Part shown: positions 1 to 32,000 of the stretch, one piece after another | Numbering within the stretch: the first letter of the stretch is position 1 | Layout of the letters: each line of letters begins with the position of its first letter | Made by a program: the position numbers and the translations under genes | Notes under the pieces: generated by a model | Databases searched by the model: none | The model's input: the letters and a program-made list of their open reading frames with translations, nothing else | What the model was told of the DNA's origin: nothing | Assembly (NCBI GenBank): GCA_963704435.1 | Contig: OY969902.1 | Span: 720,001 to 752,000 of the forward strand | Source: an uncultured archaeon | GTDB lineage: Archaea > Micrarchaeota > Micrarchaeia > Micrarchaeales > CABMGC01 | Reading direction: 5' to 3' | Length of the DNA stretch: 32,000 bases

Positions 1-739
1 TGAGCTTTTTCACTGCCGCGATGTCAGGAGCGTTTGCCTTTAGAGTTATTATGTCACCGCCGACCTTCTTCTTCAGCGCGTCCGGGGTTCCCATGACTAC
101 GACTCTCCCTCGGTCTATTATCGCGACCCTGTCGCACAGGGTCTCCGCCTCCTCCATGTAGTGCGTCGTTATTATTATCGTGACCTTCTTCTCCGTGGAG
201 AGCTTCTTTATGTAGGTCCACAGGTGGATTCTGGTCTGCGGGTCGAGGCCCAGGGTCGGCTCGTCGAGGAACAGGACTTTCGGTTCATGCAGCAGGCCCC
301 TCGCCAGCTCCAGCCGGCGCCGCATCCCACCCGAATAGTTCTTCACGAACTCGCGCTGCCTGTCGCGCAGGTTCACAAGGCCGAGCACGTAGTCCATCCT
401 CTTGTTTATCTCCTTGGAAGGCACCCCGTACATGAGCCCGTGCAGGTACAGGTTCTCCCTGCCGGTCAGGGTGTCGTCCGAGCTCGGGTCCTGGAACACG
501 AAGCCTATTGACTTCCTCACTCTGCTAGGCTCGCGCCTTACGTCGTAGCCGTTGACTACGGCAGAGCCGCTCGTTGGCTGCACCAGCGTGGACAGCATTG
601 ATAGGGTCGTGGTCTTCCCCGCGCCGTTCGGGCCAAGGAGCCCGAATATCTCCCCATCGTTTATCTGGAGGTTTAGCCTGTCGACTGCCGTGAGGCGCCC
701 GAACTTCTTCGTGAGTTTCTTCGTCTCGATGATGTGCAC
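1..739 (-). CDS. ABC transporter ATP-binding protein, truncated by the window edge (C-terminus lies beyond position 1)
   Basis: Absent from the ORF track because it runs off the window. My minus-strand translation from GTG at 739-737 gives VHIIETKKLTKKFGRLTAVDRLNLQINDGEIFGLLGPNGAGKTT (Walker A), YSGGMRRRLELA (ABC signature), VLFLDEPTLGLD (Walker B) and TTHYMEEAE (H-loop). An in-frame stop lies upstream at 763-761. Plus-strand ORFs 161..511 and 552..782 are its mirror frames. Confidence 0.9.
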   Translation of the reverse strand, partial: MHIIETKKLTKKFGRLTAVDRLNLQINDGEIFGLLGPNGAGKTTTLSMLSTLVQPTSGSAVVNGYDVRREPSRVRKSIGFVFQDPSSDDTLTGRENLYLHGLMYGVPSKEINKRMDYVLGLVNLRDRQREFVKNYSGGMRRRLELARGLLHEPKVLFLDEPTLGLDPQTRIHLWTYIKKLSTEKKVTIIITTHYMEEAETLCDRVAIIDRGRVVVMGTPDALKKKVGGDIITLKANAPDIAAVKKL

Positions 740-760
740 GGCAACGCCCCTGAAGCAGGT

Positions 761-1237
761 TCAGTTTAGCTTAAACACATAAAAATTAAGAACCATTGCA
801 ATCGTGACCCAGGCGAGATACGGGAGCATGGCGTACGCGGCGGACTTGGAGACCCTGTATGATTTGAAGATCGTAACTGCGATTGCGATCCACAGCGCGA
901 GAATGCAAATCAGGCCGTACAGCGGCTTGCGGAGTCCGAAGAAGAGAACGGACCAGAGCACGTTGAGGGCGAGTTGGGTTCCGAAGGCAGTGATTGCGGA
1001 GTTAACTCCTCTCTTCCCGATGCCTCTCTTCCATACGAGGTAGAGCGACACGCCCATGAGCAGGTACAGCGCAGTCCAGACCGGTCCGAATAGCCAGCTC
1101 GGCGGAGTGAAGGAAGGCTTTGCAAGCCCCGCATACCATGTGGCGATAGACGGGATGGTGAATACAGACCCTATTACACCCGCTAACTCGCACAAAAGGA
1201 TAGCCGCCACGAGCTTTGCAAGGTCTTTTCGATTCAT
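761..1237 (-). CDS. tspO: TspO/MBR family tryptophan-rich sensory protein
   Basis: 158-aa multi-pass membrane ORF with family-typical WYAGLAKPSFTPPSWLFGPVWTALYLLMG, LALNVLWSVLFFG and LPYLAWVTIAMVLN segments. Confidence 0.9.
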   Translation of the reverse strand: MNRKDLAKLVAAILLCELAGVIGSVFTIPSIATWYAGLAKPSFTPPSWLFGPVWTALYLLMGVSLYLVWKRGIGKRGVNSAITAFGTQLALNVLWSVLFFGLRKPLYGLICILALWIAIAVTIFKSYRVSKSAAYAMLPYLAWVTIAMVLNFYVFKLN

Positions 1238-1250
1238 ACAATCCCTCGCA

Positions 1251-1796
1251 TTAAACTATGAGCCGGACTTGTTTTATGCTGTTTTTTGTGACCAAATAAT
1301 AGCAGATATTACCCGCGCCGATCCTGCTCCTTATGTAATCTATGTTGTCCTTTTTGTCTTCATAAAACTCCAGTGCGCGATATTTCTTCAAGTAGTGCTT
1401 GATCTTTCGCAGCTTCCATTCTTCATCTGGAAGGGCAAGGTCACGCCTTGCATCGATTCCCCGGATTCTTACACCGTGCTTCTTTATGAGATCCAGAGTG
1501 TCGCCGTGTCGGTTTTTCAAGCGGGCGGTAAGCACAATCACATCGTAGCCCTTCCTTGACCTTCGTAAGCGATTCAGCAGCAGGCCATTCGGCTTGCTTT
1601 CATGCTTGTATTTAGAGAATGCCAGGGCGTATACTTTGGACTTCACGGGCCGGGGCAGCTTCCTTATCTGCCTCTTGCTCAGGTTCCTTCTGCCAAGAAG
1701 TTCTTCCGCAGCCTTCCTTACGGCTCCATGGGTGAAAAACAGTGTGTCGTCGAAATCAAGGAGTATGAGCTTCCCTCTTTTATTCATGACCATCAA
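1251..1796 (-). CDS. HAD-superfamily hydrolase-like protein
   Basis: 181-aa ORF. The N-terminal KLILLDFDDTLF matches HAD motif I (DxDxT), and VIVLTAR fits the motif II Thr. The exact start among MMVM is uncertain. Confidence 0.6.
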   Translation of the reverse strand: MMVMNKRGKLILLDFDDTLFFTHGAVRKAAEELLGRRNLSKRQIRKLPRPVKSKVYALAFSKYKHESKPNGLLLNRLRRSRKGYDVIVLTARLKNRHGDTLDLIKKHGVRIRGIDARRDLALPDEEWKLRKIKHYLKKYRALEFYEDKKDNIDYIRSRIGAGNICYYLVTKNSIKQVRLIV

Positions 1797-1916
1797 CTTA
1801 TCTATGCGCGAATCTAGCCTGTATGATTGATACCTAAATTAGTTTTATATGGGTGCCTGCGACCCTGTGCTAAAACAACGATAATACTTATTAAAGGGAA
1901 AAAAACAAGGTAATTG

Positions 1917-2780
1917 ATGGATATGGCTGAACGCTCGTCTTTCAAGATGTTCATAACCCCTGACGATTTCGCTAAGAAGGTGAATCCTGGCGAGGGATTA
2001 AAGCCCCTCCTGGAGGAAGTGGTGGCCGTCGTTTCTCCAAGGGACATATCACGGCTGTACGCGACCAGCGGGAACGGCGAGCGCACCCTGGCCATGAATC
2101 TCATGCCTAACGATGAACTGGTGAACCTTTTCAGGCACGTCTGTAATGGCGATGGCAAGCGAGTCTATAAGGATGCGGAAATCGGAATAGGTACTAGGGC
2201 ATCGCCCAAACGTGCGATGAATATCCAGACATTCGTCCAGGCGGACAAGCTTATCGGATTTAGCGGGCTTGTGGGGCTGATAGACCATTTCGACAATCCA
2301 GGGATAAGCAAGATGCCCGCATCCATCTTGACAATCACTAGTGGCGGGGAAAAATACATGGCCCTCTACATACCGGCAATCGTAGAAGCCATACCTAAAG
2401 AGAGGTTCAATGTGCCGCTCACCCTCCTAAAGGAGCGCGTGCGGGAAGAGCCCACCATGACCCTGCCTGTATTTAATGTTGGACCTGTGACTATCGACTT
2501 GAAGGAATTTGTCAAGCACGTCGAAGAGATTCTTGCTACCTCTGGGGAGGTGATTCAGATCGTTCGGGATGGGGCTCACCGCTCTTGCCTGGTCAATCTT
2601 GCCGGGACGACGCTGCACGCGGTCGAGATTCGCAAATCGGATGCGCTGCCGACAGGCGCACCAGTCCCGGTGAACGAGATGCGGGTTACCTCGCAGAAAC
2701 CCGAGAGGCTTGAAGATAGGTATCCCGGTTATGTTAAAGATAGCTGGCTAAACTTCAAAGAAATAGGAATTGACGGCTGA
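1917..2780 (+). CDS. Hypothetical protein with a ParB/Srx-like DGxHR motif near the C-terminus
   Basis: Long ORF (the track starts at TTG 1914; the first ATG is at 1917). A TATA-like cttattaaa lies about 25 nt upstream. The only recognisable element is QIVRDGAHRSCLVNLAG, which resembles the DGxHR core of ParB/sulfiredoxin-fold domains. No other family is recognised. Confidence 0.55.
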   Translation: MDMAERSSFKMFITPDDFAKKVNPGEGLKPLLEEVVAVVSPRDISRLYATSGNGERTLAMNLMPNDELVNLFRHVCNGDGKRVYKDAEIGIGTRASPKRAMNIQTFVQADKLIGFSGLVGLIDHFDNPGISKMPASILTITSGGEKYMALYIPAIVEAIPKERFNVPLTLLKERVREEPTMTLPVFNVGPVTIDLKEFVKHVEEILATSGEVIQIVRDGAHRSCLVNLAGTTLHAVEIRKSDALPTGAPVPVNEMRVTSQKPERLEDRYPGYVKDSWLNFKEIGIDG

Positions 2781-2805
2781 AAAGCACAAAGTGTTGCGGC
2801 CGCAG

Positions 2806-3714
2806 CTAGTACATCTGCTCCAGTCTCTTTATCCTGTCAGCGATGGGCGGGTGCGTGGAGAACAGGTTCGTCACGCTCGCCGCCTTCAGCGGGTTAGATA
2901 TGTAGAGCGAAGCGGTTATCTCGTTGACGTGCTTCATTGGAGGCGTCTTCGGGCTCGCGGAGTAGGCCTGTATCTTCTTCAGCGCGTGCGCGAGCGACGC
3001 CGGGTCCCTCGTTATCCTTGCGCCGTTGGCATCGGCCATGTACTCCCTCCTCCGGGATATGGCGAGCCTTATCAGGAGCGCGATGAAGGGCGCGAGCAGG
3101 CCGATCACGAGGCCGATGATGACTATCAGTCCGGCATTGTCCCTGCTCCTTCCTCCTCCCATCCCGACTCCTCCGAAGAGCAGCGTGGTCCGTATGAGCG
3201 CGGCGATGAGGCCTATCGCGCCCGCGAACACAACCGCCACCATCATGAACTGTATGTCGTTGTTGTAGATGTGGGACATCTCGTGCGCCAGCACGCCCTC
3301 GAGCTCGTGCCTGTCCATCATCGACAGCAGTCCGCTCGTGACGGCTATGGCCGATACCTTCCTGTTCTTCCCGGTCGCGAATGCGTTTGGGCTGGGGTCG
3401 TTGATCACGTAGATCTTCGGCACGGGCAGCTGCGAGGCCAGCGCCAGGCCCTCGACTATGCTGAAGAGAGTCGGATACTGCTTCTGGTCGGCCGGCTTGG
3501 CTCCCGACATCTTGAGCACCAGCTTGTCCCCGGCGAAATACGTGAACGCCGCGTAGCCCAGGACTATGATCAGCCCGAGAAGGAGCCCGAATATCCCTCC
3601 GCCTACGAAGAGCACGAATATGTAGACTATCGCCATGAACAGCGCTCCGAAGAGCAGCATCAGCCCTAGGGACTTCAGCTTGTTCCGCGCTATCTCGTCA
3701 AAGAAGCTGGCCAT
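2806..3714 (-). CDS. htpX: HtpX-type M48 zinc metalloprotease (membrane)
   Basis: 302 aa with N-terminal TM helices, the HEMSH zinc motif (LAHEMSHIYNND), further TM helices, then REYMADANGARIT and a C-terminal STHPPIADRI, typical of HtpX. Confidence 0.93.
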   Translation of the reverse strand: MASFFDEIARNKLKSLGLMLLFGALFMAIVYIFVLFVGGGIFGLLLGLIIVLGYAAFTYFAGDKLVLKMSGAKPADQKQYPTLFSIVEGLALASQLPVPKIYVINDPSPNAFATGKNRKVSAIAVTSGLLSMMDRHELEGVLAHEMSHIYNNDIQFMMVAVVFAGAIGLIAALIRTTLLFGGVGMGGGRSRDNAGLIVIIGLVIGLLAPFIALLIRLAISRRREYMADANGARITRDPASLAHALKKIQAYSASPKTPPMKHVNEITASLYISNPLKAASVTNLFSTHPPIADRIKRLEQMY

Positions 3715-3724
3715 CCGCTACCAC

Positions 3725-4399
3725 TCAGCCCTTCCGGTTCTTGCTGCCTGCGGTCTTCGCCGTCTTCTTCGCCTTTGCCGGCGCCGCCTTCCTGGCCTTA
3801 GCAGGCGCGGCCTTCGCAGGGACCCCTCCAGCCTCTTCGGTGTCGCTGAAGTCAACCTTTACCGGCTCCTTCGCGCCCTCCTCGGCCTGGAAGTAGTCCT
3901 GCCTCTTGAAGCCCAGCGGCCCAGCGAGCACGTTGCCCGGGAACTGCTGTATCGCGTTGTTGTAGTCGAGGACGTAGTCGTTGTAGGATGTCCTGACGAA
4001 CGATATCCTGTCCTCAGTGTTCTCCAGCTCGGTCTGCAGGTTCTTGAACGTCTCCGATGCCTTCAGGTCCGGGTAGTTCTCAGCGACCGCGAACACGCTC
4101 TTCAGCGCCGTGCTGAGCTGGTTGTTGGCCGTGGCCTTGTCCTGCACTGAGCCTGAGACTATCGAGCTCCTGAGCTGCGTTATCTGCGTCAGCGTGCCCT
4201 TCTCGTACTTCATGTAGCCCTTGACGGTCTGCACGAGGTTCGGTATGAGGTCGTACCTCCTCTTCAGCTGAACGTCTATCTGCGCCCAGGCGTCCTGCAC
4301 CCTGTTGCGCTTGGAGACCAGCCCGTTGAACATCAGCACTATGATGAGCAGCACCAGCGCCACTATCCCTACGACTATCCAGGCAAAAAGCGACATCAT
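3725..4399 (-). CDS. lemA: LemA family protein
   Basis: 224 aa with an N-terminal TM helix, then KRNRVQDAWAQIDVQLKRRYDLIPNLV and YNDYVLDYNNAIQQFPGNVLA, typical LemA blocks. It sits directly upstream of htpX, a common pairing. Lys/Ala-rich C-terminal tail. Confidence 0.92.
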   Translation of the reverse strand: MMSLFAWIVVGIVALVLLIIVLMFNGLVSKRNRVQDAWAQIDVQLKRRYDLIPNLVQTVKGYMKYEKGTLTQITQLRSSIVSGSVQDKATANNQLSTALKSVFAVAENYPDLKASETFKNLQTELENTEDRISFVRTSYNDYVLDYNNAIQQFPGNVLAGPLGFKRQDYFQAEEGAKEPVKVDFSDTEEAGGVPAKAAPAKARKAAPAKAKKTAKTAGSKNRKG

Positions 4400-4439
4400 G
4401 TTATCAGCCTTATTTCCATTCTAAAGCTTAAAAGCCTAC

Positions 4440-4823
4440 CTATCTGGAATCTGCCAGGAAGGAGCAGTTACCTGCGTCTGGATCGTCGTTCCTGACGAGA
4501 GGCATGATTAGCGGAGAGAGGACCACAGCCAGATCATTCAGAACCTCCGGAGGCACCTTGAGCCCCATCCGTTCAATCTGGTTTGCCGCTCTCAGGACTC
4601 CGTCGCACGGCACCTCGATAGGCGCACGCTTCCCCTCATCCCCACAAGCCGCGATTTCAGATATTATTCCTTTCACGTCTTGCATTTTTGCAGCGTCCAC
4701 AAGTCTCCCGATCACATCAAGCTTCTTTGATGCAGCAATCACGTCATTAACCGGCACGGAGACATCATGGAATCGCGCCGCGTCTTGTTGGGTTACCCTG
4801 ACGTTTATTTTAGATTCTGCCAT
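4440..4823 (-). CDS. Hypothetical protein
   Basis: 127-aa ORF on the same strand as its neighbours, filling the gap between the LemA and YgjP-like genes. No recognisable motif. Confidence 0.55.
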   Translation of the reverse strand: MAESKINVRVTQQDAARFHDVSVPVNDVIAASKKLDVIGRLVDAAKMQDVKGIISEIAACGDEGKRAPIEVPCDGVLRAANQIERMGLKVPPEVLNDLAVVLSPLIMPLVRNDDPDAGNCSFLADSR

Positions 4824-4864
4824 CTCAGCCCCTGCTTATTTCTCTCGCGACTTATTATTAAAAC

Positions 4865-5539
4865 TTATTCTGCGAAGTTCCCTTCTAGGCTCAGCGTTTT
4901 CTGGAACCCTTTGCTTTGCTCCTGCGCCTTCGCAGCTGGCTTCGGCGGGGCCAGCCTTCCCCCGTTCTCCCTCAGCCACTTCCTCCGCTCCCTGTATTCG
5001 GGGACAGCGGTCCCGACGAGGTTCCAGAAGCCCCTGGAGTGGTTCAGCTCCTTGACGTGCGCCAGCTCGTGCACTATGACGTAATCGAGTATCTCGGGAG
5101 GCGCGAAGAGCAGCCTGAAGTTGATGGATATGGTGTTCGTGGCCTTAGAGTAGCTGCCCCATCTGGTGCGCTGGTCCTTTATCCGCACCGGCCCGAGCTC
5201 GAACCCGAAGTGGCTCGAGTTGAGCGCGTTTACGCGGAGCGCCAGATCAGGAAGGACGCAGCGGGACATTGCCTTCCTGGCGAGCGCGCTGACGTGGCGG
5301 TTCCTATCCCTGGCGCTGAGCCCCTGGGCAAGGGCTATGTCGACCCTCCCGTTGGACAGGCGCACGCGGGACGAGCTGCCGCTCCCCTCGCTGACGCTGA
5401 CCGCGAAGTTATGTCCCAGTAGCGAAAGCTCCTGCCCGTCGCGGAACTTCAGGAGGGCGGGCGCTCCCGTCCCGTAGCGGCGCACCCTCACCCTCCGCAT
5501 CCTCGTAGGCCCGAATCCAAATAGCGTCCATAGGTCCAT
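4865..5539 (-). CDS. YgjP-like (DUF45/M48-related) metal-dependent hydrolase
   Basis: 224 aa. RWGSYSKATNTISINFRLLFAPPEILDYVIVHELAHVKELNHSRGFWNLV matches the WGSC...HELxHL...NHSxxFW signature of the YgjP family. Confidence 0.85.
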   Translation of the reverse strand: MDLWTLFGFGPTRMRRVRVRRYGTGAPALLKFRDGQELSLLGHNFAVSVSEGSGSSSRVRLSNGRVDIALAQGLSARDRNRHVSALARKAMSRCVLPDLALRVNALNSSHFGFELGPVRIKDQRTRWGSYSKATNTISINFRLLFAPPEILDYVIVHELAHVKELNHSRGFWNLVGTAVPEYRERRKWLRENGGRLAPPKPAAKAQEQSKGFQKTLSLEGNFAE

Positions 5540-5619
5540 GCAAGCACACCGGTCGCTGCGGTCGCAATAGCTATATGCGGAATGGGATTAAAAAATCCAG
5601 ACTTCGCCCCAGAGGGACC

Positions 5620-7008
5620 CTATTTCGCGATTATCTCGTAGCCTTCGGGGGTGTCCTCCACCTTGAACCCCTTTTCCGCAATCCTTTTCCTAAGCTCGTC
5701 AGAAAGTTTCCAGTCCCTCTTCTTCCTGGCGGCCTCACGCTCCTCAGCCAAATCGCGTATCTCCTGCGGGATGCGGGCCTCCTTCAGAGAATCGAGTCCG
5801 AGTCCGAACACCCTATCATATTTCATCGCGGACGCGTACTTGTCGGAAGGGGAAACTTTAGGGTCCTTCAGGAGCTCGTGCAGCACGCGCAGCGCCTCGT
5901 GCGTGTTAAGGTCGTCGTTTATGCTCTCCAGGAACCTCTTGTCGTACTCCTTCAGGCCCCTGCTTTTGGTTTTTGCCGAGTGCGCAGCCTCATTCTTTAG
6001 CCCAATCAGGTCCTTCTTCAGTCTGGCGAAGTCCGCTTTGGCTACCGCGAGCTTGTCCCAACTGAAGACCAGGCTTTTCCTGTAGTTGGTTCCCAGGCAA
6101 TAGTACCTGTACTCAAGGGGCTCGAAGCCCTTTTGGACCACCCTGTTGAGCGTCAGGAACTCCCCCACCGACTTCGACATTTTTCCGTTCTCAGTTATGA
6201 GGTGCTGGCTGTGCAGCCAGTAGTTCACGAACTTCTTGCCGGTGGCCGCCTCGCTCTGCGCGATCTCGTTCGTATGGTGTATCGGTATGTGGTCTATGCC
6301 TCCGCAATGGATGTCGAAGTGTTTGCCGAGGTATTTCATGCTCATCGCGCTGCACTCTATGTGCCAGCCAGGGAAACCCGTGCCCCAAGGGCTTTCCCAT
6401 TCCATCTGCCTCTTCTTGTCCTTCGGGCTGAACTTCCACAGCGCGAAATCGGTGCTGTTCCTCTTCTCCTTGAGGCTTACTCTCTTCCCTGCCTCAAGGC
6501 CCTCCTTCTTCAGCCGCGCCATCTTCCCGTAGCCCTCGAACTTCATGCTGTCGAAGTATATGCCGTCCGAGGTCCTGTAGGTGTAACCCTTCCTCTCCAG
6601 TTCCTTGATCAGGTCTATCTGCTCCTTGATGTGGTCCGTCGCCTTGCATACGACCGTGGGCTTCAGGATGTTGAGCCTCCTGCAGTCGTCGAAGAAGGCC
6701 TTGGTGTACTCATCGGCTATCACCCAGGCGCTCTTCCCCTCTCGCAGCGCCCCTTTCTCCATCTTGTCCATTCCTTCGTCGGAATCGGAAACGAGGTGGC
6801 CCACGTCCGTGACGTTCATCACGTGGGTGACCTTGAAGCCGTTGTATTCAAGGGACCTTTTCAGGACGTCCTCGAAGATGTAGGTCCTGAGGTTGCCTAT
6901 GTGGGCGTAATCGTAGACCGTCGGGCCGCAGGTGTACAGTCCCACCTTCCCAGGATGGATCGGAACGAACCTCGTCTTGCGACCAGAGAGCGTGTTATAG
7001 AAGCGCAT
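5620..7008 (-). CDS. cysS: Cysteine--tRNA ligase
   Basis: 462 aa. N-terminal FYNTLSGRK...[20 protein letters not shown] (HIGH-type motif), WHIECSAM, and [10 protein letters not shown] (KMSKS). Confidence 0.97.
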
Positions 7009-7066
7009 GGTAATTCTCCCGTAGGGAATATCCTGTTTATCTATTAAAACTTGTCTGGATGCGCGT

Positions 7067-8668
7067 TCAGAGCTCGGCCGCCCTTGCGGCGCAAGCGGCC
7101 ACGAATCCCACGAAGACGGGGCTGGGCCTCTCCAGCCTTGACGTGAACTCGGGATGGAACTGCGTGCCGAGATGGAACCTGTTCTTCCTGTATTCGGCTA
7201 TCTCCATAATCTTCCCATCGGAAAATGTGCCGGAGAAAGCAAGTCCCGCCTTCTCGAGTCTTTCGACGTATTTCGGGTTTACCTCGTACCTGTGCCTGAA
7301 CCTCTCCATCACCATCCCCTTTCCGTAGAGGCGGTAGGCGAGGCTCCCTTTCCTTATGTCCGTCTCCCTGGCTCCGAGCCGGTTTGTCGCACCCATCTCA
7401 GTGAGTCGCTGGTCCGGCATGAGCTCCACCACTGGGTGCTCGGTGTCAGGATCAGCCTCGGTAGAGTTGGCACCCTTTAGTCCGCAGACGTTCCTCGCAA
7501 ATTCCACAACCATGTACTGCATGCCGAAGCAGAGGCCGAGGTAGGGGATGTCATTCTCCCTCGCGTACCTTATGCACTGGACCTTGCCCTCGGTGCCCCT
7601 CGAGCCGTAGCCTCCCGGGACTATCACTCCGTCGCAGCCGTCGAGCGCGCCCACGCTCTCCTTACCGTCCTCTATGTCTGTGGTCTCGATCCACTTGAGC
7701 TTGACTGCGCGGTCGTTGTGCGCGCCTGCGTGCACGAGCGCCTCCTTGATGCTGGCATAGGAGTCCTTCAGGGCGGTGTACTTCCCGGTTATCGCGACCG
7801 TCACGCTGCCCTTCGGGTTCTTTATCCTCTCGACCAGCCCGCTCCATTTCTTCAGGTCTGGCTCCCTTGCCTTTATGCCGAGCTTGGCCGTTATGAGCCT
7901 GCCCATGCCCTGCCTCTCGAAGGATAGCGGCGCATCGTATATGGACGCGATGTCGGGATCGTCTATCACCGCCTCTGGAGCGACGTTGCAGAACATCGCT
8001 ATCTTCCTCCTGGCGTCCTGCGTCAGCTTGCCGTTCCCCCTGCACACTATTATCTCCGGCTGTATGCCGAGCCCCTGCAGGATCCTCGTGGCCTGCTGGG
8101 TCGGCTTGGTCTTCTGCTCCCCCACCGCATCAAGCGCTGGGACGTATGTCAGCTGTATGAAGAGCACATTGCCCCTCTCCTCCATCGCGAGCTGCCTCAT
8201 CGCCTCTATGAAGTACGAGTTCTCCATGTCCCCGACGGTCCCCCCTACTTCTATCATCACCACGTCGGCGCCGAAATCGCTGCCGACCTTCCTTACCCTG
8301 CCCTTGATGTCGTTCGTGAGATGCGGTATTATCTGGACGTCGGAGCCCAGGTAGTCGCCTTTCCTCTCCTTCTCTATGATGTGCCTGAACAGCTTGCCGC
8401 CTGTGATGCTGTTCTCGGAGTTGAAGTCCATATTCAGGAATCTCTCATAGGTCCCGAAGTCCATGTCGCACTCGCATCCGTCGCCGAGCACGAATACTTC
8501 CCCGTGCCTATACGGGTTCATGGTCCCGCAGTCCACGTTGAGGTATCCGTCGAACTTTATCGGAACTACCTTCAGGCCGCGCGCCTGTAGGCTCTTGCCT
8601 ATCGAGGCGGTGACTATCCCCTTGCCTAGCCCGCTCATTATCGAACCGAGTACTACGATATACTTCAC
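7067..8668 (-). CDS. pyrG: CTP synthase
   Basis: 533 aa with a GTG start. KYIVVLGSIMSGLGKGIVTASIG synthetase N-terminus, and a C-terminal glutamine amidotransferase domain with GLCFGMQ (catalytic Cys) and QFHPEF. Confidence 0.97.
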   Translation of the reverse strand: MKYIVVLGSIMSGLGKGIVTASIGKSLQARGLKVVPIKFDGYLNVDCGTMNPYRHGEVFVLGDGCECDMDFGTYERFLNMDFNSENSITGGKLFRHIIEKERKGDYLGSDVQIIPHLTNDIKGRVRKVGSDFGADVVMIEVGGTVGDMENSYFIEAMRQLAMEERGNVLFIQLTYVPALDAVGEQKTKPTQQATRILQGLGIQPEIIVCRGNGKLTQDARRKIAMFCNVAPEAVIDDPDIASIYDAPLSFERQGMGRLITAKLGIKAREPDLKKWSGLVERIKNPKGSVTVAITGKYTALKDSYASIKEALVHAGAHNDRAVKLKWIETTDIEDGKESVGALDGCDGVIVPGGYGSRGTEGKVQCIRYARENDIPYLGLCFGMQYMVVEFARNVCGLKGANSTEADPDTEHPVVELMPDQRLTEMGATNRLGARETDIRKGSLAYRLYGKGMVMERFRHRYEVNPKYVERLEKAGLAFSGTFSDGKIMEIAEYRKNRFHLGTQFHPEFTSRLERPSPVFVGFVAACAARAAEL

Positions 8669-8793
8669 GTCAACGCCCCCGAATTACAAGCCAAGCAAAT
8701 TATATATTTGGTTCATGCCAAAACGGTTATCGCGGTCTAACTGAGAAGATTTTATTTCGGAAGCTTGCGCTTATGGCTGGGGCGATATTTAGG

Positions 8794-8918
8794 CGCCAGG
8801 GCAGGGATTTGAACCCTGAAGCCCCGTGAGGGGCACCGGTTTTCATTGCATCACGAATCAGCTCTTGAGACGCTCTGCGCTCAAGACCGGCGCATTTACC
8901 GGATTCTGCCACCCTGGC
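8794..8918 (-). tRNA. tRNA-Ser(UGA), class II, with an approximately 38-nt intron after position 37
   Basis: Hand-folded from the minus strand. Acceptor GCCAGGG/CCCTGGC, discriminator G. Anticodon stem CCGGT/ACCGG with loop C-U-UGA-G-[intron]-A. Long variable arm TGCCCCTCACGGGGCTT. T-arm CAGGG-TTCAAAT-CCCTG. The intron (about 8842-8879) contains CTCAAGA, complementary to the anticodon-loop TCTTGAG. No encoded CCA. Confidence 0.85.
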
Positions 8919-8943
8919 ACGACAATATGTTCTCCTTTTTGAG

Positions 8944-8950
8944 TTATAAA
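8944..8950 (-). promoter_or_regulatory. Candidate TATA box for tRNA-Ser
   Basis: The minus strand reads GTTTATAAC, centred about 29 nt upstream of the tRNA 5' end at 8918. Confidence 0.4.
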
Positions 8951-9073
8951 CCTGAGCATGGCCAGACTGTGAAGGCAAGGCGTTTTGCCTTCTCTGTTTT
9001 CCTGTCCGCCAATTTGCCGATTTCCTGTCTGCGCAGTTCCCCAGAATAGGCATAAATAGCAGTTTTTCCATAT

Positions 9074-9964
9074 ATGCTTGGGGTTAACGTGACGTTCAAG
9101 CCAGCTCATAGTGCAGAGCAAATAACAGAGTTGAGGTCCCTGCATATTGACTTGCAGGCGCTTACGCATGAGCAGAGGAACGGGAATGGCCCTGCAGCTG
9201 AGGCGGTTATTGGCCTCAGGAGGCCGCTGGTCAGGATTGCGGCGGAGAGATACGGAAGTACGGACCCGGAAGTCCTCCTTAATTCGGCAGGGGGCCGCAA
9301 TCTGAGCTGGACCGTGCACGAGGTCGACCTCGACATCGAGCGCGCCTCCGCAGGAGTCCTAAGAGTGCTCGGCAAAGACCGGAGCAGCACTGCGCTCTCT
9401 CCGGACAGTTTCCTTTCAGCAATGCTCGATCGCTGCTATGGCGACGCGCATTATCAAGAGGCGATGTTCGGCATCCTGGCGAGACAGGGAATTCATATGT
9501 GGAGGCAGCTCTGCTCCTGCACCAGGGATTTCACATCGGTGCGTAGCCGCTACGGGCGTGCCGAGAGAGTCATCGGATGGGACTACGCCGCCGCGTGCGA
9601 TAGAGAGGAGTTGCCGCTCCTGCGCGGGATTGGGCATTACGCGATCGAGTTCAAGTCCGTGGCCGCAATGGCGCTGGCATATTCGGACATCGTTGAAGAC
9701 GCAGGTTTTGACGAGCACAGGGGCCACTTCGAGAGGGTGCTAGATGCGCTTGGCAGGGGTTACCTGCCTCTGGGCTATGAAGGAGGAGGGCTCCGCGTCA
9801 TAGCGTTCACGCATAAGGGAAAGGCATCAAAGGAGAAGGACCGCAGGCGCGGAATCAGCAGCAGCATTAACGAGTACGAGCTCACGCAATTAATAACAAC
9901 AGCGGTACGGAATTTGAAGGCGCGAGAAGAAGGAGGAAGAGACGCACATATCCCAGATAAATAG
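9074..9964 (+). CDS. Hypothetical protein
   Basis: 296-aa ORF with balanced composition and no competing long ORF on the other strand. A cataaatag TATA-like element lies about 20 nt upstream. No recognisable family. Confidence 0.55.
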   Translation: MLGVNVTFKPAHSAEQITELRSLHIDLQALTHEQRNGNGPAAEAVIGLRRPLVRIAAERYGSTDPEVLLNSAGGRNLSWTVHEVDLDIERASAGVLRVLGKDRSSTALSPDSFLSAMLDRCYGDAHYQEAMFGILARQGIHMWRQLCSCTRDFTSVRSRYGRAERVIGWDYAAACDREELPLLRGIGHYAIEFKSVAAMALAYSDIVEDAGFDEHRGHFERVLDALGRGYLPLGYEGGGLRVIAFTHKGKASKEKDRRRGISSSINEYELTQLITTAVRNLKAREEGGRDAHIPDK

Positions 9965-9985
9965 CCCTCTAAAATCATCCGCTTC

Positions 9986-10363
9986 TTATAAAGCAAAATA
10001 AATAACTGCCACTGCGATTGCGCTTGAAATAATGGAATAAGCGTGTATGCGCATTGCCTGTCTCATGTCTTCCTTATGCGATTTGGTATCGGTTACCTGG
10101 CTTCTTGATCCGCCGGACCCGGTGAAATCGTATATACCAGCAGCGGCGAAACCAGCGCAGAATCTGAAACGGCCCTGATAGAATCCTTCAAAACCGATTA
10201 GCAGCGGTATGAATGAGAAGAACAACCACCATCGCGGAAAATTGAACGCGAGGATGGAGTAAGAAACGATGGCGGATATCGCGAATCCCACTGCGGCTAA
10301 GTCATACCTCTTCCTTATCTCGGTTTTCCCGATGTTGCAGACTCCTGGCTTGTATTCTGGCAT
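9986..10363 (-). CDS. Hypothetical membrane protein
   Basis: 125-aa ORF with 3 hydrophobic segments (AAVGFAISAIVSYSILAF, WWLFFSFIPLLIGF, AYSIISSAIAVAVIYFAL). The stop of the upstream Rieske gene lies 8 nt before its start. Confidence 0.6.
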   Translation of the reverse strand: MPEYKPGVCNIGKTEIRKRYDLAAVGFAISAIVSYSILAFNFPRWWLFFSFIPLLIGFEGFYQGRFRFCAGFAAAGIYDFTGSGGSRSQVTDTKSHKEDMRQAMRIHAYSIISSAIAVAVIYFAL

Positions 10364-10370
10364 GTCAACA

Positions 10371-10706
10371 CTATACCTTGATCTTTATCTCATCGCCTTC
10401 TACTTCAAGTTCGTATGACTTCAGGTCGTTCGCGCCAGAGCCAGTTATTGTCTTTATCATTCCAGCGACGTCCTTTACCATCTTTCCAGTTTTCAGATCG
10501 AACTGTGCGCGATGTACCGGGCAGGTTATGCATCCATTCTCCACTTTGCCTGCCGGAAGATAGCCCATCATATGCGTGCATAGGGCATCCACAGCGTAGA
10601 ACTTCCCGTCAAATTTCGATATAATAACGGGCTTGTCCGCAACCATTACCGTTTTCATTATCCTGCTTTCAAACTCGTCAGTTTTTGCAACGGTCTCCCA
10701 TGCCAT
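10371..10706 (-). CDS. Rieske [2Fe-2S] domain protein (small ferredoxin-type)
   Basis: 111 aa. CTHMMGYL...(16 aa)...CPVHRAQFD gives the CxH...CxxH Rieske ligand pattern. Confidence 0.9.
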   Translation of the reverse strand: MAWETVAKTDEFESRIMKTVMVADKPVIISKFDGKFYAVDALCTHMMGYLPAGKVENGCITCPVHRAQFDLKTGKMVKDVAGMIKTITGSGANDLKSYELEVEGDEIKIKV

Positions 10707-10802
10707 TTTTCCACCCTATCTCGACACTACGGCTGCTCTGGCTAGATATGCAATAGCACATATTAATATGCGCATTTCCATATCCTACAGGTACGTGAGA
10801 AG

Positions 10803-11099
10803 ATGACATTTCAACTGTTTCCGATATGGTATTTCATTGTAGGGGCCCTGTTGGGTAATGGAGTGCCGCATTTCGTATTCGGATCCGCCGGGAAGGTTTT
10901 CAGGAGCCCGTTCGGCCAGAAATCGTCTCCAAGAGTGAACATACTGTGGGGGCTCTCAAATCTTTTGCTCGCGACAGTGATATCTGGCGGATTGATACTC
11001 CTCAATCTCTACAATGGCTATTCGCTAATCGCTTTGCTGCTGGGATTCTGGCTGATGATGCTGATGTTCGGAACCGGGATCAAGAGATTCCTGAACTAA
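10803..11099 (+). CDS. Hypothetical small membrane protein
   Basis: 98-aa ORF with 3 predicted TM segments, divergent from the Rieske gene. No family recognised. Confidence 0.55.
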   Translation: MTFQLFPIWYFIVGALLGNGVPHFVFGSAGKVFRSPFGQKSSPRVNILWGLSNLLLATVISGGLILLNLYNGYSLIALLLGFWLMMLMFGTGIKRFLN

Positions 11100-11142
11100 T
11101 TGCGAATATGTCTCCCATTTCCAAGTCAGACAAAAGCAAAAT

Positions 11143-11186
11143 GGGGAGTCCGTTTTCCGAACTTGGGGAGTCCGTTTTCCGAACTT
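11143..11186 (-). repeat. Two tandem 22-bp direct repeats that are pseudo-copies of the tRNA-Pro 3' end
   Basis: The plus strand reads ggggagtccgttttccgaactt twice (11143-11164 and 11165-11186), immediately abutting the tRNA. On the minus strand each unit reads AAGTTCGGAAAACGGACTCCCC, versus the tRNA end GTTCAAATCACGGACTCCCC-A. Confidence 0.9.
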
Positions 11187-11258
11187 GGGGAGTCCGTGAT
11201 TTGAACACGGGTCTTCAGGTCCCAAACCTGAAAGCCTACCAGGCTAGCCTAACTCCCC
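11186..11258 (-). tRNA. tRNA-Pro(UGG)
   Basis: Hand-folded, 73 nt. Acceptor GGGGAGT/ACTCCCC, discriminator A. D-arm with AGCCTGGTA loop. Anticodon stem TCAGG/CCTGA with loop UU-UGG-GA. T-arm CCGTG-TTCAAAT-CACGG. A TATA-like TTTTTAA lies about 30 nt upstream (plus-strand 11285-11291). Confidence 0.9.
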
Positions 11259-11300
11259 TTCGTCTGTTATGTGCGCGTGCACATTAAAAATAGTTGGTTG

Positions 11301-11750
11301 TTACGCTTTTGGTCTCCTTCCCAGGGGTTTCGGTATCTTCAGCTTCGGATACGCCTTCTGGAGCAGGTCGGGATTGACATCGAAGTCGAACTGCAGGCCC
11401 TGCACCACTCGCCTGAACAGGTAAGTCTGGGCTATCCCCGCCAGCTCTTCCTTTCCGCCCGTCGAGTTCTTCAGCACTTCCTTGATCTCCTTGGTGCCGA
11501 GCTTCTGCACGGCCTCCGCGAGCGCCCCGTAACTCTTCCTGGTTCCCTTCGTGAGCTCCGTCGCGTATTCGTCCAGCGCCTTTACGTCGATGCCGAGTAT
11601 CTCGAACGACTTCCTGTCTACGCTCTGCCTTATGCCTGCGAGCTGCAGCACTATCTCCTCGGGCATTGTGCCCTCTGTTATTCGTATCCTCTTCACGGCG
11701 ACCCAGTCCTTGTACCTGGCAAGGAACTCCACTGAATCTTCGCCGCCCAT
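11301..11750 (-). CDS. Hypothetical protein
   Basis: The track ORF 11301..11870 has an Arg/Ser-rich N-terminal extension that overlaps the upstream gene out of frame. The internal ATG at 11750 (MGGEDSVEFLARYKDW...) lies 19 nt after that gene's stop and gives a 149-aa product. No family recognised. Confidence 0.6.
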   Translation of the reverse strand: MGGEDSVEFLARYKDWVAVKRIRITEGTMPEEIVLQLAGIRQSVDRKSFEILGIDVKALDEYATELTKGTRKSYGALAEAVQKLGTKEIKEVLKNSTGGKEELAGIAQTYLFRRVVQGLQFDFDVNPDLLQKAYPKLKIPKPLGRRPKA

Positions 11751-11769
11751 GCAACCCCCAAAGAGAGCT

Positions 11770-11994
11770 TCAGAGGTCGGTCTGCAGGAGGTAGTAGCCC
11801 GCCGCCTTCTCCCTCGCGACGCGCTTGACGATGCCCCTCTGCGCGAGCGTAACGAGAGTGTTCGTGACAAGCCCCTTAGGCCTGTTCGTCTTCTTCATTA
11901 TGTCGTCCGCGGTCTTCAGCGCGCTGTCCTTCGTCGCGCCGAGCTCCTTCATCGAGCTCACAATCAGCCTCTCAATAGGCGTAAGTTCTACCAT
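11770..11994 (-). CDS. Small winged-helix DNA-binding protein (putative)
   Basis: 74 aa. Helix-turn-helix-like SALKTADDIMKKTNRPKGLVTNTLVTLAQRGIVKRV followed by a short wing (AAGYYLL). The call rests on pattern only. Confidence 0.55.
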   Translation of the reverse strand: MVELTPIERLIVSSMKELGATKDSALKTADDIMKKTNRPKGLVTNTLVTLAQRGIVKRVAREKAAGYYLLQTDL

Positions 11995-12031
11995 TCCAAC
12001 AACCTTGCTTTCACTTAAACATCAATGCGCG

Positions 12032-12184
12032 CTACTTCTTCGCCCTGAGCGTCTTCCGCTTGGGCCTGAGGTACTTGGATCCGCACTTCCTGCACTTCTC
12101 GCTTCCGCTCCTGTTCCTTCCTTTGCATTTCCTGCAGATCCAGACCCTGCTTATGGCTTCGTCTGCCAATTGGAATTTTCCCAT
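12032..12184 (-). CDS. rpl40e: Large-subunit ribosomal protein L40e
   Basis: Below the ORF-track size cutoff. My minus-strand translation is MGKFQLADEAISRVWICRKCKGRNRSGSEKCRKCGSKYLRPKRKTLRAKK (50 aa), with the CxxC...CRKCG...LRPK zinc-ribbon pattern of archaeal L40e. Confidence 0.85.
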   Translation of the reverse strand: MGKFQLADEAISRVWICRKCKGRNRSGSEKCRKCGSKYLRPKRKTLRAKK

Positions 12185-12273
12185 TTGAGTACCGTTCACG
12201 TCAGAGAAATTCTTAGATTACCTCCGCTGTAGATGATGATTAGACATAATAACAAATATAAAGCAGATGGGGG

Positions 12274-12732
12274 CTAGGCTTCCTTCGTCCTGAGCTCCCT
12301 GGCGAACCTCTCGGCATCAGCCAGATCCTGCCCGTTCGGCCTTCCCTTGTTGAGCCCGCCTATCAGCTTGAACGGCCCGAAAGTGTCGAAGCCCTTGCAC
12401 GAGAACTCGCCGAGTATTGCGAAGCCCTTCCTGGCGAGCGCCTCCTTCAGCCTCCTGTGGCTCTTGGATCCGTTAGGCCCGCCTGAGGTGGAGAAGATGA
12501 AGGCCTGCTTCCCGTCCGAGCGCGGTAGGCCGTCCACGAACTCCAGCAGCAGACGGTGGTGCCTGCCTCCGTATATGCCCGAGCCGAACCCGACCAGGTC
12601 GGAATGTGCAACGGAGTCCGCGCTCGCCTCTCCCGCCGTTACGAGCTTGGCCCGCAGGACCCTGGCAATCGCCTCGGCTATCTTCTTGGTGTTCCCATGG
12701 TGGACCGATTCGTAGACTATCAGGGCTTCCAT
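12274..12732 (-). CDS. Flavodoxin-like protein
   Basis: MEALIVYESVHHGNTKKIAEAIA (flavodoxin FMN-phosphate loop pattern), GFGSGIYGG and FIFSTSGG. The ATG at 12732 is preferred over the track's GTG at 12753. Confidence 0.8.
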   Translation of the reverse strand: MEALIVYESVHHGNTKKIAEAIARVLRAKLVTAGEASADSVAHSDLVGFGSGIYGGRHHRLLLEFVDGLPRSDGKQAFIFSTSGGPNGSKSHRRLKEALARKGFAILGEFSCKGFDTFGPFKLIGGLNKGRPNGQDLADAERFARELRTKEA

Positions 12733-12789
12733 GCATGCTCTATGCCCGTGCACTTATAAAAACTGTGGTCCTTTGACCCTTTCCGCGCG

Positions 12790-15639
12790 CTAGAAGGCGA
12801 TGTCCAGGCTGGGCTTCAGCGGCGCAGCCCGGTCCGCGCGCGGCGACTTCGATTCGGACTCCTTCTCCACGACGACCCTGCACCCAAGCTGGGTGCCCAT
12901 GTACTCGGCAGCGTCGCTCAGTCCGTTGAACTCGTCCTCCTGCATCACGGTGACCTCCCTGAGACCGTTGACCCTCTTCGCCAGCGACGCGAGATATTTT
13001 GCGGCCTTCTCCTTGTCGAGCTTTCCGTCCTTCCTGACCGCCTCCATGGCCTTCTCCACGCTCTTCTTCTTCGCAACCTCGTTGGTGAGCTCCCTCTTCC
13101 AGTCGTCGGCGACCACAATCCTCGCCTCCCTCGCCCTCTTCCCGGCCTTCTTCTGCATCAGCGCGATTATCTGCTTGGCGTCGCTCACCACCCCGTCCAC
13201 GAGCTCCTCGCCAGCCTCAAGGTCGTCGCTCACCATGGCCCCGTTCGCCTCAGGCCACCTCTCGGCGGACGAGAAGGTGGTGTTTCCCAGCAGGTGCCAA
13301 AGCTCCTCCGAGAAGTGGGGGGCGATGGGCTGCAGCATTAGCGCCACCGAGGACAGGTACTCCTTCACGACTATCGCGTTGGCGCCTCCCCTGGCGAAGT
13401 ACCTCCTGAGTTCAACTACAGATCCGTAGAGCACCGCAACCGCGGCGTCCCTGAGCTCCAGCTTCTCCATGGCCGCCGTCGCGTCTGATATCTTCCTGTT
13501 GAGCTTCGAGTAGAGCCAGTAGTCCATCCTCTTGAGCTCACCGGCCTCGAGCCCGCCCGCCTTCTCCGCGGAGTCGAACAGGTACTGCAGCCTTGCCTTG
13601 ACCCCCTCCAGCGCGTCTGCGTTGAACTCGGAGTCCGTGAAGAGATCAGTCCCGGCTATCTCTATCACCCTCAGGGGATCGCCGCCATACTTCTCTATCC
13701 CGTCCCTCAGGGGCACGATGTTGCCGAGGCTCTTGCTCATCTTCTCCCCCTCGTAGTTGACGAACCCGTTGACCACTATCTGCTTCGGCCAGTACTTCCT
13801 GTCGAATATCGCGACGTGGTTGAAAAGATACATGGTGTAGTGGTTGTATATCAGGTCGGGGGCCGAGTGGCTCGACGCCTGCGCGTACCAGTAGTCGAAG
13901 GACTCCCTGCATTCGTTTATCAAAGTGTAGTCTATCTTCGTGGACGCTGCGACGGCCTCAACGTCGCCCTTGCCCAGGAACACGTAGTCGAAGAACTCGG
14001 GCTTCAGCGCCTCGGTGTCGACGTTAGCTATGAGGTTGGATATGGTGTAGAACGCGGGGTAGATCGTCGAGTCGGACAGCGACTCTATTATGAAGTTCCT
14101 GTCCAGCGGGAACTTGGTGCCCAGGCCCTGCGCCCTGGCCACCGCGCGGAGGTTTATCCACTCGGCCGCGGCCTCGAACGCGTTCCTGCTCTTCTGCGGG
14201 AATATGGCCATCTCGCCCAGCAGCTCCCTGACCAGCTTCTTCCATTCGGCGTCGCCGTAGTTTATGAACCACTGGTTCTCCACCGCCTTGACCACTATCT
14301 CGTAGCCGCACCTGCAGTAGACCGGCGCGTTCGCCAGCACGTAGATCTCTACCGCGTTCCCCTGCTTCAGCAGTTCCCCCTTGACCCTGTCCCTTGCCTC
14401 GGGCTCGCTCATTCCCTCGTAGCCCCTGACCAGCATCTTTCCCCAGTGCGACTCCTCCCTGTACTGGAGCTTCGTCGCGAACTCGAGCATGTCGTCTATA
14501 GCGTTCGCGTCCGTATGCAGGACCTCCAGGTACGCCAGCGCCGGCACGTCCACGTGCACCGGCCTCGCCTCCCCCGCCGATACGTCCCCCAAAGACCTCC
14601 CTATTTCCACATCTATTATCTTCTTCGGCTTTATCTCGGGCATCGCGTAGCCGCTGGCCCTGAGCCGCTCCAGGGCGGCGTAGTCGAACGGGGCATGTGC
14701 GGGCACGCTCATGACTATCCCTGTGCCTATGCCCTCCTTGACGAAGAAGCCCGGAAGTACCGGCACGGACTCGTTGGTGGCGGGGTTAACGCACTTCTTC
14801 TTGAGCATCTCCTTTCCGTCCGTCTCGCTCAATACTGTGACCTTCATCTGGCTCTTCAGCGCATCCGCGCACGCCTTGGAGAGGTAATAGTTCCCGTCGC
14901 GCCCCTCTATGCTGCACAGCGCGTACTTCGCGCCATCGTTGACGAATACGTTGGTGACCCCGAAGACCGTCTCGGGCCGGTAGGTCGCGCAGAGCACTGA
15001 GGCCTCCTCCCCCTCGACCCTGAACCTTATGGCCGTCTGCCTCTCTATGTCAGGCTCCACGTCGTGCTTGGTGTCGTGCATGCCCACTGCGTTGTTCTCG
15101 TTCGGGCACCATCCGACGGGATGGGATCCCTGCGTGAGGAAGCCGAGCCGGTGGAGTATGCCGAACTGCCACTCTATGAACTTGCTGAACCTCTCGTCCG
15201 TGGTGACGAACTTCCTGCGCCAGTCGATGCTGTAGCCAGCGAACCTCATCCCGCTCTCCATCTCCTTGGTGAAGTACTTGGTGATGTAGACGGGGTCGAC
15301 CATCTTCGCTATCTCGTCCTCGGGGATGTGGAAGAGCTTCAGCTCGTCGAACAGCTCCCTGTCGTTGTTCTTTATCCTCTTGGCGAACGCGAGGACCGGA
15401 GTGCCGGTGGCGTGGAAGCCCATCGGGAACAGGACGTTGAATCCCCGCATCCTCTTGTATCTCGCGAGCAGGTCGGCCGTGCCGAACGTCCTTAGGTGGC
15501 CTATGTGCTGCGGCGTGTTGACGTAGGGGAACGCGCCGAAGACCATGAAAGGGGGCTTATCCCCTATCTCCGGGGCGAATATCTTGGCATCGTCCCACGC
15601 CTTCTGCCACTTGGCCTCCATCTCAGCGTAGTCGATCAT
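12790..15639 (-). CDS. leuS: Leucine--tRNA ligase (archaeal type)
   Basis: 949 aa. PYVNTPQHIGHLRTF (HIGH), a large editing insertion, and GEKMSKSLGN (KMSKS). Length and C-terminal extension are typical of archaeal LeuRS. Confidence 0.97.
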   Translation of the reverse strand: MIDYAEMEAKWQKAWDDAKIFAPEIGDKPPFMVFGAFPYVNTPQHIGHLRTFGTADLLARYKRMRGFNVLFPMGFHATGTPVLAFAKRIKNNDRELFDELKLFHIPEDEIAKMVDPVYITKYFTKEMESGMRFAGYSIDWRRKFVTTDERFSKFIEWQFGILHRLGFLTQGSHPVGWCPNENNAVGMHDTKHDVEPDIERQTAIRFRVEGEEASVLCATYRPETVFGVTNVFVNDGAKYALCSIEGRDGNYYLSKACADALKSQMKVTVLSETDGKEMLKKKCVNPATNESVPVLPGFFVKEGIGTGIVMSVPAHAPFDYAALERLRASGYAMPEIKPKKIIDVEIGRSLGDVSAGEARPVHVDVPALAYLEVLHTDANAIDDMLEFATKLQYREESHWGKMLVRGYEGMSEPEARDRVKGELLKQGNAVEIYVLANAPVYCRCGYEIVVKAVENQWFINYGDAEWKKLVRELLGEMAIFPQKSRNAFEAAAEWINLRAVARAQGLGTKFPLDRNFIIESLSDSTIYPAFYTISNLIANVDTEALKPEFFDYVFLGKGDVEAVAASTKIDYTLINECRESFDYWYAQASSHSAPDLIYNHYTMYLFNHVAIFDRKYWPKQIVVNGFVNYEGEKMSKSLGNIVPLRDGIEKYGGDPLRVIEIAGTDLFTDSEFNADALEGVKARLQYLFDSAEKAGGLEAGELKRMDYWLYSKLNRKISDATAAMEKLELRDAAVAVLYGSVVELRRYFARGGANAIVVKEYLSSVALMLQPIAPHFSEELWHLLGNTTFSSAERWPEANGAMVSDDLEAGEELVDGVVSDAKQIIALMQKKAGKRAREARIVVADDWKRELTNEVAKKKSVEKAMEAVRKDGKLDKEKAAKYLASLAKRVNGLREVTVMQEDEFNGLSDAAEYMGTQLGCRVVVEKESESKSPRADRAAPLKPSLDIAF

Positions 15640-15817
15640 GAAACCACAGAATCCAGCAATAATACTGCCTTTGCATCACAAAATTAATAGCGTTGCCGTT
15701 CGCAATCGGCCGCGCAGGGGCCTCCAAACGGGTAATTCCAGCCATGGGAGCGGCATTCTCCACGAAGCGACCTGCAATAAGGGGCTAAGACCTCAATATT
15801 ACTGATTTTATCACTGG

Positions 15818-15826
15818 TTTTTATTG
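15818..15826 (+). promoter_or_regulatory. Candidate TATA box for the giant ORF
   Basis: tttttattg is centred about 27 nt upstream of ATG 15849, consistent with a leaderless archaeal transcript. No SD-like sequence lies in between. Confidence 0.35.
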
Positions 15827-15848
15827 TTTTGTTTCCTATACTGGCCAA

Positions 15849-18800
15849 ATGCCCGCTAAAATCGCGCAAGATCGGAATAATCTTGCATTTTCATTGCTAT
15901 TGGCGACCGTGTTGCTCGCTTTTGCCTCCACCACGGCAAGCGCCTCTAGCATAGTAAATACTATAATAGGGTTCAACGGACCGATCGGGATCGCGGTCTC
16001 GCCGTTCGGCTCCCAGGCCTACGTAGTAAACAACGGCAACAACACCGTGAGCGTAGTGACACTGAACGGCGTAAGCGGCGCAGCGAACGCCTTCTCCTTC
16101 AATGTCCCGTTCTCGGTCAATTCAGTCAACGTCGTATCGCTGATGATAGGCAACGGACTGGCGATAAACGGAGCCAACCAGCTCTATGCCACCGGAACGG
16201 CATTGACGGCCAACGCGCCAATCTTCATAGACTCCAACAACGCAATTTCGATCACCCAGGCGTCCGCGACGGTGAACGGATTCCTGTCGTCAGCCGACTG
16301 GAACACCTTCAGCACGGTCAACAGCAGGGCCTACGCATTCACGGTCACCAACATGCTCGGATACATAGGGAATGTCCTTTCGATATCGAACACGCCGTCC
16401 TTCATGACGGTCACTGCGAACATAATAGGCAACAACGCAGTCATCACTACGCTGACCGGGAACGTCATCGGGAGCACAGCATCCATCACCACGGTGAATG
16501 GCAACGTAATAGGCAATAATGCGGTATTCGGCTCATCAGTCAGTGCGGTGACACTCAACGGCAACGTCGTTGGAAACAACGCCGTGTTCACGTCAATCTC
16601 ATTCACTACACTGTCCGGTTCGACCTTCACAGGGAACATCGTTGGCAACAATGCCGTACTCACGAACATCTACGGAACACTCGCAGGGTCCAACACCATC
16701 TCATTCAGTACCGGCAACGGACAGACCCTGACGGCGAACATCATTGCGCCTAGTTCGATCTATGGAGTGATTTCCGGCGCAAACACGATCGCATTCTCGA
16801 CCGCGACTGGAACCACGGTCAATGCAAACACAGTCGGAACGACGGTCAGTGCGGTTACGCTTAACGGCAACGTCGTAGGCAACAACGCCGTGTTCACTTC
16901 AATATCATTCACTACACTGTCCGGTTCGACCTTCACAGGGAACATCGTTGGCAACAATGCCGTACTCACGAACATCTACGGAACACTCGCAGGGTCCAAC
17001 ACCATCTCATTCAGTACCGGCAACGGACAGACCCTGACGGCGAACATCATTGCGCCTAGTTCGATCTATGGAGTGATTTCCGGCGCAAACACGATCGCAT
17101 TCTCGACCGCGACTGGAACCACGGTCAATGCAAACACAGTCGGAACGACGGTCAGTGCGGTTACGCTTAACGGCAACGTCGTAGGCAACAACGCCGTGTT
17201 CACTTCAATATCATTCACTACACTGTCCGGTTCGACCTTCACAGGGAACATCGTTGGCAACAATGCCGTACTCACGAACATCTACGGAACACTCGCAGGG
17301 TCCAACACCATCTCATTCAGTACCGGCAACGGACAGACCCTGACGGCGAACATCATTGCGCCTAGTTCGATCTATGGAGTGATTTCCGGCGCAAACACGA
17401 TCGCATTCTCGACCGCGACTGGAACCACGGTCAATGCAAACACAGTCGGAACGACGGTCAGTGCGGTTACGCTTAACGGCAACGTCGTAGGCAACAACGC
17501 CGTGTTCACTTCAATATCATTCACTACACTGTCCGGTTCGACATTCTCGGGCAACCTGGTCGGGAACAACGCGGTACTTACTAACATCTACGGAACACTC
17601 GCAGGGTCCAACACCATCTCATTCAGTACCGGCAACGGACAGACCCTGACGGCGAACATCATTGCGCCTAGTTCGATCTATGGAGTGATTTCCGGCGCAA
17701 ACACGATCGCATTCTCGACCGCGACTGGAACCACGGTCAATGCAAACACAGTCGGAACGACGGTCAGTGCGGTTACGCTTAACGGCAACGTCGTAGGCAA
17801 CAACGCCGTGTTCACTTCAATATCATTCACTACACTGTCCGGTTCGACATTCTCGGGCAACCTGGTCGGGAACAACGCGGTACTTACTAACATCTACGGA
17901 ACACTCGCAGGGTCCAACACCATCTCATTCAGTACCGGCAACGGACAGACCCTGACGGCGAACATCATTGCGCCTAGTTCGATCTATGGAGTGATTTCCG
18001 GCGCAAACACGATCGCATTCTCGACCGCGACTGGAACCACGGTCAATGCAAACACAGTCGGAACGACGGTCAGTGCGGTTACGCTTAACGGCAACGTCGT
18101 AGGCAACAACGCCGTGTTCACTTCAATATCATTCACTACACTGTCCGGTTCGACATTCTCGGGCAACCTGGTCGGGAACAACGCGGTACTTACTAACATC
18201 TACGGAACACTCGCAGGGTCCAACACCATCTCATTCAGTACCGGCAACGGACAGACCCTGACGGCGAACATCATTGCGCCTAGTTCGATCTATGGAGTGA
18301 TTTCCGGCGCAAACACGATCGCATTCTCGACCGCGACTGGAACCACGGTCAATGCAAACACAGTCGGAACGACGGTCAGTGCGGTTACGCTTAACGGCAA
18401 CGTCGTAGGCAACAACGCCGTGTTCACTTCAATATCATTCACTACACTGTCCGGTTCGACATTCTCGGGCAACCTGGTCGGGAACAACGCGGTACTTACT
18501 AACATCTACGGAACACTCGCAGGGTCCAACACCATCTCATTCAGTACCGGCAACGGACAGACCCTGACGGCGAACATCATTGCGCCTAGTTCGATCTATG
18601 GAGTGATTTCCGGCGCAAACACGATCGCATTCTCGACCGCGACTGGAACCACGGTCAATGCAAACACAGTCGGAACGACGGTCAGTGCGGTTACGCTTAA
18701 CGGCAACGTCGTAGGCAACAACGCCGTGTTCACTTCAATATCATTCACTACACTGTCCGGTTCGACATTCTCGGGCAACCTGGTCGGGAACAACGCGGTA

Positions 18801-21800
18801 CTTACTAACATCTACGGAACACTCGCAGGGTCCAACACCATCTCATTCAGTACCGGCAACGGACAGACCCTGACGGCGAACATCATTGCGCCTAGTTCGA
18901 TCTATGGAGTGATTTCCGGCGCAAACACGATCGCATTCTCGACCGCGACTGGAACCACGGTCAATGCAAACACAGTCGGAACGACGGTCAGTGCGGTTAC
19001 GCTTAACGGCAACGTCGTAGGCAACAACGCCGTGTTCACTTCAATATCATTCACTACACTGTCCGGTTCGACATTCTCGGGCAACCTGGTCGGGAACAAC
19101 GCGGTACTTACTAACATCTACGGAACACTCGCAGGGTCCAACACCATCTCATTCAGTACCGGCAACGGACAGACCCTGACGGCGAACATCATTGCGCCTA
19201 GTTCGATCTATGGAGTGATTTCCGGCGCAAACACGATCGCATTCTCGACCGCGACTGGAACCACGGTCAATGCAAACACAGTCGGAACGACGGTCAGTGC
19301 GGTTACGCTTAACGGCAACGTCGTAGGCAACAACGCCGTGTTCACTTCAATATCATTCACTACACTGTCCGGTTCGACATTCTCGGGCAACCTGGTCGGG
19401 AACAACGCGGTACTTACTAACATCTACGGAACACTCGCAGGGTCCAACACCATCTCATTCAGTACCGGCAACGGACAGACCCTGACGGCGAACATCATTG
19501 CGCCTAGTTCGATCTATGGAGTGATTTCCGGCGCAAACACGATCGCATTCTCGACCGCGACTGGAACCACGGTCAATGCAAACACAGTCGGAACGACGGT
19601 CAGTGCGGTTACGCTTAACGGCAACGTCGTAGGCAACAACGCCGTGTTCACTTCAATATCATTCACTACACTGTCCGGTTCGACATTCTCGGGCAACCTG
19701 GTCGGGAACAACGCGGTACTTACTAACATCTACGGAACACTCGCAGGGTCCAACACCATCTCATTCAGTACCGGCAACGGACAGACCCTGACGGCGAACA
19801 TCATTGCGCCTAGTTCGATCTATGGAGTGATTTCCGGCGCAAACACGATCGCATTCTCGACCGCGACTGGAACCACGGTCAATGCAAACACAGTCGGAAC
19901 GACGGTCAGTGCGGTTACGCTTAACGGCAACGTCGTAGGCAACAACGCCGTGTTCACTTCAATATCATTCACTACACTGTCCGGTTCGACATTCTCGGGC
20001 AACCTGGTCGGGAACAACGCGGTACTTACTAACATCTACGGAACACTCGCAGGGTCCAACACCATCTCATTCAGTACCGGCAACGGACAGACCCTGACGG
20101 CGAACATCATTGCGCCTAGTTCGATCTATGGAGTGATTTCCGGCGCAAACACGATCGCATTCTCGACCGCGACTGGAACCACGGTCAATGCAAACACAGT
20201 CGGAACGACGGTCAGTGCGGTTACGCTTAACGGCAACGTCGTAGGCAACAACGCCGTGTTCACTTCAATATCATTCACTACACTGTCCGGTTCGACATTC
20301 TCGGGCAACCTGGTCGGGAACAACGCGGTACTTACTAACATCTACGGAACACTCGCAGGGTCCAACACCATCTCATTCAGTACCGGCAACGGACAGACCC
20401 TGACGGCGAACATCATTGCGCCTAGTTCGATCTATGGAGTGATTTCCGGCGCAAACACGATCGCATTCTCGACCGCGACTGGAACCACGGTCAATGCAAA
20501 CACAGTCGGAACGACGGTCAGTGCGGTTACGCTTAACGGCAACGTCGTAGGCAACAACGCCGTGTTCACTTCAATATCATTCACTACACTGTCCGGTTCG
20601 ACATTCTCGGGCAACCTGGTCGGGAACAACGCGGTACTTACTAACATCTACGGAACACTCGCAGGGTCCAACACCATCTCATTCAGTACCGGCAACGGAC
20701 AGACCCTGACGGCGAACATCATTGCGCCTAGTTCGATCTATGGAGTGATTTCCGGCGCAAACACGATCGCATTCTCGACCGCGACTGGAACCACGGTCAA
20801 TGCAAACACAGTCGGAACGACGGTCAGTGCGGTTACGCTTAACGGCAACGTCGTAGGCAACAACGCCGTGTTCACTTCAATATCATTCACTACACTGTCC
20901 GGTTCGACATTCTCGGGCAACCTGGTCGGGAACAACGCGGTACTTACTAACATCTACGGAACACTCGCAGGGTCCAACACCATCTCATTCAGTACCGGCA
21001 ACGGACAGACCCTGACGGCGAACATCATTGCGCCTAGTTCGATCTATGGAGTGATTTCCGGCGCAAACACGATCGCATTCTCGACCGCGACTGGAACCAC
21101 GGTCAATGCAAACACAGTCGGAACGACGGTCAGTGCGGTTACGCTTAACGGCAACGTCGTAGGCAACAACGCCGTGTTCACTTCAATATCATTCACTACA
21201 CTGTCCGGTTCGACATTCTCGGGCAACCTGGTCGGGAACAACGCGGTACTTACTAACATCTACGGAACACTCGCAGGGTCCAACACCATCTCATTCAGTA
21301 CCGGCAACGGACAGACCCTGACGGCGAACATCATTGCGCCTAGTTCGATCTATGGAGTGATTTCCGGCGCAAACACGATCGCATTCTCGACCGCGACTGG
21401 AACCACGGTCAATGCAAACACAGTCGGAACGACGGTCAGTGCGGTTACGCTTAACGGCAACGTCGTAGGCAACAACGCCGTGTTCACTTCAATATCATTC
21501 ACTACACTGTCCGGTTCGACATTCTCGGGCAACCTGGTCGGGAACAACGCGGTACTTACTAACATCTACGGAACACTCGCAGGGTCCAACACCATCTCAT
21601 TCAGTACCGGCAACGGACAGACCCTGACGGCGAACATCATTGCGCCTAGTTCGATCTATGGAGTGATTTCCGGCGCAAACACGATCGCATTCTCGACCGC
21701 GACTGGAACCACGGTCAATGCAAACACAGTCGGAACGACGGTCAGTGCGGTTACGCTTAACGGCAACGTCGTAGGCAACAACGCCGTGTTCACTTCAATA

Positions 21801-23753
21801 TCATTCACTACACTGTCCGGTTCGACATTCTCGGGCAACCTGGTCGGGAACAACGCGGTACTTACTAACATCTACGGAACACTCGCAGGGTCCAACACCA
21901 TCTCATTCAGTACCGGCAACGGACAGACCCTGACGGCGAACATCATTGCGCCTAGTTCGATCTATGGAGTGATTTCCGGCGCAAACACGATCGCATTCTC
22001 GACCGCGACTGGAACCACGGTCAATGCAAACACAGTCGGAACGACGGTCAGTGCGGTTACGCTTAACGGCAACGTCGTAGGCAACAACGCCGTGTTCACT
22101 TCAATATCATTCACTACACTGTCCGGTTCGACATTCTCGGGCAACCTGGTCGGGAACAACGCGGTACTTACTAACATCTACGGAACACTCGCAGGGTCCA
22201 ACACCATCTCATTCAGTACCGGCAACGGACAGACCCTGACGGCGAACATCATTGCGCCTAGTTCGATCTATGGAGTGATTTCCGGCGCAAACACGATCGC
22301 ATTCTCGACCGCGACTGGAACCACGGTCAATGCAAACACAGTCGGAACGACGGTCAGTGCGGTTACGCTTAACGGCAACGTCGTAGGCAACAACGCCGTG
22401 TTCACTTCAATATCATTCACTACACTGTCCGGTTCGACATTCTCGGGCAACCTGGTCGGGAACAACGCGATCTTCACCACAATAAATGCGATAACCTTTA
22501 GTGGGAACATTGTAGGCAACAATGCAGTATTCTCCGGATCAATAAACGTAGGTTCGTGCATAGGCTGCGGCACTGGCAGCGGAGTTACCAGCATCAACGG
22601 TCTTACGGGCGCCGTGAATGTAGTCGGACAGAATGTGATTACTGCTTATGCAAGCAGCCAGAATGTAATATTGTCGATACCTCAGGCAACGGGCTCGCTC
22701 AGCGGCTATCTTGCATCAGGAGATTGGACCATCTTTAACGGGAAGTTCGGAACGGCGGGCACCGGACTTTATGCTTCAGCGACTACGGTCAACTTGGCAC
22801 CCCTCACAGCAGGATATGGGATAAGCATAGGCACCAATGGCAATACGATAATCGCAACGGGTGTCCCTTCAATCTCCGCAGGTACAGGAATACTAGTCAA
22901 CACCGCGAACCAGATTTCGCTAATACCCCTTACCGCAGGCACTGGAATAAGCATAGGCGGTAGCGGCAATACAATAACCTGTACGGGCTGCTCAGGCACT
23001 GCATTCAGTACGGCGGGCACGGGACTTTATTCATCAGGAACAACTGTATCCCTTGCACCTCTGACGGCAGGATTTGGAATACGTGTCGGAACTAACGGGA
23101 ACACGATAACTGCGACAGGAGTTCCTTCAATAAGCGCGGGGACTGGCATAGCGATTACGACCTCCAACCAGATTGCGCTGGCTACCCCGACGAACACCCT
23201 GCCTATCTCAATCACGAGCACAAACAACATCGCCTTGAACATAGGGGCTGGCCTTATGACATCGGCAGGCAAGCTCGCGCTCATACCCGCTAATTCGGAG
23301 AACCCAGCCAACCCGACAGGTACTACTTCAAGCAGCTTATATGTTTACATGGGCACGGGCTTAGTTGGAGGCAGCGGCACTGCGCTCGGCTTCACGCCTG
23401 CGGCAGGAGGGAGCGGCAACGTTATGTTCCAATGCCAGCTTGATGCAGCAGACAACAAGGTATCCTCAACAACGTCGGTCACGAACACCATAAGCATCAA
23501 GCTAGGATATGGCAGCACTGGTAGCAACCCAGTCAATGGAGGAGCCGTGGGCTCAAACTCATTCATAGGACCCGTTCTGGGCCCATATACCTCTTATCCG
23601 GCAACAACTCTTGTGCACACTGACATTGCCCAGATTATCACAGGGCTATCACCAGGAACTAAATACTGGGTCGATTTTGCGGTAGAATCCAGCTCAAGCA
23701 GCAATACGGGTTCGATAAGCAACATCTGGTGCCAGTGGTGGAACGTTGGGTGA
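15849..23753 (+). CDS. Giant secreted repeat protein (2,634 aa): signal peptide, one YVTN-type blade, about 19.4 x 102-aa repeats, tail-fibre-like shaft and C-terminal head
   Basis: Single uninterrupted ORF. The N-terminus MPAKIAQDRNNLAFSLLLATVLLAFASTTASA-SS looks like a Sec signal. IIGFNGPIGIAVSPFGSQAYVVNNGNNTVSVVTL matches the YVTN beta-propeller repeat pattern. It is followed by the repeat array and a C-terminal region with no TM segment. Confidence 0.9.
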   Translation: MPAKIAQDRNNLAFSLLLATVLLAFASTTASASSIVNTIIGFNGPIGIAVSPFGSQAYVVNNGNNTVSVVTLNGVSGAANAFSFNVPFSVNSVNVVSLMIGNGLAINGANQLYATGTALTANAPIFIDSNNAISITQASATVNGFLSSADWNTFSTVNSRAYAFTVTNMLGYIGNVLSISNTPSFMTVTANIIGNNAVITTLTGNVIGSTASITTVNGNVIGNNAVFGSSVSAVTLNGNVVGNNAVFTSISFTTLSGSTFTGNIVGNNAVLTNIYGTLAGSNTISFSTGNGQTLTANIIAPSSIYGVISGANTIAFSTATGTTVNANTVGTTVSAVTLNGNVVGNNAVFTSISFTTLSGSTFTGNIVGNNAVLTNIYGTLAGSNTISFSTGNGQTLTANIIAPSSIYGVISGANTIAFSTATGTTVNANTVGTTVSAVTLNGNVVGNNAVFTSISFTTLSGSTFTGNIVGNNAVLTNIYGTLAGSNTISFSTGNGQTLTANIIAPSSIYGVISGANTIAFSTATGTTVNANTVGTTVSAVTLNGNVVGNNAVFTSISFTTLSGSTFSGNLVGNNAVLTNIYGTLAGSNTISFSTGNGQTLTANIIAPSSIYGVISGANTIAFSTATGTTVNANTVGTTVSAVTLNGNVVGNNAVFTSISFTTLSGSTFSGNLVGNNAVLTNIYGTLAGSNTISFSTGNGQTLTANIIAPSSIYGVISGANTIAFSTATGTTVNANTVGTTVSAVTLNGNVVGNNAVFTSISFTTLSGSTFSGNLVGNNAVLTNIYGTLAGSNTISFSTGNGQTLTANIIAPSSIYGVISGANTIAFSTATGTTVNANTVGTTVSAVTLNGNVVGNNAVFTSISFTTLSGSTFSGNLVGNNAVLTNIYGTLAGSNTISFSTGNGQTLTANIIAPSSIYGVISGANTIAFSTATGTTVNANTVGTTVSAVTLNGNVVGNNAVFTSISFTTLSGSTFSGNLVGNNAVLTNIYGTLAGSNTISFSTGNGQTLTANIIAPSSIYGVISGANTIAFSTATGTTVNANTVGTTVSAVTLNGNVVGNNAVFTSISFTTLSGSTFSGNLVGNNAVLTNIYGTLAGSNTISFSTGNGQTLTANIIAPSSIYGVISGANTIAFSTATGTTVNANTVGTTVSAVTLNGNVVGNNAVFTSISFTTLSGSTFSGNLVGNNAVLTNIYGTLAGSNTISFSTGNGQTLTANIIAPSSIYGVISGANTIAFSTATGTTVNANTVGTTVSAVTLNGNVVGNNAVFTSISFTTLSGSTFSGNLVGNNAVLTNIYGTLAGSNTISFSTGNGQTLTANIIAPSSIYGVISGANTIAFSTATGTTVNANTVGTTVSAVTLNGNVVGNNAVFTSISFTTLSGSTFSGNLVGNNAVLTNIYGTLAGSNTISFSTGNGQTLTANIIAPSSIYGVISGANTIAFSTATGTTVNANTVGTTVSAVTLNGNVVGNNAVFTSISFTTLSGSTFSGNLVGNNAVLTNIYGTLAGSNTISFSTGNGQTLTANIIAPSSIYGVISGANTIAFSTATGTTVNANTVGTTVSAVTLNGNVVGNNAVFTSISFTTLSGSTFSGNLVGNNAVLTNIYGTLAGSNTISFSTGNGQTLTANIIAPSSIYGVISGANTIAFSTATGTTVNANTVGTTVSAVTLNGNVVGNNAVFTSISFTTLSGSTFSGNLVGNNAVLTNIYGTLAGSNTISFSTGNGQTLTANIIAPSSIYGVISGANTIAFSTATGTTVNANTVGTTVSAVTLNGNVVGNNAVFTSISFTTLSGSTFSGNLVGNNAVLTNIYGTLAGSNTISFSTGNGQTLTANIIAPSSIYGVISGANTIAFSTATGTTVNANTVGTTVSAVTLNGNVVGNNAVFTSISFTTLSGSTFSGNLVGNNAVLTNIYGTLAGSNTISFSTGNGQTLTANIIAPSSIYGVISGANTIAFSTATGTTVNANTVGTTVSAVTLNGNVVGNNAVFTSISFTTLSGSTFSGNLVGNNAVLTNIYGTLAGSNTISFSTGNGQTLTANIIAPSSIYGVISGANTIAFSTATGTTVNANTVGTTVSAVTLNGNVVGNNAVFTSISFTTLSGSTFSGNLVGNNAVLTNIYGTLAGSNTISFSTGNGQTLTANIIAPSSIYGVISGANTIAFSTATGTTVNANTVGTTVSAVTLNGNVVGNNAVFTSISFTTLSGSTFSGNLVGNNAIFTTINAITFSGNIVGNNAVFSGSINVGSCIGCGTGSGVTSINGLTGAVNVVGQNVITAYASSQNVILSIPQATGSLSGYLASGDWTIFNGKFGTAGTGLYASATTVNLAPLTAGYGISIGTNGNTIIATGVPSISAGTGILVNTANQISLIPLTAGTGISIGGSGNTITCTGCSGTAFSTAGTGLYSSGTTVSLAPLTAGFGIRVGTNGNTITATGVPSISAGTGIAITTSNQIALATPTNTLPISITSTNNIALNIGAGLMTSAGKLALIPANSENPANPTGTTSSSLYVYMGTGLVGGSGTALGFTPAAGGSGNVMFQCQLDAADNKVSSTTSVTNTISIKLGYGSTGSNPVNGGAVGSNSFIGPVLGPYTSYPATTLVHTDIAQIITGLSPGTKYWVDFAVESSSSSNTGSISNIWCQWWNVG
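16539..22469 (+). repeat. 306-bp (102-codon) in-frame tandem repeat: 19 full units plus a 117-bp partial unit
   Basis: Units start at 16539+306k (checked at 16539, 16845, 17457 and 22353). Three 5' units are type A (TGNIV patch), followed by 16 full type-B units (SGNLV patch) and a partial type-B unit. Minus-strand 71-aa shadow ORFs recur every 306 bp with identical translations. Confidence 0.95.
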
Positions 23754-23830
23754 GGAGATGAGAAGATTGCTCCGTGGTCTTTGCTTTAACTGGGCGGAAT
23801 CGGATTCGCTTCCAATACGATAGTGCTGAA

Positions 23831-26014
23831 ATGAGAGTTGGACTTTTACTTGGCTTAGTCCTCGTGGCCATCCTGATGGGGACGTCAAGTGCCGCAACGG
23901 TATTTGGATTCAACTCACCCTACTCTGCCGCGATCTCCCCCACCCAGAATTATGTCTATGTAACCAATAGCGGAAACAACACAGTAAGCATCGTCAATTC
24001 CATGAACGACATGATAATCGGAACGATAACCGGCTTTGATATTCCCACCGGAATCGCAATAACCCCAAACGGAACCTTCCTGTATGTTGCCAACTTTGGC
24101 GATAACGAGCTGGCGAAAGTAAGCACCGCGACCGGCATGATCATCGACTTTACTGGTGGGTTTAATCAGCCAGAGTATGTTTCCCTGTCTCCGGACGGGA
24201 AGACCGCATATGTCACTAACCAAGGAAACGGCCAGGTAAGCGCGGTGGCCCTGGCTCCGCGGCCTCTTCCAACAATCGCGCCAATAAATCCCGCTTATGA
24301 CCTTGGCCAGCCAATAACCCTTACCGCCAGCTGGGCCGCGAGCTCGCCTCCTTATACGGCAAACTGGATCATAGAACAGGGATCCAGCCCGGTATTCAAT
24401 GCCCAATATTCTGGAATAACCGGCCTTAACAGCATACTGTCCCTGTCATCAACGACCCTTGGCGTGGGAGACTTTGCCGCCAACGTGATTGTAGAAGACG
24501 GGTCATCAGTCATGACGAGCTCGGCAGAGGACGCATTCGCTATAAGTTCAATATTGAATCCAGCGAATCCCGTCCCATATGATCCTGTCATAACTAGCGG
24601 CCAGAGCGTGACCCTCACGGCAAACCCCAACGGGGGATCGGGCTCCTACTCCTATACATGGTACGTAAGTTTGACCTCGCCTTGCAGTTCCAGCTGGATA
24701 GAGGTGGGGACGGGCCCGTCGATCACGGTGGTTCCTGCAGCCAACTTATACTATTGCTATGTCGTTACGGACAGCGCGACAACGCCCGTGTCTGGGACAT
24801 CCGGTTCTGACCTAGTCACTGTCAATCAGGGCAGCTCCACTACCACGAGCAGCACCGGCAGCACTGGAAGCGGACCGGGCGGAGGAGGAGGCGGAGGCGT
24901 CCAAAAGCCAATAATAATGGAGGCAATCTCGAACTCGACCTCCACATTAGTGAATTTGCTGGGCGAGAAAACAGGCCTCAACATAACCTCCTCGGTGCCG
25001 AGCCAGAATGAGGACATAATCCTAAACATCGCGTCTCTCAATACGTTTAATGTGACGCTGCACGGGGAAAGGCTTAATTTCACCACAAACTTCATATCCC
25101 CGACAAGCGCCGGAATGACGATAAACAACCAAGAATACGTGTTTTCCCAGAATACCACTTTCCTGATAAAACAGAAGAATTACAACTATACGCTTAGCGT
25201 TGAACTATTCAACATATCGATCCTGCCTATCCTGAATACCGTAGAGCTTGCAGTAAGCTCCGAGCCAAACCCCATAAACATTACCGCGCAGAATTTCACA
25301 ATGGCCATACTGTCGAACCAGACCCTCTCCGTCCAGAACCTGACCTCTTCAAGATTCGTCCCGTCAATCCCCACAGGGTACTATAAGCAACTGGTTCAGA
25401 ACGTAAGCGTGCGACAGATACCTGGCACCCCGAATCCAAGGATAAATACGACGGTCGGCGTCGCGATAAAGTACAACTGCAGCATCCCTTCCTACGATGA
25501 GATCCCGCTCATCCTATCCAATTACTCGTGGGCGCAGGTCAGCTCGTTCACCGTGAGACCCAATGACTGCGTGGTGACCTTTTCGTTCCATTCGGATCCA
25601 GTCATGGCCCTTACCAGGTACGTGGGTCCCTCAAACAAAACCAAGCCGCCCACCACGACTATCCCCTACTGCCCTGTGGAATCGCAGGCCGGGTGCATCG
25701 CAATCCCTGCAAACTCGCTTTCACACACATCCACGACAAGCATTCCCTATCAACAGTCCAACCATAAAATAAATGTGCCGCCTTTAGCGCTCTATTCCCT
25801 TGGAGCAGTGGCCGCAGCCGTCATAGCCTGGATCGCCTATAGGAGGTATCGGCTAAGGCCGCGCAAGCCGAAAGAAGGAGCCCGCTCTAAGGTAAGCGGG
25901 GCCAAGCCGCAGGAGGAAGGTCCGCGCGCCGGAAAGAAGGCAAAGAGGGGCAAATCCTCGAAGGCCGGGCAATCGGACAGGCTCAAATCCATAAGCGACG
26001 AGCTGGAAGAGTAG
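23831..26014 (+). CDS. Membrane-anchored surface (glyco)protein: signal peptide, 3 YVTN blades, 2 PKD/Ig-like domains, Gly hinge, sequon-rich stalk, C-terminal TM and basic tail
   Basis: ATG 23831 gives MRVGLLLGLVLVAILMGTSSAA (signal-like); the track's GTG 23774 extension is not hydrophobic. Three blades of pattern (F/Y)V(T/A)N.G.N.(V/L)S. Two domains with PITLTASW...PPYTANW and SVTLTANPNGGSGSYSYTWY. GGGGGGG. C-terminal LYSLGAVAAAVIAWIAY followed by RRYRLRPRKPKEG.... Confidence 0.85.
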   Translation: MRVGLLLGLVLVAILMGTSSAATVFGFNSPYSAAISPTQNYVYVTNSGNNTVSIVNSMNDMIIGTITGFDIPTGIAITPNGTFLYVANFGDNELAKVSTATGMIIDFTGGFNQPEYVSLSPDGKTAYVTNQGNGQVSAVALAPRPLPTIAPINPAYDLGQPITLTASWAASSPPYTANWIIEQGSSPVFNAQYSGITGLNSILSLSSTTLGVGDFAANVIVEDGSSVMTSSAEDAFAISSILNPANPVPYDPVITSGQSVTLTANPNGGSGSYSYTWYVSLTSPCSSSWIEVGTGPSITVVPAANLYYCYVVTDSATTPVSGTSGSDLVTVNQGSSTTTSSTGSTGSGPGGGGGGGVQKPIIMEAISNSTSTLVNLLGEKTGLNITSSVPSQNEDIILNIASLNTFNVTLHGERLNFTTNFISPTSAGMTINNQEYVFSQNTTFLIKQKNYNYTLSVELFNISILPILNTVELAVSSEPNPINITAQNFTMAILSNQTLSVQNLTSSRFVPSIPTGYYKQLVQNVSVRQIPGTPNPRINTTVGVAIKYNCSIPSYDEIPLILSNYSWAQVSSFTVRPNDCVVTFSFHSDPVMALTRYVGPSNKTKPPTTTIPYCPVESQAGCIAIPANSLSHTSTTSIPYQQSNHKINVPPLALYSLGAVAAAVIAWIAYRRYRLRPRKPKEGARSKVSGAKPQEEGPRAGKKAKRGKSSKAGQSDRLKSISDELEE

Positions 26015-26101
26015 ATTGCGGGAGGAGTTACTGGAAGGAAGTCCCGCGCTCGCGGAAACGGAAAATCTTTAAAAGGTTAGGTGCCTGTTAATCCTAGCAA
26101 G

Positions 26102-26854
26102 ATGATTGCGATGCCCGATCCGCGCATAATAGGGGTTGTCAGCCAGAAAGGGGGAGTCGGCAAGACCGCGATAGCCGTGAACCTCTCCGTTATCCTGAGG
26201 CTCAAGGGCTACAGGGTGCTGACCGTTGACGGCGACACCAGCAATCCGAACATGGGCATCCAGCTGGGGATGGAGAACGCAAACATAGGCTTCAAGGAGC
26301 TCGCCACAAAGAAAAGCAAGGTGGACGGCGTAGTGACGATACACGGCACCACTGGCCTTCACGTAGTCCTGGGGACCCTCCGCTCAAAGCCGTACCTCCT
26401 TACCAAAGCCGACGTAATCCGGCTGAAGTCCAAGCTCAAGGAATGCGACTATGATTTCGTGATACTAGACACCGCGCCCGGATTCTACGCGACCGAGGCG
26501 ATGGAGCTCCTTGACGAGGCGATACTCGTCGCCACGCCCGACACGCCAGCGGTGACCGGAATCCTGCGGCTCAACAGGATCCTGAAGGGGATGGGGGCAG
26601 AGCGCTACATCGTGCTCAACAGGGTGAAGGGGAAGAAATACGAGCTCCAGCCTGATGAGATAGAGGACGCCAGCGAGGACAAGGTGGTTGCCGCCATACC
26701 TGATGACGACATAGTCAACGAGAGCCTTGCCGAGAGGATACCCGCGTGCATGATGGGCAGGAACTCCGATTTCTCCAAAGCCGTGACTAAGCTCGCGGTC
26801 AAGCTGTCCGCAGGCAAGAAGAGAGCAAGCGCCCCCTTAGCTAGCTCGCCATGA
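26102..26854 (+). CDS. MinD/ParA-family P-loop ATPase
   Basis: IIGVVSQKGGVGKTAIAVNLS (deviant Walker A with signature Lys), LTVDGD, and DFVILDTAPG (Walker B). ATG 26102 is preferred over the track's GTG 26081, because a ctttaaaag TATA-like element (26067-26075) lies about 30 nt upstream of it. Confidence 0.9.
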   Translation: MIAMPDPRIIGVVSQKGGVGKTAIAVNLSVILRLKGYRVLTVDGDTSNPNMGIQLGMENANIGFKELATKKSKVDGVVTIHGTTGLHVVLGTLRSKPYLLTKADVIRLKSKLKECDYDFVILDTAPGFYATEAMELLDEAILVATPDTPAVTGILRLNRILKGMGAERYIVLNRVKGKKYELQPDEIEDASEDKVVAAIPDDDIVNESLAERIPACMMGRNSDFSKAVTKLAVKLSAGKKRASAPLASSP

Positions 26855-26885
26855 GCGCCTGGAAGGCAGCCGAATCCCGTACTGC

Positions 26886-26930
26886 TTTATATATCTTGGT
26901 CTGGAAATAAACTAGTCTAGGATTAGACCA
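26886..26930 (+). promoter_or_regulatory. Candidate promoter (TATA tttatatat) plus inverted-repeat operator upstream of the PadR-ABC operon
   Basis: TATA-like tttatatat at 26886-26894. Outer inverted repeat TGGTCT (26897-26902) / AGACCA (26925-26930). Inner palindrome GTCTA-N4-TAGAC (26915-26928). All lie between the TATA box and ATG 26940. Confidence 0.4.
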
Positions 26931-26939
26931 TACTATCTG

Positions 26940-27302
26940 ATGCGCATGTTTGACAAGGACGCCCTATTCAAGAAGTTCGACGCCGCGATGATGCACGGGG
27001 CTCTGAAGCTCATCGTGCTCGCTCACCTCCGCGACAGCGGCACGTACCCATATGCTATGCTGAAGCACTTCAAGGGCAGCGGCCACTCATTCCTCGCGGG
27101 CATGGGCAAGTCGGAGATGTACAACATAATCAATTCGCTGGAGAAGGAGGGCTTCGTGTCTTACCGCATAGTCAAGAAGGGAGCGCGGTCGCAGAAGCAC
27201 TATGCGCTCACGCCGAAGGGAAGGAAGGTGATCGGGACATCGAAGCAGATAATGACCCGGGCTATGGGCGACTTCAGGAAGCTTGTGAAGAGTGAGTTCT
27301 GA
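26940..27302 (+). CDS. PadR-family transcriptional regulator
   Basis: 120 aa. LKLIVLAHLRDSGTYPYAMLKHF...MYNIINSLEKEGFVSYRIVKKGARSQKHYALTPKGRKV fits the PadR winged-helix pattern (LEKxGxV...RKxYxLTxxG). Its stop overlaps the next ATG (TGATG). Confidence 0.8.
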   Translation: MRMFDKDALFKKFDAAMMHGALKLIVLAHLRDSGTYPYAMLKHFKGSGHSFLAGMGKSEMYNIINSLEKEGFVSYRIVKKGARSQKHYALTPKGRKVIGTSKQIMTRAMGDFRKLVKSEF

Positions 27303-28294
27303 TGGACGACTATGCGATAGAAATGGACAACGCGGTCCAGAAGTTCGGCGACTTCATCGCAGTCGACGGGATCACCCTGAAGATAAAGAAGGGCGAGATA
27401 TTCGGGCTCTTGGGGCCGAACGGCGCCGGAAAGAGCACCATAATAAACATGCTTCTCGGGCTGCTGAAGCCCACTTCGGGAAGCGTCTTCGTGAACGGTG
27501 TCGACATGCAGAAGGACCCGAACCGCGCGAAGAAGACGCTGGGCGTGGTCACGCAGGAGACCGTCGTCGAGCCCGAGCTAACCGCAGAGCAGAACCTGAT
27601 GATCTTCGGAGACCTCTACCACGTGCCCAGAGAGAAGCTTCCCAAGAAGATAGACTTCCTGCTGGAGCTCGCCGACCTGAAAAATTTCCGCAAGTCGTAC
27701 GCAGGCACCTTCTCGGGAGGAATGAAGCGCAGGCTCGAGACGGTGAAGGCCCTCGTGCACGACCCCGACATAATCTTCATGGACGAGCCGACGACCGGGC
27801 TTGACATCCAAAACAGGACGAGGATGTGGCAGCTCCTTAGGCAGATAAACAGGGAGAGGAACGTCACGGTGCTCATGACCACGCAATACCTGGAGGAGGC
27901 GGACCAGATGTGCAACAGGATCGCGATAATAGACCACGGGAAGCTCGTGGCAGTCGGAACGCCCGCGGAACTGAGGCAGAAGATCGGGCTCTATGACATC
28001 ATAGAGATCGCCGCAGACAAGGAGGACCTGCAGAAGGTCGCGCAGATATTCAAGAAGCTGGGCCTGGAACCGCAGGCCCTCAGCAACAAGGTGATCTGTT
28101 CTGTAAAGAGCGACGCGGTGAAGACGATAGAGAGGCTGATAAAGACCATAACCGCCGCAGGCATAAAGATACAGAGCGTAAGTCTGCACGAGCCCACGAT
28201 AGACGACGTCTTCCTGAAGCTGACGGGCTCCTCTGTGAGGGACGCGACAGGCGAGTACGTGGGAAAGGGCATATCGTTCGGAGGTAGAAGATAG
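27302..28294 (+). CDS. ABC transporter ATP-binding protein (ABC-2/DrrA-like subfamily)
   Basis: 330 aa. GEIFGLLGPNGAGKST (Walker A), FSGGMKRRLE (signature), IIFMDEPTTGLD (Walker B), TTQYLEEAD (H-loop). Confidence 0.95.
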   Translation: MDDYAIEMDNAVQKFGDFIAVDGITLKIKKGEIFGLLGPNGAGKSTIINMLLGLLKPTSGSVFVNGVDMQKDPNRAKKTLGVVTQETVVEPELTAEQNLMIFGDLYHVPREKLPKKIDFLLELADLKNFRKSYAGTFSGGMKRRLETVKALVHDPDIIFMDEPTTGLDIQNRTRMWQLLRQINRERNVTVLMTTQYLEEADQMCNRIAIIDHGKLVAVGTPAELRQKIGLYDIIEIAADKEDLQKVAQIFKKLGLEPQALSNKVICSVKSDAVKTIERLIKTITAAGIKIQSVSLHEPTIDDVFLKLTGSSVRDATGEYVGKGISFGGRR

Positions 28295-28295
28295 C

Positions 28296-29402
28296 ATGAG
28301 CATAATGGAAGACGCGACGACCCTGTTCACAAGGGAGATGCTGATATTCAAGAAGAATATCACCGCGGGCTTAGCCAGGACCATCATCTTTCCTGTCATA
28401 TTCATACTTCTCCTCGGAAGCATAGGCAACACCCCGCAGCACGTCCCGATAGCGGTGGTAAACTTCGACAACGGCGCGGCATCGCTGGCGTTCATAAACA
28501 TGCTTACCTCGGGCGGGGCGCTCAGCGTCAAGGGAATGACTGACCAGCAGGATGCGATGAGCCTCCTGGCACAGGGAAGCGTCGCGGCCGTGGTCGTCAT
28601 ACCCAGCGGCTTCTCGAGCTCCAGTTCATCCGATGTCTTCGTCTACGTGGATGCCTCGTCGTCCGCCTCGGCCGAGGTAGCTACCAGCGTGATAAGCTCG
28701 GCTGCGTCAAGCATGAACTCGAAGCTTGTCGCAAGGAACGCGCAGGGCGAGGGGATATCCGTAATCACCAACCCCGCCTACGGGGCGACCAGCAACAACA
28801 TCAGCTTCACCGTAGCCGGAATACTGGTGCTCGTAGCGACTACGGGAGCCATATTCAGCGGCGGGTTCACGGTGCTGCAGGACAGGCAGCTCGGCAACCT
28901 CAAGGCGTTCCTCGTGACCCCCATAAACAAGGTCTCGATACTCCTCAGCAAGGTGTTCTACGGCACGTTCCAGTCCGCGTTCAGCGCATACGTTGCGCTC
29001 GCCATCGGGCTGCTGTACGGCGCGAGCATCGCATCGGGCGTTGTCGGAATGCTGGAGATACTCTGGTTCATATTCCTCGTAGGCTTCGGGTTCAGCTGCA
29101 TAGCGGTGTCCCTGGCGATAAGGATGAAGCAGACGCAGACCTACGCCCTTGTCGCGCAGGTGGTGTCGCTCCCGCTTTCGTTCCTCGCAGGCGCACTGGT
29201 CCCCGTGTCCTCGCTGCCCGCCTTCCTGGCCCCCCTGGCGGCCTTCAACCCGCTGACCTACGCAGTCAACGCAGTAAGGGACATAATGCTCAAGGGCTCG
29301 CTTCCGATCGGGGCGTTCCTCGTCGATTCGACGATACTGATAGCCTTCTCAATAGTCATGCTGGCGATAAGCGTCTTGCTATTTAAGAATATAAACGAAT
29401 AA
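28296..29402 (+). CDS. ABC-2 type transporter permease
   Basis: 368 aa. N-terminal TM, a large extracytoplasmic loop, then five C-terminal TM helices, the typical ABC-2 topology. It starts 1 nt after the ATPase stop. Confidence 0.88.
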   Translation: MSIMEDATTLFTREMLIFKKNITAGLARTIIFPVIFILLLGSIGNTPQHVPIAVVNFDNGAASLAFINMLTSGGALSVKGMTDQQDAMSLLAQGSVAAVVVIPSGFSSSSSSDVFVYVDASSSASAEVATSVISSAASSMNSKLVARNAQGEGISVITNPAYGATSNNISFTVAGILVLVATTGAIFSGGFTVLQDRQLGNLKAFLVTPINKVSILLSKVFYGTFQSAFSAYVALAIGLLYGASIASGVVGMLEILWFIFLVGFGFSCIAVSLAIRMKQTQTYALVAQVVSLPLSFLAGALVPVSSLPAFLAPLAAFNPLTYAVNAVRDIMLKGSLPIGAFLVDSTILIAFSIVMLAISVLLFKNINE

Positions 29403-29410
29403 GTGATCTC

Positions 29411-30985
29411 ATGAAAAATACGACAAAAGGAATCTGGATCCTGCTGCTCTTACCGCTCATGATGGGGTTGGCGCAGGCGCAGTCCACCCAATCAGGAGCG
29501 CTGTCTCTGGCCAACGTGGCGGTGATGCCCAATCCAGTGATAGCCGGGAGCAACGCGACGGTGGTGTTCCAGCTGTACAACTCCTACGGATCGTCGCTGA
29601 CGAACGTCAACCTGCAGCTCACGGGAAGCTACCCCCTGCTGAACTTCTCGCCCTCCAGCTCATACCTGGTGAGCGTAGTGGGGAGCGGCCTCTACGCTGG
29701 CGCGATAAGCTACACGATGCATGTCCCGAAGACGACCCCTACAGGCACCTATACGCTCAGCCTGGTCGGCACGTACCAGACCGTGTCATCAGTGTACGGC
29801 CAGGTCGTGGGCAGCTCGGTAATGCCCCTAAGCGTGTATGTGAACGGCATACCCAACATAACCGCGGTCGCGGGCTCCACGCCAGTGACGCCGGGCAGCC
29901 CGATGGTGCTGTACGCGCGCATCGTGAACTCGGGCTACGACACCGCGAAGAACTTGGTGATCAGGGCTCTCAACACCAGCGGATTCACGCCATACGGAGT
30001 GGGCACGTTCTCTATAAGTTCGCTTCCGGTAGGCGCGGCGCTGAACGTGTCGATAAACTACCAGACGTCCCAGTCCGTGAAGAACGGGACCTACTCGCTC
30101 CCCATCTCGGTCTCGTACCAGTCGGGCATAGGGACCCAGTACTCGAAGACGATAAACCTGACTGAGAGCATCGCGATAGTCAGCCCGCAGGTCAGGCTCA
30201 GCTTCGCCAATCCTATGCCGCAGGCGCTCTTCGCAGGATACAACCAGACCGTCCAGCTGCAGATACAGAACGTGGGCAACGGCGTGGCCAGGAATGTCAG
30301 CGTGTCGCTGGTAGCGGGACAGGGCACAAACCTGCTCGGCTCCGTGGACAGCTTCTTCATAAGCACGCTGCAGCCGGGCCAGACCATAAGCGAGCCGGTA
30401 CTGCTGTCAGCCAGCGGCGTGGGCAGCGCTACGGTCAACGCGACCGTGGCCTACTACTCAGCGGACTACAGCAAGAACTTCAACGGCGCGCAGCTGCTTA
30501 GCCTTGCGCTCGCGCCGGCGGCGCAGTTCACTGTCACGGGCGAGAGGTCAAGCCTCGCGCCGGGATCGACCGACGTGCCCGTGACGTTCGTCGTGAAGAA
30601 CACCGGCACCATAGCCGCGCAGGGCGTGCAGTTCAACCTGCAGAGCACATACCCGATAACTCCAGTGTCGAGCACCTACTACCTGAGCGACCTGCCCATC
30701 GGCTCCAGCGCCAACGTCACCTTCCTGGTAAGCGCGGATTCGCAGGGAGTGCCAAGTTCATACCCTGTGACGATCTTCGAGCAGTGGAAGCAGCCTAACG
30801 GCGCCACCAACCAGCAGTTCTCCGGGTCCGTCAACTACTTCGTGACCGTCGGCACAGGCGGAAGCAGCCTGGGCGACATCGCGGGAGCGGCTGTGATCAT
30901 CGTGATAGCAGTGGGCGCGTACCTGTTCATGAAGAAAAGGAAGGCGAAGGCAAAGCCAGCGGCCGAGAAGGCGAGGGGCAAGTGA
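29411..30985 (+). CDS. Surface protein with four CARDB/COG1361-like Ig-fold repeats and a C-terminal TM anchor
   Basis: Signal-like MKNTTKGIWILLLLPLMMGLAQAQ. Four roughly 100-110-aa repeats of pattern PG/AGS...(V/L)...(I/V)xNxG...AxxV...L (for example LQIQNVGNGVARNVSVSL and FVVKNTGTIAAQGVQFNL). C-terminal IAGAAVIIVIAVGAYLF plus a KKRKAKAK tail. Confidence 0.8.
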   Translation: MKNTTKGIWILLLLPLMMGLAQAQSTQSGALSLANVAVMPNPVIAGSNATVVFQLYNSYGSSLTNVNLQLTGSYPLLNFSPSSSYLVSVVGSGLYAGAISYTMHVPKTTPTGTYTLSLVGTYQTVSSVYGQVVGSSVMPLSVYVNGIPNITAVAGSTPVTPGSPMVLYARIVNSGYDTAKNLVIRALNTSGFTPYGVGTFSISSLPVGAALNVSINYQTSQSVKNGTYSLPISVSYQSGIGTQYSKTINLTESIAIVSPQVRLSFANPMPQALFAGYNQTVQLQIQNVGNGVARNVSVSLVAGQGTNLLGSVDSFFISTLQPGQTISEPVLLSASGVGSATVNATVAYYSADYSKNFNGAQLLSLALAPAAQFTVTGERSSLAPGSTDVPVTFVVKNTGTIAAQGVQFNLQSTYPITPVSSTYYLSDLPIGSSANVTFLVSADSQGVPSSYPVTIFEQWKQPNGATNQQFSGSVNYFVTVGTGGSSLGDIAGAAVIIVIAVGAYLFMKKRKAKAKPAAEKARGK

Positions 30986-30986
30986 A

Positions 30987-31637
30987 ATGCAATCCAAAGC
31001 TGAGAGCGCAGGAAGCGGCCCTGCCCTTATTGCGGAGAAGACCTTAGAAGCCTGCCTTGCGCTCGCGCAGCGGGCCAAGCAGGGCTGCCTGATCGTCTGC
31101 GAGACCAAGCCGATATCTAAGCAGTACTACAAGGACTCCAATAGGGATTTCTGCCACCCCGACCTGAGCCCGATCTCCATCTTCGACCCGGATGACAGGC
31201 AGGGCCTTGAGAAGCTCGCTGCGGTGGACGGCGCCCTGATACTCGACTCATCTGGTGCGATGCTACATTATGGGGCTACCCTACTCCATTCCACGAGCAT
31301 GCGCGGACACGGCAAGCGCCACGCCTTCGCGCGTGGCACGAGCATGGCGGTGAAGGGCGTAGTCTGCATTTTGCATTCGGAAGAGGACGGACACACGAGG
31401 TCGTTCAGGGACGGGTTTCTTGTCGTTGACATCGCGCCTGACGGGAAGCTGAAGAACATGACGCGCCATCGCATCGCCGCGCTCCTCTGCAACCCCCTCA
31501 CCGCCACATTGGCCGTGTCGGGCGTAGTGACCAGCATACTGTCGCTGAATCCATTGCCGGCCATCATTACGATAAGCGGCAGCACGATCTTGATCAGGCA
31601 GGGGTTCCTAGGGTTGAAGAAAACCATCGAGGGTTAG
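30987..31637 (+). CDS. Divergent DisA_N/DAC (diadenylate cyclase)-like domain protein with a hydrophobic C-terminal tail
   Basis: 216 aa. Aligns by eye to CdaA-type DAC: QGCLIVCET vs IGALIVIER; AVDGALILDSSGAMLHYGATLL vs LHDGAVIIKNNEIAAAACYL (DGA motif kept); HGKRHAFARGTS vs LGTRHRAAVGIS (GTRHR becomes GKRHA); VVCILHSEEDGHTRSF vs LTIIVSEETGGVSV. The C-terminus LTATLAVSGVVTSILSLNPLPAIITISGSTILI is hydrophobic. Confidence 0.6.
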   Translation: MQSKAESAGSGPALIAEKTLEACLALAQRAKQGCLIVCETKPISKQYYKDSNRDFCHPDLSPISIFDPDDRQGLEKLAAVDGALILDSSGAMLHYGATLLHSTSMRGHGKRHAFARGTSMAVKGVVCILHSEEDGHTRSFRDGFLVVDIAPDGKLKNMTRHRIAALLCNPLTATLAVSGVVTSILSLNPLPAIITISGSTILIRQGFLGLKKTIEG

Positions 31638-31638
31638 C

Positions 31639-32000
31639 ATGGACAAGGCCGCAGCGAGTATCGGAATAATCGGCGGGTCTCGGTTCTATTCATTGCTCGA
31701 GAATTCAGAGCGCGCTAACGTAGACACGCAGTACGGGAAGCCCAGCGACGAGATCACAATCGGGGAGTTGGCCGGAAAGAGGGTCGCCTTCCTGCCGCGG
31801 CACGGCGCAAGGCACACGCTTGCCCCGCACAAGGTCCCGTACCGCGCGAACATAGATGCGCTGAGCGGCCTGGGCGTAGGGAGGCTCATAGCGTCGAGCA
31901 CTGTCGGGTCCCTGGTCGCGGATTACGAGCCAGGGGACTTCGTCTTCTTCGACCAGTTCGTAAACATGTCGCACGGGCGCGAAGACACCTTCTTCGATTC
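31639..32000 (+). CDS. mtnP: S-methyl-5'-thioadenosine phosphorylase (purine nucleoside phosphorylase family), 3' end beyond the window
   Basis: Absent from the track (no stop inside the window). My translation is MDKAAASIGIIGGSRFYSLLENSERANVDTQYGKPSDEITIGELAGKRVAFLPRHGARHTLAPHKVPYRANIDAL...STVGSLVADYEPGDFVFFDQFVN, which closely parallels the MTAP N-terminal region (IGIIGGSG, GKPSD, FLxRHG..H...P..V.YRANI.AL, GSL, PGD...DQF). Confidence 0.9.
   Translation, partial: MDKAAASIGIIGGSRFYSLLENSERANVDTQYGKPSDEITIGELAGKRVAFLPRHGARHTLAPHKVPYRANIDALSGLGVGRLIASSTVGSLVADYEPGDFVFFDQFVNMSHGREDTFFD

Follow-up and report, generated by a model that had tools for sequence, protein, structure and literature searches.

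A giant archaeal gene with an in-frame array of identical 306-bp repeats encodes a putative secreted fibre protein

Results

Overall organization of the locus

The window, the whole stretch of 32,000 nucleotides that was analyzed, contains a giant open reading frame (ORF) on the plus strand, and its start at 15849 was called independently on the ENA contig as well. A sequence-only reading of the same DNA had described the repeat array within this ORF and left the protein unaddressed; the identity and architecture of the protein are therefore new. The features of the locus are as follows.

15849..23753, +, giant ORF of 2,634 aa, a putative secreted fibre protein containing the array (ORF list, translation)
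15849..15944, +, predicted Sec signal peptide, aa 1-32 (read from the translation)
15945..16064, +, single YVTN-type β-propeller blade, aa 33-72 (HMMER matches)
16242..16310, +, first ISITQASATxNGFLSSADWNTF module (motif at aa 150)
16407..16538, +, degenerate GN(I/V)(I/V)GNNA sub-repeats leading into the array (translation; motif positions 204 and 218)
16539..16844, +, unit 1, an edge unit with the A-type patch and 7 unique synonymous changes (unit comparison, codon analysis)
16845..17456, +, units 2-3, with the A-type patch only, 12 nt and 2 aa different from type B
17457..22352, +, units 4-19, sixteen base-identical B-type units
22353..22469, +, terminal partial unit of 117 nt, which carries the B-type patch and then diverges
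22470..23255, +, post-array shaft (GNIVGNNA sub-repeat, Cys-Gly linker and Gly/Thr-rich TAGTGI repeats)
22671-22742, +, second module, SGYLASGDWTIFNGK, within the post-array shaft (motif at aa 2292)
23256..23750, +, head domain, aa 2470-2634, a predicted C1q/TNF-like jelly-roll (profile search, AF2, Foldseek)
23831..26014, +, neighboring surface protein, 727 aa from MRVG, with a signal peptide, 3 YVTN blades and a PKD-like region

Structure of the tandem array

Tandem Repeats Finder revealed one array at 16539-22469 with a period of 306, 19.4 copies, 99% matches, 0 indels and a score of 11561. The units are arranged head to tail and in frame within the 2,634-codon ORF, the array starts at an exact codon boundary, and it occupies 5,931 of the 7,905 nt of the ORF (75%). 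Together with a unit-by-unit comparison, this result upheld the array, the 306-bp unit and the 16 base-identical units that had been claimed from sequence alone, and every number given there (units, patches, residue changes and a share of about 75%) was found to be correct. Because the unit corresponds to 102 codons in frame, units can be gained or lost without a frameshift, as had also been proposed.

Units 4-19 showed 0 differences from the reference unit over 4,896 nt. Upon comparison with these units, units 2 and 3 were both changed at the same 12 positions, at unit offsets 86-125, and unit 1 contained the same 12 differences and 7 more at offsets 11-59. The comparison agreed with the previous assignment of a type-A patch to units 1-3 and a type-B patch to the 16 central units and the last partial unit. 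Codon analysis revealed that the 12 nt of the A/B patch fall in 10 codons and change 2 amino acids (T>S and I>L) and that the changes near the start of unit 1 are all synonymous (7/7), both in line with the sequence-only reading. Overall, 17 of the 19 inter-unit substitutions were synonymous, which indicated a translated ORF that is subject to purifying selection.

The clustering of the inter-unit differences is not due to chance: when 12 sites were placed at random in 306 positions, 0 placements in 10^6 trials fell within a 40-nt span, and the probability that 7 random sites fall within 49 nt was 7.6e-5. Differences that cluster in this way and are nearly all synonymous exclude simple point-mutation drift, which supports the earlier view of the pattern. 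The substitutions fit concerted evolution, driven by gene conversion or unequal recombination while purifying selection acts on the protein, and the units at the 5' edge fit copies that escaped homogenization. In particular, the 0 differences over the 4,896-nt interior point to a very recent expansion or ongoing homogenization. For the further proposal that diverged repeat lineages had recombined before a recent expansion, no donor for either patch was found in the window, so recombination between diverged lineages is a step that we infer. Ungapped comparison outside the array in the window and in L008, the corresponding locus of a related species, and L036 found no donor of the A/B patch closer than 12/45 mismatches; weak similarity to the A patch was present at 16407, upstream of the array. 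Promoter-like matches inside the array consisted of one weak match that recurred in each unit, and they were rejected.

Sequence features of the giant protein

The giant protein is rich in Asn, Thr, Gly and Ser, and charged residues are nearly absent, with 0 of 102 in each unit and 19 of 2,634 in the whole protein. The predicted signal peptide consists of a basic n-region, a hydrophobic LAFSLLLATVLLAFA stretch and A-S-A before the predicted cleavage site, and AF2 placed a helix at residues 7-26 within it. No anchor motif for membrane or wall and no transmembrane segment was found past the predicted cleavage site. Most of the 592 HMMER matches covered only query residues ~30-72 and lay within multi-blade proteins; a YVTN propeller is made of several consecutive blades of the TIGR02276 repeat, and the giant protein has one blade-like segment. 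The module at 16242..16310 is repeated many times in five homologues (P0003, P0004, P0005, P0012 and P0013), and the post-array shaft showed homology to two others (P0006 and P0008).

Each 102-aa unit is composed of four sub-repeats, two of GNxVGNNAV and two of YGxxxGxNTIxFST. Within the unit, sub-periods of 24, 30, 34 and 19 residues, together with a hydrophobic period of ~4.9 residues, suggest that the unit may form short β strands. AF2 prediction of a 798-aa short form, encoded by the short-read scaffold described below, with a 13-sequence alignment gave a pLDDT of 43, with values below 50 across the repeats, and two units used as a query against PDB sequences retrieved nothing but compositional noise, namely antibody chains at E > 0.05. 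A rod-like geometry of the repeats is therefore putative. Neither the repeat unit nor the N-terminal or C-terminal part matched Pfam, NCBIfam or PHROG at or above family thresholds. Low-complexity words swamped a word-indexed search for homologues of the 798-aa form, which returned only the protein itself and one weak match, and the search with the last 200 aa returned nothing; the homologues reported here were obtained with profile and exhaustive HMMER searches.

We also found that N-glycosylation sequons are strongly avoided. One sequon was observed and 26.7 were expected in 900 non-redundant residues, and 0 of 20,000 shuffles were as low as the observed count (P < 5e-5). The avoidance is common to P0003, P0005, P0006 and P0018, which share the N-terminal modules or the head and of which P0003 and P0018 are on archaeal contigs, and to the L008 gene; it is absent or much weaker in viral and bacterial-type homologues. 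This distribution fits a protein that is exposed to the archaeal N-glycosylation machinery and has been selected to stay unmodified. Near-total avoidance of N-x-S/T in an Asn/Ser/Thr-rich protein with predicted export is a testable clue to how fibres fold in N-glycosylating organisms.

Predicted structure of the C-terminal head domain

A profile search identified 658 homologues of the head, mostly proteins of 139-290 aa without annotation. The AF2 model of the head, built on a 109-sequence alignment, had a pLDDT of 77.3 and a pTM of 0.76, and the predicted fold is a compact β-sandwich jelly-roll of about 130-150 residues. Foldseek matched the model in the PDB to the CBD of the cyanophage A-1(L) short tail fibre, 4-1BBL and the C1q head, and additionally to the BC2L-C TNF-like lectin (BC2L-C-N), Pgp3-C and lambda gpJ. 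Probabilities were ~1.0 with moderate TM scores of 0.4-0.55 and E-values of about 1e-4 to 1e-6, and sequence identity to these structural neighbors was only 9-18%. Matches in BFVD comprised giant-virus collagen/C1q proteins and many tailed-phage proteins.

An Mtd_N-head fusion was found among the head family, one head homologue adjoins a collagen-repeat gene on a phage-like contig, and a minority of the family match PHROG tail-fibre or tail-protein families, with one member each. The head family is thus large and unannotated, and some of its members are phage tail-fibre proteins; with more than 650 members, it is a candidate for a new domain definition.

Neighboring gene and genomic context

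Besides the features listed above, the neighboring protein contains a Gly run, 18 N-glycosylation sequons, a C-terminal transmembrane helix and a Lys-rich tail, and its three YVTN blades pass TIGR02276. The two surface genes are kept as a pair at the same chromosomal place in L008, where the stalk sub-repeats are retained and the C-terminal domain is different, and both are absent from L011, a further relative. P0003, a homologue with the same N-terminus, lies on an archaeal chromosome 3.5 kb from a ribosomal-protein operon and has no YVTN neighbor, so the pairing is not universal. Among viral relatives, the stalk sub-repeats were found on GVMAG contigs and in P0011, whose gene lies between two NCLDV major-capsid genes.

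Housekeeping genes flank the surface genes on both sides, with LeuRS on one side and MinD, PadR and an ABC transporter on the other. The LeuRS passes the archaeal equivalog TIGR00395 and the MinD is of archaeal type. An Rfam search revealed a 125-nt tRNA in the window that probably contains an intron, and the syntenic L008 carries RpoK and geranylgeranyl reductase. The nearest named homologues were from Micrarchaeota and Micrarchaeaceae. The host is an archaeon, probably a small-genome DPANN/Micrarchaeota relative, its place within DPANN being judged from the named homologues and from the size of the contig that carries the window's proteins (852,977 bp).

Copy number in other assemblies

The sole independent contig that crosses the locus, a short-read scaffold, contains 1.4 units (unit 1 and a partial unit) with no Ns and encodes the 798-aa product. 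It showed 0 mismatches to the window in 4,195 bp upstream and 2 in about 7.5 kb downstream, which identified it as the same strain; the short version could be an assembly collapse or a real deletion allele. Contigs L003 and L004 from two other assemblies begin 112 and 29 nt upstream of the 3' end of the array at 22469, inside the terminal partial unit, as expected if the array is multi-copy in those samples too. In GTDB genomes and JGI metagenomes we found no orthologues with other unit numbers, only distant and mostly viral relatives, and public assemblies held no exact match to the 2,634-aa product on record. Short-read metagenome-assembled genomes (MAGs) appear to systematically collapse or truncate this gene family, to judge by the 798-aa and 2,634-aa versions and by several contigs that end in repeats, and surveys of archaeal and viral surface proteins would consequently under-report such proteins.

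Discussion

Proposed model of an extensible stalk

On balance, we favor the reading that the repeats code for an extensible shaft, part of an extracellular fibre that the archaeon secretes. The N-terminus, with the Sec signal peptide, the single YVTN blade and the short modules, would be cell-proximal; 19.4 copies of the uncharged, sequon-free and putatively β-rich 102-aa unit would form the shaft; and the jelly-roll head, of a type that phage tail fibres and giant-virus fibres also have at their tips, would lie at the distal C-terminus of an oligomeric, probably trimeric, fibre that may serve in adhesion or host contact. Units of 306 bp that are identical over kilobases may act as substrates for unequal homologous recombination, replication slippage and gene conversion. 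Such recombination would keep the interior identical by concerted evolution, leave the 5' edge diverged, and add or remove whole 102-codon units without breaking the frame, and length may accordingly vary within the population. The number of units would then set the distance between head and cell, as in bacterial Periscope proteins.

An artefactual origin of the 19.4 units and/or of the perfect identity of 16 units, in a gene and repeat that are themselves real, is quite unlikely. It would have arisen in the long-read assembler or in consensus polishing that spread the majority base to all units; reads that map to several places are known to homogenize repeats during polishing, and the near-same-strain scaffold spans the locus with unit 1 and a partial unit only. 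However, De Bruijn assemblers routinely cross a tandem loop once, and a 1.4-unit scaffold is the expected product of such a collapse. Its junction between the unit-1 tail and a B patch does not occur in the window, yet the assembly graph permits it, since all units share 266 nt. The stops of L003 and L004 inside the array are what an unresolved repeat with many copies typically leaves, the A,A,A,B...B order and the distinct unit 1, both of which wholesale homogenization would tend to erase, have survived, and the array as a whole spans an exact number of codons.

We also consider it highly improbable that the ORF is a fibre gene from a virus, either integrated or co-assembled, and not a cellular gene. 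Its immediate neighbors are housekeeping genes, no capsid, terminase, portal or integrase and no viral structural gene module was found among the 20 larger ORFs of the window scanned against Pfam, and GC and skew are the same as in the flanks. Additionally, the predicted signal peptide is of the cellular Sec type, the YVTN blade is shared with the cellular neighbor, and the conserved place of the gene pair in L008 and the position of P0003 near a ribosomal-protein operon argue for a chromosomal gene. A viral origin would account for the occurrence of both the head family and the stalk sub-repeats in viral contigs, for a head homologue on a virus-like contig that consists of small ORFs without annotation and was binned with a Micrarchaeaceae MAG, and for a duplicated tRNA-Pro 3' end 4.6 kb upstream, although the tRNA-proximal repeats are oriented away from the repeat gene. 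A cellular but non-adhesive product, namely a structural fibre, a sheath, an S-layer-associated spacer, or an ice- or mineral-binding flat β-solenoid of the envelope or matrix, is unlikely. Its repeats would provide bulk or surface area and not adjustable reach, and its head would serve for oligomerization only. The uncharged, extreme Thr/Asn/Ser/Gly composition resembles the regular Thr/Asn faces of β-solenoid surface-binding proteins, C1q/TNF-like heads double as trimerization nuclei, and the neighboring gene resembles a membrane-anchored envelope glycoprotein. Nevertheless, some head relatives are small proteins or fibre tips in phage tail-fibre contexts, where target recognition is the usual role, and the combination of retained sub-repeats with another C-terminal domain, as in L008, is a pattern typical of a specificity-module swap. 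The absence of both surface genes from L011 indicates that they are accessory and not core envelope genes.

The extensible-shaft reading bears on an archaeal lineage whose way of life is believed to rely on contact between cells, and the giant protein is a concrete candidate for a contact fibre. A speculative and rather improbable extension is that archaea of the DPANN/Micrarchaeota type build host-contact fibres from modules shared with viruses, combining a receptor-binding head of the phage tail-fibre C1q/TNF-like type with a charge-free, glycosylation-proof shaft of giant-virus-like β-repeats. Such archaea might tune the symbiont-host distance or escape host defences through rapid gain and loss of identical 102-aa units, and also through an exchange of heads among lineages, at which the differing C-terminal domain of L008 hints. 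For attachment to the cell, the N-terminal YVTN blade might dock onto the three-blade membrane-anchored neighbor; this split-propeller docking is a low-probability idea, because P0003 lacks such a neighbor.

Comparison with known systems

Among archaea, the closest parallels in general description are the giant surface proteins of DPANN lineages. These include the SPEARE proteins of Nanohaloarchaeota, and Nanobdella reportedly has surface structures. Large secreted proteins of this type occur in small ectosymbiotic archaea and have been proposed to mediate host contact; these proteins are multi-enzyme or adhesion mosaics and are not known to contain kilobases of identical tandem units.

The predicted fold of the head is similar to that of viral fibre proteins (phage short tail fibres, the lambda gpJ tip, the collagen-C1q proteins of pithovirus and tupanvirus, and adenovirus), and the archaeal protein has a similar arrangement of a repetitive shaft and a C-terminal jelly-roll knob. 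In the adenovirus fibre, the number of repeats sets the length of the shaft. However, the arrays of the viral relatives have 42- and 102-bp units with 76-93% identity, while the archaeal units are 306 bp with 100% identity, and the archaeal gene lies in a cellular chromosome and encodes a predicted Sec signal peptide.

A further parallel, along with related giant repeat adhesins, is MpIBP, the ice-binding RTX adhesin of the Gram-negative bacterium Marinomonas primoryensis, which contains a very long extender of many ~104-aa units with near-identical or identical DNA. The extender is a spacer that projects the distal ligand-binding domains; its units are Ca2+-stabilized Ig-like beads in an RTX protein secreted by the type I system. 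The archaeal protein likewise has many identical ~100-aa units ahead of a distal domain, but it has no RTX or type I secretion signal, and its uncharged unit lacks acidic Ca-binding residues.

The closest known class is that of the bacterial Periscope Proteins (SasG/Aap G5-E, Rib/alpha C, Sgo_0707 SHIRT, CdrA and CshA), in which units of ~80-130 aa follow one another in frame in long tandem arrays and are very highly identical at the DNA level (Whelan et al. 2021, PMC8201768). This identity is thought to drive intragenic recombination and changes in repeat number, and the array forms a stalk that sets the projection of a terminal functional domain (PMC8201768). The sequence-only reading was right to call such repeats rare, with the qualification that they characterize a class already described: it comprises 1,576 of 2.5 million proteins in long-read bacterial genomes, short reads fail to assemble these genes, and long reads are needed (PMC8201768). 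The class was described only in bacteria, and archaea were not mentioned (Whelan et al. 2021, PMC8201768). Some differences from it are present. In the archaeal protein the polarity is reversed, with a putatively cell-proximal N-terminus and a C-terminal head; LPXTG or any other anchor is missing; and the unit, for which Pfam gave no match, resembles an uninterrupted Asn/Gly/Thr β-repeat. The defining trait of Periscope Proteins is length variation from strain to strain, and the archaeal protein is likened to them by its DNA features, as its array of 306 bp x 19.4 with 16 units that are 100% identical is a long-repeat, high-identity array of the same kind. Variable-length surface proteins of this kind are already known in bacteria, and the array is a probable archaeal example. 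By analogy, the giant protein is best read as an archaeal counterpart of the Periscope or fibrillar adhesins of bacteria. Should the number of units prove both real and variable, the Periscope principle, in which reach is tuned by recombination between identical repeats, extends from bacteria to archaea.

Organization of the repeat array

Tandem Repeats Finder was used to delimit the array, which showed a period of 306 bp with 19.4 copies, 99% matches and 0 indels; no second large array was present in the 32-kb window. Together with the ORF comparison, this result confirmed the extent, period, in-frame position and 75% share of the ORF that had been read from the sequence alone. The features concerned are as follows:

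15849-23753 (+): giant ORF of 2,634 aa, with a codon boundary at the array start
16539-22469: array, 75% of the ORF
17457-22352: units 4-19

The array was cut every 306 nt and the units were compared base by base. Units 4-19 showed zero differences at any position and correspond to the 16 base-identical units of the sequence-only reading. Units 2 and 3 (version A) differed from units 4-19 (version B) at the identical 12 positions, at unit offsets 86-125, and unit 1 carried these 12 A-type differences plus 7 extra ones at offsets 11-59. The 117-nt partial unit at the array end followed the B version and then departed from the repeat. As evident from the codon comparison, which bore out both the two patches and the seven synonymous differences reported earlier, 7/7 unit-1-specific changes were synonymous, and between the A and B patches 10 codons differed, with just two amino-acid replacements (T>S, I>L). 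Because 17 of the 19 changes were silent, strong purifying selection on the protein sequence is indicated. The 12 sites fell inside 40 of the 306 nt, which occurred in none of 10^6 random draws, and the 7 sites fell inside 49 nt (P = 7.6e-5, random draws); the clustering of inter-unit differences is far from random. The earlier interpretation was thus supported as to clustered, mostly silent differences; since no donor of either patch was found in the window, its two diverged repeat lineages are something we can only infer. The shaft has probably undergone concerted evolution, in which unequal recombination or conversion would keep the interior units identical, and the 5' edge units, at the end of homology, would retain older synonymous differences.

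Copy number in other assemblies

Exact copies of two window proteins, LeuRS and the ABC-ATPase, led to other public contigs. The array locus is spanned by a short-read scaffold from ENA (L001/L002), which has 11,455 bp without Ns and belongs to the same strain, with 0 mismatches in 4,195 bp upstream, including all of unit 1, and 2 SNPs in ~7.5 kb downstream. Its gene passes from unit 1 directly into the partial B-type unit, and the product has 798 aa (2,634 - 18 x 102). This short form is either an assembler collapse of the tandem loop or a genuine product of recombination between units; a single de Bruijn walk through the loop gives exactly this form, because 266 consecutive bases are identical in all units. 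Two further contigs, L003 from an NCBI metagenome and L004 from Logan, both start within the terminal partial unit, 112 and 29 nt before the array 3' end, respectively, as is characteristic of a multi-copy repeat that assembly left unresolved. Contig ends were also the location of homologous genes in the related species represented by L008, in L036 (a Micrarchaeota MAG) and in several viral contigs; short-read assemblies systematically truncate this gene family. Several samples thus contain a genuine multi-copy repeat, while 19.4 copies and perfect identity rest on one assembly, presumably a long-read one, in which the window proteins lie on a contig of 852,977 bp; we consider it improbable that copy number or unit identity is an assembly or polishing artefact.

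Repeat-gene homologues reached the contig end at L036 3881-4409 and in six IMG/VR contigs (L037, L040, L041, L043, L050 and L062). Outside the array, the window and the same-strain contigs differed at two positions only: 23083 (G/T; an Arg-to-Leu replacement in the shaft after the array, GIRVG vs GILVG; common to L002 and L004) and 24203 (A/T), inside the neighboring gene 23831-26014.

Architecture of the giant protein

No Pfam, NCBIfam or PHROG model matched any part of the giant protein. As read from the translation, the N-terminus is a predicted Sec signal peptide of typical form, in which a basic n-region precedes a hydrophobic core of 15 residues and A-S-A. The following segments were recognized:

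aa ~33-72, after the signal peptide: single YVTN-type propeller blade
after the YVTN blade: 'ISITQASATxNGFLSSADWNTF' module, with many copies in archaeal and bacterial-type homologues
between this first module and the array: degenerate GNxVGNNA sub-repeats
downstream of the array, in order: second DW(T/N)xF module, Gly/Thr-rich repeats, ~160-aa C-terminal domain (head)

The majority of 592 exhaustive-HMMER matches aligned to the YVTN blade alone. The 102-aa unit is composed of four sub-repeats, two of the GNxVGNNAV type (24 and 19 residues) and two of the YGxxxGxNTIxFST type (30 and 29 residues); its self-similarity peaked at shifts of 24, 30, 34 and 19 residues, with a hydrophobic period of ~4.9 residues. 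D, E, K and R are all missing from the unit, which gives ~1,980 successive uncharged residues, and the whole protein contains 19 charged residues in 2,634. This total lack of charge in the unit is a testable side finding.

GNxVGNNx and YGxxxGSNTISAST sub-repeats were also present in giant-virus proteins at 33-49% identity, including one (P0011) whose gene sits between two NCLDV major-capsid genes, and IMG/VR yielded 46 stalk matches, GVMAG contigs among them. The giant-virus relatives have DNA units of 42 and 102 bp with 76-93% identity, in contrast to 306 bp and 100% in the window. The AF2 model of the 798-aa short form gave pLDDT < 50 over the repeats and the PDB held no sequence relative of the stalk; beta-solenoid, triple beta-spiral and beads-on-string geometries are the candidates.

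In a profile search, the last ~165 residues matched 658 proteins, most of which have 139-290 aa and lack annotation. One relative is labelled Micrarchaeaceae, and its contig of small ORFs without family matches looks like a virus. Another is encoded beside a collagen-repeat gene; its phage-like contig is ~60 kb long and carries SU10-type adaptor genes. A third is fused to an Mtd N-terminal domain. A minority matched assorted tail-fibre or tail-protein families of PHROG, each family being hit by one member, and 10 relatives were found in IMG/VR contigs. The AF2 head model, from a 109-sequence alignment, was an all-beta sandwich (pLDDT 77.3, pTM 0.76). Its Foldseek neighbors were the cyanophage A-1(L) short-tail-fibre CBD, 4-1BBL, the C1q head, BC2L-C-N (a TNF-like lectin), Pgp3-C and the lambda gpJ tip. 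The BFVD neighbors were collagen/C1q proteins from pitho-, cedrat-, tupan- and pandoraviruses, along with many proteins of tailed phages. With TM-scores of 0.4-0.55, the comparison therefore supports the predicted fold class and not its detail.

Depletion of N-glycosylation sequons

Although Asn accounts for 13% and Ser+Thr for 30% of the giant protein, it contains a single N-x-S/T sequon (N64, within the YVTN motif) vs ~27 expected in 900 non-redundant residues, and 0 of 20,000 shuffles were as low (P < 5e-5). The L008 gene and the close homologues with either the N-terminal modules or the head were likewise depleted.

Sequons in homologous proteins
Protein; observed; expected
P0003; 5; 14.1
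P0005; 1; 17.6
P0006; 0; 6.3
P0018; 1; 5.5
L008 gene; 0; 11.5

Depletion was much weaker or absent in giant-virus and bacterial-type homologues, and the neighboring surface protein has 18 sequons vs 11.5 expected. We infer that selection may keep the exported protein N-glycan-free, for example if Asn is buried in a tightly packed beta-repeat. Sequon avoidance is likewise a testable side finding.

Genomic context

The LeuRS satisfies the archaeal equivalog model, and MinD most resembles the archaeal type. A 125-nt tRNA (Rfam 45.8 bits; unreported by ARAGORN) is, from its length, probably an intron-containing archaeal tRNA. For both the N-terminus and the head, the closest relatives bearing a name come from Micrarchaeota and Micrarchaeaceae, which, taken with the 853-kb contig, suggests a DPANN archaeon as the host. 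Features near the array gene are as follows:

8794-8918 (-): tRNA of 125 nt
11186-11258 (-): tRNA-Pro
23831-26014 (+): neighboring gene with three YVTN blades, PKD-like segments, an 8-Gly run, a domain dense in sequons, a single TM helix near the C-terminus and a long tail rich in Lys/Glu

Its product is a candidate glycoprotein of the envelope or S-layer type. The syntenic contig L008 (JGI 3300035696), which encodes RpoK and geranylgeranyl reductase, keeps the repeat gene and the downstream YVTN/TM-anchored glycoprotein gene as a pair. Its repeat gene (3-1100; the contig begins within the repeats) occupies the corresponding position and has GNxVGNNA / YGxxxGxNTI sub-repeats as in the window and an unrelated C-terminal domain, which suggests that heads have been exchanged on a conserved shaft. 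In a more distant relative (L011 8358-9558), the MinD-PadR-ABC-CARDB block is present and both surface genes are absent; the two therefore form an accessory island. The P0003 gene, located on an archaeal contig, has a ribosomal-protein operon at a distance of 3.5 kb and no YVTN glycoprotein neighbor.

P0003 (500 aa; L093 8001-9885) has an odd non-repetitive tail overlapped by a 136-aa ORF, which may reflect a frameshift or repeat collapse in the assembly concerned. Beside tRNA-Pro, a 22-bp unit is repeated 2.5 times in tandem without mismatch (11142-11197); this repeat contains the last ~11 nt of the tRNA (cggactcccca) two further times downstream and looks like an att-type integration or excision scar; the adjacent ORFs that were scanned at 9074-10706 had no family match.

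Interpretation and comparison with known systems

The simplest account is that the giant protein is a cellular, secreted fibre in which a shaft of repeats links a cell-proximal N-terminus to a jelly-roll head at the distal end. Given the viral relatives of shaft and head, the giant ORF might itself be a viral gene; against this, LeuRS lies on one side and MinD-PadR-ABC transporter-CARDB genes on the other, and no viral hallmark was found among the window ORFs scanned, and we regard this origin as very improbable. The head would be of the type that viruses use for target recognition; a structural, non-adhesive role is unlikely, if somewhat less so than an artefactual array.

The proposed cellular fibre matches the Periscope Proteins, a concept defined in bacteria in a paper that leaves archaea unmentioned (PMC8201768). 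That survey found long, highly identical repeats in 1,576 of 2.5 million bacterial proteins, the largest repeat-number variation accompanying the highest DNA identity (PMC8201768). The giant protein shares the repeat identity of Periscope Proteins (PMC8201768); variation in repeat number, rod geometry and anchoring would be further, putative parallels. By this analogy, the phenomenon is of a known kind, and the archaeal host, the unannotated unit and head families and the virus-like modules are what is new in this instance.

Follow-up and report, generated by a model that had tools for sequence, protein, structure and literature searches.

The gene at positions 15849-23753 of the window (the whole 32-kb stretch of DNA that was analysed) encodes what we regard, with slightly better than even confidence, as a very long extracellular fibre of an archaeon, held at the cell and ending in a ligand-binding tip of the phage tail fibre type. 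The most likely use of such a fibre is the grabbing of other cells or surfaces. By analogy, it is probably a trimeric adhesin working like the MAT fibres of Bdellovibrio. A sequence-only reading had described the gene as one giant open reading frame for a charge-free secreted fibre with tail-fibre-like ends, and this interpretation was supported in all testable parts; each element that it named was recovered at its given position. The features of the locus are listed below.

15819..15826 (+), TTTTTATT box rich in A/T, ending some 23-30 nt before the ATG, read from the letters
15849..23753 (+), gene of the giant fibre with 2,634 codons and a stop, ATG start, the sole frame open across the array
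15849..15944 (+), Sec-type signal peptide, aa 1-32, with predicted cleavage after A-S-A
15960..16064 (+), single YVTN-type beta-propeller blade, aa 38-72, similar to the blades of the downstream protein
16065..16367 (+), N-terminal module of the fibre, aa 73-173, with motif 1 inside it and resembling P0013
16251-16310 (+), motif 1, ITQASATVNGFLSSADWNTF, aa 135-154, common to the phmmer class-A matches
16368..16538 (+), lead-in of degenerate GNxIGNNA sub-repeats, aa 174-230, aligning with the 14-aa arrays of P0007
16539..22469 (+), tandem array of a 306-bp (102-aa) unit in 19.4 copies (TRF, 99% matches)
22470..22676 (+), rod exit with the last sub-repeats, the C-x-G-C knot SCIGCG (22554-22571) and the GVTSINGLTGAVNVVGQNV element
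22677..22745 (+), motif 2, IPQATGSLSGYLASGDWTIFNGK, aa 2277-2299, of the G(F/Y)L(S/A)SxDWxxF type
22746..23288 (+), two shaft modules of about 85 aa with (S/T)AGTG(L/I)...LxPLTAGxGI sub-motifs, and the linker to the head
23289..23750 (+), C-terminal head, aa 2481-2634, a conserved all-beta domain of about 150 aa
23831..26014 (+), partner candidate of 727 aa with signal peptide, three YVTN blades and an Ig-like region

For the remaining five frames the frame check gave 6-36 stops per three array units. Copies 4-19 of the array (17457-22352) are 16 units with 100% identical DNA. Copies 1-3 differ by 12-19 nt, 10-17 of which fall on third codon positions, and the unit variants show 8-15 synonymous versus 2 non-synonymous codon changes. 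Orthologs were found on four other contigs (L029, L036, L041 and L026). Judged from the open frame, the codon changes and the orthologs, this is a real, selected gene. The TTTTTATT box is possibly the archaeal TATA box of a leaderless transcript.

The proposed Sec-type signal peptide was recognised by eye and by hydropathy. It has an n-region with K4 and R9, a hydrophobic core at aa 12-27 and the site A-S-A followed by S at aa 30-33. By Kyte-Doolittle hydropathy this core scores higher than any other window of the protein, and it is the sole strongly hydrophobic stretch. No lipobox Cys was present at the signal peptide and, as had been noted before, hydropathy revealed no hydrophobic segment at the C-terminus. 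With no TM segment, lipobox or sorting signal, the fibre could simply be released from the cell. The single YVTN blade was recovered at aa 38-72 by its identity to two blades of the next gene, 55% to blade 1 (E 2e-7) and 53% to blade 3 (E 1e-6). It stays below the thresholds of Pfam and NCBIfam (TIGR02276), and of the consecutive blades of a closed propeller, the criterion of TIGR02276, the fibre has only one. The same start of signal peptide plus blade occurs in P0084, L036 and L041. The N-terminal fibre region is 42.5% identical to P0013 across 160 aa, and a PHROG search with the N-terminal 230 aa gave no match. In the entire fibre there are 20 ionisable residues (D8, E2, K6, R3, H1).

Export is also indicated by the distribution of N-x-S/T sequons. 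One sequon was observed in the fibre versus 26.6 +/- 4.2 expected, a depletion that none of 5,000 shuffles reached and that is found in all three independent fibre segments. The relatives behave likewise, with observed versus expected values of 0 vs 11.4 (L029), 1 vs 17.6 (P0013), 0 vs 18.4 (P0022), 0 vs 6.3 (P0008) and 1 vs 7.7 (L036). In contrast, the adjacent anchored surface proteins are sequon-enriched, with 18 observed vs 11.5 expected for the partner candidate; the giant-virus fibre is neutral in sequon content. An N-glycosylation system is expressed by Micrarchaeota (bioRxiv 10.1101/2021.04.28.441871). Avoidance in the fibre family together with enrichment in the neighbouring surface proteins argues for export, and secretion of the fibre is supported by the signal peptide features and the family-wide avoidance. 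The fibre family is a clear example of a secreted archaeal protein family in which N-glycosylation sequons are selected against, and sequon depletion could therefore be a general signature of tightly packed extracellular fibres.

At the distal end the two shaft modules with AGTG sub-motifs (aa 2300-2480) and the compact head were found as the sequence-only reading had placed them. The shaft region contains a second C-x-G-C (22977-22997), and homologous shaft modules occur in P0068, P0022, P0062 and P0008 (alignment A3). The rod-exit elements, the C-x-G-C knot and GVTSINGLTGAVNVVGQNV, are also present in P0013, P0068, P0022 and P0008. Both G(F/Y)L(S/A)SxDWxxF motifs bracket the array as described. 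An exhaustive phmmer search gave 77 relatives, most of which score best over motif 2, and the GxLSxxDWxxF motif is common to dozens of multi-motif fibre-like proteins, in agreement with the earlier likening of these motifs to tail-fibre proteins.

The head belongs to a family in which P, G, G, P, N, T, G, W and D are invariant (alignment A1) and which is placed at the extreme C-terminus in 18/18 other loci examined. Its carriers are 17 IMG/VR viral contigs and three bacterial MAGs; the profile search of genome contigs with the head returned the three bacterial MAG loci only and missed the source genome. For some viral carriers the N-terminal parts match PHROG families of the tail fiber (3.4e-19; 1.8e-5), tail spike and virion structural categories. 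The tail-fibre-like C-terminal end, claimed before from motifs, is thus a statement of homology; the family occurs only at the C-termini of fibre-like proteins. The AF2 monomer model of the head (pLDDT 80.8, pTM 0.76) is a predicted TNF/C1q-like jelly roll. Foldseek against the PDB matched this model to the CBD of the cyanophage A-1(L) short tail fibre, the BC2L-C lectin, C1q, RANKL, the knob of a phage needle and fibre Bd2133 of Bdellovibrio (8ond). The model resembles the trimeric TNF/C1q-type knobs that phage fibres and lectins carry. These fold matches are modest (TM 0.43-0.60; best PDB E-value 8.8e-4). Against BFVD, 63 viral matches reached E<=1e-3, with C1q-domain proteins and minor tail proteins among them. 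No terminus was placed in an intracellular fold, a placement that the first reading had named as contrary to its view.

By sequence, nothing above noise was obtained for N-terminus, unit, shaft or head in Pfam, PHROGs, NCBIfam and PDB sequences. The same applies to phmmer and profile searches of PDB sequences with the C-terminal 428 aa and the head, and to tblastn of head and shaft against 50,697 deposited phage genomes. Matches of fibre parts to FN3-like and adenoviral-fibre proteins (E 0.04-6.7) were rejected as insignificant. The word-index homology search was nearly blind to this low-complexity fibre: the 798-aa form found P0007 only, the N-terminal 230 aa missed even the identical P0006, and two units gave P0084 alone at E 8e-3. 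Its lack of matches is therefore weak evidence.

The gene following the fibre supplies a candidate for its attachment. The encoded protein further has a sequon-rich stalk, a C-terminal TM helix and a basic tail. The protein passes NCBIfam TIGR02276 (beta_rpt_yvtn), and the 727-aa call in L001 agrees. It is 60% identical to the gene after the fibre ortholog in L029. In that ortholog the rod (46% identity) and the partner are kept and the C-terminal domain is unrelated. The tip change with retained rod and partner shows, at the level of the sequences compared, that the tip is an exchangeable module. The closest relatives of the tip lie on contigs that resemble mobile elements or viruses.

These data bear on the reading of the protein as a structural part of the envelope or matrix (sheath, S-layer accessory or biofilm fibre), with a functional rod and ends that serve assembly only. 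We consider it unlikely. The highly repetitive, uncharged composition rich in N, T, S and G would suit such a protein, and so would the neighbouring surface proteins (the YVTN protein and a CARDB protein) and the lack of a known ligand. However, the C-terminal domain is a conserved stand-alone module at viral fibre tips, and orthologs that exchange the tip but retain the rod follow the pattern of receptor-binding proteins, not of lattice proteins. Furthermore, S-layer proteins of archaea typically carry many glycosylation sites (10.1101/2021.04.28.441871), whereas the fibre family avoids sequons. An S-layer protein was rejected on account of this avoidance and of the exchangeable tip, and none of the S-layer families gave a match.

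The rod itself corresponds to the repeat of about 2,000 aa described earlier, in frame and made of 102-aa units that contain T, N, G, S, V, A, I, L, F, Y, Q and P only and hence no charged residue. The unit has a hydrophobic periodicity of about 4.86 aa and is internally duplicated at lags of 24 and 30. This periodicity is a likeness to beta-solenoids, not a family membership: no profile of the beta-solenoid families (pentapeptide, hexapeptide, pectate-lyase-like, ice-binding) matched the rod. A search of three units against Pfam at E<=10 returned noise only, and NCBIfam gave the same result. Single-sequence AF2 of the lead-in plus three units reached pLDDT 49, and this monomer model was left out of the fold search. 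An Ig-like extender of the bead-on-a-string type was rejected, because relatives have the sub-repeats that make up the unit but not its 102-aa period.

The array length gives rise to a second rival explanation, quite unlikely in our estimate. It takes the long array for an assembly artefact or a rare variant and the real protein for a short surface fibre of about 800 aa with one to two units. The copy number of 19.4 rests on one assembly, and the short-read contig L001, 99.7-99.8% identical, carries a fibre gene with 1.4 units and 798 aa. The 16 units of identical DNA could result from polishing or repeat mis-assembly, and the exact 2,634-aa sequence is absent from a collection of 15 billion proteins. 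However, L001 is a short-read-style scaffold, and its short array is explicable because a perfect 306-bp repeat must collapse in such assemblies. The contigs of the relatives L026, L036 and L041 end, and that of L029 starts, inside arrays, as expected if several species truly have long arrays. In addition, the array is in frame and shows the classic pattern of units that are diverged at the edges and homogenised in the core, and the source contig of 853 kb suggests long reads. A shorter array would be compatible with the rest of the best explanation.

On one side of the gene lies LeuRS, a protein that passes TIGR00395, an archaeal equivalog; on the other side is a ParA-PadR-ABC-CARDB block, which relatives also have. 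Further neighbours in the window are CysRS, CTP synthase and an intron-bearing tRNA. Read from the DNA, the host is an archaeon, and probably a small symbiotic DPANN of the Micrarchaeota type, the fibre evidence for this placement being one label (Ca. Micrarchaeota) on one distant homolog, P0084, the nearest that was found. No housekeeping genes are common to the window and the contigs of this homolog.

This setting is relevant for a third alternative, a protein of a virion or mobile element, for example a tail fibre or attachment fibre from an archaeal virus that has integrated. In its favour, relatives of head, shaft and motifs lie on viral contigs and on mobile-element-like ones (L027, which has a resolvase, and L051, which has an integrase and a DnaA-like initiator), the pair of fibre and YVTN gene is absent from the syntenic site in L028, and the GC content of the pair (0.53) is slightly under that of the flanks (0.564). 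We nevertheless hold this origin to be very unlikely. No capsid, portal, terminase, integrase or other viral gene was found in the 32-kb window, and the flanks are LeuRS and the conserved block. The N-terminus consists of a Sec signal peptide and a blade of a cellular membrane protein instead of a virion-attachment domain, and the P0084 ortholog likewise adjoins housekeeping genes, SerRS and eRF1. A prophage tail fibre was rejected because viral neighbours are lacking. The remaining likeness to phage tail fibres concerns the distal end. The CBD of the A-1(L) short tail fibre (8ke9) has a knob fold similar to that of the modelled archaeal head, homologous heads stand at the C-termini of viral-contig proteins with tail fiber or tail spike N-parts, and the G(Y/F)LSxxDWxxFNxK and AGTG shaft motifs are held in common. 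In contrast to phage fibres, the archaeal gene is chromosomal.

A beta-solenoid with flat Thr/Asn-rich faces that binds ice, mineral or another ordered surface along the rod would fit the T/N/G/S-rich, uncharged composition and the regular hydrophobic periodicity of about five residues, but it is highly improbable, as no ice-binding or beta-solenoid family match was found in Pfam, NCBIfam or PDB sequences, the rod model stays at pLDDT 49 and the conserved, swappable phage-type tip would be left unexplained.

In the favoured reading as a cell-held fibre with a phage-type tip, the protein would be exported by Sec via the cleavable signal peptide, as the sequence features and the sequon avoidance suggest. 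The N-terminal end with the single YVTN blade would stay at the cell, where the membrane-anchored partner with three blades plausibly holds it. About 2,000 uncharged, sequon-free residues, presumably all-beta, would form a continuous rod that serves as spacer. This rod is composed of GNxxGNNxx-type sub-repeats of about 14-15 aa; from the type of knob and from the relatives it is probably trimeric. Recombination between the perfect 306-bp units may shift its length in steps of 102 aa. The distal end would be a cassette of the phage tail fibre type, as homology and the fold model indicate, with the GYLASGDWxxFNGK motif, the AGTG shaft and the TNF/C1q-like knob. This cassette would bind a ligand, most likely a surface glycan or an envelope protein of another cell. 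The tip is exchangeable, as a related genome keeps rod and partner gene with another tip.

Among known systems, the MAT fibres of Bdellovibrio bacteriovorus are similar in several respects. Behind a signal peptide they have an N-domain that is conserved, then a beta shaft that is trimeric, and tips that can be swapped, TNF-like domains among them; the best match of the Bd2734 tip is the BC2L-C lectin 2WQ4 (PMC10769870). Like the archaeal fibre, they are encoded by the cell and not by a virus, and the signal peptide is followed by a beta-rich N-terminal region (about 140 aa in the fibre and an N-domain of about 130 aa in MATs, compared by description). Both have a long phage-fibre-like beta shaft, the archaeal one being predicted from its sequence. 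The exchangeable adhesive tips of MATs correspond to the head, whose model matches TNF/C1q knobs including 8ond and, at rank 3, 2WQ4, and to the swapped tip in L029. In both systems the organism must recognise other cells. The MATs are bacterial and the fibre is archaeal, 2.6 times longer through its perfect 102-aa array, almost free of charges and sequons and without an S74 domain. Its N-terminal element is a YVTN blade, a feature not described for MATs. No sequence similarity to MAT fragments in the PDB was detected with phmmer of the C-terminal 428 aa or with head profiles.

Region II of MpAFP (MpIBP), a giant RTX adhesin of bacteria, consists of about 120 identical repeats of 104 residues (PMC4083281). 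As in the fibre, tandem units of about 100 aa with identical DNA form most of the protein, and the array projects a ligand-binding end outward with its length set by the copy number, as would be the case for the fibre. The units of MpAFP are discrete, Ca2+-dependent, acidic Ig-like domains, whereas the fibre unit lacks D and E and is built of sub-repeats of about 14-15 aa, in relatives also without the 102-aa period. The fibre would leave the cell via Sec, not by type I secretion, and has no RTX motif; Ig, BIg and RTX matches were not found for it in Pfam and NCBIfam.

Little is known about the means by which DPANN and other small symbiotic archaea locate their hosts and stay attached to them, and we know of no defined host-recognition protein of Micrarchaeota. 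The locus is a concrete candidate with separable parts, i.e. a tip of about 150 aa, a possible anchor protein and a repeat array that can be compared between strains. In a Microcaldota co-culture, thin bulb-tipped 'antennae', reminiscent of phage tail fibres, were observed by cryo-ET; they sat on the S-layer of the host and no gene was assigned to them (PMC11329633). These filaments and the giant surface proteins of other DPANN archaea are candidates for host contact in the same setting and are likened here by description only. A more specific version of the preferred reading can be offered tentatively, its chances being clearly lower than even: the fibre would be a host-recognition organelle of a DPANN episymbiont, the archaeal counterpart of MATs and the product of the gene for such bulb-tipped filaments. 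Its blade would complete the three-blade propeller of the partner, the rod would be trimeric and adjustable in length, and the tip would be derived from viruses or mobile elements and still be exchanged. If this is true, an uncharged, deliberately non-glycosylated rod spans the distance to the partner cell, and the tip came from viruses or mobile elements that target the same hosts and is still exchanged with them.

Giant viruses (NCLDV) encode fibre-like proteins of 1,100-2,800 aa, a length comparable to that of the fibre, with 14-aa TLTGNVIGNNVDVI arrays (P0007; L032-L049) that share the GN(V/I/L)(V/I)GNN(A/V) sub-motif. For the repeats of fibre and P0007 a pairwise BLAST value of 7e-24 and a database E-value of 8.6e-13 were obtained. 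A 14-mer HMM from the giant-virus array was without statistical power on the 102-aa unit. The viral genes lie between major-capsid paralogs at a GC content of 0.37-0.38, and their products differ from the fibre by the lack of a signal peptide, by different ends, by charged residues in the repeats and by neutral sequon content. This similarity may be convergent low complexity. As a sequence family the GNxxGNN rod is without a name and links archaeal cells and giant viruses. The head and the AGTG shaft are further unnamed families, which together with the rod link archaeal cells, mobile elements, phages and giant viruses. One of the NCLDV members ends in a Peptidase_S74 chaperone, a hallmark of trimeric viral fibres.

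The large repeat gene of the window is best explained as a whole by a long extracellular archaeal fibre, in which a rod serves as spacer for a phage-type binding tip; we consider this reading somewhat likelier to be right than wrong. The following parts of the gene and its product, the fibre protein, were located.

15849-23753, + strand: single open reading frame of 2,634 codons, read from the sequence
16539-22469, + strand: tandem array of a 306-bp unit with 99% matches (Tandem Repeats Finder), 19.4 copies by a count that rests on one assembly
17457-22352, + strand: units 4-19, 100% identical in DNA (dissection of the array)
aa 38-72 of the fibre protein: YVTN-type blade, matching blades 1 and 3 of the partner (next gene) with 55% and 53% identity
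aa 135-154 and aa 2277-2299: copies of the DW motif, G(F/Y)L(S/A)SxDWxxF
aa 2300-2480: two AGTG modules (shaft)
aa 2481-2634: terminal domain (head)

Thus, the open reading frame, array, DW motifs, AGTG modules and C-terminal region described in the sequence-only reading were all found in their places. The same holds for the single YVTN blade, which matches the two partner blades, and for the Sec-type signal peptide, for which a basic n-region (K4, R9), a hydrophobic stretch (aa 12-27) and an A-S-A↓S site are present. The unit was correctly described as free of charged residues: only T, N, G, S, V, A, I, L, F, Y, Q and P occur in its 102 aa, and 20 of the 2,634 residues of the whole protein are ionisable. 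No strongly hydrophobic stretch other than aa 12-27 exists in the protein, and none was found near its C-terminus. The claimed lack of a C-terminal membrane segment or anchor agrees with this, as neither a TM segment nor a lipobox nor a C-terminal sorting signal was found in the fibre. Units 1-3 are 12-19 nt away from the core units, and the final partial unit is divergent. Third codon positions hold 10-17 of the differences in units 1-3, with 8-15 synonymous versus 2 non-synonymous codon changes. As the annotated frame is also the only one without stops through the array, the open reading frame is a selected coding sequence and not a chance one.

A perfect 306-bp repeat must collapse in a short-read-style assembly. 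In L001 (ENA ERZ19048913 scaffold_6283), a short-read-style scaffold with 99.7-99.8% identity, the gene has 1.4 units and encodes 798 aa. The arrays of the related contigs L026, L036 and L041 are cut by the contig end, and the contig of L029 begins within the array. Since these contigs break inside the arrays, long arrays are probably real in several species. In each of these short-read contigs the array is either collapsed (L001) or broken, so public MAGs and protein databases will, as a rule, contain truncated or shortened proteins of the fibre family.

For the rod, a hydrophobic periodicity of ~4.86 residues was determined in the unit, together with internal duplications at lag 24 (GNxVGNNAV) and lag 30 (IYGxxxGxNTIxFST). 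By eye the unit was split into seven sub-repeats of 12-17 aa each. L029 and the homologous protein P0084 contain the sub-repeats without the 102-aa period. Hence, we regard the 102 aa as the unit by which a continuous rod was amplified, rather than as an Ig-like bead. A single-sequence AF2 model of the rod was all-beta with a pLDDT of 49, and no match to a beta-solenoid family was obtained with Pfam and NCBIfam profiles. The rod would be ~65 nm long if each of the ~140 sub-repeats formed one 4.8-Å solenoid coil, and up to ~185 nm at a rise of ~1.3 nm per sub-repeat, as in viral triple beta-spirals. The sub-motif GN(V/I/L)(V/I)GNN(A/V) of the unit forms perfect 14-aa arrays (TLTGNVIGNNVDVI) in the protein P0007 and in 16 metagenomic loci (GC 0.37-0.38, proteins of 1,100-2,800 aa). 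In one of these loci, L040, the array gene (6704-11887) lies between two NCLDV major-capsid paralogs and near genes of an N-myristoyltransferase and an AEP primase. The array protein of L033 ends with a Peptidase_S74 chaperone, a hallmark of trimeric viral fibres. From their sequences, the 14-aa-array proteins of the aquatic NCLDV contigs (L032-L049) look like undescribed virion fibres.

Furthermore, the fibre protein was examined regarding N-x-S/T sequons. It contains 341 Asn and 784 Ser+Thr, yet only one sequon, whose Asn is N64 of the conserved blade motif. For a non-redundant version of 900 aa, 26.6 +/- 4.2 sequons were expected versus 1 observed, and none of 5,000 shuffles reached 1. Each segment is depleted (observed versus expected: N-terminal 1 vs 7.1, unit 0 vs 4.3, C-terminal 0 vs 10.8), and so are independent relatives (L029 fibre 0 vs 11.4, L036 1 vs 7.7, P0013 1 vs 17.6, P0022 0 vs 18.4, P0008 0 vs 6.3). 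The adjoining anchored surface proteins are enriched in sequons (23831-26014, 18 vs 11.5; 29411-30985, 12 vs 6.5), as is the L029 partner (20 vs 11.7). A giant-virus fibre with the common sub-motif is neutral (45 observed, 44.4 expected). Selection against sequons makes sense only if the chain meets the archaeal oligosaccharyltransferase; thus, export of the fibre is indicated. The depletion suggests that glycans would disturb the packing of the Asn-rich rod and the tip. For Micrarchaeota, an N-glycosylation system and a glycosylated S-layer protein are reportedly expressed (bioRxiv 10.1101/2021.04.28.441871). The avoidance of sequons in the fibre family is a new observation.

Word-index searches were nearly blind to the fibre protein. 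With an exhaustive phmmer search using the C-terminal 428 aa, 77 proteins were identified, none of which belongs to a Pfam family. They form three groups: in class A, an A(T/S)xxxxG(Y/F)L(S/T)xxDWxxFNxK module occurs in many copies; class B has the head in common with the fibre; and in the third group (P0013, P0022, P0068, P0062, P0008) the AGTG shaft and further linker elements recur. In the class A protein P0012, with several GYLxxxDWxxFNxK motifs, a stretch resembling the trimerising foldon of T4 fibritin was noticed at aa 720-745 (PEAPSDGTAYNRKNAAWV; PDB matches with E 0.03-0.2).

An alignment of 14 sequences describes the head as a well-conserved domain of ~150 aa. P, G, G, P, N, T, G, W and D are invariant in it, and it is characterised by the motifs PxNPTGTTS, VMMGLG, YGTGTAPxNGAAxTGT and ITGLTxGTxYWFD. 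Scans with this family detected 17 viral contigs of IMG/VR and 3 loci of bacterial MAGs. In 18 of the 18 loci examined the head is located at the extreme C-terminus, in proteins of 181-1,630 aa. The N-terminal parts of several of them matched PHROG families for tail fiber (3.4e-19, 1.8e-5), tail spike (1.4e-4) and virion structural protein (4e-8). The proposal of tail-fibre-like ends is borne out by these viral relatives. No match to head or shaft was obtained by tblastn against 50,697 deposited phage genomes, so the head family lives in uncultivated viruses. The AF2 model of the head, computed with the alignment, was all-beta (pLDDT 80.8, pTM 0.76). Its best Foldseek match in the PDB was the CBD of the short tail fibre of cyanophage A-1(L) (E 8.8e-4), followed by a cyanophage A4 tail protein, the TNF-like N-domain of the BC2L-C lectin, 4-1BBL, C1q, RANKL, a phage needle knob and the Bdellovibrio Bd2133 fibre, at TM 0.42-0.51. 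In BFVD 63 viral models were matched at E<=1e-3 with TM up to 0.60, including C1q-domain proteins, giant-virus collagen-repeat proteins and a minor tail protein. These modest yet consistent matches of the model point to a TNF/C1q-type knob. Such knobs are trimers in known cases.

The neighbours of the fibre gene, which lies on a source contig of 852,977 bp, are cellular genes. Upstream TspO, LemA, an M48 peptidase, YgjP, CysRS, CTP synthase, a Rieske ferredoxin, a flavodoxin-like protein and LeuRS are encoded; downstream follow the YVTN membrane protein (the partner), ParA, PadR, an ABC-2 transporter, a CARDB surface protein and a DAC-domain protein. Two tRNA genes were located in the window.

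8794-8918, - strand: tRNA of 125 nt, 45.8 bits (Rfam), missed by ARAGORN in bacterial mode
11186-11258, - strand: normal tRNA-Pro(TGG)

The 125-nt tRNA is probably an intron-containing archaeal tRNA. LeuRS scores above the cut-off of the archaeal equivalog TIGR00395 (836.9 vs 648.5 bits), and together with this tRNA it identifies the host as an archaeon. A hint to its lineage comes from P0084, with 38-40% identity the homolog closest to the fibre in N-terminus and rod, which bears the label 'Candidatus Micrarchaeota archaeon'.

The block of ParA, PadR, ABC-2 ATPase, permease and CARDB protein (26081-30985) is kept in three related genomes including L028 and L029, and the ABC ATPase of L029 belongs to the same 90%-identity cluster as that of the window. 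The fibre and YVTN pair upstream of this block is present in two of the three genomes and missing in L028; it thus behaves as a variable island. L029 has a partial fibre gene at the corresponding site, with rod repeats 46% identical to those of the window fibre; the next gene encodes a YVTN membrane protein that has 60% identity to the partner. DW motif, AGTG shaft and head are absent from this partial gene, which ends with an unrelated domain of ~110 aa. The closest relative of the head, P0008 (46% identity), has the same order of motif, shaft and head. Apart from a resolvase and HTH proteins, its small contig (L027) encodes many tiny ORFs. P0022 (L051) and P0023 (L050) are surrounded by small ORFs that lack annotation, and an integrase and a DnaA-like initiator are encoded there, too. 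Judged by gene content, these three contigs probably represent mobile elements or viruses of archaea, of an unfamiliar type. As rod and partner are kept, the tip is swapped and its relatives reside on mobile or viral DNA, the tip behaves as a receptor-binding module.

The partner (23831-26014) passes the YVTN repeat model TIGR02276. It consists of three YVTN blades and an Ig-like region of the 'SGGxxPYxYxW' type, followed by a stalk with many sequons, a TM helix and a long cytoplasmic tail rich in Lys and Arg. Three blades are too few to close a propeller, and the fibre contains exactly one more. In the proposed mechanism the fibre would be exported via Sec with cleavage of the signal peptide. 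Its N-terminal end would then be held at the cell, putatively by docking to the three-blade, C-terminally anchored partner, since the single fibre blade is common to the partner. The uncharged, non-glycosylated beta rod, probably trimeric, would act as spacer, and the perfect DNA repeats would permit changes of rod length via recombination. The distal phage-type cassette of DW motif, AGTG shaft and TNF/C1q-like knob, for which homology was demonstrated and the fold of the knob was modelled, would bind a ligand on another cell or surface.

The closest functional analogue are the MAT fibres of Bdellovibrio, which are cell-encoded, have a signal peptide and a conserved N-domain, and carry tips that can be swapped on trimeric beta shafts (PMC10769870). 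MAT tips include TNF-like domains with the lectin 2WQ4 as best structural match, and one tip binds prey glycans (PMC10769870); 2WQ4 is matched by the fibre head, too. No sequence similarity to solved MAT fragments was found in PDB-sequence searches. Hence, the fibre would work like a MAT fibre, but membership is not claimed. Phage tail fibres have homologous tips, whereas their defining viral context and virion-attachment N-terminus are both absent in the archaeal fibre. With MpAFP (PMC4083281) the design of an identical ~100-aa extender array is shared, but Ca2+-binding residues, Ig-like unit logic and RTX secretion signal are missing from the fibre. By cryo-ET of a Microcaldota co-culture, filaments not assigned to a gene were described, which are thin, have a bulb at the tip and were called 'reminiscent of bacteriophage tail fibers' (PMC11329633); this is a lead and not a link. 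The fibre is best read as an adhesin of the tail-fibre type that is encoded by an archaeal cell and carries a giant extender array. Signal peptide, sequon avoidance and viral-fibre homology of the head support the extracellular fibre or adhesin first proposed, as far as computation goes. As judged from sequence, it is built from three unnamed families and is of unusual, charge-free and sequon-free chemistry.

C-x-G-C motifs were observed exactly at the module borders (SCIGCG, 22554-22571; TCTGCSG, 22977-22997) and again in P0068, P0013 and the L029 fibre. They could be inter-chain staples or metal sites. A Cys pair of the head (aa 2529 and 2628; window ~23433 and ~23730) is common only to P0023 and co-varies; it may form a disulfide.

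Follow-up and report, generated by a model that had tools for sequence, protein, structure and literature searches.

The window (i.e. the whole 32,000-nucleotide stretch of DNA analysed here, which derives from an uncultured archaeon of the Micrarchaeota) contains two adjacent genes on the forward strand, the first encoding a giant, putatively fibrous protein and the second a neighbour that carries the hallmarks of a membrane anchor. The open reading frames and N-terminal modules of both proteins were found at the positions given in an earlier note on this DNA, and the features recognised along the pair are as follows (the evidence being given in brackets):

15849-23753, plus strand: giant fibre gene, 2634 aa (open reading frame list and translation)
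15849-15944, plus strand: fibre signal peptide, aa 1-32, ending ...TTASA/SS (read from the sequence)
15945-15971, plus strand: leading spare strand of the fibre, SSIVNTIIG, by its sequence an outer (D) strand of the inter-blade type (identity comparison)
15957-16064, plus strand: the fibre's one YVTN blade, made of strands A-B-C and lacking a closing D strand (blade HMM, 1L0Q, BLASTP)
16065-16538, plus strand: fibre neck with the motif NGFLSSADWNTF at 16275-16310 (homologous to P0253, P0259 and P0262)
16539-22469, plus strand: tandem array forming the putative fibre shaft, a 306-nt unit repeated 19.4 times at 99% identity (Tandem Repeats Finder)
22470-23753, plus strand: distal shaft and lineage-specific C-terminal tip (translation)
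23754-23830, plus strand: intergenic spacer of 77 nt, free of T-runs (direct reading of the sequence)
23831-26014, plus strand: anchor gene, 727 aa (product identical to database protein P0001)
23894-24265, plus strand: three YVTN blades, a predicted half propeller with the layout [short D0][ABCD][ABCD][ABC] (HMM, TIGR02276, AlphaFold2)
24269-24829, plus strand: two Ig-like (PKD-like) domains (AlphaFold2 beta strands at aa 148-238, pLDDT ~50-68)
24830-24898, plus strand: Ser/Thr/Gly-rich linker (sequence; the Gly run is kept in all 5 of the 5 anchors)
24944-25783, plus strand: sequon-rich stalk domain with 15 N-glycosylation sequons of the form N-X-S/T (sequence; AlphaFold2 is not confident here)
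25784-25840, plus strand: C-terminal transmembrane helix, LALYSLGAVAAAVIAWIAY, aa 652-670 (hydrophobic stretch; AlphaFold2 helix at aa 650-675)
25841-26011, plus strand: basic cytoplasmic tail, variable between lineages (sequence)

The anchor gene starts at the ATG at 23831, 77 nt past the stop codon of the fibre gene, and the two genes are probably co-transcribed. Micrarchaeota, which belong to the DPANN archaea, are tiny, symbiotic and host-dependent; the nearest sequences of the LeuRS encoded in the window are likewise from Micrarchaeota.

The giant protein is arranged as a signal peptide, one YVTN blade, a neck, 19.4 near-identical repeats of 102 aa, a distal shaft and a tip, and is a fibre of variable length devoid of glycosylation sequons. 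The layout of its signal peptide recurs in four orthologous fibres. No Pfam family matched the neck or the tandem array; the neck homologues P0253, P0259 and P0262 are repeat proteins, and P0259, which matches the query at E 1.5e-27, scores 32.5 bits against PF22337 (phage tail fibre repeats; cut-off of 27). A tblastn search of phage genomes with the fibre returned no match. The distal shaft and tip (containing SINGLTGAVNV at 22590-22622 and SGYLASGDWTIFNGK at 22701-22745) had no match in PDB, Pfam or phage genomes, and the tip differs from those of the orthologous fibres in L001, L005 and L007 as well as from that in L008.

The three blades of the anchor (23894-24019, 24020-24145 and 24146-24265; HMM scores of 64.6, 63.7 and 61.3 bits) were modelled by AlphaFold2 as 4+4+3 strands over aa 33-140 (pLDDT 70-82), with non-propeller domains beyond them, the full-length model being poor (mean pLDDT 39.9). 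The Ig-like domains scored 13.9 bits against PKD (below the cut-off of 23.5), and the region they occupy has a Hoc-like PHROG match (E 7.5e-4); such domains are absent from P0009 and single in P0004 and P0005. P0004 clusters with a protein annotated as Micrarchaeaceae. The stalk is common to P0003, P0006 and P0007. The claim that the neighbour possesses a C-terminal membrane anchor and the giant protein none was borne out, since the former ends in the helix at aa 652-670, whereas the translation of the latter revealed no membrane helix, other anchor or hydrophobic C-terminus.

The two proteins share the same N-terminal module, as had been proposed: aa 35-72 of the giant protein align to each of the neighbour's blades with 55, 46 and 47% identity (E 7e-9 to 1e-7, BLASTP). 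Against TIGR02276 (a YVTN repeat of ~42 residues) the anchor scored 38.8 bits, above the curated cut-off of 27.85, and the fibre blade alone 19 bits, under this whole-protein cut-off; the latter reached 35.9 bits (E 1.6e-11) with an HMM derived solely from anchor blades, and matched six blades of the YVTN propeller 1L0Q, its best PDB sequence match (summed E 3.7e-17). A six-frame scan of the window with the blade HMM recovered exactly one blade in the fibre and three in the anchor, which agrees with the counts of the earlier note and leaves no cryptic blades. Neither protein has enough blades to close a ring within one chain (3 and 1 vs 6-7 in relatives), and among 120 anchor homologues (54 of them seven-bladed and 32 six-bladed) a count of three was encountered solely in the five anchors that have a fibre neighbour.

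Both proteins also share a strand layout, in which a spare D-type strand comes first and the last blade lacks its D strand ([D0'][ABC] in the fibre). This layout (spare outer strand first, last blade one strand short) is the arrangement needed for strand exchange. The leading strand of the fibre is 55% identical to the strand located between anchor blades 1 and 2, vs 22% at other positions, and its residues I35, T38 and G41 are invariant in the alignment of fibres (A2). Moreover, the blade is the sole part of the fibre conserved across the five lineages (67%, with anchor blades at 66-71% each), shafts and tips being unrelated; in the anchor, the blades are the best-conserved part (60-69% identity in distant lineages vs 3-29% for the remainder).

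Of the checks named in the earlier note, co-occurrence and synteny hold: a one-bladed fibre gene lies immediately upstream of a three-bladed anchor gene, on the same strand, in five independent lineages (the window, L001, L005, L007 and L008). This is a small sample of five pairs, all represented by metagenome assemblies and belonging to one archaeal group. The genes are 16-37 nt apart in L005, L007 and L008, 29 nt in L001 (from the last fibre reading frame) and 77 nt in the window, and their flanks are unrelated between lineages (LeuRS, SerRS/eRF1 and GT4/SRP54). We saw no intact unpaired fibre or anchor, the two partnerless loci being both degenerate: a sixth anchor is interrupted by an IS200-like transposase gene, and a sixth fibre is truncated beside a deletion and abuts the C-terminal half of a MinD-like gene. 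In the window, a MinD-like gene lies after the anchor. Furthermore, no fibre gene was found adjoining the complete-propeller relatives P0003 and P0006.

The complete relatives that have the same stalk carry 6+6 blade sets. The first set of P0003 gave a model with six blades in a closed ring (pLDDT 90.5, pTM 0.89, 23 strands), for which the best TM matches were Pizza6 and an NHL domain; the fit to the six-bladed Pizza6 was the closest (TM 0.87 on target length, rmsd 2.2 Å, 29% identity), vs TM ~0.7 to seven-bladed structures. Because the stalk-sharing complete relatives are six-bladed, and one of them is modelled as closed, the anchor is, as judged from these models, exactly half a ring. The sum 3 + 3×1 = 6 (i.e. 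one anchor and three fibre chains) is consistent with a six-bladed ring; a homodimer of the anchor (3+3) fits the same numbers.

To our knowledge, propellers are almost always built from a single chain, and natural multi-chain rings are mainly those of the eukaryotic coat proteins Sec13 and Seh1. The propeller of Seh1 is completed in trans by Nup85. The earlier note knew of no precedent for a split propeller, yet Sec13 provides one: its open propeller receives a single closing blade in trans from Sec31, Nup145C or Sec16 (PMC2922654). The likeness concerns an open propeller closed by the single N-terminal blade of an elongated partner, and includes the division of strands, since Sec16 gives three strands and residues 1-6 of Sec13 supply the fourth as an N-terminal velcro strand (PMC2922654). 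At the level of strand layout, the archaeal pair exhibits the same combination of open propeller, single three-stranded blade in the partner and N-terminal velcro strand. The differences are that the Sec13 propeller is eukaryotic, cytoplasmic and of the WD40 type, with blades divided 6+1 and a solved contact, whereas here the blades are YVTN/NHL-like, extracellular and archaeal, the split is 3+1 (which calls for more than one additional blade), the contact is inferred, and there is neither sequence homology nor an ACE1 helical domain; the comparison is one of analogy only.

RSL, a natural two-bladed lectin, is a further oligomeric propeller. Three-blade pieces that yield six-bladed rings are also known from the Pizza2/Pizza3 and WRAP fragments (PMC7734218, PMC6805158), which are homo-oligomers and mostly engineered, in contrast to the two natural genes (with 3 and 1 blades) of this conserved pair. 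With the surface layer protein of Methanosarcina mazei (1L0Q) the anchor shares YVTN repeats followed by Ig-like (PKD) domains at an archaeal surface; it differs from this seven-bladed, single-chain type in its incomplete propeller and sub-cut-off PKD match, as the fibre does in its single blade. The YVTN/PKD/CARDB proteins of Mia14 (a relative of ARMAN-2) come from the same archaeal group, have the same domain types and a proposed role in host contact, but are described with complete repeat domains and with neither split propellers nor a fibre-anchor pair (PMC5498576). A membrane-anchored stalk with an unanchored outer partner resembles, without homology, the arrangement of SlaA and SlaB. These are encoded in Sulfolobales by adjacent genes, the anchored stalk holding the unanchored outer protein. 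Such a stalk has been raised as a possibility for Micrarchaeota in a preprint on their S-layer (10.1101/2021.04.28.441871). The S-layer protein of Micrarchaeum harzensis is of the PF05123 type, whereas in the present pair a long repeat fibre, as opposed to a lattice protein, takes the outer place, and neither fibre nor anchor matched S-layer domain families (including PF05123) in Pfam or NCBIfam.

Taken together, these observations lead us to favour, with a probability of roughly 45%, a reading in which fibre and anchor join through their blades, the two chains closing one propeller in trans, in the manner of a plug and socket on the surface of Micrarchaeota. The completion in trans suggested in the earlier note is partly supported. 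The anchor would be a single-pass membrane protein whose glycosylated stalk and Ig-like domains present the half propeller distal to the membrane, and the secreted fibre would bring one matching N-terminal blade. On the assumption that docking takes place, the leading strand of the fibre would supply anchor blade 3 with the outer strand that this blade lacks, the fibre's three-stranded blade would occupy the next position, and the ring shared between chains would close as a six-bladed propeller (a seven-bladed one being less likely). The fibre, which carries a signal peptide and no anchor, would need a docking partner, and physical contact between the two proteins is presumed. The stoichiometry may be one anchor with three fibre chains, two anchors with one fibre, or another. 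The shaft would then hold the lineage-specific tip away from the cell, where the fibre probably has an adhesive role, most plausibly towards the host archaeon or a biofilm matrix. The more specific formulation, that of a natural two-gene split propeller whose anchored half is completed by single fibre blades (possibly from a trimer) into a six-bladed surface connector, is one we hold as tentative and rather doubtful.

The main rival is a homodimer of the anchor. Each protein could then build a propeller of its own, with anchors pairing into a six-bladed ring and fibres bundling via their single blades (e.g. six chains, or two trimers), in which case the genes would be adjacent through a shared surface structure and not through the mixing of blades. 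The anchor has exactly half the blades of a six-bladed ring, Pizza6 gives the best superposition with the closest complete relative, and Pizza fragments of three and two blades re-form six-bladed rings as dimers (the three-bladed ones) and trimers (PMC7734218), just as fragments of WD40 blades make homo-oligomeric propellers (PMC6805158); a three-bladed fragment that closes on itself in this way would leave no slot for a fibre blade. We nevertheless regard this outcome as unlikely, as it deprives the fibre of its attachment to the cell, explains neither the restriction of three-bladed anchors to neighbours of one-bladed fibres nor the resemblance of the fibre's leading strand to an internal strand of the anchor, and has to contend with isolated single WD40 blades, which failed to fold in experiments (PMC6805158).

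The closeness of the fibre blade to anchor blade 1 (57%), which also directly follows a signal peptide, means that the module could be a relic of a 5'-end duplication (signal peptide plus first blade); it might otherwise be an independent sugar- or ligand-binding unit, with the fibre held by other means (e.g. an uncleaved signal peptide) or released. The general proposal that YVTN/PKD surface proteins act in cell-cell contact in ARMAN/Micrarchaeota (PMC5498576) would accord with an absence of blade docking. A relic, however, is expected to decay, and the blade is preserved at the level of the anchor blades; one or three blades cannot alone make a stable propeller surface, for which the relatives need six or seven, and the partners degenerate jointly in the exceptional loci, all of which makes this explanation improbable. 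As for the giant reading frame being mis-assembled repeats instead of a real protein, the repeat number of the same fibre gene does differ by assembly (19.4 in the window, 12.4 in L002 and ~1.4 in P0251) and related loci have frameshifts within the repeats, but blade, neck and tip, none of which is part of the repeats, have identical sequences in independent assemblies, the frame is open across 7.9 kb and four other lineages have orthologous fibres, so that we give this very little credence; in the giant reading frame, the copy number alone is uncertain.

If docking in trans is correct, the conserved 3+1 split would represent a prokaryotic and extracellular case of the Sec13-type principle, and a living counterpart to the fragment-assembly experiments on propeller evolution. 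The pair offers two small and easily expressed modules (~125 and 45 residues) with which docking can be tested. For the Micrarchaeota, the anchor would constitute a modular socket able to take fibres that differ in their tips, for attachment to the host, and the pair a concrete candidate structure by which host-dependent DPANN cells retain long adhesive fibres.

The window represents a section of archaeal chromosome (LeuRS, CysRS, CTP synthase, a DUF2666 protein, a Rieske protein and further housekeeping genes), in which the genes central to this analysis are placed as follows:

12790-15639, minus strand: LeuRS
15849-23753, plus strand: giant ORF (hereafter the fibre), 2634 aa
23831-26014, plus strand: neighbouring ORF (hereafter the anchor), 727 aa, starting 77 nt downstream of the fibre

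As the LeuRS shares 55-65% identity with many sequences labelled Candidatus Micrarchaeota, Micrarchaeia or Micrarchaeaceae at NCBI, and as a cluster mate of one anchor homologue (P0004) is annotated as Micrarchaeaceae, the source organism is assignable by sequence to the Micrarchaeota (DPANN archaea), whose members in cultivation are found attached to other archaea (PMC5498576, PMC8975820).

The fibre opens with a signal peptide followed by the stretch SSIVNTIIGFNGPIGIAVSPFGSQAYVVNNGNNTVSVVTL, continues through a neck into a repeat array (306-nt unit, 19.4 copies, 99% identical) and ends in a C-terminal region in whose sequence a hydrophobic anchor is absent. In the anchor (identical to P0001), a signal peptide precedes three 42-residue repeats, which are followed by two Ig-like domains and a Gly-rich linker; a stalk of ~280 residues then leads to a membrane helix (aa 652-670) and a basic tail. 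The fibre blade aligns with each of the anchor blades at 46-55% identity (E 7e-9 to 1e-7) and also matches those of 1L0Q, a YVTN propeller of solved structure (E 3.7e-17); the anchor scores above the curated cut-off of the YVTN repeat model. Thus, the single blade that the earlier note had placed after the signal peptide of a giant protein without membrane anchor was borne out by translation, alignment and HMM, and the three blades and C-terminal membrane helix that it had ascribed to the neighbour were recovered by translation, the YVTN model and AlphaFold2. Moreover, an HMM built solely from anchor blades found, in all six frames of the 32 kb, one blade plus three and nothing else, and AlphaFold2 predicted 4+4+3 strands for anchor aa 33-140 (pLDDT 70-82); the possibility that cryptic blades complete either propeller is therefore closed, as far as the tools used can see. 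The full-length anchor model (mean pLDDT 39.9) was too poor for a fold search.

Through the contigs of the anchor's closest homologues we identified four further loci in which a one-blade fibre lies directly upstream of a three-blade anchor, so that the two genes co-occur in synteny in relatives as well:

Fibre-anchor pairs outside the window
L001: fibre 1799 aa, anchor P0002, gap 29 nt (counted from a separate 87-aa ORF), flanked by a LeuRS remnant
L005: fibre 428 aa, anchor P0004, gap 16 nt, flanked by SerRS and eRF1
L007: fibre 257 + 1351 aa (frameshifted), anchor P0005, gap 16 nt, flanked by SerRS and eRF1
L008: fibre 2087 aa, anchor P0009, gap 37 nt, flanked by a glycosyltransferase and SRP54

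At every paired locus the upstream same-strand gene encodes a signal peptide, one blade and then a shaft of GN-x-x-G-x-N-A-x-F repeats, and all fibres were readily recovered by local phmmer. Since the flanking genes vary between loci, the fibre-anchor linkage is not explained by an inherited neighbourhood alone. The 3' end of the L001 fibre is frameshifted, leaving the tip as the separate 87-aa ORF (L001 9400-9971), which is probably the fibre's C-terminus; a TnpB-like gene (Cas12f1-like_TNB, L001 2809-3999) is situated just upstream of this fibre.

Across lineages the fibre blade retains 67% identity and each anchor blade class 66-71% (anchor blades 60-69% versus 3-29% for the remainder of the anchor), while shafts and tips are unrelated between lineages, with three tip types. 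As each lineage has its own array period (306 nt in the window; 342/345 nt in L001 4781-9433; 318 nt in L007 5717-9350; 342/540 nt in L008 3968-9038) and copies within the latter three arrays are 94-99% identical, the shafts must have been homogenised independently in each lineage. The 306-nt unit occurs in 19.4 (window 16539-22469), 12.4 (L002 4851-8639) and ~1.4 copies (P0251) in three assemblies of the fibre gene, which encode 2634, 1920 and 798 aa, respectively; this spread may be genuine variation in length or may stem from collapse of the repeats during assembly.

Blade counts in the 120 best anchor homologues are seven in 54 cases, six in 32 and multiples in several; exactly 5 homologues have three, and these are the five paired anchors themselves. 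No fibre lies next to P0003, P0006 or the gene upstream of P0003, relatives in which the anchor's stalk is combined with complete propellers. When metagenome contigs were scanned with a fibre-specific DNA pattern, only two further L005-type fibre copies and a degenerate sixth anchor came up, and a genome-contig scan based on the anchor alignment, in which ordinary YVTN propellers predominated, gave no three-blade anchor among its best 80 loci. The sixth three-blade anchor (peat metagenomes; L095 3509-5097, also L092 and L097) is preceded by a membrane-protein gene and not by a fibre, is truncated after ~200 residues (even earlier in L092) and has an IS200-like transposase gene ~450 nt downstream; it appears to be a copy undergoing decay in peat Micrarchaeota. 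A sixth one-blade fibre (P0252, L102 10001-11885) stops after 500 residues, its C-terminus being garbled, and a 136-aa ORF that overlaps it matches (E 1e-12) only aa 139-239, the C-terminal half, of the MinD/ParA-like protein whose gene lies directly 3' of the anchor in the window. As P0252 runs into this half-gene, the anchor position at L102 would have been lost, through deletion or through assembly collapse or mis-join. No intact partner was found alone among the loci examined, which form a small sample.

In the YVTN repeat, blade strands follow the order A-B-C-D, D (..IVGTITG) being the outer strand, from which the chain passes into the next blade. The anchor has the layout of a short D0 (TVFG), ABCD, ABCD and ABC before the Ig-like domains, and the fibre as a full D0' (SIVNTIIG) and ABC before the shaft; each module therefore possesses a spare outer strand at its start and a last blade that lacks one. 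The spare strand of the fibre resembles most closely the one that links anchor blades 1 and 2 (55% identity, against 22% for other positions). This arrangement is the one described for Sec13-Sec16, in which the partner supplies three strands of an extra blade and Sec13 residues 1-6 the outermost velcro strand (PMC2922654). In the stalk-sharing relatives the blades come in sets of exactly six (six such sets counted), and the first set of P0003, modelled from a 20-row alignment (pLDDT 90.5, pTM 0.89, 23 strands, velcro contact at the N-terminus), found its best global fits in Pizza6, a designer protein with six blades (TM 0.87 on target length, rmsd 2.2-2.5 A, 29% identity), and in an NHL domain that likewise has six, while seven-bladed structures stayed near TM 0.7. 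On these grounds the anchor represents half of a six-bladed ring, which is consistent with closure by two anchors or by one anchor and three fibre blades. Seven-bladed rings also exist among more distant anchor homologues, and two anchors with one fibre would allow a ring of that size.

Taken together, these observations make docking of the fibre onto the anchor through their blades our tentative main reading (probability about 0.45). It is favoured because the fibre is exported yet carries no anchor of its own, because the blade is both its only conserved part and the sole thing it has in common with its conserved neighbour, because the three-blade count was found only beside fibres, and because the strand ends are complementary. 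That each protein instead builds its own homo-oligomeric propeller appears unlikely to us. An anchor homodimer is nevertheless a serious rival, since three-blade Pizza fragments dimerise (PMC7734218) and WD40 fragments assemble into homo-oligomeric rings that vary in size (PMC6805158); it would explain the number three, but leaves the fibre blade and the exclusive pairing unaccounted for. We similarly regard as improbable that the blades mediate no docking at all.

All five fibres (window 15849-23753; L001 4265-9400; L005 8698-9984; L007 5929-9984; L008 3700-9963) contain 0-1 N-X-S/T sequons where their composition would predict 10-73, and no count this low arose in 500-2000 shuffles (a rough expectation, as shuffling ignores repeat structure). 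The sole fibre sequon is a conserved NNT inside the blade, whereas the anchor has 18, more than the 11 expected, and 15 of these lie in the stalk. Recurring in five unrelated shafts, the depletion would fit an exported shaft whose surface must stay glycan-free.

The anchors' cytoplasmic tails (P0007 included in the comparison) are wholly different, being basic (window 25841-26011), made of pentapeptide repeats (P0004, P0005) or bearing a CxxCxGxG-type cysteine motif (P0009), which suggests that they may address different intracellular partners. By eye, an A/T-rich box (TTTTTATT, window 15820-15827) lies 22-29 nt 5' of the fibre ATG, at the distance expected for the TATA box of a leaderless archaeal transcript, and no comparable box or T-run was seen in the 77-nt spacer 5' of the anchor. 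On one strand 3' of the pair (window 26081-31637) follow genes for a MinD/ParA-like ATPase, a PadR regulator, an ABC ATPase, an ABC-2 permease and a 524-aa CARDB/NEW3 surface protein, and next a diadenylate cyclase (DAC) domain protein.

The neck motif NGFLSSADWNTF is linked through its homologue P0259 to Pfam phage tail fibre repeats (the window neck itself scores below the Pfam threshold), which hints that the fibre may be of a viral, usually trimeric, kind. The C-terminal G-x-G-I/L repeats are, by eye, reminiscent of trimeric triple beta-spiral shafts, but no weight is placed on this likeness; neither shaft nor tip had a match in PDB, Pfam or phage genomes, whether searched as repeat profile, as the segment itself or as the whole C-terminus. 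Several copies of the neck motif (GFLSSTDWSTFNSK) also occur in a secreted 728-aa protein with Kelch-like repeats and no YVTN blade (L097 1101-3287; P0254, P0260), so the neck is a separate module common to surface proteins. Likewise, the large proteins P0261 and P0280, which have no YVTN blades, contain the shaft sub-repeat IYGTIAGSNTISAST along with motifs such as GDGSQLSGI, and the shaft repeat therefore also exists outside fibre-anchor pairs.

The earlier note knew of no precedent for such a pair. Precedents for the principle do exist in propellers closed in trans or assembled from fragments, and the domain types involved are already known on archaeal surfaces. For a 3+1 propeller split conserved across two genes, or for a split propeller joining a fibre to an anchor, our literature search turned up no description. 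A role as the main S-layer was discarded, the described Micrarchaeota S-layer protein being from another family (10.1101/2021.04.28.441871).

Adhesins typically combine long arrays of near-identical repeats, variable in copy number, with variable tips. Physical host contact, on which Micrarchaeota depend, has been proposed to be mediated by their YVTN/PKD surface proteins (PMC5498576), and we infer that the fibre may be an adhesin for host contact. Directly testable with two small constructs, the pair is of relevance to propeller evolution and to the surfaces of DPANN archaea.

Follow-up and report, generated by a model that had tools for sequence, protein, structure and literature searches.

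A conserved PadR–ABC-2–CARDB gene cassette in Micrarchaeota and a lineage-specific DAC-like gene in its predicted operon

Described systems and layout of the locus

PadR repressors classically control pumps for detoxification or multidrug export, as LmrR does for LmrCD in Lactococcus lactis. Some ABC-2 transporters, such as NosDFY and GldAFG, have a dedicated extracytoplasmic partner protein. In Firmicutes, the CdaA-CdaR-GlmM operon combines a membrane diadenylate cyclase with an anchored, multi-domain and β-rich extracytoplasmic regulator. DrrAB, the daunorubicin/doxorubicin exporter of Streptomyces, belongs to the type-V ABC exporters. The characterised archaeal diadenylate cyclases are the DacZ/CdaZ proteins of Haloferax volcanii and Methanocaldococcus jannaschii (PMC6741144, PMC10249747), and dacZ has been reported to be absent from DPANN archaea (PMC12699388). 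Our literature searches found no description of this module of PadR, ABC-2 and CARDB genes.

The locus described here lies at the 3' end of a 32,000-nt stretch of DNA (the window) from a Micrarchaeota genome of 853 kb that is 92% complete. The ORF listing gives six genes on the same strand at the coordinates of the initial annotation (Table 1). The junctions claimed there were reproduced exactly: the padR and ATPase genes overlap in a TGATG (27300–27304) and the following gaps are 1, 8, 1 and 1 nt. The domain assignments likewise passed curated profile thresholds. PadR matched PF03551 with 40.4 bits (cut-off 27, residues 26–98), the ATPase matched ABC_tran with 117 bits and the drrA model TIGR01188 with 325.8 (cut-off 312.45), and the permease matched ABC2_membrane_3 with 115 bits (cut-off 31.6). 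The CARDB protein reached 51 bits for PF07705 (cut-off 22.7), with PF10633 matching as well. The exception in bits is MTAP, for which the 120-residue fragment within the window scored 158 bits (NF006334, E = 1.9e-46) against a cut-off of 382 for the full-length protein.

Table 1. Features of the locus, in window coordinates.
Feature	Coordinates	Strand	Description	Models
TATA box TTTATATA	26886–26893	+	presumed sole promoter of the operon	
Predicted PadR operator, palindrome TAGTCTAggatTAGACCA	26913–26930	.	covers the expected transcription start	
PadR	26940–27302	+	winged-helix repressor, 120 aa, short single-domain type	PF03551
ATPase	27302–28294	+	ABC ATPase of the DrrA subfamily with DrrA C-terminal domain	TIGR01188, PF00005, PF13732
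Permease	28296–29402	+	ABC-2 (ABC2_membrane_3), large TM1-TM2 loop	PF12698
CARDB-like stalk	29411–30985	+	four CARDB/NEW3 β-sandwich domains, secreted, C-terminal anchor	PF07705, PF10633
DAC-like	30987–31637	+	DAC fold with C-terminal hydrophobic hairpin	PF02457
MTAP (5'-methylthioadenosine phosphorylase)	31639–32000 (runs past the window end)	+		NF006334

Promoters and terminators were searched for as TATA boxes and T-runs, a scan for bacterial sigma-70 promoters and intrinsic terminators being meaningless for an archaeon. The TATA box at 26886 is the sole TATA-like match on the + strand between positions 15000 and 32000, and related loci carry such a box at the matching relative position. 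Downstream of it, the scan found no further TATA-like box and no T-run of five or more within the operon. SD-like motifs lie ahead of the internal genes, with a GGAGGT 10 nt upstream of the permease start. None precedes padR, as expected for a first gene with a short leader. Taken together, the lone upstream TATA box, the lack of TATA-like boxes and T-runs further inside and the SD-like motifs make the initially proposed single transcription unit plausible in silico. The six-gene stretch can thus plausibly be read as one archaeal operon, its co-transcription being predicted from the sequence.

The palindrome between the TATA box and padR is presumably the PadR operator. Its consensus TAGTYTAAATYTARACTA (at most 4 mismatches) occurs at this position in 26 of 32 loci and in none of 640 background windows (0/640). 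The half-sites of the window copy are shared with two related loci (L051 and L071).

The four-gene cassette

The conserved core of the locus is a presumably self-repressed cassette, in which the PadR gene is followed by those for a DrrA-type ATPase, an ABC-2 permease and the anchored CARDB stalk. The initial annotation had treated five genes as one module. As a conserved module this was not borne out: the conserved unit comprises four genes and the DAC-like gene falls outside it. Of 151 genomes in the order, 142 carry the permease gene; among those of high quality the figure is 82 of 83. Gene order and tight junctions are kept in 35/35 loci examined (PadR was missed by tblastn in two of them and is off-contig in one), and the complete order PadR-ATPase-permease-CARDB is retained in all of the best 30 loci. 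The gap between ATPase and permease ranges from −4 to +6 nt in 34/34 loci, and that between permease and CARDB gene from −4 to +32 nt in 34 measured loci. Such close spacing of the first four genes recurs in all 34 related loci measured and cannot be put down to chance. The CARDB gene directly follows the permease in every locus examined. On its 3' side, MTAP is the commonest neighbour in related loci: in 9 of 29 related permease loci it comes next (gap −4 to +78 nt). Near-full-length permease orthologues were found only in families f1 and f3, and the source-named matches of protein word searches with the CARDB and permease queries are almost all from Micrarchaeota. The nearest relatives of the ATPase and permease differ from those of PadR and the CARDB protein. 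Stalk and pump may therefore match less tightly than a fixed complex would.

The cassette is among the very few transport systems found in nearly every genome of this host-dependent order, whose genomes measure about 0.8 Mb. Its near-universal presence in reduced genomes argues for a central role in the envelope. These host-dependent archaea obtain lipids from their host (PMC8975820).

In its AF2 model (pLDDT 80), the CARDB protein has a signal helix, four β-sandwich domains (about residues 31–145, 150–254, 261–367 and 373–480) and a transmembrane helix (488–510). At the level of the model, this agrees with the membrane-anchored four-domain surface protein of the initial annotation. Foldseek returned generic multi-Ig and macroglobulin-domain matches only. 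Relatives are named 'COG1361 S-layer family protein' by NCBI. We rejected the CARDB protein as the main S-layer protein: it has 524 residues and no match to PF05123, and the S-layer protein identified in Micrarchaeota is a different one, a 101-kDa protein with PF05123 (S_layer_N) (10.1101/2021.04.28.441871).

The ATPase contains the motifs GPNGAGKST and FSGGMKRR, and a Gln occupies the H-loop position in 31 of 32 detected orthologues. With its DrrA-type sequence, its DrrA C-terminal domain and an ABC-2 permease encoded directly downstream, the pair resembles DrrAB. The permease, however, fails the DrrB subfamily model (TIGR01247, 98.2 against a cut-off of 223), and it has a large extracytoplasmic loop of the ABC2_membrane_3 type that is missing from relatives of DrrB length. 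A dedicated CARDB stalk gene always comes next, and nearly all of the reduced genomes carry the cassette, with no tie to an antibiotic cluster. The likeness to LmrR/LmrCD lies in a short single-domain PadR that heads the ABC genes and has a palindrome at its own promoter. LmrCD, however, is another type of ABC exporter, and the promoter here is archaeal (TATA box), with the predicted operator lying over the presumed transcription start. As in NosDFY and GldAFG, an ABC-2 ATPase, a permease and a partner on the outer face are encoded in one operon. The putative partner here, by contrast, consists of three or four CARDB β-sandwich domains with a C-terminal anchor and is neither a β-helix as in NosD nor of the GldG type.

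The DAC-like protein and its gene neighbourhood

The assignment of the fifth gene survived both profile and fold tests. The protein scored 30.1 bits for PF02457 (cut-off 27), the core of its AF2 model has pLDDT values above 90, and Foldseek matched it with probability 1.0 to CdaA, DacA, DacM and DisA (target-normalised TM-score 0.56–0.69). Three motifs are invariant in the family: DGA, HGKRHAF and SEED. DGA, the Arg-His pair and SEE(D) align with the active-site motifs of CdaA. Of the catalytic motifs, DGA and SEE are thus kept and RHR is changed to RHA. HGKRHAF takes the place of the canonical GTRHR in all 18 aligned members from Micrarchaeota, and a wider family of proteins of about 200 residues has GTRH(S/A)A, in which the second Arg is likewise missing.

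The accessory domains of the known classes are absent: the protein has no three N-terminal transmembrane helices (CdaA), no pyruvate-kinase-like N-terminal domain (DacZ) and no HhH C-terminal domain (DisA). All that is added to the DAC domain is a hydrophobic hairpin at the C-terminus, marked by an invariant LNPxPA motif. With CdaA-CdaR the locus has in common a membrane-held DAC-domain protein, encoded beside an anchored protein with four repeated β-rich outer domains, and the DAC fold, DGA and SEE are found in both cyclase-type proteins. Unlike in CdaA, the anchor is the C-terminal hairpin and RHR is altered; unlike CdaR, the outer protein has CARDB and not YbbR domains, and the pairing occurs in a minority of lineages. 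DacZ/CdaZ shares the archaeal DAC domain but differs by its additional N-terminal domain, and the NCBIfam DacZ model gave only 21.9 against a cut-off of 430. Given the reported absence of dacZ from DPANN (PMC12699388), the protein represents a different DAC class. Its family shows that DAC-fold proteins do occur in DPANN, here with a membrane anchor of their own and an altered catalytic motif.

Comparison with the copy of a close relative (L076) gave a dN/dS of about 0.18, i.e. purifying selection. The window copy has the longest branch of the tree (1.6, median 0.37). Decay of this copy was considered as a reason and rejected in view of the dN/dS and of the family invariants, which are all kept. 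Model, fold matches and selection indicate that the gene is real and functional, and its product may be a diadenylate cyclase. The known c-di-AMP receptor domains RCK_C/TrkA_C (PF02080) and DarA/CdAMP_rec (PF06153) gave no matches in this 92% complete genome. It encodes four DHHA1 proteins; DHH/DHHA1 proteins could degrade a cyclase product, although this is a non-specific indication.

The DAC-like gene is present in 15 of the 151 genomes of the order, and about 90% of the module-bearing genomes lack it. Close relatives illustrate its variable presence. In L073 (CARDB 79% identical) just 9 nt separate the CARDB gene from MTAP and the DAC-like gene is absent, while L076 (CARDB 85% identical) has it in the same slot with 1-nt gaps. 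The 1-nt packing is thus kept in the lineages of the window and of L076, which are separated by a dS of at least 0.5. In L074 an unrelated ORF of 153 residues occupies the slot; it was tried as a decayed DAC-like gene and rejected (E = 31). The DAC-like gene is a lineage-specific add-on without a predicted promoter of its own and not part of the core. Having been inserted with neither a predicted promoter nor a terminator, it is probably expressed from the transcript that PadR controls, both in this genome and in a single close relative.

Among the genes that flank members of the DAC-like family, those for ABC-2 and CARDB proteins recur most often (7 of 21 loci, same order and strand throughout). 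Most genomes with the module do without the DAC-like gene. The copies adjacent to the module fall into both deep clades of the family's tree. Near-identical DAC-like genes in L023 and L024 on the one hand and L025 on the other keep their downstream neighbours and differ in the presence of the upstream module. Other copies adjoin SecY, GT4, Wzx, ABC1 kinase or SCP2 genes. The recurrent ABC-2/CARDB neighbourhood of the family is not by itself predicted by neutral insertion.

Proposed reading and alternatives

Based on these results we propose, with a probability of roughly 0.7, that the stretch is one operon in which a self-repressed, order-wide four-gene cassette has received a lineage-specific DAC-like insertion between the CARDB and MTAP genes. 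PadR would occupy the palindrome that covers the transcription start and come off once a ligand frees it. The pump would then export or flip a hydrophobic or envelope-bound substrate, with the stalk protein as its likely partner between membrane and S-layer. The DAC-like protein belongs to a patchily distributed Micrarchaeota family of DAC fold, held at the membrane by a C-terminal hairpin. Cassette and DAC-like gene under one predicted promoter make this locus a natural starting point for tests of a functional link.

The cassette could instead be an ordinary, dispensable PadR-controlled efflux pump of the DrrAB type for drugs or toxins, with the CARDB protein as a merely co-transcribed surface protein. 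The ATPase score above the DrrA cut-off and the precedent of LmrR/LmrCD point in this direction, but one would not expect a dispensable resistance pump to occur in 82 of the 83 high-quality genomes, which measure about 0.8 Mb. The constant place of the CARDB gene next to the permease, the permease score below the DrrB cut-off and the large outer loop also speak against it, and we regard this reading as unlikely. A different question is whether the DAC-like protein is a diadenylate cyclase at all. It might be a nucleotide-binding pseudo-enzyme or make another compound, in which case nothing about c-di-AMP could be read from its position in the operon. Such a protein could well show the invariant HGKRHAF, the loss of the second Arg in the wider family, a Pfam score barely above the cut-off, the failure of the DacZ model and a genome in which known c-di-AMP receptor domains were not found. 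Against this stand the invariant motifs aligned to the CdaA active site, a fold matching active cyclases, purifying selection and, non-specifically, the potential DHH/DHHA1 degraders. We take this to be a real possibility, if the less probable one.

As suggested in the initial annotation, all five genes might also work together as a single system. The membrane DAC-like protein would then sense or control exporter and stalk via a cyclic dinucleotide, similar to CdaA/CdaR. The module as top recurring neighbour at constant order and strand, its presence beside copies of both deep clades, the 1-nt packing kept across two lineages and the analogous cdaA-cdaR pair are in line with this idea. It is nevertheless improbable in view of the many module genomes without any DAC-like gene, the missing RCK_C and DarA receptors, the unrelated neighbours of other copies and the L023, L024 and L025 loci, which share downstream neighbours and not the module. 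A tandem DAC-like pair (L031, G071) means that a single ancestral adjacency followed by duplication could explain both clades. In a narrower form, a sensor pair resembling CdaR/CdaA would consist of the CARDB stalk, perhaps together with the ABC-2 pump, and the hairpin-anchored DAC-like protein, and the state of the envelope or of the host contact zone would set cyclic (di)nucleotide synthesis. We consider this a long shot; if true, DPANN archaea would have a first signalling route of this kind, running via a cyclase class whose active-site motif is altered. The spacing in other lineages also bears against a five-gene system: in five of them the DAC-like gene likewise lies 3' of the CARDB gene, but 116–1454 nt away, and the four intergenic regions that we read contain a TATA box in 4/4 cases and T-runs in 3/4. 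A TTCC[AG]CTA-type box lies upstream of the TATA box in these four regions, and the same box is found upstream of L037.

Gene layout and expression signals of the predicted operon

The source genome consists of a single contig of 853 kb, of which the window covers positions 720001–752000 (G000:C1), and is 92% complete. The ORF list contains six genes in the same orientation, from PadR through 5'-methylthioadenosine phosphorylase (MTAP). Each of the domain calls for PadR, the ATPase, the permease, the CARDB-like protein and the diadenylate cyclase (DAC)-like protein lies above the curated cut-off. The gene junctions are those claimed by the initial annotation, with a TGATG overlap at 27300–27304 followed by gaps of 1, 8, 1 and 1 nt. 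An AlphaFold2 model of the CARDB-like protein (35 homologues, pLDDT 80) comprises a signal helix, four β-sandwich domains and a C-terminal transmembrane helix; its earlier description as a membrane-anchored protein with four CARDB-like domains is therefore correct.

A scan of the plus strand from 15000 to 32000 yielded a single TATA-like box, TTTATATA, 54 nt ahead of padR, and no T-runs of five or more were observed between 26000 and 32000. There is no Shine-Dalgarno (SD)-like motif at padR. The SD-like motifs of the internal genes sit within the preceding gene: GGAGGT for the permease (10 nt ahead of the start), GTGATC for the CARDB gene and GAGG for both the DAC-like gene and MTAP. A short-leader padR ahead of apparently SD-led internal genes is typical of archaea, and these signals fit a single transcription unit. 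In 26 of 32 loci, a palindrome with the consensus TAGTYTAAATYTARACTA (at most 4 mismatches) lies between TATA box and padR start; none of 640 background windows contains it. Its copy in the window is TAGTCTAggatTAGACCA.

Features of the window, of its surroundings and of related loci (L, loci from other genomes; G000:C1, contig of the source genome; G071 and G073, other sampled genomes)
Feature	Location	Strand	Remarks
TATA-like box TTTATATA	26886	+
Palindrome TAGTCTAggatTAGACCA	26913–26930		predicted PadR operator, overlaps expected transcription start
PadR	26940–27302	+	PadR profile 40.4 vs cut-off 27
ABC ATPase	27302–28294	+	TIGR01188 drrA 325.8 vs 312.45
ABC-2 permease	28296–29402	+	ABC2_membrane_3 115 vs 31.6
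CARDB-like protein	29411–30985	+	524 aa; CARDB 51 vs 22.7
DAC-like protein	30987–31637	+	216 aa; DAC 30.1 vs 27
MTAP	31639 to window end	+	fragment matches NF006334, E 1.9e-46
MinD/ParA-type ATPase	26081–26854
Short ABC-2 permease	G000:C1:719015–719608	−	open frame ~253 aa
Permease orthologue in longer frame	G073:C27:4723–5835		656-aa open frame
ORF between CARDB gene and MTAP	L074:7661–8122, L075:7688–8122		153 and 144 aa
TTCC[AG]CTA box regions	L021:9905–9965, L022:9895–9970, L025:3880–3945, L036:9810–9850		also L023, L032, L033, L037
Small convergent ORF	L021:10609–10872, L022:10634–10900, L025:4584–4850		87–88 aa; also L023, L024
Tandem DAC-like pairs	L031:7231–8665, G071:C12:13068–14436

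Conservation of the core in Micrarchaeales

The permease was found in 142 of 151 sampled genomes of the order; of the 83 high-quality genomes, 82 have it. Near-full-length orthologues with a large outer loop are confined to two families, the main ones of the order, and occur there in 58 of 59 genomes; 57 align essentially end to end, and one of the 58 is truncated by the end of its contig. In other orders of the class, the ABC-2 protein is mostly shorter (~250 aa). The order PadR-ATPase-permease-CARDB was kept in all 30 best loci. In the 34 loci measured, the junction between ATPase and permease ranged from −4 to +6 nt in every case and that between permease and CARDB gene from −4 to +32 nt, while PadR and ATPase were mostly separated by 25 nt or less. 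Gene order, junctions, permease distribution and the retained palindrome together identify the core as a predicted PadR-autoregulated operon that is near-universal in the order. The conserved unit comprises these four genes rather than the five of the initial annotation; a DAC-like gene of any kind occurs in only 15 of the 151 genomes. PadR-controlled ABC exporters are already known; no description of this near-universal PadR, ABC-2 and CARDB cassette in Micrarchaeales was found in the literature searched.

Some further features of the core proteins were observed. At the H-loop position of the ATPase (~residue 185) a glutamine replaces the histidine (TTQYLEEA); this holds for 31 of the 32 orthologues with a detected motif and may be a trait of the DrrA subfamily. 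The stalk proteins fall into length classes of ~405 aa (homologues P0035–P0120) and ~525 aa (P0002–P0034), probably with three and four β-sandwich domains, respectively. The open frame around the permease orthologue in G073 may represent a fusion with a neighboring gene. The second, short ABC-2 permease ~400–1000 bases ahead of the window aligns with no more than the C-terminal half of the window permease and is of the type also present in other orders of the class.

Structure and family of the DAC-like protein

The core of the DAC-like protein (residues 20–150) was modeled by AlphaFold2 with a pLDDT above 90. A Foldseek comparison with CdaA, DacA, DacM and DisA resulted in a probability of 1.0 and target-normalised TM-scores of 0.56–0.69, so that together with the profile score the DAC-like assignment stands. 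The family profile aligns with CdaA across DGA, G-x-R-H and SEE, and the motifs DGA, HGKRHAF and SEED are invariant in 18 of 18 aligned Micrarchaeota members; the change from the canonical GTRHR to GKRHA is a trait of the family. The C-terminal 45 residues contain two short hydrophobic segments flanking an invariant LNPxPA and may form a hairpin membrane anchor, a region in which the model is not confident. Among 1.84 billion representatives, a profile search yielded 75 clusters at E ≤1e-10. In all 20 sequences retrieved from these (19 of ~200–230 aa, one of 321 aa), a hydrophobic C-terminal tail comes after the DAC domain; most carry GTRH(S/A)A, where the second arginine is again missing. Automatic annotation names this class with C-terminal hairpin and RHA "diadenylate cyclase"; no study of it was found in the literature searched. 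The cyclase gene dacZ has been stated to be absent from DPANN (PMC12699388).

No copy in the family tree has a longer branch than that of the window (1.6 vs a median of 0.37). Of the six changes unique to the window copy at near-invariant positions, five are conservative. Compared with the copy in L076, the dN/dS of the window copy is ~0.18, a rough ratio with dS near saturation. The gene is, as judged from these sequence data, real and under selection. A second copy, 51% identical, is located at 193 kb in the source genome (G000:C1:193397–193990). Neither an RCK_C domain nor a DarA-type receptor was found in this genome; its four DHHA1 proteins are non-specific.

The DAC-like gene as a neighbor of the exporter module

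In 9 of 29 related permease loci, the next gene after CARDB is MTAP, at a distance of −4 to +78 nt. L073, a close relative (CARDB 79% identical, matching upstream 745-aa and MinD genes), has CARDB and MTAP separated by 9 nt and no DAC-like gene. L074 and L075 (CARDB 64% identical) carry an ORF without Pfam match in this slot; the L074 copy was considered as a DAC-like relative and rejected, as it has no similarity to the DAC-like protein. Different genes seem able to occupy this slot. In the closest relative, L076 (CARDB 85% identical), the permease and CARDB genes are followed by a gene for a 208-aa DAC protein and by MTAP, with 1-nt gaps identical to those of the window. These slot contents, together with the arrangement in L076, mark the DAC-like gene as a putative insertion common to a narrow lineage, at a site whose content differs from genome to genome.

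The initial annotation had linked the exporter to a nucleotide messenger, and the cyclase-like protein may report on or control the exporter, in a role resembling that of the bacterial CdaA-CdaR pair. Within 5 kb of 21 DAC-like loci, an ABC-2 permease and a CARDB protein are the most recurrent neighbors (7 of 21), always upstream and on the same strand. Most of the evidence, however, describes the DAC-like gene as an optional neighbor of the module. A comparison of permease and DAC-like match positions in the 15 DAC-bearing genomes placed the gene adjacent to the module in 4, at 8–11 kb in 2 and on other contigs in 9. Other copies adjoin SecY, a GT4 glycosyltransferase, a Wzx-type flippase, an ABC1 kinase or an SCP2 protein. 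L023 and L024, near-identical in protein sequence to L025, have kept the downstream neighbors of the DAC-like gene and not the module. In the five adjacent loci besides the window and L076, the gaps between CARDB and DAC-like gene measure 116, 118, 130, 466 and 1454 nt. In the three short ones, T-runs stand right behind the CARDB gene, and a TATA box TTTATAAA is preceded at ~25 nt by a conserved TTCC[AG]CTA box; the 466-nt gap (L036) contains a TATA box and the TTCC[AG]CTA box and no T-run. The TTCC[AG]CTA box also precedes DAC-like genes away from the module (L023, L033). The window lacks this box, and its DAC-like gene has no promoter of its own. Both deep clades of the DAC-like tree include module-adjacent copies. 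Given the tandem DAC-like pairs in L031 and G071, a single ancient adjacency with subsequent duplication could account for this.

At the sequence level, the comparison shows that the four genes for PadR, the ABC-2 transporter and the CARDB protein form a conserved, closely spaced predicted operon whose presumed operator is conserved as well. Solely in this lineage, a true DAC-fold gene that lacks signals of its own was inserted into it. For this operon we propose the following mechanism. PadR would hold it repressed until a ligand arrives. The pump would then move a hydrophobic or envelope-bound substrate, and the stalk protein would act with it beneath the S-layer, in a space of 20–25 nm (10.1101/2021.04.28.441871). 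The identified S-layer protein is a 101-kDa protein other than the CARDB protein (10.1101/2021.04.28.441871). In the source genome the DAC-like protein would be produced together with the pump.

A comparison of the module (26940–30985) with L073, L074 and L076 gave a mosaic of identities. For L074 these are 87% (ATPase), 84% (permease), 51% (PadR) and 64% (CARDB), for L073 74% (PadR), 79% (CARDB) and 50% (permease), and for L076 85% (CARDB) and ~50% (permease). It seems that recombination exchanged ATPase and permease as a unit, independently of PadR and CARDB. The MinD/ParA-type ATPase directly ahead of padR has an 82% identical counterpart upstream of the L073 module and none at this position in L074.

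A TTCC[AG]CTA box ~25 nt before the TATA box of DAC-like genes was observed in many Micrarchaeota, whether the module is nearby or not, and is probably a regulator binding site of this gene family. Directly downstream of the DAC-like gene, the small convergent ORF is conserved in five loci and stays with the gene even where the ABC module is missing upstream.

Follow-up and report, generated by a model that had tools for sequence, protein, structure and literature searches.

The gene at nucleotides 30987-31637 (+ strand) of the window, by which we mean the entire stretch of 32,000 nucleotides that was analyzed, encodes a 216-amino-acid protein that we interpret, with moderate confidence, as a membrane-tethered nucleotidyl cyclase of the diadenylate cyclase (DAC) domain type, most probably making c-di-AMP. 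The protein consists of a DAC domain followed by a hydrophobic C-terminal tail, and it is a K-type member of a family of short, tail-bearing DACs. To our knowledge, work on archaeal c-di-AMP signaling has kept almost entirely to the DacZ- and DacY-type enzymes of Euryarchaeota, and a literature search linking diadenylate cyclases with Micrarchaeota found no paper that mentions both. In a sample of 301 Micrarchaeota genomes, the only DAC type found is an uncharacterized architecture, with the DAC domain first and the tail last, that occurs in other uncultured archaea as well. Micrarchaeota such as the organism examined here are tiny and symbiotic, living as episymbionts on a host archaeon, and the findings are relevant to the question of whether symbiotic archaea with reduced genomes employ cyclic dinucleotides in the first place. 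Should the product simply be c-di-AMP, the finding would extend the DAC family tree in a useful but ordinary way.

A DAC domain in an intact open reading frame

The reading frame opens with ATG and closes with TAG, and residues 27-143 of its product (nucleotides 31065-31415, + strand) match the DAC (DisA_N) domain of Pfam PF02457 over profile positions 7-117 of 119, with an E value of 4.1e-7 and a score of 30.1 bits that exceeds the cut-off of 27. A paralog in the same genome reaches 46.8 bits with this model, and E. coli drew no flag in the DAC control search. No further Pfam domain was found in the protein beyond DAC. When a profile of the family was aligned with PDB entries, DGA fell on DGA, GKRHA on GTRHR, and SEED on the SEET of CdaA. 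Two AlphaFold models, with core pLDDT values of about 90 and of at least 93, both adopt the mixed alpha/beta DAC fold. By using each model as a Foldseek query against the PDB, we obtained best-50 matches that were all DAC-domain structures (CdaA, DacA, DacM, CdaM, and DisA) with E values near 1e-7 and TM scores of 0.6-0.69. The protein is thus a genuine DAC-domain relative. An earlier note, made by eye, had likened its central ~130 residues to the DAC domain of CdaA-type synthases, a resemblance that is borne out by the Pfam score and the CdaA profile alignment, and its description of the protein as an atypical DAC-like protein is supported by Pfam, Foldseek, and the motif alignment alike.

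There is a negligible chance that the open reading frame is spurious or belongs to a pseudogene in decay. Such a reading could draw on a Pfam score that is merely 3 bits over the cut-off and on the long branch that carries the subclade of the window protein, but the conservation data effectively refute it. The frame is intact, the AlphaFold core has a pLDDT of at least 93, and orthologs, which range from 39 to 70% identity overall, retain both the length and the motifs of the protein at 58-70% identity. The same protein is also encoded on an independent 757-bp contig, from which it differs by one unrelated substitution (H94D).

An uncharged C-terminal tail

The protein ends 73 residues past the DAC domain. 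Within this extension, residues 163-203 (nucleotides 31473-31595, + strand) form a stretch of 41 residues with zero charged positions, a hydropathy above 1.6, and a Kyte-Doolittle maximum of 1.8 over 19 residues. The N-terminus is hydrophilic, and the hydropathy and charge maps therefore agree with the previous placement of the hydrophobic segment at the C-terminus, unlike in CdaA. Two short hydrophobic stretches are separated by a conserved N188-P189-L-P191 (NPxP) element and are followed by a basic end, an arrangement from which we presume a membrane hairpin or anchor. Its membrane insertion and topology are presumed from hydropathy, and in the AlphaFold models the tail has a pLDDT below 50, which stays low even with an alignment of 36 sequences. 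Residues S178, G179, S183, L187, N188, P189, P191, A192, T195, G198, and S199 are invariant in one alignment of relatives (A1), P191 is also invariant in the wider 36-sequence alignment (A2), and the tail carries conserved small-xxx-small positions. Weak matches to the tail that tblastn returned in Acidobacteriota (loci L020 and L022-L025) were set aside, because they are short and reflect only a hydrophobic resemblance to a protein that is unrelated.

Retained motifs and altered base-contact residues

The DGA motif is retained, as had been claimed, in residues D81, G82, and A83 (codons GAC GGC GCC, nucleotides 31227-31235, + strand), where it aligns with the DGA of CdaA. The counterpart of GTRHR(A/T), located by alignment and by conservation in the clade, is G109-K110-R111-H112-A113-F114 (nucleotides 31311-31328, + strand), of which GKRHA comprises residues 109-113 (nucleotides 31311-31325), and the counterpart of the CdaA motif SEET is S131-E132-E133-D134 (nucleotides 31377-31388, + strand). 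Across the 36-sequence alignment, which extends down to 23% identity, there is no variation at D81, G82, A83, G109, R111, H112, S131, E132, or E133. Instead of RHR preceded by Thr, the protein reads K-R-H-A, such that the first Arg and the His are retained and the Thr and the second Arg are lost, in agreement with the original reading of the motif. A sequencing error in GKRHA was ruled out because GHGKRHAFA is fixed in 22 relatives, all named ones being Micrarchaeota.

The alteration of the RHR motif had been taken as atypical, and this view holds for the change of Thr to Lys but not for the second Arg, whose loss is common outside bacterial CdaA and DisA proteins. The wider tail-bearing family carries GTRH[SA], with Ser or Ala at the position of the second Arg. 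The same position is variable in DAC relatives that have an N-terminal extension (Arg in 7 of ~50 representatives), ten of which had their best scores on the DacZ model, and so the full RHR motif defines only the bacterial classes. In those with their best scores on the DacZ model, Ala or Ser often stands at the Thr position. As aligned, the lineage-specific changes in the clade of the window protein are Thr to Lys and, immediately after the motif, Ala to Phe. The Lys, Arg, His, and following Ala are fixed in 22 of 22 clade members and the Phe is present in 21 of 22, whereas neither K110 nor F114 has an equivalent of its type in 69 short relatives outside the clade. None of the examined DACs from outside the clade has Lys at the Thr position. 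The Phe at F114 had not been remarked on in the earlier note.

Residues K110 and F114 align with T107 and T111 of the Thermotoga DisA protein (TmaDisA), both of which contact adenine (PMC13640721), and therefore the base preference of the window enzyme may differ from the canonical one. Proven cyclases tolerate a change at the Thr position: the residue is Gly in EcPanS and Ala in AbPanS (PMC13640721), and it is Ala142 in DacM, which is active (10.1101/2022.03.11.483894). Of the retained residues, the Asp and the first Arg are needed for activity in other DACs: the EcPanS variants D68A and R105A are inactive (PMC13640721), and in DacM product formation is abolished by R143A and reduced to traces by D112A or G113A (10.1101/2022.03.11.483894).

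A tail-bearing family of archaeal DACs

A search with a profile of alignment A1 recovered 72 representative clusters at E ≤1e-10, many of them ~200 amino acids long and matched end to end. We defined the short tail-bearing archaeal family by a length of ~190-240 amino acids, a DAC domain starting at about residue 10-30, an uncharged C-terminal segment that has a Pro kink and closes with basic residues, and a full-length profile match, and all of these features are present in the window protein. By these sequence measures, it belongs to an apparently unnamed archaeal family of ~200-residue proteins with a DAC domain and a C-terminal hydrophobic tail, and this family lies outside the five curated DAC classes. 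Galperin is said to have sorted DACs into 22 families in a 2023 article in J Bacteriol. In the tree, the Lys-bearing sequences form one clade (support 100/96) that is nested among tail-bearing proteins with GTRH[SA], and those outer Micrarchaeota families that are sequenced here have the Thr form and the same tail. The tree thereby indicates that one Micrarchaeota order swapped the Thr before Arg-His for Lys and the Ala after it for Phe.

The DAC genes of the organism itself are the window gene and one paralog with the same motifs. A search of the genome for another canonical DAC, which had been proposed with the original observation, thus yielded only a protein of the same type. Members of the family occur in 23 of the 301 sampled Micrarchaeota genomes. 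Within the same order, and leaving aside the genome of the window, they occur in 12 of 128 sampled genomes. Because all PF02457 matches but one in the 301 genomes lie at family loci, the tail-bearing family is the sole DAC type found in this sample. It is thus an accessory gene and not a core one; c-di-AMP systems with a housekeeping role tend to be far more widely conserved. Local duplications of the DAC gene were also observed, including a tandem pair at locus L013. The window subclade sits on a long branch, and its DAC is 58% identical to the ortholog at locus L044, compared with 81-87% identity for the ABC and MTAP genes on either side; this fast divergence could also be explained by relaxed constraint.

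Candidate partners in nucleotide turnover and reception were also sought. The genome encodes three stand-alone DHH-DHHA1 proteins (at genome positions 361736-362740, 362771-363838, and 429885-430907) that are possible turnover enzymes, and in this respect the proposed search for c-di-AMP phosphodiesterases gave candidates, but no phosphodiesterase of the PgpH type was found in the genome, nor was any RCK_C or PstA/DarA-type receptor. Membrane proteins with RCK_N occur in 121 of the 301 genomes regardless of the DAC gene, with which they show no co-variation.

Genomic neighborhood of the DAC gene

In its own genome and in the nearest relatives, the DAC gene is the last but one of a string of genes for a PadR regulator, a DrrAB-type exporter, and a CARDB protein. 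The string, all on the + strand, is headed by the PadR gene (26940-27302; Pfam) and continues with a DrrA-type ABC ATPase (27302-28294; Pfam, and NCBIfam drrA at 325.8 bits against a cut-off of 312), an ABC-2 permease (28296-29402; Pfam and synteny), and a secreted CARDB/NEW3-repeat protein of 524 amino acids with a C-terminal TM helix and a basic tail (29411-30985), to which Pfam assigns CARDB and NPCBM_assoc in three stretches each. The stop codon of the CARDB gene (TGA, 30983-30985) is followed by one base and then by the DAC start codon at 30987. The gene for S-methyl-5′-thioadenosine phosphorylase (MTAP; NCBIfam MTAP models, E 1e-46) begins 1 nt past the DAC stop (31639-32000, + strand) and extends past the window end, its full length of 270 amino acids being taken from the genome. 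MTAP was rejected as a conserved partner because it adjoins the DAC gene 3′ in the closest orthologs only. The GC content of the window equals that of the genome.

The 1-nt coupling of the CARDB and DAC genes, which had been singled out as unusual, is real and is kept in the closest orthologs, although it does not extend across the family. At 6 of 20 loci, in both major branches of the clade, the DAC gene is preceded by the exporter/CARDB module, with a CARDB ortholog immediately before it; this is also so at L044, which has the same 1-nt junction. At the loci examined, Thr-type (GTRH[SA]) family members have no conserved exporter/CARDB neighborhood. Moreover, of the 128 additional genomes sampled from the order, 119 have the ABC-2 permease and just 12 the DAC gene. 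The transporter module thus functions where the DAC gene is missing, and we reject an obligatory coupling between them. The repeated occurrence of the DAC gene downstream of an exporter and a surface protein suggests a candidate regulatory partner analogous to CdaR.

Proposed function and alternatives

The invariance of all catalytic residues favors an active enzyme over a sensor or scaffold, with c-di-AMP as the probable product, albeit of uncertain specificity. According to our proposed mechanism, two cytoplasmic DAC domains would pair head to head, each binding one nucleoside triphosphate via D81-G82 of the DGA motif, R111-H112, and S131-E132-E133, and the pair would join the nucleotides into a 3′,5′-linked cyclic dinucleotide, most probably c-di-AMP. 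The uncharged C-terminal segment of 41 residues would hold the enzyme at the membrane and might also bring about pairing, be it with a second copy or with other membrane proteins. The DAC protein could be modulated by the surface protein or by the exporter, in functional analogy to CdaR acting on CdaA.

The same changes near the Arg-His pair could instead mean that the enzyme is active with a remodeled base pocket, in which K110 and F114 steer it to a product other than c-di-AMP (mixed-base or non-adenine) or to ADP or another substrate. We consider this unlikely, yet both residues occupy adenine-contacting positions, and EcPanS, which has Gly and Ala there, makes 3′3′-cUAMP besides c-di-AMP (PMC13640721). 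The near-complete fixation of Lys and Phe within the clade, together with their absence from the short relatives outside it, suggests that a new property was selected for, as opposed to mere drift. However, the characterized DACs in the literature examined all make c-di-AMP if the cUAMP by-product of EcPanS is put aside, and AbPanS still makes c-di-AMP only despite an Ala at the first position (PMC13640721). The fixed Lys and Phe and the broadened product range of PanS, which is changed at the same positions, make the clade a cheap and well-defined test case for nucleotide choice by DAC enzymes. A more elaborate version, which we regard as quite doubtful, is that the retuned pocket lets the order make a cyclic dinucleotide other than c-di-AMP, that it is made at the membrane where the gene follows the DrrAB-type exporter and the CARDB gene, and that it could serve envelope signaling or even be exported as a signal to the host archaeon.

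It is also rather unlikely that the protein is a non-catalytic DAC fold serving as a membrane sensor of nucleotides or c-di-AMP, or as a scaffold that regulates its envelope neighbors. The Thr-to-Lys change has no precedent in the examined DACs, the gene is an accessory one, the protein evolves fast beside a fast-evolving surface protein, and the RCK_C and PstA/DarA receptor domains were not found in the genome, all of which would suit such a role. Pseudoenzymes, however, usually lose catalytic residues, whereas the Asp-Gly-Ala, Arg-His, and Ser-Glu-Glu residues here persist in all 36 sequences, even at 23% identity, and neither the genome nor the sampled phylum holds another DAC that could supply a ligand. 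Very unlikely, in our view, is a constitutive defense cyclase like the PanS protein of PanDA, whose product restrains a toxic membrane effector until a virus sequesters it. Minimal DACs have been shown to act in this fashion (PMC13640721), and the window protein is likewise a short DAC without a regulatory domain, highly divergent, patchily distributed, and locally duplicated (the tandem pair at L013). But no 2TM-beta-barrel effector or other defense gene adjoins it, its neighbors being housekeeping or transport genes, the GC content of the window does not depart from that of the genome, and PanS is a soluble protein of ~150 amino acids whereas the window protein has a conserved hydrophobic tail. 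PADLOC returned no match for the DAC, its paralog, the CARDB protein, or the permease, although the 2023 release predates PanDA, and the negative result for PanDA thus rests on inspection of the neighboring genes. A membrane-tethered cyclase that probably makes c-di-AMP remains our preferred interpretation.

Comparison with known diadenylate cyclases

The best structural and profile match is CdaA/DacA of Firmicutes (PDB 4RV7, 6HVL, 6HUW, and 6GYW). The DGA, Arg-His, and Ser-Glu-Glu residues are aligned, both proteins are membrane-associated (the window protein by prediction), and both genes adjoin one for a multi-repeat, one-TM extracytoplasmic protein, which is CdaR in the one case and the CARDB-like protein in the other. 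However, CdaA has three N-terminal TM helices and GTRHRA where the window protein has a hairpin-like C-terminal hydrophobic tail and GKRHAF, and identity is just 18-22%. The CdaA model TIGR00159 gave no match at E ≤1, the neighboring genes are PadR, DrrAB, CARDB, and MTAP rather than glmM or genes for YbbR-domain proteins, and CARDB repeats are unrelated to YbbR.

The DacZ and DacY(CdaZ) enzymes of Haloferax volcanii and Methanocaldococcus jannaschii are likewise archaeal, and their DAC domain lies on a neighboring branch of the tree. The window protein, at 216 amino acids and with its DAC domain starting at residue 27, lacks their N-terminal PK_C-like domain, and DacZ in turn lacks the hydrophobic tail. 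With the DacZ model of NCBIfam (NF041371; cut-off 430 bits) the window protein reaches only 21.9 bits, and it matches model positions 186-268 alone, which is the last third; hence the lack of the extra DacZ domain was correctly noted at the outset. The DisA arrangement of a DAC domain, a helical spine, and an HhH DNA-binding domain is replaced here by a DAC domain and a hydrophobic tail. CdaM/DacM of Mycoplasma is also a small, membrane-anchored, single-domain protein, and its TM score of 0.69 is among the highest, but it has one N-terminal TM helix and a complete RHR. CdaS is characterized by autoinhibitory helices at the N-terminus, and the CdaM and CdaS models (NF038327 and NF038328) gave no match at E ≤1.

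PanS resembles the window protein in having no regulatory domain and in carrying residues other than Thr at the adenine-contact positions, where changes can alter the product to include cUAMP (PMC13640721). PanS is nevertheless bacterial, soluble, ~150 amino acids long, and operonic with a 2TM-beta-barrel effector, whereas the 216-residue window protein has a tail and is flanked by CARDB and MTAP genes. The tail-bearing archaeal DACs with GTRH[SA] (e.g., the NCBI entry "hypothetical protein [archaeon]", P0168) make up the family to which the window protein belongs, and they share its length and architecture, the SEED motif in many members, and the conserved Pro kink and basic end of the tail. 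In them the Arg-His pair is still preceded by Thr and followed by Ala, where the clade of the window protein has Lys and Phe.

The window gene encodes a DAC-fold protein

The DAC gene occupies positions 30987–31637 on the forward strand and specifies 216 aa between an ATG start and a TAG stop. Rereading of the sequence reproduced exactly the open reading frame and the motif positions reported in an earlier note on this DNA, with D81-G82-A83 (DGA) at 31227–31235 and G109-K110-R111-H112-A113 at 31311–31325 of the same strand. The 1-nt coupling to the CARDB-like gene was also reproduced, the stop of that gene ending at 30985, one base before the DAC start, and the gene for S-methyl-5′-thioadenosine phosphorylase (MTAP) starts one base past the DAC stop. 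A 119-aa antisense open reading frame inside the gene (31268–31627, reverse strand) gave tblastn matches in all related loci; we rejected it as a gene, these matches being a by-product of sense-strand conservation.

The proposed DisA_N/DAC identity was established by a profile search, wherein Pfam DAC (PF02457) matched residues 27–143 with 30.1 bits, above the gathering score of 27. A single-sequence search of the PDB gave no DAC among its matches, the lone match being an unrelated protein (E 0.86), and a profile of 12 family members recovered diadenylate cyclases only, with Enterococcus CdaA at the top (E 2.5e-4). In the profile alignment, DGA maps onto DGA of CdaA, GhGKRHafalGtS onto fGTRHRAAvGiS, and SEEDG onto SEETG. 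Two AlphaFold models, for which 12 and 36 sequences served as input, have a core at residues 11–170 with pLDDT values of about 90 and at least 93, respectively. With both models, the best 50 Foldseek matches listed from the PDB were all DAC-domain structures (CdaA, DacA, DacM, CdaM, and DisA; E about 1e-7, target-normalised TM-score 0.6–0.69), so the prospect of a predicted fold unrelated to DAC, raised in the earlier note, did not materialize. The window protein is, beyond reasonable doubt, a DAC-fold protein.

Essential residues are kept and adenine-contact positions are changed

An alignment of 36 sequences, with identities down to 23%, shows no variation at G33, L77, D81, G82, A83, G90, G109, R111, H112, S131, E132, E133, and P191. 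Among these are all three residues of DGA, the Arg and His of RHR, and the Ser-Glu-Glu aligned with SEET of CdaA. Activity depends on the Asp and the first Arg, because EcPanS D68A and R105A are inactive (PMC13640721), and DacM R143A makes no c-di-AMP, with traces only from D112A and G113A (10.1101/2022.03.11.483894). At three Thr-type loci from Micrarchaeota families f7 and f5 (L050, L051, and L054), SEQD replaces SEED, placing Gln where all other members examined have the second Glu.

The GKRHA reading in the earlier note was correct and overlooked the Phe114 that follows. Both losses from canonical GTRHR are genuine, but that of the second Arg is ordinary on this side of the DAC superfamily. 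Many residues occupy this position in representatives with an N-terminal extension, where Arg occurs in only 7 of about 50 (ten of these representatives scored best on the DacZ model, yet under its cut-off), and short tail-bearing relatives have Ser or Ala. Judged from these alignments, the second Arg is an unreliable hallmark outside the bacterial DAC classes.

The Thr position tolerates change in proven cyclases, being Gly104 in EcPanS and Ala112 in AbPanS (PMC13640721) and Ala142 in DacM (10.1101/2022.03.11.483894). Members of the window's clade read G-K-R-H at this site without exception (22/22; the full G-H-G-K-R-H-A-F-A in 20/22), and short relatives outside the clade (n = 69) read G-[FHY]-G-T-R-H-[SA]-A-A. 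Lys110 and Phe114 correspond to Thr107 and Thr111 of Thermotoga DisA, which contact adenine (PMC13640721). Because Lys, together with Phe, is lineage-specific at adenine-contact positions, the loss of Thr is the interesting change. A sequencing error does not account for the missing GTRHR: the same protein, on a separate 757-bp contig in a protein collection, differs solely by H94D, which is unrelated to the motif, and shares G-K-R-H with the entire clade.

A conserved hydrophobic tail

The C-terminal hydrophobic segment was borne out by charge and hydropathy. Residues 163–203, bounded by R162 and R204, include zero charged residues, and hydropathy is highest around residues 180 and 198 (19-residue maximum 1.8), to either side of N188-P189-L-P191; the C-terminal end is basic. 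Few parts of the protein are as well conserved as this tail, which is about 80% identical between the window protein and its relative P0004 as against 59% for the whole protein. In the Lys clade (members with Lys before Arg-His), S178, G179, S183, L187, N188, P189, P191, A192, T195, G198, and S199 do not vary, and P191 is constant in the 36-sequence set too. The tail has pLDDT values below 50 in both AlphaFold models. Because it combines two short hydrophobic stretches, a Pro-rich break, small-xxx-small patterns, and flanks that are both expected to be cytoplasmic, we infer that it may form a helical hairpin or re-entrant anchor, and it could also mediate pairing.

Short look-alikes of the tail motif (...SVLTLNPL.A.IT.G...) at Acidobacteriota loci L022–L025 (e.g., L023 5818–6783) fall within the membrane part of an unrelated 321-aa protein, whose gene adjoins an AAA ATPase. 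We rejected them as relatives, since the similarity is probably a chance hydrophobic one.

Relatives and distribution

A word-indexed search gave 13 relatives (39–69% identity), all with precomputed PF02457, and a scan of GTDB species genomes gave 18 loci with full-length relatives, of which 15 are titled Micrarchaeota or a subgroup (NCBI: Microcaldota) and three 'uncultured archaeon' only. Two genomes have two copies each, and a tandem pair occurs at one locus (L013 of a Micrarchaeaceae genome, 5175–5873 and 5926–6609). When 1.84 billion representatives were searched exhaustively with a profile, 499 matched at E ≤ 1e-3 and 72 at E ≤ 1e-10; many stronger matches are about 200 aa and aligned end to end including the tail, and the weaker ones are C-terminal DAC domains of 270–450-aa proteins. 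A maximum-likelihood tree built from 135 DAC domains places the proteins with the N-terminal extension in a clade of their own (100/100). It groups the Lys-bearing sequences, 21 rows, into one supported clade (100/96) that sits within the Thr-bearing tail proteins. The NCBIfam models for CdaA, CdaS, CdaM, DisA, and DacZ gave no match at cut-off with the window protein, its paralog, or two members of the wider family, and public records call these proteins either 'hypothetical protein' or, under a name assigned automatically by JGI, 'DisA with diadenylate cyclase activity'.

The paralog lies outside the window at 193376–193996 (L001 1450–2070) of the same genome, which is a single 852,977-bp contig and 92% complete. 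It comprises 202–206 aa depending on the start codon chosen, is 52% identical to the window protein, scores above it with Pfam DAC (46.8 bits), and keeps DGA, GHGKRHAFA, SEED, and the hydrophobic tail. The two copies fall in different subclades of the tree, that of the window protein having four members. Another canonical DAC, which the earlier note had suggested seeking in this genome, was not found, the only other DAC being this paralog with identical motifs. The paralog gene is convergent with a gene for a 1044-aa beta-helix protein, an arrangement found alike at L002 and less closely at L013, and is divergent from a membrane SCP2-like gene.

Among 301 sampled Micrarchaeota genomes, the family is present in 23 (16 of the 176 of high quality), counts that are lower bounds because a Pfam search through the same pre-filter failed to detect the window copy, and that include related genomes as non-independent observations. 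The Lys type maps to families f1 and f2, which together constitute the order of the window and in which 12 of 128 other genomes carry it, as judged by a score split that was sequence-checked at one locus (G217), and the Thr type (GTRH[SA]) with the same tail occurs in f5, f7, f15, f20, and f22 (by sequence, eight loci). A PF02457 search of the 301 genomes returned the same loci plus one different open reading frame, and no CdaA-, DisA-, or DacZ-type gene. The additional 404-aa frame (genome G250, contig C7; L056 1219–2433) reads GARHF, matches DAC weakly at its C-terminus (31 bits), and is the only DAC match in the phylum sample outside the tail-bearing family.

Gene neighborhood

The window gene string runs from PadR (26940–27302) through a DrrA-type ABC ATPase (27302–28294; TIGR01188, 325.8 bits versus a cut-off of 312), an ABC-2 permease (28296–29402), and a secreted 524-aa protein with CARDB/NEW3 repeats and a C-terminal TM helix (29411–30985) to the DAC gene and MTAP. 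The ATPase, permease, and CARDB genes followed by a DAC gene were found at 6 of 20 loci examined, with PadR in front in at least four of the six. The string is also present at L044, whose DAC ortholog is 58–59% identical to the window protein and which keeps both the 1-nt CARDB–DAC junction and the downstream MTAP gene. At more distant linked loci, the CARDB–DAC gap is about 60–500 nt, with intervening open reading frames in two, and MTAP is absent. Each of the two major branches of the Lys clade has linked copies, and therefore the linkage is either old or recurrent. The permease is near-ubiquitous (49/53 and 70/75 genomes of the two families), and the DAC gene occurs in 12/128. Four of the sample's 13 DAC-positive genomes have it beside the permease; thus, the module is core, and the DAC gene is an accessory component added to it.

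Between the window and L044, the ATPase (87% identity), permease (84%), and MTAP (81%) are similar, and the CARDB protein (54%; one repeat shorter at L044, 420 versus 524 aa) and DAC protein (58%) less so. The rapid evolution of these two adjacent genes may reflect co-evolution or weaker constraint on both.

Candidate pathway components

No TrkA_C/RCK_C domain, PstA/DarA-type receptor, or PgpH-type 7TM-HD protein was found in the window's genome. The search for c-di-AMP phosphodiesterases that the earlier note recommended was therefore negative for the PgpH type and yielded three other candidates, stand-alone DHH-DHHA1 proteins of 334–355 aa, a type proposed as an archaeal c-di-AMP or pApA hydrolase (PMC10249747). 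The genome also encodes three CBS-domain proteins and has three adjacent TrkA_N genes (351439–353396); two of these encode N-terminal membrane segments, and RCK_C was detected in none. Two of the DHH-DHHA1 genes, adjacent to each other (361736–363838), lie about 8 kb from these. TrkA_N proteins occur in 121 of the 301 genomes, and their presence does not track the DAC gene. In sister-family genome G217 (contig C12, L055), a membrane TrkA_N (RCK_N) gene (8257–8955) precedes a Lys-type DAC-tail gene (9106–9714) by 150 nt; no other DAC-tail gene was seen beside a candidate ion-channel regulator.

Proposed function and comparison with known systems

We favor the view that the window protein is a catalytically active synthase of cyclic dinucleotides that is tethered to the membrane, acts as a head-to-head dimer, and most likely makes c-di-AMP, mainly because all residues known to be needed are strictly kept over deep divergence in a lineage without another DAC. 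Such a dimer, as in other DACs, would form the cyclic dinucleotide at the membrane. The same conservation bears on a role as a non-catalytic sensor or scaffold, which the altered motif might suggest and which we consider unlikely. An altered product owing to K110 and F114 is likewise unlikely; EcPanS, which has Gly and Ala at these two positions, makes cUAMP beside c-di-AMP (PMC13640721). A defense cyclase resembling PanDA is very improbable, as no effector or defense neighbor was seen at the locus and PADLOC gave no match. With family members conserved across genomes, the open reading frame is almost certainly not an artefact.

The DAC domain and its chemistry are already known, and the gene is already PF02457-tagged in public data. 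New are the combination of DAC with a conserved hydrophobic tail, an unnamed architecture outside the five curated classes and the only DAC type seen in sampled Micrarchaeota apart from the G250 frame, the order-specific Lys/Phe pair at base-contact positions, and the recurring exporter and surface-protein neighborhood. Some of these features may already appear in the classification by Galperin in 2023, which reportedly has 22 DAC families.

The recurrent adjacency led us to hypothesize that the CARDB-like protein or the exporter could regulate the DAC protein. In the CdaR–CdaA system, CdaR acts on CdaA, and the CARDB-like protein or exporter would be its counterpart here.
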